DNA of 32,000 nt from Cereibacter sphaeroides 2.4.1 (GTDB lineage Bacteria > Pseudomonadota > Alphaproteobacteria > Rhodobacterales > Rhodobacteraceae): the NCBI RefSeq assembly GCF_000012905.2, contig NC_007489.1, positions 60,001 to 92,000 on the forward strand, given 5' to 3'. The position numbers and the translations under genes are program-made. This document shows, in pieces, positions 1-32,000 of this stretch. The notes beneath the pieces were generated by a model, which was not told the origin of the DNA, did not search any database, and saw nothing but the letters and a program-made list of their open reading frames with translations. How positions within the stretch are numbered: position 1 is the stretch's first letter; every line of letters starts with the position of its first letter.

Positions 1-491
1 GTGACGTCGTCGCCTTTCGGTTTCCGGTCGCCGATGTCGAAGGCGGCCTGCCGAAGACGCGCCCCTGCCTCGTCCTCGAGGTCGATACGGTCTTCGGCGA
101 GCGGCGCGTGACGCTCGCCTACGGCACGACTGTGCCCGGCGGGCGCAACCGCGGCTACGAAGTGCGCGTCTCGGACCCGCTGGCGCTTGCAGCCGCCGGT
201 CTGCATCGACCGACGCGCTTCGTTGCGCAGCGCCGGATCACCGTGTCGCCCGACAATCCCGGCTTCGCCGTCTGCCGGAACCTGAAGACGCCCCGGATCG
301 GCCGTCTCGCGAAGTCCGAGATGGACCGGCTGCAGGCCGTCCGCGCGCGGCTTCACGCCGAAGCCGACATCGCCGCGGACCGGAGGGCCGAGCGTCGGCG
401 CGAACTTGCGGATCGCCGTCCGCAGGGCGCCCGGCCGGCGCGTCCCTTCACGGTCGAGATCGTCCGCCGCCGCAAGCCCGCCACCCGCTGA
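1..491 (+). CDS. PemK/MazF-like (toxin-fold) protein, 5' end outside the window
   Basis: Frame 3 is open from base 3, with no stop before the GTG at 108, and third-position G+C is high. The translation DVVAFRFPVADVEGGLPKTRPCLVLEV..TLAYGTT..GLHRPTRF..PRIGRL follows the GDV-x-FP / RPxLVL / GT / T-x-F / IG-x-L pattern I associate with PemK/MazF toxins. This is a recalled motif only. Confidence 0.45.
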   Translation, partial: DVVAFRFPVADVEGGLPKTRPCLVLEVDTVFGERRVTLAYGTTVPGGRNRGYEVRVSDPLALAAAGLHRPTRFVAQRRITVSPDNPGFAVCRNLKTPRIGRLAKSEMDRLQAVRARLHAEADIAADRRAERRRELADRRPQGARPARPFTVEIVRRRKPATR

Positions 492-547
492 ACCGACGCG
501 CGGGCGCCCGCCTGCGTGCCCGCGCCATCCCCCAACAGGAGATCACA

Positions 548-982
548 ATGGACATCCCGACCCTCATCCCGGCGCAGAACAACCACCGCGTCGTGCATTT
601 CACCGGGAACGAACCGCCGCGCGACTTCGAGCGTCTCGAAGAAATCGCCGCCGACGGGATCGCCGCGGCCCGCGACGCGCTGGCCTTGTTGCCGCTGCTG
701 CCGACCCACCTCTTCAACCAGCTTCACGGCGTTGCGGGCGAGCTGCTGCCGCATGTCAGCGACCGTCGCCTGCTCAACGGCCGTGCGCGGCAGCACCTGG
801 AGGCCGTCGTCGAGGTGATAAACCGCCTGCGGCTGCAGGTGGACAGCGAGGACGAGGCGCTGTTCGGCGAGATCGGCCGAAACATCATCGCCGCCCTCGA
901 TGCCTCGAACCGCGTGGCCGACCTTCTCGCCGCCGAGAAGGAGATCGGCTGGCTGCGCGGCATCCGCGAGCCGCAGGGCTGA
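548..982 (+). CDS. hypothetical protein (144 aa)
   Basis: The ATG is preceded by AGGAG (537-541) with a 6-nt spacer. Third-position G+C is very high. No family recognised. Confidence 0.7.
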   Translation: MDIPTLIPAQNNHRVVHFTGNEPPRDFERLEEIAADGIAAARDALALLPLLPTHLFNQLHGVAGELLPHVSDRRLLNGRARQHLEAVVEVINRLRLQVDSEDEALFGEIGRNIIAALDASNRVADLLAAEKEIGWLRGIREPQG

Positions 983-1110
983 TCGGCGCCCGCCGACCGC
1001 GCCCGAAAACCCCCGGAAAAAAATCTCGCCGCGTGTTTCCGCCCCGCGCGCGGCGAACTCACTTCCAGATCCGTCCGAAAATGGACCGCTCACACCAGAG
1101 GAAGACGTCA

Positions 1111-1263
1111 ATGTCCCGCATCATCCCCCTGCCTCCGAAACCCGCGCCCGCCCTGCATCTTGCGGCCGCCAACGAGAACCCCGGCGGCGCGACCGAAGCG
1201 ACGATCGCGCTGCGCTCGCTCGTGACCGTCATCGCCCGCGACCACGCACCCGCCTGCGCGTAG
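1111..1263 (+). CDS. small hypothetical protein (50 aa)
   Basis: The ATG has a GAGGAA-like SD 7 nt upstream and GC3-rich codons. An 8-bp-stem hairpin (1275-1301) follows the stop. The ORF is short and no family is recognised. Confidence 0.3.
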   Translation: MSRIIPLPPKPAPALHLAAANENPGGATEATIALRSLVTVIARDHAPACA

Positions 1264-1353
1264 GCCCTTGGCTCGCGGGCAGCCGCCCCGGCGCTGCCCG
1301 CACATTCCCCTCCGACCAAAGCTGGCCCGCGTCACGGGCCGAGAAGGACAATA

Positions 1354-2016
1354 ATGCAGCTCCTGCCTGTCTTCCCCTCTCCCGAGGGCCTGATCCCTGC
1401 CAGTCTGCGCATCACCTATTCCAGCGTCTGGCGCGTCGTCGCGATCGATGGGCGCGGTCACATGTCGACACACACCGCCGTGGCGCCCTTCTCCCGGCGC
1501 GGCTGCGAGGAGTTCTTTCAGAACCACCTCGCGCAAAACGGACAGGCCTTCATCTGCGCGAAGTCGACCCCGCTCCTCGACGTGCCGCCCTGCGCGCAGC
1601 GCCCCGAAGAGGCCCGCGCCCGCATCACGGCCCTGATCGACGCGCTCGAAGCGAGCGGCGTCCTCTGCGACCCGCTCCTCCGCAACCTGCCGGCCGGCTG
1701 GGTGAAGCCGTTCGAGATCTTCGTCCGTGACCTCCTGCGGCTTCGCGAGACGGTGAGCTTCGAGGTCGCGCTGATGCTGCAGGCCGTCCTTTTCGGCGGC
1801 GACGTCCCGCTGGTCTTCGGCCAGCCCGAGATCCGCGACTTCGTCCGCGCGATGTGGGACTGGTTTGTGGCGCAGACCCGCACGCGCTGCATTCTCACGG
1901 GTGAAGCGGCGACGCAGCTCCCGAGCGGCCGAGTCGTGGGCCGCGCGGGCGAGAAGCTGCTCAAGCGCGACCCCGCGGCGTTCCAAGCACAAGTCTACGG
2001 CCCCGAAGCCGCCTGA
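1354..2016 (+). CDS. hypothetical protein (220 aa)
   Basis: The ATG has AAGGA (1344-1348) 5 nt upstream and strong GC3 bias. The stop TGA (2014-2016) lies 14 nt before the recombinase ATG. No family recognised. Confidence 0.75.
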
Positions 2017-2030
2017 CAGGAGACCCATCC

Positions 2031-3725
2031 ATGTCGCTGCCGTCCCACGGCTTCACCATCCTGCGCAACGCGCCCGACAGCGCCCGCGGAGCCACCGCCC
2101 GTTCGGCCCGTCGCGCGGCCGGCGCTGCCGAACCAATGCCCACCGGCTCCGGCCGGCAACTCGCGGTGCTCTACGCGCGCTACTCCAGCGCGAAGCAGAA
2201 CCCCATGTCGTGCGAGGATCAGCTGGCGCTCTGCCGCGAGACGGCGGCGAACCTGAACTTCGAGATCGCCGCCGAATTTTTCGACGCGGCGGCCAGCGGT
2301 CGTACCCTGCTGCGCAACCGTCCCGGCGTGTGCGAAATGAAGGCCCGCGTTGCGAAGGGCGACGTTGCCGTCCTCATCGTCGAAGGCATCGAGCGGATCG
2401 GCCGCCGCGCCCGCGACATCGCCGAGGTGTCCGAGTGGTTCGAGAGCCAGAACGTCGACCTGGTTGCCGCGAATGGCGGCCGGATCCCGTGGAAACTCGT
2501 GCCCTTCCACGGCGCTATCGCGGAATTTCAAAGCCGCGAGACCGCTGACAAGACCCGCCGCGGCCAGGTCGGCACCACGCGGCGCGGTCGCGTCTCGGCC
2601 GGCCTCGCTTACGGTTACCGCGTCGCGCCCGGCGCGGCAGAGTTCAACCGCGTCATCGATCCGGCTCAGGCCGAAGTGGTGCGCCGAATCTTCGAAGACT
2701 ACGCCGCCGGCCTCTCGCCACGGCAGATCGTGTCCACGCTGAATGCCGAGGGCATTCCCTCACCCACCGGCATGGCGTGGAACGACAGCACCCTGCGCGG
2801 CAATGCGCAGACGCGCGACGGCATTCTGCGCAACGAAGCCTACGTCGGCACGCTCGTCTACGGCCGCAACCGTTTCACCCGCGATCCCGACAGCGGCAAC
2901 CGGCTGTCGCGACCCGGCGAGGCAAATTCGATCGTCTATGTCGACCGGCCGGAGTTGCAGATCATCCCCGAGGATCTCTGGAACCGTGTGCAGGAGCGGC
3001 TTGAGAAAGCGTACAAACTGCGCGTGGCGCAGAAGCGGCAGCTGAACGAGACCCACCGCGCGCGGCACCTGCTGACCGGCATCCTGCGCTGCGGATGCTG
3101 CGGCGGCTCCATCACGATCGTGAACGGCGAGCGCTACGGGTGCTACAATCGAAAGAGCAAGGGGCTCTCGGTCTGCGGCAACCGCCGGACGATCCTTCGG
3201 CCGAAACTGGAAGAGGCCGTTCTCGCGCGCATCCGGGCGGGCCTGCTGACGCCGGACCTCGCGCGTCACTTCGCGGCGGAAGTGCGGCGACTCTGGGAGG
3301 AGCAATCGGCGGGCCAGACGAATGCGCCCGCGCGTCTCAAGACGGATCTTGCGCGGGTCAAGCGGTCGATCGAAAACCTCATCAACCGTCTGGAAGGCGA
3401 TGATCCTGGCCCGCACATTCTCGAGAGACTGCGCGATCGCGAAGCGGAAGCTGCGCGGTTGACAACGGAACTTGCGGCGCTCGAAGCGCCCGCAAAAAAC
3501 CGTCAGCCGCCGTCTGCCGAGGAACTCGTGGCCGCTTATCGGGGCCACGTCGATCGCATGGAGTCACTGCTGCGGGATCCGGCGATGATCGTCGAAGCGA
3601 ACGACCTGTTGCGACACATGTTGGGACACGTCTCCGTGCATCCGGACGCTGACAGACCGCGAGGATTCCGCATCGAGATCACGGGCGACCTGCTCACCTT
3701 CCTTCTGCCGTCCGCGTCAAAGTAG
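2031..3725 (+). CDS. large serine recombinase (resolvase catalytic domain + recombinase domain + Cys-rich zinc ribbon + coiled-coil tail)
   Basis: [13 protein letters not shown] carries the presumed nucleophile Ser52 (nt 2184-2186). Also present are GYRV..V.RIF / LN..GIPSP / WN.STL..IL.NE.Y.G and the cysteine cluster [38 protein letters not shown] lies 8 nt upstream of the ATG at 2031. An alternative internal ATG is at 2136. Confidence 0.9.
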
Positions 3726-3748
3726 GGCACTGACGGCACCACGCCACC

Positions 3749-3772
3749 GAAGCCTCCCCACGGGGAGGCTTC
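3749..3772 (+). terminator. candidate intrinsic terminator hairpin after the recombinase gene
   Basis: Perfect 10-bp stem GAAGCCTCCC / GGGAGGCTTC with a 4-nt loop, 24 nt after the stop. The downstream tract ATGCATTTCGG is only weakly T-rich. Confidence 0.45.
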
Positions 3773-3941
3773 ATGCATTTCGGCGTCCAGGTCGCTCGGA
3801 TTTCGCAGCAATCTCAACACGCTGAGGCGGAACCGCGCCATCTGCCAGGAGTCCCGCCGAAACCCGTAGATTTCGGGGGTATCAGGGGCATGATACCAAC
3901 CAGATGATCTCCCGCCTCGCAGAGGAAAGTGGACACCAGCG

Positions 3942-4904
3942 TCAGGCCTCGCGCAGATCCGAAATGTGCTTGGTGAACCACCGATAGGTTTCCGTGATCC
4001 CTTCTTGGAGCGCTATTTCGGCGCGCCAACCCATCAGCGTGAGACGGCCGACGTCCATTAGCTTGCGCGGGGCGCCGTCCGGCTTTGACGTATCGAACAC
4101 GATACGGCCTTGGAACCCGATTACCTCCGCGATCAGCCGGGCAAGATCGGCGATTGAAATGTCCTCACCGGTACCCAGATTGACGTGGCTCAGCATGGGC
4201 TGGGTGTTGGCGCGGTAGGTCTCGGCGTCGAGACCCATCACGAACAGTGCGCCTTTCGCCATGTCGTCTACATGCAGGAACTCGCGCATGGGGCGGCCCG
4301 AACCCCAGATCAATACCTCGTCCCGGCCCTCGACAACGGCTTCGTGAAACCGGCGCATGAGGGCTGGCAGAACGTGGCTATTCTCGGGATGGAAGTTGTC
4401 GCCTGGCCCGTAGAGGTTGGTCGGCATCACGGAACGATAGTCGGTGCCGTATTGCCGATTGTAACTCTCGCAGAGCTTGATCCCGGCGATCTTGGCAATG
4501 GCATAGGGTTCGTTGGTGGGCTCCAGTAAGCCGGTCAGAAGGGCTTCCTCCGCCATAGGTTGGGCCACATCGCGCGGGTAGATGCAGGATGACCCCAAAA
4601 AAAGGAGCTTTCTAACGCCTGCGGCATGGGCCTGATGGATCACGTTCGACTGGATCATCAGGTTGTCGTAGATAAAATCAGCCGGGTAGGTGTTGTTGGC
4701 GTAGATCCCGCCGACCTTTGCAGCTGCCAGCACCACGGCATCGGGCTGCTCGGTCTGGAAGAAGTCCCGCACCGCGGCCTGGTCAGTCAGATCCAATTCA
4801 GCGTGAGCGCGGGTGACGGTTTCAGTGCCTGCGGCTTCAAAGCGGCGAAGGATGGCGCCTCCCACCATGCCGCGATGGCCCGCTACGTAGACTTTCATCT
4901 CCAT
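3942..4904 (-). CDS. fcl: GDP-L-fucose synthase (GDP-4-keto-6-deoxy-D-mannose 3,5-epimerase/4-reductase)
   Basis: [16 protein letters not shown] Rossmann N-terminus, then SSCIYP..., [22 protein letters not shown] and LHVDDMA, which are typical Fcl/WcaG motifs. It starts 3 nt after the gmd stop. An alternative ATG is at 4898. Confidence 0.92.
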
Positions 4905-4907
4905 GCG

Positions 4908-6029
4908 TCAGCTTTCGAGCGCCACGGGCAGGTGCAGCCCGTTCTCACGAAGAAGTCGATGGCGGCGGGCGGATTTCAGATCCTCGGCCACCATCTCGGC
5001 GCACATCTCGCGCACGGTCATTTCCGGTACCCAACCGAGCTTCTGCTTGGCCTTCGCCGGATCGCCTAGAAGCGTCTCCACTTCCGCCGGGCGGAAATAG
5101 CGCGGGTCGATGCGCACGATCACGTCGCCGCGCGTAACCTCAGGCGCCATATCGCCACAGACGTCTTCCACGACCCCGATTTCCTCCACGCCCTGCCCTT
5201 CAAAGCGGAGCGTGATGCCGAGCTCGGCGGCCGACCACTTGATGAACTCGCGCACCGAGTATTGCAAGCCAGTCGCAATCACGAAATCATCGGGTTTCTC
5301 CTGCTGCAGCATCATCCACTGCATCCGAACATAGTCCCTGGCGTGACCCCAGTCGCGGAGGGAGTCGATGTTGCCCATGTATAGGCAGGGCTCCAGTCCC
5401 TGGGCGATATGGGAAAGGCCCCGGGTGATCTTGCGGGTTACGAAGGTCTCGCCCCGGCGCGGGGACTCATGGTTAAAGAGGATGCCGTTGCAGGCGTAGA
5501 TCCCGTAAGACTCGCGGTAATTGACGGTGATCCAATAGGCATAGAGCTTGGCCACGGCATAGGGCGAGCGCGGATAGAATGGCGTCGTCTCACGCTGCGG
5601 TATCTCTTGCACGAGGCCGTAAAGCTCAGAGGTCGATGCTTGGTAAAACCGCGTCTTTTTTTCCAGCCCGAGGAAGCGAATCGCCTCGAGCAGCCGCAGC
5701 GCTCCCACCGCATCGACATCGGCGGTATACTCGGGGCTCTCGAAGCTCACCGCAACATGGCTCTGGGCGCCGAGGTTGTAAACCTCGTCCGGTTGGATCT
5801 GGGCAAGGATACGGGTGAGGTTCGAACTGTCGGTCAGATCGCCGTAATGCAGCTTCAGCCTTGGATTGCGGGCGTGCGGATCTTCGTAGATGTGGTCAAT
5901 TCGCTGGGTGTTGAACATTGAAGCCCGGCGCTTGATGCCGTGGACCTCATAGCCCTTCTCCAGAAGGAACTCCGCCAAGTACGAGCCGTCCTGCCCCGTG
6001 ATCCCGGTAATCAGGGCGGTCTTCGTCAT
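4908..6029 (-). CDS. gmd: GDP-mannose 4,6-dehydratase
   Basis: [52 protein letters not shown] and [20 protein letters not shown] form the canonical Gmd signature. Its ATG overlaps the upstream GT2 stop (ATGA at 6026-6029). Confidence 0.95.
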
Positions 6030-6787
6030 CCAGTATGTCCTTCACGAGTAACGAACTGAGATACTTTTAAAGCGTTTTTTAGCATTAAGGTGCCAACTCC
6101 ACCAACCTCGTTTCGACGGATCGCGCGCAAATCCTCGCGACTTTTACATAAAACGCGTTCCAGCGACTTGTTGCTCTCGCCCCCCGTCCGCATCTTGACG
6201 AGAACGTCGGGAATGTACGCCAGTCGGATCTGACCGCGGACGAGCCATCGCAGTATGGCGTCGTAGTCGGCTGAGATTCGGAATGTCGGATCATAGGCCC
6301 CGAAAGATTCGAATACAGCACGCCGCAGATAAAGCGTCGGGTGCGGAGGCATCCACCCTCTCGACAGTTTGCCGGGCTCGTATGCTCCTGACGACCAATG
6401 CCGCAGAATACGGGAGGGATTGCGATAAGACACATAGTCGAGATCGCCGTATACCCCGTCGACGCGCGGATCACGAAATGCATGAGCAACTTTTTCGAGA
6501 ACCTTGTCGTGCGCAAAGAAATCGTCAGAATGCATGAGACCGATGATTTCCCCTGTCGACCGAGCAATCCCGCGGTTGATCGCAGGGTAGATACCTCCGT
6601 CGCGCGCACTTTCGAGAGATAACTCGGGGCGCAAATGCTGAGCTATTTCCTCCAGGGTACCATCGGTCGATCCTCCGTCCTGTATGACATGCTCCACCGG
6701 CGCGTAGGTCTGCGCTTGGACGCTGCGGAGCGCATCCGCAATTGTTTCACGACGGTTATAAACCGCAGTAACAACCGAAATCTTCAT
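6026..6787 (-). CDS. family 2 glycosyltransferase
   Basis: [40 protein letters not shown] and ..MHSDDFF match the GT-A fold N-terminus with a DD motif. The ORF track start at 6802 is 5 codons upstream; MKISVV (6787) is the more typical start. G+C is visibly lower than in the surroundings. Confidence 0.85.
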
Positions 6788-7039
6788 GTTACAGATTCTC
6801 AAGTGAGGCGCCGCCCGTCAATTTAGCCCAATCCGAGCTACAGAAACGAAAGCTTACTCAGTGGTAGCGCCAAGCCTTAAGGCTCACGCGCTTTCATTAT
6901 ATCCCAGATGGCATTAAACCGTTCATGGAGAATGCGGATCAACGAAGATCCACACGGCACGGCGTTAAAAGCTACCGCACGGCGTCCCGCTTCGTGACAC
7001 CGAAGGACAATTCAACTTGCCCCAAGAACACTGAGTTAT

Positions 7040-7390
7040 GTATCCGCAAAGCGCGGCGATTGGAAGACGTTTCGTTCCGATCACTGAGTCCACCCTGAAC
7101 AACGCTGAAGTTCTTGATCCGGCGAGAGAAAGCCGAGGTTTGCATCGCCATGGCCTGCGGAACTTCATAGGATTCCGAGTGTAATCCTGCACCGCCCGAC
7201 CACCCACTGGTCGTTCGGCGACGTCGCCGCATGCGTTCCGGCTCTCTGGCGAGGCCGTAGTCGCAACGTGGACTGAGAACCCAGACCAGCACTTCGCCGA
7301 CGGGACCTTCTTCCAGCACTGTCCGCCGGTCGACCTCACCTCGCTCACCCGCTGGTGCAAGCGGATCGACGAGGAGGGTGTCGGCAACAG
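7040..7390 (+). mobile_element. IS5-family transposase N-terminal fragment (degraded)
   Basis: Stitched + frames read ..AKRGDWKTF.., ARPPTG..HAFRLSGEAVVATWTENPDQHFADGTFFQHCPPVDLTSLTRWCKRIDEEGV. This matches the GRP..L..LSDEAV..RW.ENPY.QYF.GE.FFQH..P.D.SSLTRWR.RIGE.G pattern of IS5-family (DUF772-type) N-termini. There are stops and frameshifts, and the rest of the gene is missing. Confidence 0.55.
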
Positions 7391-7860
7391 AAGACCACCC
7401 AGCGTGGCAGGGAGCCGCATCGTCGCGGATCCAGCACCGGCGCCGCCGTCTCGTCCATGTAGAGGCGGAAACTGTCAGCCTTCAGCAGTTCCGCCATCCG
7501 GAGGCGCGATCAGCGCGGCCCGCCACATCCAGTCTGCCAACGCCGAGCCGGGCCACGACCACCTCTTGGCGGTTGATTCCCTATCAATGGCGCGCGATCA
7601 AAGGTGCTCCGGTCGAACAGGGCGTCCCTCGCTCGATTCCGCCAATGTGTCCATCATCTCGCTTCGCCCTCGTCGTTCCGTTTAGGCCCGTATGCCGGCG
7701 CAACACACGCCTCAATGGCCTCGAGGTACCGCATCGCGGTCAAGAAGGCCGTTTCAATCCCACCGAATTAGCGCGCCAGACGGTCGGCGGCACCAGCACG
7801 AAGGCCCCCTGCCCCGCCAACGGCCAAGGGCGCAAAGACTGCTCCTCTCCCTTCACTGGC
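7391..7860 (-). mobile_element. IS66-family transposase fragment (degraded, multiple frameshifts)
   Basis: Minus-strand frames read ..DRLAR*FGGIE.., PLIGNQ.., SALADWMWRAA.. and LKADSFRLYMDETAAPVLDP. These match the IS66 TnpC motifs FGRSSE, PLYRQ, STLADWVG and ADETP..VLDP. The fragment is truncated where it abuts the IS5 fragment. Confidence 0.5.
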
Positions 7861-7949
7861 CGCGATCCGGACGGCCGTCACCGCAGCTTCCATGCGGTCG
7901 CCGTATTGTGTAAAGCCGGCTAGGCTCCAGAGATAGAAACCCACGCAAG

Positions 7950-8113
7950 CTCGGGTGATGGGTGCAGATCGTTGGCTTGCGCCAGGAGATCGAGCCCCCC
8001 GCTTGCGCGAAGCGATGTGCGAGCGCACGCCACGCGGGCGAACCAGCTGGCAGCCCTCGTCGAGAAAGATGCTACTGGAGCGCGCCGCGAAGCCGGGATG
8101 CTCGGCTGAGTAA
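7950..8113 (+). pseudogene. 3' remnant of a serine resolvase paralogous to the gene at 14176-15060
   Basis: The + frame reads ..GAD..PRLREAMCERTPRGRTSWQPSSRKMLLERAA... The intact resolvase C-terminus reads KGADP..ARLEAMRERTPRGRTNWQPSSVKMLLERAERLGMLG. The nucleotide alignment done by eye is clearly homologous but diverged. There is no upstream catalytic domain. Confidence 0.55.
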
Positions 8114-8116
8114 ATG

Positions 8117-8766
<650 letters not shown>

Positions 8767-8833
8767 TTAAAACTAGTTGGTCTTTGCAGCAAGTTCAAGC
8801 ATCGGCTGTGACGCCCGTGTATCAAATCCTCGT

Positions 8834-9070
8834 TTACAGCGCGTCGATCCCGCGAACGAGTTTGCCACGCAACGCTTGAAGCGAGCCGACCCACGTGTCC
8901 AGTTCGACCAACATAAGAGTTTCCATCAGTTGAGGCATGATGAGGTAGTGCTCCTTGCGCCGCATTACCTTCGGGATCAGCGTCGTCGTGCCGCGCGCCA
9001 CTGTCCCCGCGAGGACAAGCGGTTTCACGACCCAGGTGGAGAACGGCTCAAGAAGGTAGCCGTGCAGCAT
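8834..9070 (-). CDS. hypothetical ORF (78 aa), possibly a gene remnant
   Basis: Moderate GC3 bias. An in-frame stop lies directly before the ATG and there is no convincing SD. No family recognised. It sits among gene fragments. Confidence 0.25.
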   Translation of the reverse strand: MLHGYLLEPFSTWVVKPLVLAGTVARGTTTLIPKVMRRKEHYLIMPQLMETLMLVELDTWVGSLQALRGKLVRGIDAL

Positions 9071-9184
9071 CTAGATGAACTGTCCACCACTCTGTACAGA
9101 TCGCCTACGTCGCCACCGTTCGACGCTCGCGAAAGCACGCTAGAGGCAAACCGTTGGCAGCGATAAGTTCCGCCGGGCGTGGCT

Positions 9185-9500
9185 CGGATTGCACAGCTCG
9201 GTGCGGGAGCGAACCGAAATTTTGGCCCTGACCCACCGCGTCCGGGGTGGATGCCGCGATCAGCGACGAGCTGAAGCGGGAGCATCGGAATGGCGCCTAG
9301 GACGTGACGGTCGCCAGTCTCACGCCGCTCTCGCTCACCCGCGCCGAGGCTCGCGAGGCGGCCAGCTACAAGGCCGGTGATGTGGTGATCTTGGTGCAAA
9401 GCGTGGAGGGATTGGAGCGGGATAAACTACACCGGGTTACATCCACCCTGAGCGCCACGAACGCGAGATGGAGAACCGCACAGGGCGGCCCTTGGCATCA
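9185..9500 (+). pseudogene. conjugative relaxase-helicase (TraA/TrwC, RecD-like helicase part) fragment
   Basis: Frames read SVRERTEILALTHRV, then after a shift GVDAAISDELKREHRNGA*DVTVASLTPLSLTRAEAREAASYKAGDVVILVQS..KLHRV. This matches the tl-IL-A-tn..V..LN..IR..L...G.L ... Y..GD.V.F pattern of relaxase helicase domains. It contains one frameshift and one in-frame TAG, and both ends are missing. Confidence 0.5.
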
Positions 9501-9800
9501 GTGACGGCGTGAAGTTTGGTGTTCAACCCGCCCTTGGTCCGACCGGTCAGACGCCCGCGCTGGTCGTCGGACCCTCTTTTTCGCCCGTAGGCTCGAAGCT
9601 GTGCGGTGCGCCTTCAGGTAGTAGGTCGCGTCGATCATGACGACCTTCTCCGCGCCGCCTGCGGAGGCCAGCCCCTCCATCATCCGGGCAAAGACGCCCA
9701 TGTCGCTCCACAGCTTCCAACAGTTGTAGAGGGTCTTGGGTGGGCCATAGTCGAGCAGGGTACATGCGGCGATTGATCGTCGAATGGTAATGCGACAGCG
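9440..9800 (-). mobile_element. IS5-family (IS427-like) transposase fragment
   Basis: The minus frame reads LLDYGPPKTLYNCWKLWSDMGVFARMMEGLASAGGAEKVVMIDATYYLKAHRTASSLRAKK. After a frameshift it reads GRLTGRTKGGLNTKLHAVTDAKGRPVRF. This matches YGP.KT.YNRF.RW...GVW..., MIDST..KAH and GR.+GGL.TK.H...D..G.P. Confidence 0.6.
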
Positions 9801-9829
9801 GGCTCATCGGAATCGGGCTGAAGCGGATC

Positions 9830-10071
9830 ACCAGAGCATCAACGTCAAGGGGAGCCAGCGCCGCGACCTTCTCGGTTACGCAATAGCCCGCCTGCCGCCC
9901 GATCTTGCGCAAATAGCCGGCGGCGGCCATCAGTGTCTCGAGCGAGCGCACGACGGTCAGCCCGATCTGCTCCGCGAGATACTGGACCCGCACGACAGCG
10001 GCCCGGTTCATTAGTTCGAGGATCTGCAGGGTCCGCTTGACAGAACGGACGGTCTTAGGAGCGGCGGTCAT
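9830..10071 (-). pseudogene. IclR-family regulator, N-terminal HTH only (truncated by the IS fragment)
   Basis: VRSVKRTLQILELMNRAAVVRVQYLAEQIGLTVVRSLETLMAAAGYLRKIGRQAGYCVTEKV matches the IclR winged-HTH pattern. The effector domain is absent, and the rest of the 174-aa track ORF is read-through into IS-derived sequence. Confidence 0.6.
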
Positions 10072-10336
10072 GTGGCCTTCGGTTCCCGGATCCAGAGAGA
10101 CTGTGCAGCCCCAGAGGGTCCGCGTTCGAGCCCACGCCCAAGGTCATCGAAGAGATTGCACGGACACTGTCTGATAGTCTCACCGAATCCGACCAGCGGC
10201 AACGCGAGGTATCGTAAGACGCTACAGCCGATCGCTGAGTGTGCCGCGAAAACACGAGCCATGGGTTCGTGCATGGCGCACCAGCCATGTCGGCTCCTCA
10301 TCCGCGCCACTTCTGTGCTTGTGGTGGGACGGTCTC

Positions 10337-11047
10337 TTAGCTCGCCGCTACTATCTCGCAGCGCGTATCTGAGCCAAAGCAGGCTTGAAGCGGATGCTCG
10401 AGCTCGCGCCTCAGATGCGTCTCAAGATATTGCGCCGCGAACCGCGACGGCGCGCACACGGTCACCACGCCCCGTTCGGCTCGTACCAGCGACAGGCGTG
10501 CATACCACGATGCGAAATGGGCTGGGTTCGCGTCTTCCAGCATCTGCATCATCCGCGCCCACGGGCTTGATGCGCCGCGCAAGCCGCTCGAAAAATCCAC
10601 ATGGACCACATGTGCATCCGGGCATGGCGGTGGAACCTGCCGATGCGGCGTGAGCTCGTGGCGGGCCGCCATGCGGAGGGCGAAGTCGGATCCGACCTTG
10701 CCCCACTCTTCCTGGGTTGCTGCATAGATCGCGGGAAGATCAAGGGCATAGACAGCCACCCTGCCCTTCACGCCCCGGACCTTCAGCACGAGGAAGCCCG
10801 TATCGATCAGGCGACGGGTCTCGCGTTTCGCGGTGCGCTCGTCCACGGACCAAAGCGCGGCCATTTCGCGTTGACCTATGGCCATCTCCCCGCGCGCCCA
10901 GTTGTAGCGGGCCGTGACAAGTGCCACCAGTCGAAGGATCGACGTCTGCAGAGTGCCACTCGATGACAACCCCTTAACTGCCAGAGCGGTAAGAATGTCG
11001 TATTTCTCGGCACCTGCTCCAGGGCCTGCAAGTCGCGCATTCTGCAT
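10337..11047 (-). CDS. candidate plasmid replication initiator (winged-helix-like N part, DnaA-N-terminal-like C part)
   Basis: GAGG lies 8 nt upstream of the ATG. The gene is solitary and divergent from parAB, the layout known for Rhodobacteraceae RepA/RepB/DnaA-like replicons. The C-terminal W..M...L......F.SWY..L.LV......V.V.AP.RF...YLE.HL resembles the DnaA N-terminal domain pattern. The family call is from memory. Confidence 0.55.
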   Translation of the reverse strand: MQNARLAGPGAGAEKYDILTALAVKGLSSSGTLQTSILRLVALVTARYNWARGEMAIGQREMAALWSVDERTAKRETRRLIDTGFLVLKVRGVKGRVAVYALDLPAIYAATQEEWGKVGSDFALRMAARHELTPHRQVPPPCPDAHVVHVDFSSGLRGASSPWARMMQMLEDANPAHFASWYARLSLVRAERGVVTVCAPSRFAAQYLETHLRRELEHPLQACFGSDTRCEIVAAS

Positions 11048-11095
11048 TCTAAGCCTCTACTGCCCGATCAGCTTGAACCGCCGATTCCTGTGAGA

Positions 11096-11354
11096 GGCAG
11101 TGTGGCAGCCTCCCGTTTTTTGTCAAATGGTTTCGGAAGACGGGATTTGCCCGCCCTTCACGAAAAATGGTGATTTCTGGTATAAAAGGTATTGGGGGAC
11201 ATCCAGGGCGCCACCGAATGAGGGGGGCTTTGTCACCGTTTCGCCCCAAGAACGTGTCTTCGTGTCACCTGAACGCCGGGGGACGTGTGGCAGAGAGGTG
11301 TACTTCGGACCCGCACTTTCAAAAACGCGATTTTGGCAGATTAGCATTTGGCAG
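11096..11354. repeat. TGGCAG-core repeats in the rep-parA divergent spacer (candidate iterons or operators), with an A+T-rich stretch
   Basis: GGCAGTGTGGCAG lies at 11096-11108 and GTGTGGCAG at 11285-11293. TTTGGCAG occurs at 11332-11339 and again at 11347-11354, 15 bp apart. An A+T-rich run, gaaaaatggtgatttctggtataaaaggtatt, lies around 11161-11195. Confidence 0.35.
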
Positions 11355-11407
11355 CTTTCGGTTTTCGCGCTATTGAACGCCACGAGTTAAATTACGCGAG
11401 AAACAAA

Positions 11408-12715
11408 ATGCGTGACTTCAGCTACCTTCAGGACATGAACGAGCGGAGCCTGGCGCAGCAGGCCGCTGTGCGCAAGGCGACCTTCTCGCCGTCCGAGACC
11501 AAGCAGCTGCGACCCTTCTCCATCTGGGAAATCTCGAGCTTCATGTTCGACGTGCCCGCAGACACGCTGCGCAAGAAGCTCGCGGAGGACCCTTCGTTGC
11601 CGCAGGGCGTGGTTGAGGAGGAAGGCCGCCAGAGATGGTTCACTCTGGCCGAGATCAACGAGCTCCGCCGACGGGTCCGGTTTCGCGGGAAGAAGTTGTT
11701 GCCGGAGCGTCCGAAGGGGCGCGCGTTGCGCGTGGCCGTCTCCAACTTCAAGGGCGGCGTGGGCAAGACGGTGGTGGCGCAGCATCTTGCCAACGCGGCC
11801 GCGCTCGATGGCTACCGCGTGCTGGTGGTAGATTTCGACCCGCAGGCGACGCTGACACACTCGATGGGGTTGGTCGAGGTAAAGGAATGGGACACGGTCT
11901 GGGGCATCATGTGCCGCGACCTCTGCAAGGAGGCCGACCGGATCATGGAGGCCTATGATGACCCGGCAGACTGCCCCTACCCGGCCGCCGACGAACTGCC
12001 CAAAGATGTCCAGGAAATCGGCACCATGCGCGTGCAGGATTTCATCCAGCGCACGGCTTGGTCGACGATCGACATCATTCCGTCCTGCGCCAATGCGGCC
12101 TTCGTCGAGTTTGCCTCCGCGCAATACCGCTCGCTGCATAAGGCCTGGTCCTTCTTCGGCTGCGTCGCGCGTTATCTCGACGAGCTGCCCGAGGACCAGT
12201 ATGATCTCGTGATCTTCGACTGCCCGCCAGCCATCGGCTATCAGTCGCTGAACGCAGCCTTTGCGGCGGACGTGCTCTATATTCCCTCCGGTCCCGGCTA
12301 TTGGGAATATGACTCGACGACCTCGTTCCTCGGGCAGCTAGGCGACGCGCTGCAGGAGATCTCGGATGGCTTCGAACGGATCGCGGCGGATGCCGGAATC
12401 CAGCTCCCTAAGCGGTTCGTCGATATCCGTGTGCTGATGACCCGGTTCGAGGTTGCAAACCCACTGCATGTGGCAATGCTCCAGGCGTTTCGAAATGTGT
12501 TCGGGGCCGACGTCTGCCAGCACCCGATCGAGATGACCCGGGCCGTGGAGCAGTCCGGCCGGTTCCAGATGTCGGTCTATGAGCAGGACTACCGCGAGAT
12601 GACCCGCGAGACTTGGAAGCGGGCGCGGCAGTCTTTCGACAACGCCTATGCCGAGTTCAAGGAGACGATCCTGAAGGCATGGAAGGAACGCAACGAGATG
12701 CGGGAGGTGGCGTGA
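11408..12715 (+). CDS. parA: ParA/RepA-type partition ATPase with N-terminal extension
   Basis: Deviant Walker A SNFKGGVGKTV, then VLVVDFDPQATLT and VIFDCPPA. The size of about 435 aa and the N-terminal extension resemble repABC RepA-type ParA. The preferred start is the ATG at 11408; the track start at 11348 adds 20 aa of AT-rich leader. Confidence 0.9.
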   Translation: MRDFSYLQDMNERSLAQQAAVRKATFSPSETKQLRPFSIWEISSFMFDVPADTLRKKLAEDPSLPQGVVEEEGRQRWFTLAEINELRRRVRFRGKKLLPERPKGRALRVAVSNFKGGVGKTVVAQHLANAAALDGYRVLVVDFDPQATLTHSMGLVEVKEWDTVWGIMCRDLCKEADRIMEAYDDPADCPYPAADELPKDVQEIGTMRVQDFIQRTAWSTIDIIPSCANAAFVEFASAQYRSLHKAWSFFGCVARYLDELPEDQYDLVIFDCPPAIGYQSLNAAFAADVLYIPSGPGYWEYDSTTSFLGQLGDALQEISDGFERIAADAGIQLPKRFVDIRVLMTRFEVANPLHVAMLQAFRNVFGADVCQHPIEMTRAVEQSGRFQMSVYEQDYREMTRETWKRARQSFDNAYAEFKETILKAWKERNEMREVA

Positions 12716-13767
12716 TGGTCAAGGGGAACAGGTTCGGGATCGGTCCTGTCGAGACGCCGACAACCGGGACCCGGCGCAGCCGCGATCTGGGTCCGATGGG
12801 TGTGGCCGTGCGAGAGAGCGCCGCGAGTGCGCAGGAAGCGAGCGATGCGCTGGTCGAGCAGCGGAGGCAAAATGCCGCCGATGCGCGGGAGTTCCGCGCC
12901 GCGCGCGACGAGGGCAGGGTGCTCGTTCGGCTGCCGGTGGGCGAGATCGAGGTGGACCAGCTTCCTCGTGATCGGCTCGACCTCGAGGGCATTGCTGAAA
13001 GCGACGATATGGAGGAGCTCAAGGCCTCGATCCGCGAGCGCGGCCAGCGCGAACCCATCGAGGTCTACCTCTCGAACTCGGGGCGCTATCAGCTCAAGAA
13101 GGGATGGCGCCGTCTCACTGCGCTGCGCCAGCTTCATGCGGAGAGTCAGGATGAGCGGTTCGCCTGCGCCATCGCGCGCGTCACGACGCCGGATGCCGAC
13201 CGCGCGGATCTCTATGTCGACATGGTGGAAGAGAACGTAATCCGCCAGGACCTGAGCTTCGCCGAGATGGCGCAGATCGCCTTGGCGCTGGCGGCCGATC
13301 CGCAGGCGGGGGTGGGCGATCCCGATGCCGCCGTGGCAAGGCTCTACCGCTCGCTCCACAAGGTGAAGCGCTCCTACATCCGGTCCTTCGTGGCTTTGAT
13401 GGCGGCCGTAGGCGAGGATCTCCCGTTTCCCAAGGCGGTTCCGCGGGACCTCGGGGTGGATGTCGCGCGGAAGCTCGGCGACGGGCTGGAGATTCCGCGG
13501 AGCCGTCTCGCGGCTTGTGCCTCTGTGGAGGAGCAGAACGATCTGCTGCGAGGGCTCGTCCAAGGGGCCGCACGCCCGGTGGATGTCCGGGCTGCGGCGG
13601 CGCCGACGGCACGCCAGAAGTACGAGTTCCGGGTGGGCGACACGAAGGTTACCGCCCGGAACGGTGAATTCCGCATCCGTGCCGCCTGCGACTATTCCGG
13701 CATCGAGCGTACGGTGCTCGAGAGGGCGGTCCGTGCTTTTCAGGATGCGCTGTCCCGCAAGGAGTGA
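12715..13767 (+). CDS. parB: ParB/RepB-type partition protein
   Basis: The ATG overlaps the parA TGA (TGATG), with GGGAGG upstream. The ParB-box-like region reads LPRDRLDLEGIA..DDMEELKASIRERGQREPIEVY..GRYQLKKGWRRLTALRQL, followed by an HTH region. Confidence 0.88.
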   Translation: MVKGNRFGIGPVETPTTGTRRSRDLGPMGVAVRESAASAQEASDALVEQRRQNAADAREFRAARDEGRVLVRLPVGEIEVDQLPRDRLDLEGIAESDDMEELKASIRERGQREPIEVYLSNSGRYQLKKGWRRLTALRQLHAESQDERFACAIARVTTPDADRADLYVDMVEENVIRQDLSFAEMAQIALALAADPQAGVGDPDAAVARLYRSLHKVKRSYIRSFVALMAAVGEDLPFPKAVPRDLGVDVARKLGDGLEIPRSRLAACASVEEQNDLLRGLVQGAARPVDVRAAAAPTARQKYEFRVGDTKVTARNGEFRIRAACDYSGIERTVLERAVRAFQDALSRKE

Positions 13768-13776
13768 GGCGGCGCA

Positions 13777-13816
13777 GTTACCGGTCGGTAACTGCGGCTG
13801 GTTACCGGCCGGTAAC
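13777..13816. other. parS: two parS-like 16-bp palindromes (candidate centromere)
   Basis: GTTACCGGTCGGTAAC (13777-13792) has one central mismatch. GTTACCGGCCGGTAAC (13801-13816) is a perfect palindrome. They are 8 bp apart and begin 10 nt after the parB stop. The second fits the repABC-type parS consensus GTTNNCNGCNGNNAAC as I recall it. Confidence 0.7.
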
Positions 13817-14175
13817 TGTTTCACGCTGTCAGGGCGGAGTCCGGGCAGGCGAAACTCCGATGTGCACCGTGCCATCAGGGGCGGCTGAGGTAACAGATTA
13901 CGTGCGGCGACCTTGTTGTTGAAATTTCCCAGTGCATGGTTGGCGACCGGAACGCCGACGACCTCCGGCGAGGGCGCCGCGCTTCAACGGCTGACCTCCC
14001 GCGGTAGCAGGTCGTAGGCCCAGAGGAACCTCTGGTCGTCGCGCGATGATCGTGGCCAGCGCCTTGATTGCGTGTTGCACCACGCTGTGGAGCGAGGACA
14101 TGCAGGATGGCCTGCTGTCCAAGGCACGCTTCGGATCGCGAACCCCTTTGCGTAAAGGGTGGGTGTCTGCCATGC

Positions 14176-15060
14176 CTACCCGAGCATCCCCAGCCTTTCG
14201 GCGCGCTCCAGCAGCATTTTCACGGATGACGGCTGCCAGTTGGTCCTCCCACGTGGTGTACGCTCGCGCATAGCTTCCAGCCGGGCGCAGATGTCCTGCA
14301 GCGTGATCTTCGGGTCTGCGCCCTTTATGGCGGCGACTATGGCTGGCAGTCGGTCGTCGGTTTCGCGTCGGCCGGCGCGGGCCAGCACGGCTGTGGGAAG
14401 CAAACCGTCGCGGACATAGGCGTTGACGGCGCGCAGGAGCCGGGTCTGGGTCCAGCGGCGGGCTTGGGGCAGTGGGGCGTTGATGATGCGCAGTACGTCT
14501 TCCCAGGCCATGTCGGGGCGCAGGCGGCGGACGTGGGGCACCCAGTCCTGCGCTGTCTGGTTCAGGCGCTCCATGTAGCCGTCCTGTCGCGCGAGGCGGA
14601 TCTTGCGCAGCGCTGCCGGATCGCGGGCGCGCAGGCCCGGGTTGCCGCCGATCCGGCCTTCGGTGCGGGCGCTGGCGAGGCCTGCCTTCGTGCGCTCGCG
14701 GATCAGGGCACGCTCGAACTCGGCCGTGGCGCCGAGGACCTGGAGGGTGAACTTGCCCTGGGGCGAGGCGGTGTCGATCGGGTCGGTCAGCGAGCGGAAG
14801 AAGGCGCCCTTCGCCTCCAGCCGCTCGATCACTTCCAGCAAATGCGAGAGCGAGCGCGCGAGGCGGTCGATGCGGACGACGACGAGGGTATCGCCGCGGC
14901 CGATGCGCTCGAGCACCCGCGTCAGCACGGGGCGGGCACGGTTTCCGCCGGAGGCCTGTTCCTGGTGGATCTCGCTGCAGCCTGCGGCCTTGAGGGCCTG
15001 GGACTGGGGCAGGGGGGTCTGGTCCTCGGTGGAGACGCGGGCGTAGCCGATGAGGGGCAT
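14176..15060 (-). CDS. serine recombinase (resolvase/invertase family, long C-terminal extension)
   Basis: MPLIGYARVSTEDQ carries Ser10 (nt 15031-15033). Also present are GDTLVVVRIDRLARS, FRSLTDPIDT and LGATAEFERALIRERT, followed by about 150 aa of HTH-like C-terminal region. Confidence 0.9.
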   Translation of the reverse strand: MPLIGYARVSTEDQTPLPQSQALKAAGCSEIHQEQASGGNRARPVLTRVLERIGRGDTLVVVRIDRLARSLSHLLEVIERLEAKGAFFRSLTDPIDTASPQGKFTLQVLGATAEFERALIRERTKAGLASARTEGRIGGNPGLRARDPAALRKIRLARQDGYMERLNQTAQDWVPHVRRLRPDMAWEDVLRIINAPLPQARRWTQTRLLRAVNAYVRDGLLPTAVLARAGRRETDDRLPAIVAAIKGADPKITLQDICARLEAMRERTPRGRTNWQPSSVKMLLERAERLGMLG

Positions 15061-15340
15061 GGGGGGGGTGGTTTCCAGTTTCGGATGCTGCGAGTAAACG
15101 ACCGTTTATAAACAGATGCAATGGTGCTCGCTTGAGCGCTGCTGAGCAGAAAGCCATTTGTTGACTGACGTTAAGCACGATCAGAGGGGGTTTCAGACCG
15201 TCGCGCATGTGCATAAAACAGAATGCGGAAAGCTGGCTGGAAGAAGTGGTGGGTAAAGCGCATATGCGCTGTATTTTGCGCGTAAAAGAACTAACTATCT
15301 GTTTTTAAATTTATAATTTAGGCCGTCTTTTCTGACGTTG
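15061..15340. promoter_or_regulatory. AT-rich resolvase upstream region with palindromes (candidate res/promoter region) and a G8 tract
   Basis: G8 lies at 15061-15068, directly abutting the resolvase ATG. TAAACGaccGTTTATAAAC forms overlapping palindromes at 15095-15113. AGCGCATATGCGCT is a perfect 14-bp palindrome at 15257-15270. TAAATTtatAATTTA lies at 15306-15320. CTGACGTT is repeated at 15165 and 15332. Confidence 0.3.
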
Positions 15341-15772
15341 AACAGGCTGAGGGGGTGGCCAAGGTCGATCAGGGATCCTGCGAAGGCTGAACGAAAGGGA
15401 GCCCGGCGATCCAGAGATAGGGCGGCGCGCCCTCGGTCGGTCGCGCAGACAGTCATCCATCACTCATGCGCCTGAAAACTCGCACTCTGAGAGGTTTACA
15501 GCCAAGGCTCTATTCGCCGTGTGCAACTTGCCCGCTGCGTGTACACATGACAATCAATCCCGTACGAATGCATGGGCGACCGGATCGCGTCGGTGTTCTA
15601 CGCACGAAGGCTATCGGAAATTCTCATGAACATGTCGCACATCCTGCAGCACGACGAACTTGCGCCTTCCCTTCGCAGGAGGGGTCGCGGGCGGGTCGCA
15701 ATCAGCAAGCCCGCTTCCTGTCCGCTGGGTCGTGGATCGGCAAGCTTGCAGCCCGACCCGTGCAAGCGCGTG

Positions 15773-16366
15773 ATGCCCCTTTCCCGCGATCTTCGCGAGA
15801 AGACGGGCATGCTCCACAACCGGGCCGAAACGCTCCTCGGCTTGCCAAGCGGCATCATGGGCTGGGCCGATTACGTGGATTGGCTTCGGCATTTTCTAGC
15901 CTTGTACGATCCGATCGAACGTAGGATTGTGGCCTTTGGAGGCTGGAGCGGGTTGGCATCCTTCGACCCTGACCCGGGCCATTCGCGGCGCCTGATCCAG
16001 GATCTGCACGCCCTTGGCATCGACACCGACCGCATCCCGCGAGCACCGGCCGAATACTGCCCGCCGCTCACGAACTTCGCCCGGGCGCTCGGCGCCCGCT
16101 ATGTGCTCGAGGGCTCTGCGCTTGGCGGCAGGGTCATCCTGCATCATCTGAAGAAGCGCATCGGCGACGAAATCGGGAATGCGACTGCCTTCTTTGGCGG
16201 CCCGTCCCACGGGACCGCGACGCACTGGCGTGCCTTCCAGGCTGCGCTGGACCGGTTCGGTGCGGCACATCCCGACAAGAGGGCGGATGTGCTGGCCGGC
16301 GCCGCCGCGACCTTCACGGCGCTCCTCGAATGGTTCACCCCTTTTGTGGCAGCCCGGCGGGTATGA
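15773..16366 (+). CDS. bphO: heme oxygenase (biliverdin-producing, BphO-type)
   Basis: MPLSRDLREKTGMLHNRAE.. matches the LR..T...H..aE start of heme oxygenases, and ARYVLEGSALGG is also present. The gene lies immediately upstream of the bacteriophytochrome. The track ORF start at 15572 adds 67 Arg/Gly-rich residues that are unlikely to be real. Confidence 0.85.
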   Translation: MPLSRDLREKTGMLHNRAETLLGLPSGIMGWADYVDWLRHFLALYDPIERRIVAFGGWSGLASFDPDPGHSRRLIQDLHALGIDTDRIPRAPAEYCPPLTNFARALGARYVLEGSALGGRVILHHLKKRIGDEIGNATAFFGGPSHGTATHWRAFQAALDRFGAAHPDKRADVLAGAAATFTALLEWFTPFVAARRV

Positions 16367-16433
16367 CCGCCCTCCGCCGCCATGCAGGTCTTTGCCGCAC
16401 GTTTGCCAGAACTTCGTTGTGCGGGGGTGCCTC

Positions 16434-19229
16434 ATGACGATCTCTGGGGGCACCTTCGACCCTTCGATCTGCGAGATGGAACCGATCGCCACGCCCGGCG
16501 CGATCCAGCCGCACGGAGCGCTGATGACCGCGCGGGCCGACAGCGGCCGCGTCGCCCATGCCAGCGTCAACTTGGGCGAGATCCTCGGCCTGCCCGCGGC
16601 CTCGGTTCTGGGGGCGCCCATCGGAGAGGTGATCGGGCGCGTCAACGAGATCTTGCTGCGCGAGGCGCGTCGTAGCGGCTCCGAGACGCCGGAAACAATC
16701 GGGTCCTTCCGCAGAAGCGACGGACAGCTGCTGCATCTCCATGCGTTCCAGTCGGGCGACTACATGTGCCTCGACATCGAGCCGGTGCGCGATGAGGATG
16801 GCCGGCTCCCTCCGGGAGCCAGGCAATCGGTTATCGAGACCTTCTCCAGCGCCATGACGCAGGTGGAACTCTGCGAGCTCGCGGTTCACGGGCTGCAGCT
16901 GGTGCTGGGCTATGACCGGGTGATGGCCTATCGCTTCGGCGCTGACGGACATGGCGAGGTTATCGCCGAGCGGCGCCGGCAGGATCTCGAGCCTTACCTG
17001 GGCTTGCACTACCCGGCATCGGACATTCCGCAAATCGCGCGCGCGCTCTACCTGCGCCAGAGGGTGGGTGCCATTGCGGATGCGTGCTACCGGCCGGTTC
17101 CGTTGCTCGGCCATCCCGAGCTCGACGACGGCAAGCCCCTCGACCTGACGCACAGTTCGCTGCGCAGCGTCTCGCCGATCCATCTCGACTACATGCAGAA
17201 CATGCACACGGCGGCCAGCCTGACCATCGGGCTGGCTGACGGCGACAGGCTGTGGGGGATGCTGGTCTGCCACAACACGACCCCTCGTATTGCCGGCCCC
17301 GAGTGGCGGGCGACGGCGGGCATGATCGGGCAAGTGGTCTCGCTGCTCCTGAGCCGGCTGGGCGAGGTCGAGAATGCCGCAGAGACACTGGCCCGGCAGT
17401 CGACGCTCTCGACGCTGGTCGAACGGCTATCGGCCGGCGATACGCTGGCTGCGGCATTTGTCGCGGCAGATCAGCTGATCCTCGATCTGGTCGGAGCCAG
17501 TGCCGCGGTCGTGCGGCTGGCTGGACAGGAATTGCACTTCGGGCGGACGCCGCCGGTCGATGCGATGCAGAAGGCCTTGGACATTCTGGGGCGCCCCTCG
17601 CCGCTGGAGGTGCTGTCCCTCGACGACGTCACCCTGCGCCATCCCGAGCTGCCGGAGCTGCTGGCGGCCGGAAGCGGCATCCTGCTGCTCCCCCTGACAT
17701 CCGGGGACGGAGATCTGATCGCCTGGTTCCGCCCCGAGCATGTGCAGACGATCACCTGGGGTGGCAATCCGGCCGAACATGGCACCTGGAACCCGGCAAC
17801 GCAGCGGATGAGACCGCGCGCCTCGTTCGACGCCTGGAAGGAGACGGTCACCGGCCGCTCGCTTCCCTGGACCTCCGCCGAACGGAGTTGCGCGCGCGAG
17901 TTGGGTGAGGCGATCGCCGCCGAGATGGCGCAGCGAACTCGGGCCGAACTCGCGCGACTGCGCCATTACGACCCGCTGACCGGCCTTGCGAACCGCAGCT
18001 ACCTTCAGGAGCGCCTGGCGCAGGACGGCCAGCCGGCGGCGGCCTTGCTCTTCATCGACCTTGACCGGTTCAAGGCCGTAAACGACTCGATGGGGCACAG
18101 CGTGGGCGACGGGCTGCTGATCGAAGTGGCACGCAGCCTCGTGGCAACCGTGCGTCCCCATGATCTGGTGGTTCGGCTCGGCGGTGACGAGTTTGTTGTG
18201 CTCTGTCACCGACTGGACGCGGCCGGAATCGTCAGCCTCGCCGAGCGGCTGCGGCAAGCGCTCGAGCAGCCCTTCGAGGTTGCTGGCCGCAAATGCCACA
18301 TCTCCGCCAGCATCGGAATCGCAATGGCGGACAGCATCGGCGATCTGGATCTGGTGCGGGCGGCCGACATCGCGATGTATGCCGCCAAGAAGAACGGTGG
18401 CAATCGGGGCGAGCTGTTCCGCCCCTCGCTGTACGAGGAGACGACGCAGCTCGTCGAACTCGACAACGACATGCGCGGAGCAATCGAAAGCGAACAGTTT
18501 CACCTCGTGTATCAGCCGATCTTCGCCCTCAGCCCCGAGGCAGAGAGGCTGGTGGGGTTCGAGGCTCTGCTGCGCTGGGACCATCCGCACCACGGCGCCC
18601 TGCAGCCCGGCATCTTCATCCCGCTTGCGGAAAGACTGGGGCACATCCATGCAATGGGCGACTGGGTCCTGCGCCGCGCGATCCTGCAGCTGCAGGCCTT
18701 CCGATCCGCCGGCCCGGAGCTGGATCTGAAGATGAACGTGAACGTTTCGCCCCGTCAGCTGGCAAAGCCGGACTTCCCGGCGCGTCTCGCCGACTTGCTG
18801 GCGCAGGTGCCCGACCTCCCGCGCCACGCACTTTGCCTCGAGATCACCGAGACGTCCCTGAGCGACGAGGCCGTCTCCGAGGCCTTGATCTCGATCCGGG
18901 CGCTCGGGGTGCGGATCGCCATCGACGATTTCGGCACAGGCTTCTCGTCGTTGGCCTGCCTGCGCCGACTGCCGGTGGATGTTGCGAAGCTGGACCGGGC
19001 CTTTCTCGGCGGCGGTCATACCGCGGCCCAGGACCATAGGTTCTTTGCCGCGGTCACCGGGCTGGTCCATGCGGCGGATCTGAAGGTGGTGCAGGAGGGC
19101 ATCGAGACACTCGATCAGCTTGCCCTCGTTCGCGCGGCCGGGGCTGATTTCGCTCAGGGCTTCCACCTCGCCGCCCCACTCTCCATCGCCGCCGCCCTCG
19201 ACCTGATCGCGGCATCACGAGAGGAATGA
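16434..19229 (+). CDS. bphG: bacteriophytochrome with diguanylate cyclase and phosphodiesterase output (PAS-GAF-PHY-GGDEF-EAL)
   Basis: N-terminal SICEMEPIATPGAIQPHGALM carries the chromophore Cys13 (nt 16470-16472). GAF motifs YRF..DGHGEVIAE, LHYPASDIP, LRSVSPIHLDYMQNM and LWGMLVCHN are present. GGDEF lies at nt 18180-18194 and EAL at nt 18561-18569, followed by DDFGTG..S. GGGGG lies 8 nt upstream of the ATG at 16434. Confidence 0.93.
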   Translation: MTISGGTFDPSICEMEPIATPGAIQPHGALMTARADSGRVAHASVNLGEILGLPAASVLGAPIGEVIGRVNEILLREARRSGSETPETIGSFRRSDGQLLHLHAFQSGDYMCLDIEPVRDEDGRLPPGARQSVIETFSSAMTQVELCELAVHGLQLVLGYDRVMAYRFGADGHGEVIAERRRQDLEPYLGLHYPASDIPQIARALYLRQRVGAIADACYRPVPLLGHPELDDGKPLDLTHSSLRSVSPIHLDYMQNMHTAASLTIGLADGDRLWGMLVCHNTTPRIAGPEWRATAGMIGQVVSLLLSRLGEVENAAETLARQSTLSTLVERLSAGDTLAAAFVAADQLILDLVGASAAVVRLAGQELHFGRTPPVDAMQKALDILGRPSPLEVLSLDDVTLRHPELPELLAAGSGILLLPLTSGDGDLIAWFRPEHVQTITWGGNPAEHGTWNPATQRMRPRASFDAWKETVTGRSLPWTSAERSCARELGEAIAAEMAQRTRAELARLRHYDPLTGLANRSYLQERLAQDGQPAAALLFIDLDRFKAVNDSMGHSVGDGLLIEVARSLVATVRPHDLVVRLGGDEFVVLCHRLDAAGIVSLAERLRQALEQPFEVAGRKCHISASIGIAMADSIGDLDLVRAADIAMYAAKKNGGNRGELFRPSLYEETTQLVELDNDMRGAIESEQFHLVYQPIFALSPEAERLVGFEALLRWDHPHHGALQPGIFIPLAERLGHIHAMGDWVLRRAILQLQAFRSAGPELDLKMNVNVSPRQLAKPDFPARLADLLAQVPDLPRHALCLEITETSLSDEAVSEALISIRALGVRIAIDDFGTGFSSLACLRRLPVDVAKLDRAFLGGGHTAAQDHRFFAAVTGLVHAADLKVVQEGIETLDQLALVRAAGADFAQGFHLAAPLSIAAALDLIAASREE

Positions 19230-19231
19230 CG

Positions 19232-19485
19232 CGGACCGGCGTGGCCTGCCCCATGGGGTGGTCCGGTTTCAATGGTCGTGCATGGCAGGTCTGGGCGCAC
19301 GGTTTCAGCAACGCGTCTCAGAGCCTGGAGTTGAAGCTCTCGCAACATCCGTTCTCCCTGGGACGACCAAGTTCGATGAAGGGCGGTACGGCCGCCGACC
19401 GCGGCGATCCAGGTGCGCACCGCAGTCGCGATGAACTCAGGGCCATAGCATGAGCGCGGGAACCCGAATGCGGAGACGTGAATAC
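19232..19485 (-). mobile_element. rve (integrase-core) DDE transposase C-terminal fragment, IS3/IS481-like
   Basis: Minus frames read CYGPEFIATAVRTWIAAVGG, then after a shift PFIELGRPRENGCCESFNSRL*DALL, then ..KPDHPMGQATP. This matches DNGPEF..AV..W.AAVG..TA.IEPG.PWENGY.ESFNS+LRDELL...RPHS.LG.R.P. It has an internal stop, frameshifts and a deletion, and it abuts the bphG stop codon. Confidence 0.5.
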
Positions 19486-19499
19486 GGGGGCCTGAAAAT

Positions 19500-19525
19500 G
19501 TCAGCTTGATAAAAACGGCGCTGAC
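19500..19525. promoter_or_regulatory. inverted repeat upstream of napK containing a TTGAT half-site
   Basis: GTCAGC-ttgataaaaacggc-GCTGAC lies 49 nt upstream of the first napK ATG. Only one FNR-like half-site (TTGAT) is present. Confidence 0.2.
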
Positions 19526-19573
19526 TGGAAAGCAGGCTTTGCCAAAGGGGAAGGTTACTGTACCATTATCCTT

Positions 19574-19807
19574 ATGCGGTACCAAGGATCATCCAAGGAA
19601 ACCCGCGGTTGGCTTTCCGCATCGATGAGCTTCATGCTCGGGGCCCTTGTCGGGGTGCCGATTGGCATGGTCTGGAGCTGGGTCGACTACGGCAGCTTCC
19701 AGCTTGGGTACATGAGCAATCACGTTCTGGGCTCGGCTTTGCTGGTGGGGCTTCTCGCGCTCGGCATCACGCTGCTGCGTCGCTGGCTTCACCGCAATCC
19801 GATGTGA
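19574..19807 (+). CDS. napK: small membrane protein NapK (start uncertain)
   Basis: It contains two predicted hydrophobic helices (FMLGALVGVPIGMVWSW and LGSALLVGLLALGITLL). It sits directly upstream of napE, as in the napKEFDABC arrangement reported for R. sphaeroides. No good SD precedes 19574; alternative ATGs are at 19625 and 19634. Confidence 0.55.
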   Translation: MRYQGSSKETRGWLSASMSFMLGALVGVPIGMVWSWVDYGSFQLGYMSNHVLGSALLVGLLALGITLLRRWLHRNPM

Positions 19808-19817
19808 GGAGGGGCGC

Positions 19818-20000
19818 ATGGCCGACGAGCCCGCAGGAAACGTGCAGACCGCCCGCGCCGGGCGCCGCCACGAATTGATCGTCTTCTTCTTCCTGGCGGC
19901 CGTGATCTGGCCGTTCCTCTCGGTGGCCTTCGTGGGCGGCTACGGGTTCCTGATCTGGATGTGGCAGATCGTCTTCGGCCCTCCCGGACCGCCGGTCTGA
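19818..20000 (+). CDS. napE: periplasmic nitrate reductase small membrane protein NapE
   Basis: 60 aa with a single TM helix. ELIVFFFLAAVIWPFLSVAFVGGYGFLIWMWQ is typical of NapE. Confidence 0.85.
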   Translation: MADEPAGNVQTARAGRRHELIVFFFLAAVIWPFLSVAFVGGYGFLIWMWQIVFGPPGPPV

Positions 20001-20005
20001 CAGCC

Positions 20006-20488
20006 GTGTCCGTATCCCGCCGCGATCTTCTCGCCGTCCGCCTGACGGATCGCCCCGCCCCCATCCGGCCGCCCTGGACGCGCGAGGCCGACATGGCCCG
20101 CTGCACGGGCTGCGCAGCCTGTGCCGAGGCCTGTCCGGCAGGGATCGTGCGGATGGAGGCAGGCCTTCCCCAGATCGCCTTTGCCGGCACCGAATGCAGC
20201 TTTTGCGGTGCTTGCGCCGAGGCCTGTCCCGCGCCCGTGTTCGACATCGCCCGGCCGGCCTTCGCCCATCTGGCCGCGGTGACGGAGGGCTGCCTCGCGC
20301 AGGATGGCGTGGCCTGCATGGCCTGCGCCGACATCTGCCCCGAGGCGGCGATCCGCCTCCGCCCCCGGATCGGCGGGCCCGCTCTGCCGGAGTTGTCGCC
20401 GAGCCTCTGCACCGGCTGCGGCGCCTGCCTCTCGGTCTGCCCGGCCGAGGCGCTGACGATCCATCTCCGGGAGCCCGCCCATGCGTGA
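20006..20488 (+). CDS. napF: ferredoxin-type iron-sulfur protein NapF
   Basis: It has four Cys clusters: CTGCAACAEACP, CSFCGACAEACP, C..DGVACMACADICP and CTGCGACLSVCP. The GTG at 20006 (VSVSRRDLL) avoids the 40-nt overlap with napE that the track ATG at 19961 would give. Confidence 0.82.
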   Translation: MSVSRRDLLAVRLTDRPAPIRPPWTREADMARCTGCAACAEACPAGIVRMEAGLPQIAFAGTECSFCGACAEACPAPVFDIARPAFAHLAAVTEGCLAQDGVACMACADICPEAAIRLRPRIGGPALPELSPSLCTGCGACLSVCPAEALTIHLREPAHA

Positions 20489-20747
20489 GCCCGAGGCCCA
20501 TATCTCGAGCGCCATCCTGCGCGTGAGGCCCGGCGAGGAGGCCGCTGTCGTCCGGCGCGTAATGGCCGTGCCCGGGTGTGAAGTTGCCGCGGCGGGCGAG
20601 GGACGCCTCGTCGTCCTGATCGAGACCGAGAGCCGGGGCGCCACGGGCGCCGCCCTGACCGAACTGACGCTCCTCGAGGGCGTCCATTCCGCCTGCATGG
20701 TCTACGAGCAGGTGGAGGCCCTGAAGACTCTGGGAGAAAAGGCATGA
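20481..20747 (+). CDS. napD: NapA chaperone NapD
   Basis: 88 aa. [11 protein letters not shown]..., EV...[12 protein letters not shown] and GV.SA.MVY are typical of NapD. It overlaps napF by 8 nt and overlaps napA by ATGA. Confidence 0.88.
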
Positions 20748-23239
20748 CCCTCACACGGCGCGATCTCATCAAGGCTCAGGCCGCCGCCACCGCAGCGGCC
20801 GCGGCAGGTCTGCCGGTCTCAGCACTGGCCCAGCCTGTCACGGGCGGGGCGGAGGCCTTGCGGATCCGCTGGTCGAAGGCGCCCTGCCGCTTCTGCGGGA
20901 CCGGCTGCGGCGTCATGGTGGGCACGCGCGACGGGCAGGTGGTTGCGACCCACGGTGACACCCAGGCCGAAGTGAATCGCGGCCTCAACTGCGTGAAGGG
21001 CTATTTCCTGTCCAAGATCATGTATGGCGAGGACCGGCTGACCACGCCGCTTTTGCGCATGAAGGACGGGGTCTACCACAAGGAGGGCGAGTTCGCGCCC
21101 GTCTCGTGGGACGAGGCCTTCGATGTCATGGCAGCCCAGGCCAAGCGCGTGCTGAAGGAGAAGGGCCCGAAGGCCGTCGGCATGTTCGGCTCGGGGCAAT
21201 GGACCATCTGGGAAGGGTACGCGGCCTCCAAGCTCATGCGGGCGGGCTTCCGATCGAACAATCTCGACCCCAACGCGCGCCACTGCATGGCGTCGGCCGC
21301 CACCGCCTTCATGCGCACCTTTGGCATGGACGAGCCGATGGGCTGCTACGATGATTTCGAGGCCGCCGATGCCTTCGTGCTCTGGGGCTCGAACATGGCC
21401 GAGATGCACCCGATCCTCTGGAGCCGGTTGACCGACCGGCGGCTGAGCCACGAGCATGTGCGCGTGGCGGTCCTGTCGACCTTCACCCACCGCAGCATGG
21501 ATCTGGCCGATACGCCCATCATCTTCCGGCCGGGCACCGACCTCGCGATCCTGAACTACATCGCCCACCACATCATCTCCACCGGCCGGGTCAACCGGGA
21601 CTTCGTCGACCGGCACACCAACTTCGCGCTGGGGGCCACCGACATCGGCTACGGGCTGCGCCCCGAGCACCAGCTTCAGCTGGCCGCCAAGGGCGCGGCG
21701 GACGCGGGTGCGATGACGCCGACCGATTTCGAGACCTTCGCCGCCCTCGTTTCCGAATACACGCTCGAAAAAGCGGCAGAGATTTCGGGAGTGGAGCCGG
21801 CGCTGCTCGAGGAGCTGGCCGAACTCTACGCCGATCCGGACCGCAAGGTGATGTCTCTCTGGACCATGGGCTTCAACCAGCATGTCCGCGGGGTCTGGGC
21901 CAATCACATGGTCTACAACCTGCACCTGCTGACCGGGAAGATCTCCGAGCCCGGCAACTCGCCTTTCTCGCTCACCGGCCAGCCCTCGGCCTGCGGCACC
22001 GCGCGCGAAGTGGGCACCTTCGCCCACCGCCTGCCTGCCGACATGGTGGTGACCAATCCCGAGCACCGCGCGCACGCCGAGGAGATCTGGAAGCTGCCCG
22101 CGGGACTTCTCCCCGACTGGGTGGGCGCCCATGCGGTCGAGCAGGACCGCAAGCTCCACGACGGCGAGATCAATTTCTACTGGGTGCAGGTCAACAACAA
22201 CATGCAGGCCGCCCCCAACATCGACCAGGAGACCTATCCGGGATACCGCAATCCCGAGAATTTCATCGTGGTCTCGGATGCCTATCCGACCGTCACCGGC
22301 CGCTGCGCCGATCTCGTGCTTCCGGCGGCCATGTGGGTCGAGAAGGAGGGTGCCTATGGCAATGCCGAGCGGCGCACCCACTTCTGGCACCAGCTCGTCG
22401 AGGCGCCGGGCGAGGCGCGCTCGGATCTCTGGCAGCTCATGGAATTCTCCAAGCGCTTCACGACCGACGAGGTCTGGCCCGAGGAGATCCTCTCGGCAGC
22501 GCCCGCCTATCGCGGCAAGACATTGTTCGAGGTGCTCTTCGCCAACGGCTCGGTGGACCGGTTCCCGGCCAGCGACGTGAACCCCGACCATGCCAACCAC
22601 GAGGCCGCGCTCTTCGGCTTCTATCCGCAGAAGGGCCTCTTCGAGGAATATGCCGCCTTCGGACGCGGCCATGGCCACGATCTCGCTCCCTTCGACACCT
22701 ATCACGAGGTGCGCGGTCTGCGCTGGCCCGTGGTCGAGGGCGAGGAGACCCGCTGGCGCTATCGCGAGGGCTTTGATCCCTATGTGAAGCCGGGCGAGGG
22801 GCTGCGCTTCTACGGCAAGCCCGACGGACGCGCGGTCATCCTCGGTGTGCCCTACGAGCCTCCCGCCGAGAGCCCAGACGAGGAGTTCGGCTTCTGGCTC
22901 GTGACGGGGCGCGTACTCGAGCACTGGCACTCCGGCTCCATGACGCTGCGCGTGCCCGAGCTCTACAAGGCCTTCCCGGGAGCCGTCTGCTTCATGCATC
23001 CCGAGGATGCGCGCTCCCGCGGGCTCAATCGCGGATCCGAGGTGCGGGTGATCTCGCGGCGGGGCGAGATCCGCACGCGGCTCGAGACCCGAGGCCGCAA
23101 CCGGATGCCGCGCGGCGTGGTGTTCGTGCCCTGGTTCGACGCGAGCCAGCTCATCAACAAGGTGACGCTCGACGCGAACGATCCGATCTCGCGGCAGACG
23201 GACTTCAAGAAATGTGCCGTGAAAATCGAGGCGGTGTGA
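20744..23239 (+). CDS. napA: periplasmic nitrate reductase catalytic subunit NapA
   Basis: Twin-arginine signal [15 protein letters not shown]...ALA (RR at nt 20756-20761). The 4Fe-4S motif [10 protein letters not shown]...C is present, and molybdopterin oxidoreductase motifs run throughout the 831 aa. Confidence 0.97.
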
Positions 23240-23241
23240 CC

Positions 23242-23706
23242 ATGAGCGTGCATCCCACCCTCCGCTTCCTGGCCACAGCTCTCGTCGCGCTCGGTGCAGG
23301 TGCCGCCTTGGCACAGGACGCGCCACGTCTCACCGGTGCGGACCGGCCCATGAGCGAGGTGGCCGCACCGCCCCTGCCGGAGACCATCACCGACGACCGC
23401 CGCGTGGGCCGCAACTATCCCGAGCAGCCGCCGGTGATCCCGCATTCGATCGAGGGCTACCAGCTCTCGGTCAATGCCAACCGCTGCCTCGAGTGCCACC
23501 GTCGGCAGTATTCGGGCCTCGTGGCAGCGCCGATGATCTCGATCACCCATTTCCAGGATCGCGAGGGGCAGATGCTGGCCGACGTCTCACCACGCCGCTA
23601 TTTCTGCACCGCCTGCCATGTGCCGCAGACCAACGCGCAGCCGCTCGTCACCAACGAATTCCGCGACATGCTCACGCTGATGCCGGCCAGCAACGAGGCG
23701 GAATGA
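23242..23706 (+). CDS. napB: diheme cytochrome c NapB
   Basis: It has a signal peptide ([25 protein letters not shown]) and two CXXCH motifs (CLECH, CTACH). The ATG lies 2 nt after the napA stop. The track start at 23212 lies inside napA. Confidence 0.93.
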
Positions 23707-23707
23707 C

Positions 23708-24391
23708 ATGCGCCTGCCCTCGTTCCTCCGCCGGTTCTGGTCCATCGCCACCTCGCCCTCTAGCTTTCTCAGCGTGGGATTCCTCACCCTCGGAGGCTTC
23801 GTTGGCGGCGTCCTGTTCTGGGGCGGGTTCAACACGGCCCTCGAGGCCACCAACACGGAAGCCTTCTGCACCTCCTGCCACGAGATGCAGTCGAACGTCT
23901 TCGAGGAGCTGACGCGGACCGTCCATTACACCAACCGCTCCGGCGTGCGCGCGGGCTGTCCCGACTGCCATGTTCCGCATGAATGGACCGACAAGATCGC
24001 GCGGAAGATGCAGGCATCGAAGGAGGTCTGGGGCCATCTCTTCGGCACCATCGACACGCGTCGCAAGTTCCTCGACAACCGTCTGCGGCTGGCCGAACAC
24101 GAATGGGCGCGGCTGAAGGCGAACGACTCGCTGGAATGCCGGAACTGTCACTCCGAAGTGGCGATGGACTTCACCCGCCAGACGGACCGCGCGGCGCAGA
24201 TCCACACGCAATATCTGATCCAGACCGAGGGCTATACCTGCATCGACTGCCACAAGGGCATTGCGCATGAGCTGCCCGACATGCGGGGCATCGATCCGGG
24301 CTGGCTTCCGCCGGCAGACCTGCGCGCGTCGCTTCCCGACCATGGGTCGTCGTTCGATCTGGAGGGCGCCCGCGCCTATGTAGCGGACTGA
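23708..24391 (+). CDS. napC: membrane-anchored tetraheme cytochrome c NapC (NapC/NirT family)
   Basis: It has an N-terminal TM helix and four CXXCH motifs (CTSCH, CPDCH, CRNCH, CIDCH). The ATG lies 1 nt after the napB stop. Confidence 0.95.
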
Positions 24392-24531
24392 TACGGATCG
24401 GTCCGTACCGCTGCGCTTGCTGGAGGGGTTATGCCGCCCGGCCGGCGCTCGAGTCCGACTGCGCAAGAGCCTCTTGAACGCTTACGCGCGAAGTGCTCGT
24501 TCGAGAGTGCCTTGAGTCCTTGCAGTGGCGA

Positions 24532-24993
24532 TCAGAAGCAGTCTTCGCGCTGCACGATGATGCGCAATGCTTCGGTCGTTCCGGCTCTGTACTGGTGCTC
24601 GATGCGGGCGCCGAGTTCCAGTGCCGCGCGGAGGTTGGTGGCGCGGCAATTTTGCTGAATTGCATCCGCCCGCGTCGGCAGCGCTTTGCGATCGGAAATG
24701 TCGTAGATGTAGATCAGGGCCCGCTTCTGGGCCACGACTTCGAGCAGCCTGGTGGTCGGATTGATGATGACCGGGCTGCCTGCCGGCATGGCGAGGCTCT
24801 TCAGCAGCCGTTGTCGGCGATCAATGGCTGCCGATTGCAGGGAGGCCAGATAGGTTGCGATCAACCCCGTGATCAGCAGGCATGCCGCGGAGGCATACCA
24901 GCTGTTGCGCAAGGACCAGGTCGCAAGGGTGAAGAGCAGCAGGAGCAATATGACGAAGAACAGCAGGACGATGACGGGGCCGAGATAGATCAT
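24532..24993 (-). CDS. hypothetical membrane protein (two N-terminal TM helices + about 90-aa soluble domain)
   Basis: Hydrophobic segments IYLGPVIVLLFFVILLLLLF and AACLLITGLIATYLASL. It lies 63 nt downstream of the adhesin gene on the same strand. G+C is lower than in nap and the SD is weak. Confidence 0.6.
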   Translation of the reverse strand: MIYLGPVIVLLFFVILLLLLFTLATWSLRNSWYASAACLLITGLIATYLASLQSAAIDRRQRLLKSLAMPAGSPVIINPTTRLLEVVAQKRALIYIYDISDRKALPTRADAIQQNCRATNLRAALELGARIEHQYRAGTTEALRIIVQREDCF

Positions 24994-25056
24994 GAGAAGT
25001 CTGTTTCCGAAGTGACGGCCCGGCGGCGTTCGCAGTGCCTCTGCCAGATACGGGGA

Positions 25057-26430
25057 TCAGAAGCTCCAGCCGACGCCGACACCGGCACCCGTCTTGCCGC
25101 CGGCATGGCTGAGCGCGCCACGTAACGTCACATTGTTGTTCACGATGGCAGTTCCCCCCAAGGCCAGCGCCTCTTGGCCATCGAACCCACCGACGGCCAC
25201 GCCGAAGGAGTGATTGCTGCCGTCGAGGGGAGCTGGAAGCTGTGCCATCGCCATGCTCATCGCGACGCCCGCACTCACCTCCCGAAGCCCGTCATTCAGC
25301 TGCCCGACGTTGACGGCGTCATTGTCTTCCACGCCGTCGGCGATCCCCGACAGGCGGGCGGGTGCGCTGCCGGATCCGGAAAGGCGGGCGCCGGTGTCGG
25401 TCAGGGCAAGGGTGGTGTTACCTCCCTGCAGTGTTGCCTCGTGTATGGCAGTGATCCGGGTGGTTCCATTGGCCGTGGCCGTGATGCCATTGCCGCCATG
25501 GGTAAGGACTGCGGCCGTGTCCGTCAGTTGCACCCGGGCTCCCCCTGCGGTCGTGGCCAGAATGCCGGACGAGCCCAAGGTGAAGCTGGAGCCGGCGTTG
25601 TTCATTGCAACCTGACCGGTCGTCTGCAGATCAGCCAGCCGGCTGCTTCCGGTAGTTTCCAGCTCTCCGAAGGAGAACTTCGAGGGAAGCGACAGGTTTC
25701 CGTCGATGGTCAGGTTGCCGGTGACGTGCAGGTCTTCCGTCCTCATGTCCTTGGCAACGAGATCGCCGAAGCCGGCGGCCCCGGTTACGGCCAGCGGGCC
25801 CAGCACGTCGACCTTTGCCATCGTACTGGCTCCCGACACGACGAGGGTGTCGAGTTGTGAGGTGCCGGCGACGGAAAGGGCTCCGGTCGAAGTGGTTCCC
25901 GCGACGCTGGCGCTTCCGAAGCGTCCGGCGCCTCCTACCTCCAGATCCGACCCGAAGCTCGCCGTGCCGCTCACGCCCATCGGTCCGTTGACGGCAAGGG
26001 CTTTCTGAACGGTGGCGGTCTGCATCCGCGCGTCGCCGAGGGTGCTTTGTCCGGCCACGTTCAGTGCGCCCGCGATTGCAGCGTTGCCCTGAACGGTTGC
26101 GCTCTGCAGAGTGCTGGCGCCGGAAACAGCTAGGGCGTTGAGCTGCGAGGTGCCGCTGACGGAGAGGGAGGTCGCGCTGGCGTCGCTCAGTACGCTGGGA
26201 CCGGTGACGTTGAGGGCGCCTTCGAGGGTTGCCGCGGAGATGCTTCCCGCGCTTATGTGCCCCGTGATGGTCACGTCTCCGACGATGGCCATTTCGGCTC
26301 CCGCCGCGCCAGTCGTCAGGGCAACCAAGGCAACGCCGCCCCAAAGGCCATACTTCGACCCTTTGGCCCCAGGGCGAAACCTCTGCATTGCCCCTGCCGC
26401 CACATGAGGCTGCCCAGTAGCGTCTTTCAT
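25057..26430 (-). CDS. trimeric autotransporter adhesin (YadA-like C-terminal anchor)
   Basis: The C-terminus reads NDAVNVGQLN...AGVAMSMAMAQLP......FGVAVGGFDGQEALALGGTA......LRGALSH.....AGVGVGWSF. This corresponds to a neck plus a 4-strand YadA-type anchor ending in F. The passenger is Gly/Ala/Ser/Thr/Val-rich and repetitive. A signal-like segment GLWGGVALVALTTGAAGA is present. GAGG lies 7 nt upstream of the ATG at 26430; the track start at 26556 is unlikely. Confidence 0.85.
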   Translation of the reverse strand: MKDATGQPHVAAGAMQRFRPGAKGSKYGLWGGVALVALTTGAAGAEMAIVGDVTITGHISAGSISAATLEGALNVTGPSVLSDASATSLSVSGTSQLNALAVSGASTLQSATVQGNAAIAGALNVAGQSTLGDARMQTATVQKALAVNGPMGVSGTASFGSDLEVGGAGRFGSASVAGTTSTGALSVAGTSQLDTLVVSGASTMAKVDVLGPLAVTGAAGFGDLVAKDMRTEDLHVTGNLTIDGNLSLPSKFSFGELETTGSSRLADLQTTGQVAMNNAGSSFTLGSSGILATTAGGARVQLTDTAAVLTHGGNGITATANGTTRITAIHEATLQGGNTTLALTDTGARLSGSGSAPARLSGIADGVEDNDAVNVGQLNDGLREVSAGVAMSMAMAQLPAPLDGSNHSFGVAVGGFDGQEALALGGTAIVNNNVTLRGALSHAGGKTGAGVGVGWSF

Positions 26431-26841
26431 TGCTCGACCTCTGAATGGTGGACGCAGAGAGGGACGCCACCTGTTTTTATAATGGCTCGCACGACATTGG
26501 TCGTGTTGACACTCATGCGAACAGGGCAATCCAATACTTATTGATGTGGAGGTCAAAAACTGTCCAAGAGTTATCGACCGTGCAACTTTTGATGATACGG
26601 TCCGCGTGAATCCCGCACCTTTTTAAAAATTCCGTGATCTTTGGAGGATTCTTCTCGGCCCCTGCTGGATGGGAATTATCCTTCGGATGATGGGTGGGGC
26701 AAATTTACCCGCTTAGATTGTCAGTCGCGAGCTTTACGACCGCGATGGATGTTCATGCGCGTGGAGGGGGATGCCGCGGCATTTTCGCCTTCCGGGGCGT
26801 GTAAGGGGGGGACATCACCCCACATGCCCAACCCATAAGAC

Positions 26842-27021
26842 TTGTGCTCGGCGGCCGGGCTTTCGCTGGTGACCCTGCGTCGCTTCGAGAGCCACGATTA
26901 TGCGGGTCTCGTGGCCACGAAGACCGTGGAGGGGGTCAGGACGATCCTCGAGCAACGGAGCGCGCGGTTTCTCGCCGCCGCTGAGCCTTCGCCCAGACCG
27001 GGCGTTGCCCCGATCTTCTGA
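26842..27021 (+). pseudogene. C-terminal remnant of an XRE-type HTH protein (59 codons from a TTG)
   Basis: ..AAGLSLVTLRRFESHDYAGLVATKTVEGVRTILEQRSARFL matches the aGvS..Ti.RFE.G......tl..ir..LE..Gv.F pattern. The first helices of the HTH are missing, and a TAA lies directly upstream in frame. Confidence 0.35.
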
Positions 27022-27037
27022 GCGGCGGCATGTCCTC

Positions 27038-27844
27038 TCAGCGGAAGGGCTGGTTGCGGACCGCCCACAGGGCAGGTGGCAGGATATCGGCGGTCAGCCG
27101 GGGCAGGATGCCGAAATCGGGGGAGGTGACGCTGGAGGCGCCCTTCAAACTTTCGATGGTCCGCTGGATGTCCTGAGCCTCATGCGCATGGAAGTCGAAC
27201 AGCGCGCAGATCACCTGGCTTGCGAGACCGTCCGTCATCCGTTCCGCGATCCCGAGGCGCGCGCGTTCCGCAATGTCTCTGAATGTATCGACCGCGTCAC
27301 CCGGTCGGGCCAGCCCTGGGCCTGTCAGTGCATGCAGGACAGAGCGTACGAAATCCTTCGTGGCTTCGGCACTGGCGAAGAGGCCGGCCCCCTTGAGCTT
27401 CGTGTGATAGCGAGAAGCGGTTTTTGCCAGCGACTCGTATCTGTTCAGCCGGGGATAGCGTCCGATATAGGCTTCGACCAGTTCATCACGGCGCTTGCCG
27501 GTAGCTGCCAGGCGGCAGCGCTGGTACTGCAGCACGAACCCCATCCCCCGCAGGAAATTGGTCGCGACTGGACGGCTCTGCTTCGGTTCTGGCAGGGACT
27601 TGACCGTTCCGGCTGTGGTCAGGGTGCGCGTGGTGGCCTTCAGGCCGGGGAGCTGAGACAGCGTCTCCAGCGCTGGCCCCGACGGCAGGCGCCCATCCGA
27701 AAGCCCGAGGAGCAGGTCGAATGAAGCCGGCTCGGCGATGTGGACGGTATTCATGAGAAGGAGAAGGGCCGTGTCGAGGGTGCCTGCGGCTCCGCCGGAC
27801 TGGGCGAGAGTGGCAGTCAGCGATGCCGTGAAATCCTTTTCCAT
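27038..27844 (-). CDS. hypothetical protein (268 aa from ATG 27844; the track TTG at 27916 gives 292 aa)
   Basis: Long ORF with GC3 bias. AGGGA lies 4 nt upstream of the ATG at 27844. The TTG-initiated extension encodes PLPPPPPPS. No family recognised. Confidence 0.6.
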   Translation of the reverse strand: MEKDFTASLTATLAQSGGAAGTLDTALLLLMNTVHIAEPASFDLLLGLSDGRLPSGPALETLSQLPGLKATTRTLTTAGTVKSLPEPKQSRPVATNFLRGMGFVLQYQRCRLAATGKRRDELVEAYIGRYPRLNRYESLAKTASRYHTKLKGAGLFASAEATKDFVRSVLHALTGPGLARPGDAVDTFRDIAERARLGIAERMTDGLASQVICALFDFHAHEAQDIQRTIESLKGASSVTSPDFGILPRLTADILPPALWAVRNQPFR

Positions 27845-28116
27845 CCGTTCCCTGCGGTTTGCCGGTTTGAAGTCCTGCACTTCGAACGACGGTGGCGGTG
27901 GTGGTGGAAGAGGCAAGAAAGATCAAGTGGCTGGATCAAAGCGCCAAAGCGTCAAACTGTCCATTAACCGAGCGGACCAGGAGATAGCGCAGGGCTGACG
28001 CGGGAAGCGGCTGGCCTTCATTCATACCTCCGATCAAAAGTCAATCCTCTGAGTGCCGCCTCCCGCGGGAGCGTGCGGGATGCTCCGTTCTGCGACGCTT
28101 GTGCCATCGCAAATGA

Positions 28117-30816
28117 ATGGAACTCACAATGTTCTCGGTGACGAAGGTCAAGGCAGTCAGGCCGGTGGAGCTGTCGAAGCGGTATGATCTGCGCGACGGC
28201 AACCTGACGAAGACGGTGGTGGCGGCGCTCTCTCGCGGTCAGGTAGAGACGCTGGAGCTCGAAGGGATCGAGGCCCTGGCAGAGGTGATCTCCCGGCTCA
28301 CGCCGGCGGAGGCGCTCATGCTCGGCGTGCCCCAGATCAAGTCCGCCACGACGATTGTAACCCGGCGGATGCTAAGCGCGCATCTCCGTGAAGGAGATAT
28401 TGCCCGGACGGCTGATAATTTCGTCTATCCCGAAGGGGCGGGTTTCCTGTTCATCGACCACGACGGTCTGCAGGACGGAACCTGCCTCTCCCGGGAGGAT
28501 CTGCTCGAGCGGCTTTACGCCTGCGCGCCAAGCCTGCGGCAGGTCAAGATCCTCGCGTTGCCCTCGTCCTCCTCGCACATCTGCCGGACGGACACTGGCG
28601 AGGATCTGACCGGCGCGCGGGGGTTGCATCTCTATATCCCCGTGAAGGACGCGCGGGACATCCCGCGCATCGGCAAGGTCCTGACCGATCTCCTCTGGCT
28701 GGGCGACCAGGGATATGTGCGGATCGCCTCGAATGGCGCCCGTCTGCTGCGCAGCCCGATCGACAGCACGGTCTGGCAGCCGAGCCGGCTGGTGTTTGCG
28801 GCTGGGGCGATCTGCGCCAACGGGCTTGAGCAGCGGCGGGGCGCGCCGGTGATCGTCAATCCGGAAGGCGCGGACCTCTGGGACAGCGTGGCGCTGCTGC
28901 CTACTCTCGATGCGGCCGCCCAGGCTCTGGTGCAGGCGACGCGCGACCGCGCCCTGGCGCTGTCCCAGAAGGCGGCGGATGAACAGCGAGCGGTCTGGCT
29001 CGAGGACTTTCGTCCGGGGCTGTTGCGCGATCTCGGGGCCGGGCCGGAGGCACGGGAGCCGCGGGAGGAACTCCTTGCCGCGGTGGAAAATGCCGTTCTC
29101 GGCCCGGGCCTCCTGCTCTTCGTCCGGCGTGCCGGCGAGGTGCAGTTCGCGCCGGTGACCGTGGAGGCCATCCTCGCCGACCGGATCGGCTATCACCGGG
29201 CAATCACGCTCGACCCGATCGAGCCCGACTACAACGGTCGGGCTCCCGTCGGCTGTCTGTTCCTCGACGGGAGAACTCCGGTCCTGCATTCGATGGCGCA
29301 TGGCGGAACGAGCTATCGGCTCGAGCGGCGGACAACGATCGTCGAGCTTCATCCTGGCCGGATGGCGGAGGCGACGGAGGCGGTGCTCACCCACATGCGC
29401 GGCGACAGCCGCTTCATGGATCACGGCGACCTCCTCGTCACGATCCATGACGGCAAGCGCCAGCCGATCGACGAATACCGGCTCGAACTCATGCTGGGAG
29501 ACATCCTGTTCCTGAAGGCCGACGCAAAGGGGAGGATGAAGCCCTCCGATCCGCCGTCGAGGCTTCTGCGCCAGATCCTGAGCCTCGGCGCGCAGCGCCG
29601 CCTGCGCCGCCTGACCTTCATTCTGCGCCGCCCGACCCTCAACGCCCGGGGGGAACTGCTCACGCGGCCCGGCCATCATGCGGGCGAGGGCCTCTATCTG
29701 GACTACGATCCCGAGGAGTGGCCCGAGATCCCCCTGACCCTTTCGCAGGAGGATGCACGAGCCGCCCTGAAAATGATCTGGAAGCCCTTCGCGGCCTTTC
29801 CTTTCGTGGATGCGGCTTCGCGCGGAGCCCTTCTGGCGGCGATTTTTACCGCGATCCTTCGTCCGTCCCTGCCGACGGCACCCCTGGTTGCCAGTGACGC
29901 TCCCAACCACGCCTGCGGCAAGACCTTGGCGCTGGAGGCGGTGGCCAGCCTCGCTGCGGGCGAGCCGGTGAGCGTGGCGGCGCCCTTCGACGGGGACCAG
30001 GCGGAGATGCGCAAGCTGCTGACCAGCACCGCCCTTGCCGGCGACTCCACGCTCCTCTTCGACAATTGCCGGACCTTGCTCGACTCCCCCCAGCTGAGCG
30101 CCTTCCTGACGGGCGAATACTGGTCGGACCGGCTCCTCGGATCCAACGTGATGCGCAATGGCCTGCCCACCCAGATCTTCCTGGGCGTCACGGGGGTCAA
30201 CCTGCAGTTCAGCGCCGAACTGCGGCGCCGGACGATCGCCTGGCGGATCGATCCGCAGGTCGAGCGCCCCCATGAGCGGGCCTTCGACTTCTGCCCGCGG
30301 GAGCAGGTCATGACGTTCTACAAGGAAATCGTGGCAGCCAGCCTTGCGCTCATCAGGACGGCGCAGGCTGCGGATCTGCCGAGGCCGGCTCATACCTTCG
30401 CCTCCTATCCGGTCTGGGACCGCCTGATCCGCACGGCGGTGCGACATGCCGCGCAGCTGACCGACGGCTTCTTCGCCGATCCGGTGCCCCAGGCTGTCCG
30501 CGCCGTGGCCGAGACGGAGGAGGTGATCGACCTGCACGCCCTGCTCGCCGGGCTGATGGAGGCCTTCGGCGGCGAGGCCTTCGGCTCGGTCGATGTCTGC
30601 ATGCTGATCGAGGATCCGGCCAACCGCAGGCTCGGAGCCCTGATGGCAGGCGCCACCCAGCGTCCGGACCGGCTTTCCCCGAAAAGTCTCGGCCGCTATC
30701 TGGCGCAGTATGTCGACCGGCCGAGCGGCCATCTGGTGCTGCGGGCGCGGCGCGGAAGCAAGGCGCTGAGCTTCTTCGTGGAGCGCGTCCCTCAGGAGGC
30801 CCCGGAATCCGCCTGA
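28117..30816 (+). CDS. putative replicative primase-helicase (AEP prim-pol-like N-domain + P-loop/SF3-helicase-like module + winged-helix-like tail)
   Basis: 899-aa ORF with strong GC3 bias. FLFIDHDG has DxD at nt 28456-28464, GLHLYIPV has His at nt 28627-28629, and IDSTVWQPSRLVFAAG follows. Walker A is APNHACGKT (GKT at nt 29917-29925) and a Walker B-like STLLFDN follows. VTGVN..ELRRRT and the C-terminal LSPKSLGRYLAQYVDRPSGHLVLRARRGSKALSFFVERV complete the pattern. The CDS is confident; the function is inferred. The start is ATG 28117 or ATG 28129. Confidence 0.6.
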   Translation: MELTMFSVTKVKAVRPVELSKRYDLRDGNLTKTVVAALSRGQVETLELEGIEALAEVISRLTPAEALMLGVPQIKSATTIVTRRMLSAHLREGDIARTADNFVYPEGAGFLFIDHDGLQDGTCLSREDLLERLYACAPSLRQVKILALPSSSSHICRTDTGEDLTGARGLHLYIPVKDARDIPRIGKVLTDLLWLGDQGYVRIASNGARLLRSPIDSTVWQPSRLVFAAGAICANGLEQRRGAPVIVNPEGADLWDSVALLPTLDAAAQALVQATRDRALALSQKAADEQRAVWLEDFRPGLLRDLGAGPEAREPREELLAAVENAVLGPGLLLFVRRAGEVQFAPVTVEAILADRIGYHRAITLDPIEPDYNGRAPVGCLFLDGRTPVLHSMAHGGTSYRLERRTTIVELHPGRMAEATEAVLTHMRGDSRFMDHGDLLVTIHDGKRQPIDEYRLELMLGDILFLKADAKGRMKPSDPPSRLLRQILSLGAQRRLRRLTFILRRPTLNARGELLTRPGHHAGEGLYLDYDPEEWPEIPLTLSQEDARAALKMIWKPFAAFPFVDAASRGALLAAIFTAILRPSLPTAPLVASDAPNHACGKTLALEAVASLAAGEPVSVAAPFDGDQAEMRKLLTSTALAGDSTLLFDNCRTLLDSPQLSAFLTGEYWSDRLLGSNVMRNGLPTQIFLGVTGVNLQFSAELRRRTIAWRIDPQVERPHERAFDFCPREQVMTFYKEIVAASLALIRTAQAADLPRPAHTFASYPVWDRLIRTAVRHAAQLTDGFFADPVPQAVRAVAETEEVIDLHALLAGLMEAFGGEAFGSVDVCMLIEDPANRRLGALMAGATQRPDRLSPKSLGRYLAQYVDRPSGHLVLRARRGSKALSFFVERVPQEAPESA

Positions 30817-30954
30817 GGGAGGGGCGGCGTCTGCTTGCCGCAGGGCGCCGCTCGCAGACGTTATCCGGCTCAGCTTGGATTGGACGAGCCGCCCCCAGCC
30901 GGCTTCCGGTGGTTTCAGCGTGTGACCTGCGCGCCGGGCGAGCAGGAGGCCGCG

Positions 30955-31323
30955 ATGGGGCTTCCGATCGGTTCGGAGAGTTCAAGGTCCCGACCGGGCA
31001 TGGCAATTACGGCGGGTCCGGATGGCGCGGCTAACGCCAGAACAACGCCTTGGGATGAGGCCCTGTCCGCGCCCCGGCGGCTGATCGAAGACATCCCGGG
31101 GCATGGTTCTGCTCAAGGAGAGCAGGACTACTTCCACGGCTCGTCGGCTTCTTCCCAGCGTCGGATCCTGCTTTCGCCGGAGCTACAGCTCTTTCGGGGG
31201 CAGGGGGGGAGCGAACGGATAAGGGACGGCCAAGTCTCGAAGTCCGATCGATGCGATCCTCGCGCCGGAAGATACGATTCCCGTACATCGGAGGCCGGAA
31301 GGCGGACGGCTGCAATCCAGTGA
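30955..31323 (+). CDS. hypothetical Gly/Ser/Arg-rich protein (122 aa), doubtful
   Basis: A perfect AGGAGG (30944-30949) lies 5 nt upstream of the ATG at 30955. GC3 bias is only moderate and the composition is low-complexity. No family recognised. Confidence 0.3.
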   Translation: MGLPIGSESSRSRPGMAITAGPDGAANARTTPWDEALSAPRRLIEDIPGHGSAQGEQDYFHGSSASSQRRILLSPELQLFRGQGGSERIRDGQVSKSDRCDPRAGRYDSRTSEAGRRTAAIQ

Positions 31324-31508
31324 GGTTGGCGGGTCATCCTAAGATCATCGGACGCCGCTTTTGCGCGCTTCTAGATTCCTCCTGCCGGTGCGAGCCTCCC
31401 AGGATCCGTCAGCCGCACGGGATGGTAAATTCTCATGGACCTGGGTTTCTTTCCGGAGCGATCGCCGGACATCCCGCGGGATCCGAGCAATCCGATCGCG
31501 GGGACCGG

Positions 31509-31994
31509 ATGCTGACCATGGATCCGGACGTTGCCTGTATTCCCGCCGTGACGGTCGAGGCGCCCGAAGGTTCCGGTGTCACTTCCCTGCTCGACTTCGT
31601 GAGCCGGTCGATCCCCTCCTCCGGGGAGGGGCAGGATGTTCCGCCCTGGCTTGCAGAGCATGGCCAGCTGGCCGTCGCGCGTGCCCGCCGGATCCTGCTC
31701 CATGGTCGAGGCCTGGAATGGGAAAGCCCGTCCTTCGCCCGCTACGTTCTCTGCCGGATGCCGGTTCCGGGACGTCTTGCCCTGAAATGGTTTCACGACC
31801 GGCCGGTCGAAAGGGCAGAGTACCTTGCCCTTCACCCTTCCGGATGTACCGCTCTTTCTGTCCTTGCGGCGTCTGGGCTGCTGACAAGGGTAGATCGGGA
31901 ACTTGAGGAAGACATGCGCCAAGGTTTCCGGGATGAGGTTCTGGTCATTCTGGGCAAGATCGTCCGCAAATACCGGGACGAGGCACAAGGTTAG
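31509..31994 (+). CDS. hypothetical protein (161 aa; start uncertain)
   Basis: The open frame ends with TAG at 31992-31994. The ATG at 31509 is preceded by GGGGA. The upstream part of the 247-aa track ORF is Arg/Cys-rich and looks non-coding. No family recognised. Confidence 0.5.
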   Translation: MLTMDPDVACIPAVTVEAPEGSGVTSLLDFVSRSIPSSGEGQDVPPWLAEHGQLAVARARRILLHGRGLEWESPSFARYVLCRMPVPGRLALKWFHDRPVERAEYLALHPSGCTALSVLAASGLLTRVDRELEEDMRQGFRDEVLVILGKIVRKYRDEAQG

Positions 31995-32000
31995 TCCTTC

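Follow-up and report, generated by a model that had tools for sequence, protein, structure and literature searches.

The 899-aa protein encoded at 28117..30816 of the window (here, the whole analysed stretch of 32,000 nucleotides) joins an AEP primase module to a D5-like SF3 helicase module. It is probably a single-polypeptide mobile-element replicase, and in Cereibacter sphaeroides 2.4.1 its gene most likely belongs to a module that was captured from a small plasmid-type element. Direct computation gave the identity of the domains, the conservation of residues, the size of the family and the genomic settings of relatives. We infer origin binding and capture or decay in the 2.4.1 plasmid, as well as all enzymatic activities, the latter because no experimentally characterised member of the primase-helicase family was found.

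Gene and annotation

28117..30816, + strand: AEP primase and D5-like SF3 helicase fusion gene, product WP_011331404.1

The gene is located on a ~105-kb plasmid of strain 2.4.1. Translation of the window gives a complete ATG-started ORF of 899 aa, in agreement with a previous sequence-only reading of this DNA, and all eight motif strings listed in that reading were found at the residues it assigned to them. The codon-position GC (0.71/0.48/0.84) is coding-like. An antisense ORF of 786 aa (28372..30732, - strand) was not accepted as a gene, being a high-GC shadow frame whose seeming conservation is due to the mirrored sense strand. The protein is present with 100% identity in five plasmid records derived from C. 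sphaeroides 2.4.1 and with 99.9% and 97.4% identity in two further plasmid records.

WP_011331404.1 already carries the RefSeq name "DNA primase small subunit domain-containing protein". Searches with the 899-aa protein at E up to 10 returned no NCBIfam family and no PADLOC match, and no chain was matched in a PDB sequence search. The proposed combination of an AEP N-terminal domain, an SF3-type P-loop helicase and a winged-helix-like tail is upheld by Pfam, PHROG, AF2 models and Foldseek, as described below.

N-terminal primase module

28117..28416, + strand: beta-rich N-terminal domain (aa 1-100; strands E6-48 and E65-96 in the AF2 model), which travels with the primase module
28453..28854, + strand: AEP catalytic core (aa 113-246) with the PF01896 match and motifs I-III
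28867..29346, + strand: primase-accessory region (aa ~251-410), made up of a helical hairpin and, after it, a small beta domain

The catalytic core matches PF01896 (DNA_primase_S) with 43.8 bits against a cutoff of 26.8 (E 4.4e-11), covering model positions 3-162 of 163. Its conservation was assessed in 37 homologues with identity down to 28%. The AEP motifs lie on or just past strands of the AF2 model. Motif I, D114-x-D116, is part of FLFIDHDG (aa 110-117) at the end of strand E109-115, and both Asp residues are invariant (37/37). Motif II, which overlaps ARGLHLYIPV (aa 167-176), reads T165-G-A-R-G-L-H171-L-Y; G166 and G169 are conserved, and position 171 is occupied by His in 13 and by Arg in 24 of the 37 sequences. 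Motif III contains D216, located in PIDSTVWQPSRLVFAAG (aa 214-230) just after strand E209-212 and invariant as well (37/37). An SxSS motif is also invariant in the family. The sequence-only reading had called for a conservation check of the DHD, His and GKT residues: D114, D116, G601 and K602 proved to be invariant, but His171, which it regarded as a conserved catalytic residue, did not. His in motif II of AEPs is a family-specific feature; in the DR0530-like family this position is occupied by Arg or Lys (PMC5862659).

The "DNA primase" family phrog_16593 matches aa 14-373 (E 3.8e-56), the N-terminal domain being within the match; this domain is also covered by phage proteins. The accessory region has invariant D366, P367 and G396 and is found together with the AEP core both in stand-alone proteins and in alternative fusions. 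Examples are P0042 (aa 5-490), a protein of Shewanella phage SFCi1 (aa 5-446) and P0043 (aa 16-402), where DnaB_C/AAA_25 comes next. By analogy, the accessory region may fill the role played elsewhere by PriCT or Zn-binding helper domains.

The N-module is modelled by AF2 with a pLDDT of 93. Foldseek found no significant match for it in the PDB (best E 0.098); the HUH domains of pMV158 RepB, which were among the top matches, were not significant and were not used. In BFVD, it matched phage replication proteins (E 1e-31 to 1e-35), a PriCT-1 domain protein (E 1e-4) and a Pithovirus DNA primase (E 7e-3, probability 0.54). No AEP was found among PDB sequences by family-profile search, either with the full-length profile or with that of the near-clade AEP core only, and just 3 of 35 family members reach PF01896 independently. 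The helicase is assigned more firmly than the AEP.

C-terminal helicase module

29404..29883, + strand: helicase N-terminal domain and helical collar (aa ~430-589), inside the C-module
29884..30276, + strand: SF3-type P-loop ATPase core (aa 590-720), from conservation and Foldseek
30289..30789, + strand: C-terminal helical region with a winged-helix-like end (aa 725-891), from AF2 secondary structure

Walker A (G601-K602-T603) is contained in SDAPNHACGKT (aa 593-603); G601 and K602 are invariant, and T603 is present in 34/37 sequences with Ser in the remaining three. STLLFDN (aa 644-650) includes Walker B, D649-N650. The Asp is invariant and is followed by Asn in 36/37 sequences, so that the motif is "hhhhDN" and not D-D/E. 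The sensor-1 residue N695 of VTGVN (aa 691-695) is conserved in 33/37. The RRR triplet (aa 703-705), previously proposed as an arginine finger, retains this candidate role for the invariant R704 and R705, judging by their conservation, but not for R703, which is not conserved. The spacing from Walker A through Walker B and motif C to Arg is 47, 46 and 9 residues.

The AF2 model of the C-module (pLDDT 90.8) matched 47 PDB chains at E 1e-3 or better, and the matches listed are all primase-linked D5-like helicases (probability 0.98-1.00). A probability of 1.00 was obtained for ASFV PrimPol, SCCmec Cch, NrS-1, the SaPI5 primase-helicase and poxvirus D5/E5, with E from 8e-6 to 1e-3. The alignments to ASFV PrimPol, Cch and the NrS-1 C-terminal region cover ~260-570 columns, which is long enough to pass beyond the ATPase core. 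The helicase half is also matched by phrog_29234 and phrog_19930 ("DNA polymerase/primase") and has no match to Pfam VirE, DUF927 or DUF3987. The profile and structure searches suggested in the sequence-only reading thus gave PF01896 and D5-like Foldseek matches, but nothing for the N-module against the PDB. Its "unassigned 370 aa" can now be divided: residues ~250-410 accompany the primase module, residues ~430-590 the helicase module.

The basic tail string occupies aa 853-891. In the AF2 model, residues ~824-890 form three helices and a beta-hairpin (H395-403, H405-418, H426-436, E444-450 and E455-461 in C-module numbering). This winged-helix-like part of the model is a candidate origin- or DNA-binding unit.

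Family, conservation and module swapping

The protein was previously described as an orphan. On the contrary, it has about 40 full-length homologues with 28-61% identity and the RefSeq name mentioned above, and its family profile collects 27,787 clusters at 50% identity, the best 150 of which are all full length. The nearest relatives are full-length copies in Rhodobacter sp. NSM and Cereibacter azotoformans (61% identity). D114, D116, D216, G601, K602, D649, R704 and R705 are invariant in all 37 homologues; as judged from such sequence conservation, the motifs exceed chance. The family is very large and uncharacterised, of an ordinary, known kind.

The 2.4.1 copy deviates from the family at 5 of 103 near-invariant positions, including G599A, G653T and R686Q in the ATPase core. 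These substitutions, along with truncation of the neighbouring HTH gene and the absence of an origin, integrase and relaxase, could be taken to mean that the gene is an inactive relic with a functionless product, its ORF being open only through recent capture. However, closer relatives deviate at 0-9 positions, which places the 2.4.1 count within the family range, and the relatives with 61% identity hold full-length copies. Besides, at a GC content of 66-69% the frame has stayed open over 2.7 kb, and no catalytic residue is missing. We therefore find an inactive relic quite improbable; since the ORF is intact and no catalytic residue is lost, the primase-helicase protein is probably active.

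Both modules are exchanged with those of bona fide replicative proteins. The N-module is found alone or joined to DnaB/AAA_25 helicases, and the C-module is joined to DnaG/Toprim primase in P0045 (aa 454-788) and to PolA in P0046 (aa 428-876). On other plasmids the C-module follows bifunctional prim-pol, PriCT-2 or RepB-primase N-termini. Phages have the modules too: the N-module occurs in 71 phage records, among them those with the "DNA primase" genes of Bcep1-like phages, and the C-module in roseophages. Together with the PHROG families matching both halves, the strong structural matches in BFVD and the satellite-like int-alpA-primase layout of distant relatives, this could mean that a prophage or phage satellite has decayed in the plasmid and left its replication gene behind. 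Such an origin is very unlikely in our opinion, as none of the phage records reaches 80% coverage of the 899-aa protein, the window has no phage structural, lysis or integrase genes, and the nearest clade (44-61% identity) keeps company with Mob relaxases and plasmid genes and not with phage genes.

Genomic settings of relatives

Distant relatives (30-39% identity) reside in int-alpA-primase islands beside tRNA or tmRNA genes. Of 80 genome loci, 27 have a P4-type integrase gene, in most cases located 1-3 kb upstream of the primase-helicase gene and co-directional with it, and in integrase-bearing relatives an AlpA gene lies 0.3-0.5 kb upstream. In 30 of 53 loci a tRNA or tmRNA gene (tmRNA in six) is located within 8 kb.

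Other relatives belong to small autonomous elements, which have iteron-like arrays beside the primase-helicase gene. Three contigs close to an 8,441-bp circle with genes for a P4-type integrase, an HTH_17 protein and the primase-helicase. The complete Psychrobacter plasmid pA32H2 (6,547 bp), for which our literature search found no paper mentioning it, has no ORF longer than 170 aa besides the primase-helicase gene. In both elements the homologue is the sole replicase candidate. A relaxase gene adjoins the primase-helicase gene in five loci (L007, L014, L020, L106 and L108). The small near-clade contigs have no terminal overlaps, and none could be closed to a circle. Overall, the integrase/AlpA islands, the circle, the small plasmid and the Mob plasmids fit the suggestion of the sequence-only reading that the gene belongs to a captured cryptic element.

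The same reading had offered an unrecognised conflict system as the other possibility. In that case the protein, as a component of a conflict or anti-phage system, would for example sense or sabotage invading DNA instead of acting as a replicase. One distant homologue (L016) is indeed located between genes for an SNF2 helicase, a DEAD/MZB helicase, an Eco57I/MmeI-type methyltransferase, an HNH protein and an AAA ATPase; an AAA ATPase gene recurs near the primase-helicase gene in relatives, and the 2.4.1 plasmid bears many toxin-antitoxin and conflict-type genes. However, adjacency to defence genes is to be expected, because such islands commonly carry defence cargo. PADLOC gave no match, the recurrent neighbours across about 100 loci are dominated by mobility-related features (integrases, AlpA, relaxases, tRNA/tmRNA), and both modules swap with genuine replicative primases, helicases and polymerases. 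A role in conflict is therefore extremely improbable.

The locus on the C. sphaeroides plasmid

26842..27021, + strand: N-terminally truncated HTH remnant ORF, homologous to a 92-aa protein encoded next to the primase-helicase gene of relatives
27041..27844, - strand: conserved partner gene (268 aa, WP_011331403.1), divergent from the primase-helicase gene
10340-11047, - strand: plasmid Rep with a DnaA_N domain (domain match)
11348-12712, strand not given: plasmid ParA (domain match)

Three neighbours of the gene have counterparts in relatives. Homologues of the partner gene were found by tblastn (E 1e-13 to 1e-54) beside or near the primase-helicase gene in L005, L023, L025, L014, L106/L107, L020/L021 and L108. 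The partner protein has no Pfam or PHROG match, and a search of 5.8 billion proteins gave only four clusters, all hypothetical. The remnant ORF has no Pfam match; it shows 53% identity over 44 aa to the 92-aa protein of L103-L105, starting from residue 22 of that protein. By eye, the 92-aa protein resembles an Xre-type HTH protein. The recurrent AAA ATPase is encoded 5.5 kb downstream of the primase-helicase gene, outside the window.

The presence of a rep/parAB system on the plasmid, noted previously, was confirmed by matches to a DnaA_N-containing Rep and ParA and by a weak ParB_N match. Mobility functions were searched for around the gene. There is no tRNA or tyrosine integrase gene in the window and no AlpA gene at the locus, and the sole recombinase of the window, a serine recombinase, is encoded 24 kb away. 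The MOBV relaxase of the plasmid was sought near the primase-helicase gene, but no relaxase is annotated there, and the Mob_Pre seeds had no match in about 89% of the plasmid record. In the gene's flanks, a search for repeats, inverted repeats and AT-rich spots, along with promoter and terminator scans, revealed nothing above chance except one low-GC stretch at 26.5-26.7 kb, upstream of an adhesin gene. In this respect a captured module and a functional auxiliary replicon with an unrecognised origin would look alike.

The intact ORF with every catalytic residue present, the retention of the partner and AAA ATPase genes as in relatives, and the lone replicase candidates of pA32H2 and the 8.4-kb circle would also suit an initiator of a working second replicon. 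The 105-kb plasmid, or its 27-37-kb segment, would then replicate without the DnaA-like Rep from a nearby non-iteron origin. This is rather unlikely, as there are no iterons beside the gene in the window, the intergenic DNA of the locus is not conserved in comparison to the loci of the closest relatives, MOB-suite typing of the plasmid gives one replicon cluster only, and the adjoining HTH gene is truncated.

It is likewise doubtful, and somewhat more so, that the protein represents a distinct AEP lineage forming an undescribed replication backbone of Rhodobacterales plasmids and, in C. sphaeroides, a working second replicon with a non-iteron origin. Such a lineage would be marked by a PriS-like motif II switching between His and Arg, the invariant SxSS motif, the conserved accessory beta-domain and the 450-aa N-module without a solved structural neighbour. 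Its backbone would include the ~270-aa partner protein and the recurrent AAA ATPase.

Proposed mechanism

If the protein is a mobile-element replicase, then by analogy with related systems its winged-helix-like C-terminal unit would recognise the origin of the element, the D5-like SF3 ATPase would form a ring and unwind DNA, and the N-terminal AEP domain would make primers together with the accessory domain, to be extended by a host polymerase. In relatives, the primase-helicase gene presumably serves as the replication gene of islands with the int-alpA-small ORFs-primase-helicase order that integrate at tRNA or tmRNA genes, and it is also present on the 8.4-kb circle, the 6.5-kb Psychrobacter plasmid and small plasmids with Mob relaxases. 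The module captured in 2.4.1 would consist of the primase-helicase gene, the ~270-aa partner gene, the truncated HTH gene and the downstream AAA ATPase gene. A recognisable origin, an integrase and a relaxase may have been lost from this element or may never have been part of it in 2.4.1; the plasmid itself replicates from its own DnaA-like rep/parAB system.

Significance

The supposed orphan is a member of a mobile-element replicase family that ranks among the larger uncharacterised ones in Pseudomonadota, and the greater part of the 899-aa protein is without a Pfam or NCBIfam model. Its annotation could be extended to "AEP primase / D5-like SF3 helicase replicase", and the gene could serve as a marker for small islands and plasmids. 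For the widely used model strain 2.4.1, the results indicate a possible captured element or auxiliary replicon on one of its plasmids. For enzymologists there are two modest but testable curiosities: motif II switches between His and Arg, and Walker B is Asp-Asn. The current understanding of how such elements replicate is unchanged.

Comparison with known systems

The best structural matches of the C-module are the D5-like SF3 primase-helicases: ASFV C962R, vaccinia D5/MPXV E5, NrS-1, SaPI5 and Cch. They share with it the order of Walker A, Walker B, sensor-1 Asn and Arg finger, and several of them serve virus or island replication. ASFV C962R and D5/E5 also have the N-terminal AEP primase on the same polypeptide, as does the 899-aa protein. 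However, their identity to the C-module is just 9-16%, and Walker B of the 899-aa protein is D-N. In addition, the D5-like set comes from eukaryotic viruses and staphylococcal islands, whereas the 899-aa family inhabits proteobacterial plasmids and islands.

ORF904 of pRN1 is the replicase of a 5.3-kb Sulfolobus plasmid. It is similar to the 899-aa protein in size (904 aa) and in layout, having an AEP prim-pol, a middle region, an SF3 helicase and a winged-helix-type C-terminus. The hhalign alignment of the two proteins, which is not significant overall (probability 0.15%, below 1% throughout), has the motifs in register, with H171 opposite H145 and GKT and RR opposite GKS and RR. The AEP part of the 899-aa protein differs from that of ORF904 in fitting a PriS-type Pfam model and not a Prim-Pol one. 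ORF904 is annotated as "phage/plasmid primase, P4 family"; the C-terminal kinship to P4-family primases seen in the sequence-only reading was not substantiated, since there was no NCBIfam match and the comparison with ORF904 was not significant.

P4-like satellites and int-alpA-primase islands have the same gene set as distant relatives of the 899-aa protein, but this set is not found at the window locus, and the near clade of the window protein goes with plasmids and relaxases. The primase of the P4 alpha protein is of the DnaG/Toprim type, not an AEP.

An AEP followed by an accessory domain, a P-loop helicase and a winged helix is the usual layout of mobile-element replicases (PMC5862659). 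The PrimPol-PV1 supergroup, e.g., PrimQH, is found in integrated mobile elements of Proteobacteria (Kazlauskas et al., 2018; PMC5862659). Compared by their described layout, these AEP families share with the 899-aa protein the AEP, the accessory domain, a variable P-loop helicase and the winged helix, and the Arg or Lys at motif II of the DR0530-like family has its parallel in the Arg found in 24/37 members of the primase-helicase family.

Primase-helicase gene and its plasmid

The reading frame singled out in the sequence-only reading (28117..30816, forward strand) was confirmed: it starts with ATG, encodes 899 aa and shows GC contents of 0.71/0.48/0.84 at codon positions 1/2/3, a pattern of the coding type. 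All motif strings quoted for its product were also found at the residue numbers assigned to them. RefSeq names the product (WP_011331404.1) "DNA primase small subunit domain-containing protein". In the database its cluster is represented by P0001 (895 aa), which begins at Met5 (28129) rather than Met1 (28117); neither candidate start follows a clear Shine-Dalgarno sequence, which leaves an uncertainty of 4 codons about where translation begins. A 786-aa antisense ORF (28372..30732, reverse strand) was rejected as a shadow frame of this high-GC gene, its "conservation" in relatives (tblastn, E down to 1e-125) mirroring the sense-strand coding sequence. Gene callers that rely on ORFs are easily misled by this frame in such high-GC DNA.

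The window shows 100% identity to ~105-107-kb plasmids of Cereibacter (Rhodobacter) sphaeroides 2.4.1 and its derivatives. As had been stated from the sequence, this replicon already has rep/parAB: a DnaA_N-domain Rep, ParA and a weak ParB_N match are all located inside the window.

Features of the window
10340-11047, reverse strand, DnaA_N-domain Rep, plasmid's own maintenance gene
11348-12712, ParA, plasmid's own maintenance gene
16179-19229, forward strand, bacteriophytochrome-GGDEF-EAL protein (PAS_2-GAF-PHY-GGDEF-EAL, 1016 aa)
19.7-24.4 kb, napEFDABC operon, periplasmic nitrate reductase
25060-26292, reverse strand, YadA-type trimeric autotransporter adhesin
26842-27021, truncated small ORF, N-truncated copy of a 92-aa protein adjoining the primase-helicase in loci L103-L105
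27041-27844, reverse strand, partner gene (WP_011331403.1), homologues at eight loci (E 1e-13 to 1e-54)

N-terminal primase module

We accept a predicted AEP primase domain in the N-terminal half of the protein (N-module, aa 1 to ~410-450), because a curated profile matches it and its acidic triad is invariant. PF01896 (DNA_primase_S, the PriS-type AEP model) covers aa 113-246 (model positions 3-162 of 163) and scores 43.8 bits (E 4.4e-11), above its gathering threshold of 26.8, which only 3 of 35 family members reach individually. The PHROGs profile phrog_16593, "DNA primase", covers aa 14-373 (E 3.8e-56). D114 and D116 of motif I, D216 of motif III, S150, S152, S153 and G169 are invariant in the 37-sequence alignment. 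In the confident AF2 model of the N-module (pLDDT 93, pTM 0.84) the motifs are located on or just past beta-strands.

The motif II segment, TGARGLH171LY, agrees position for position with the PriS motif SGRRGVHCW. Position 171 is occupied by His in just 13 of the 37 sequences and by Arg in 24. Of the AEP motifs proposed from the sequence, the acidic triad was retained, with a PF01896 score above cutoff; His171 proved variable and was not kept as a conserved motif II residue. According to Kazlauskas et al. 2018 (PMC5862659), the presence of the motif II His depends on the family in mobile-element AEPs, and the DR0530-like family has Arg or Lys at this place, so the His/Arg switch at 171 has a precedent.

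Foldseek comparison of the N-module with the PDB gave nothing significant (best E 0.098), and family profiles found no AEP among PDB sequences. hhalign pairs H171 with His145 of pRN1 ORF904 in an alignment that is not significant. Strong Foldseek matches (E 1e-31 to 1e-35) were found in BFVD among phage replication proteins, annotated as "replication origin-binding protein" and "DUF927 domain-containing protein" (Ralstonia phage Simangalove); remoter similarity links the module to a PriCT-1 domain protein at E 1e-4 and to a DNA primase of Pithovirus at E 7e-3.

C-terminal helicase module

For the C-terminal half (C-module, aa ~430-899; confident AF2 model, pLDDT 90.8) Foldseek finds 47 PDB chains with E-values of 1e-3 or lower (best 8e-6) and probabilities of 0.98-1.00. 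Those listed belong to D5-like SF3 helicases that partner AEP primases: ASFV C962R PrimPol, SCCmec Cch, the C-terminal region of phage NrS-1, SaPI5 primase-helicase and MPXV E5/vaccinia D5. All 37 aligned sequences share G601 and K602 (Walker A), D649 (Walker B), R672, R704 and R705, and 33 of them have N695 (sensor 1). The SF3-like P-loop module suspected from the sequence is borne out by these structural matches together with the invariant G601/K602 and R704/R705. Spacings of 47, 46 and 9 residues separate Walker A, Walker B, sensor 1 and the arginine, in agreement with SF3 helicases like SV40 LTag. Walker B reads D-N instead of D-D/E in 36/37 sequences. Three helices and a beta-hairpin in the model of the tail suggest a winged-helix-like fold, for which a role in origin binding is probable.

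Family size and module exchange

The protein had been regarded as an orphan, which is wrong. It drew 47 matches in a word-indexed search of 5.8 billion proteins; around 40 span the full length, with identities of 28-61%. At E ≤ 1e-3 the family profile, built from 35 homologues and run against 1.84 billion representatives, matched 27,787 clusters, and at E ≤ 1e-30 it still matched 15,936. Every one of the best 150 of the 27,787 clusters is full-length and scores at least 754 bits; part of the total must come from proteins having only one of the two modules. Two homologues (P0006 and P0014) have a pre-computed Pfam match to PF27402, and a newer Pfam release with this entry may already define part of the family.

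The ~370 aa between the motifs, previously left unassigned, are divided between the two modules by alternative architectures. The N-module stands by itself in P0042 (aa 5-490) and in Shewanella phage SFCi1 (aa 5-446), and is joined to DnaB_C/AAA_25 helicases in P0043 and P0047. The C-module follows a DnaG Zn-ribbon/Toprim primase in P0045 (aa 454-788), precedes a family-A polymerase in P0046 (aa 428-876) and, on other plasmids, is part of proteins annotated as bifunctional primase/polymerase, PriCT-2 or RepB-primase. Such exchange with known replicative primases, helicases and polymerases argues strongly, from context, for a role of both halves in DNA replication. Descent from a prophage, of which the gene would be a remnant, is unlikely, since phage genes are absent from the locus and no phage protein covers the full length of the primase-helicase.

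Genomic settings of relatives

Scanning one genome per species turned up 139 loci; 80 were retained for analysis. They range over Alpha-, Beta- and Gammaproteobacteria, Desulfobacterota and other phyla, many in complete chromosomes. A P4-type integrase gene (two integrase seeds) is present at 27/80 loci, mostly 1-3 kb upstream of the primase-helicase and co-directional with it, with an AlpA-like gene 0.3-0.5 kb upstream. Among 53 loci with good flanks, 30 have a tRNA or tmRNA gene within 8 kb (the single-copy tmRNA gene in 6 of the 30). Rhodobacter sp. NSM (L024/L025) and gamma proteobacterium HdN1 (L059/L064) each have two family copies at separate loci; in Tepidiphilus olei (L052/L055) one copy adjoins tmRNA and the other tRNA-Ser. 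Such genomes suggest several related islands per genome.

Homologue P0037 is encoded on an 8,441-bp circular element. Terminal overlaps reduce each of three independent contigs (L011-L013) to exactly this length, and a fourth (L008) is a concatemer with an 8,441-bp period and two variants, with 539 mismatches between units. The circle, from JGI metagenomes of saline-lake type, codes for a P4-type integrase, an HTH_17 (AlpA-like) protein, two small ORFs and the primase-helicase, beside which lie four to five iteron-like ~17-nt repeats with 45-bp spacing (L011 5118-5280). It also has a perfect 17-nt inverted repeat (L011 4128-4226).

On the complete Psychrobacter plasmid pA32H2 (6,547 bp), the gene for a 933-aa homologue is the only ORF longer than 170 aa. 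An iteron-like array of about six tandem 10-bp units (ACAAGCAATC; L002 2297-2354) and three 11-nt repeats spaced 48-49 bp (L002 1878-1985) fall in a 1.1-kb non-coding gap upstream of the small-ORF/primase-helicase operon, a likely origin of this plasmid without annotated Rep. On pA17P3 the gene is inside an integrase/phage-like block, beside the plasmid's RepM.

The near clade (44-61% identity) is plasmid-type: MOBQ- or Mob_Pre-type relaxase genes are adjacent in L007, L014, L020, L106 and L108, and the conserved partner gene (~270 aa) is nearby, as is a gene for a classic AAA (PF00004) ATPase. The ATPase (~400-440 aa) recurs in six distinct contexts at 0.4-5.5 kb from the primase-helicase; two of these have a conserved small ORF of ~60 aa ahead of it.

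AAA ATPase sites
L001 (NZ_CP015292), 16151-17545
L016, 13070-14362
L020, 6497-7822
L103-L105
L106, 7312-8658

The most divergent full-length homologue, P0040 (28% identity, L016), is flanked on one side (1-9389) by genes for DEAD/MZB and SNF2 helicases, an Eco57I/MmeI-type methyltransferase and an HNH protein, and on the other (13070-15821) by AAA ATPase and metallophosphatase genes. These surroundings look like defence-type cargo of a mobile element. The primase-helicase itself had been offered as a possible component of an unrecognised conflict system; a defence role is without positive support, because PADLOC finds nothing and defence-like neighbours occur at this one distant locus only.

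Origin of the C. sphaeroides locus

Past the window end, 5.5 kb downstream of the primase-helicase, the C. sphaeroides plasmid has an AAA ATPase gene whose product is 43% identical to the L103-L105 copy. Between the two genes, also outside the window, is an NTP_transf_8 nucleotidyltransferase gene (PF12281, E 1e-63; L001 13284-14327), seen on this plasmid and not found adjoining the homologues examined. The window has no tRNA gene, and no tyrosine integrase or relaxase was found near the primase-helicase in this plasmid. Around the gene, iterons and other repeats do not exceed chance, intergenic DNA shows no conservation with relatives, and the promoter/terminator scan gave no matches beyond shuffled expectation. 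The sole markedly low-GC stretch in 26.4-32 kb (26501-26700, 0.44-0.52), which has the YadA-like adhesin gene on one side and the truncated HTH ORF on the other, holds the region's single sigma-70-like match; it is probably the adhesin promoter but could alternatively be an AT-rich unwinding region.

Of 103 near-invariant positions of the family, the window protein differs at 5, within the range of 0-9 seen in its closer relatives; three of the five lie in the ATPase core (G599A, G653T, R686Q). An active auxiliary replicon on the plasmid is possible. The locus is best read as a module that would have been captured from a small plasmid-type element, with the ORF intact and recognisable origin or mobility genes missing.

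The protein is a predicted mobile-element replicase combining an AEP primase, a D5-like SF3 helicase and a candidate winged helix. Its family appears to be experimentally uncharacterised and poorly covered by curated models. Of interest are the family size, an N-module without structural sampling, and the His/Arg and Asp-Asn motif variants. Both the architecture and its logic are already well known (PMC5862659) from pRN1 ORF904, NrS-1, SaPI, D5 and ASFV C962R.
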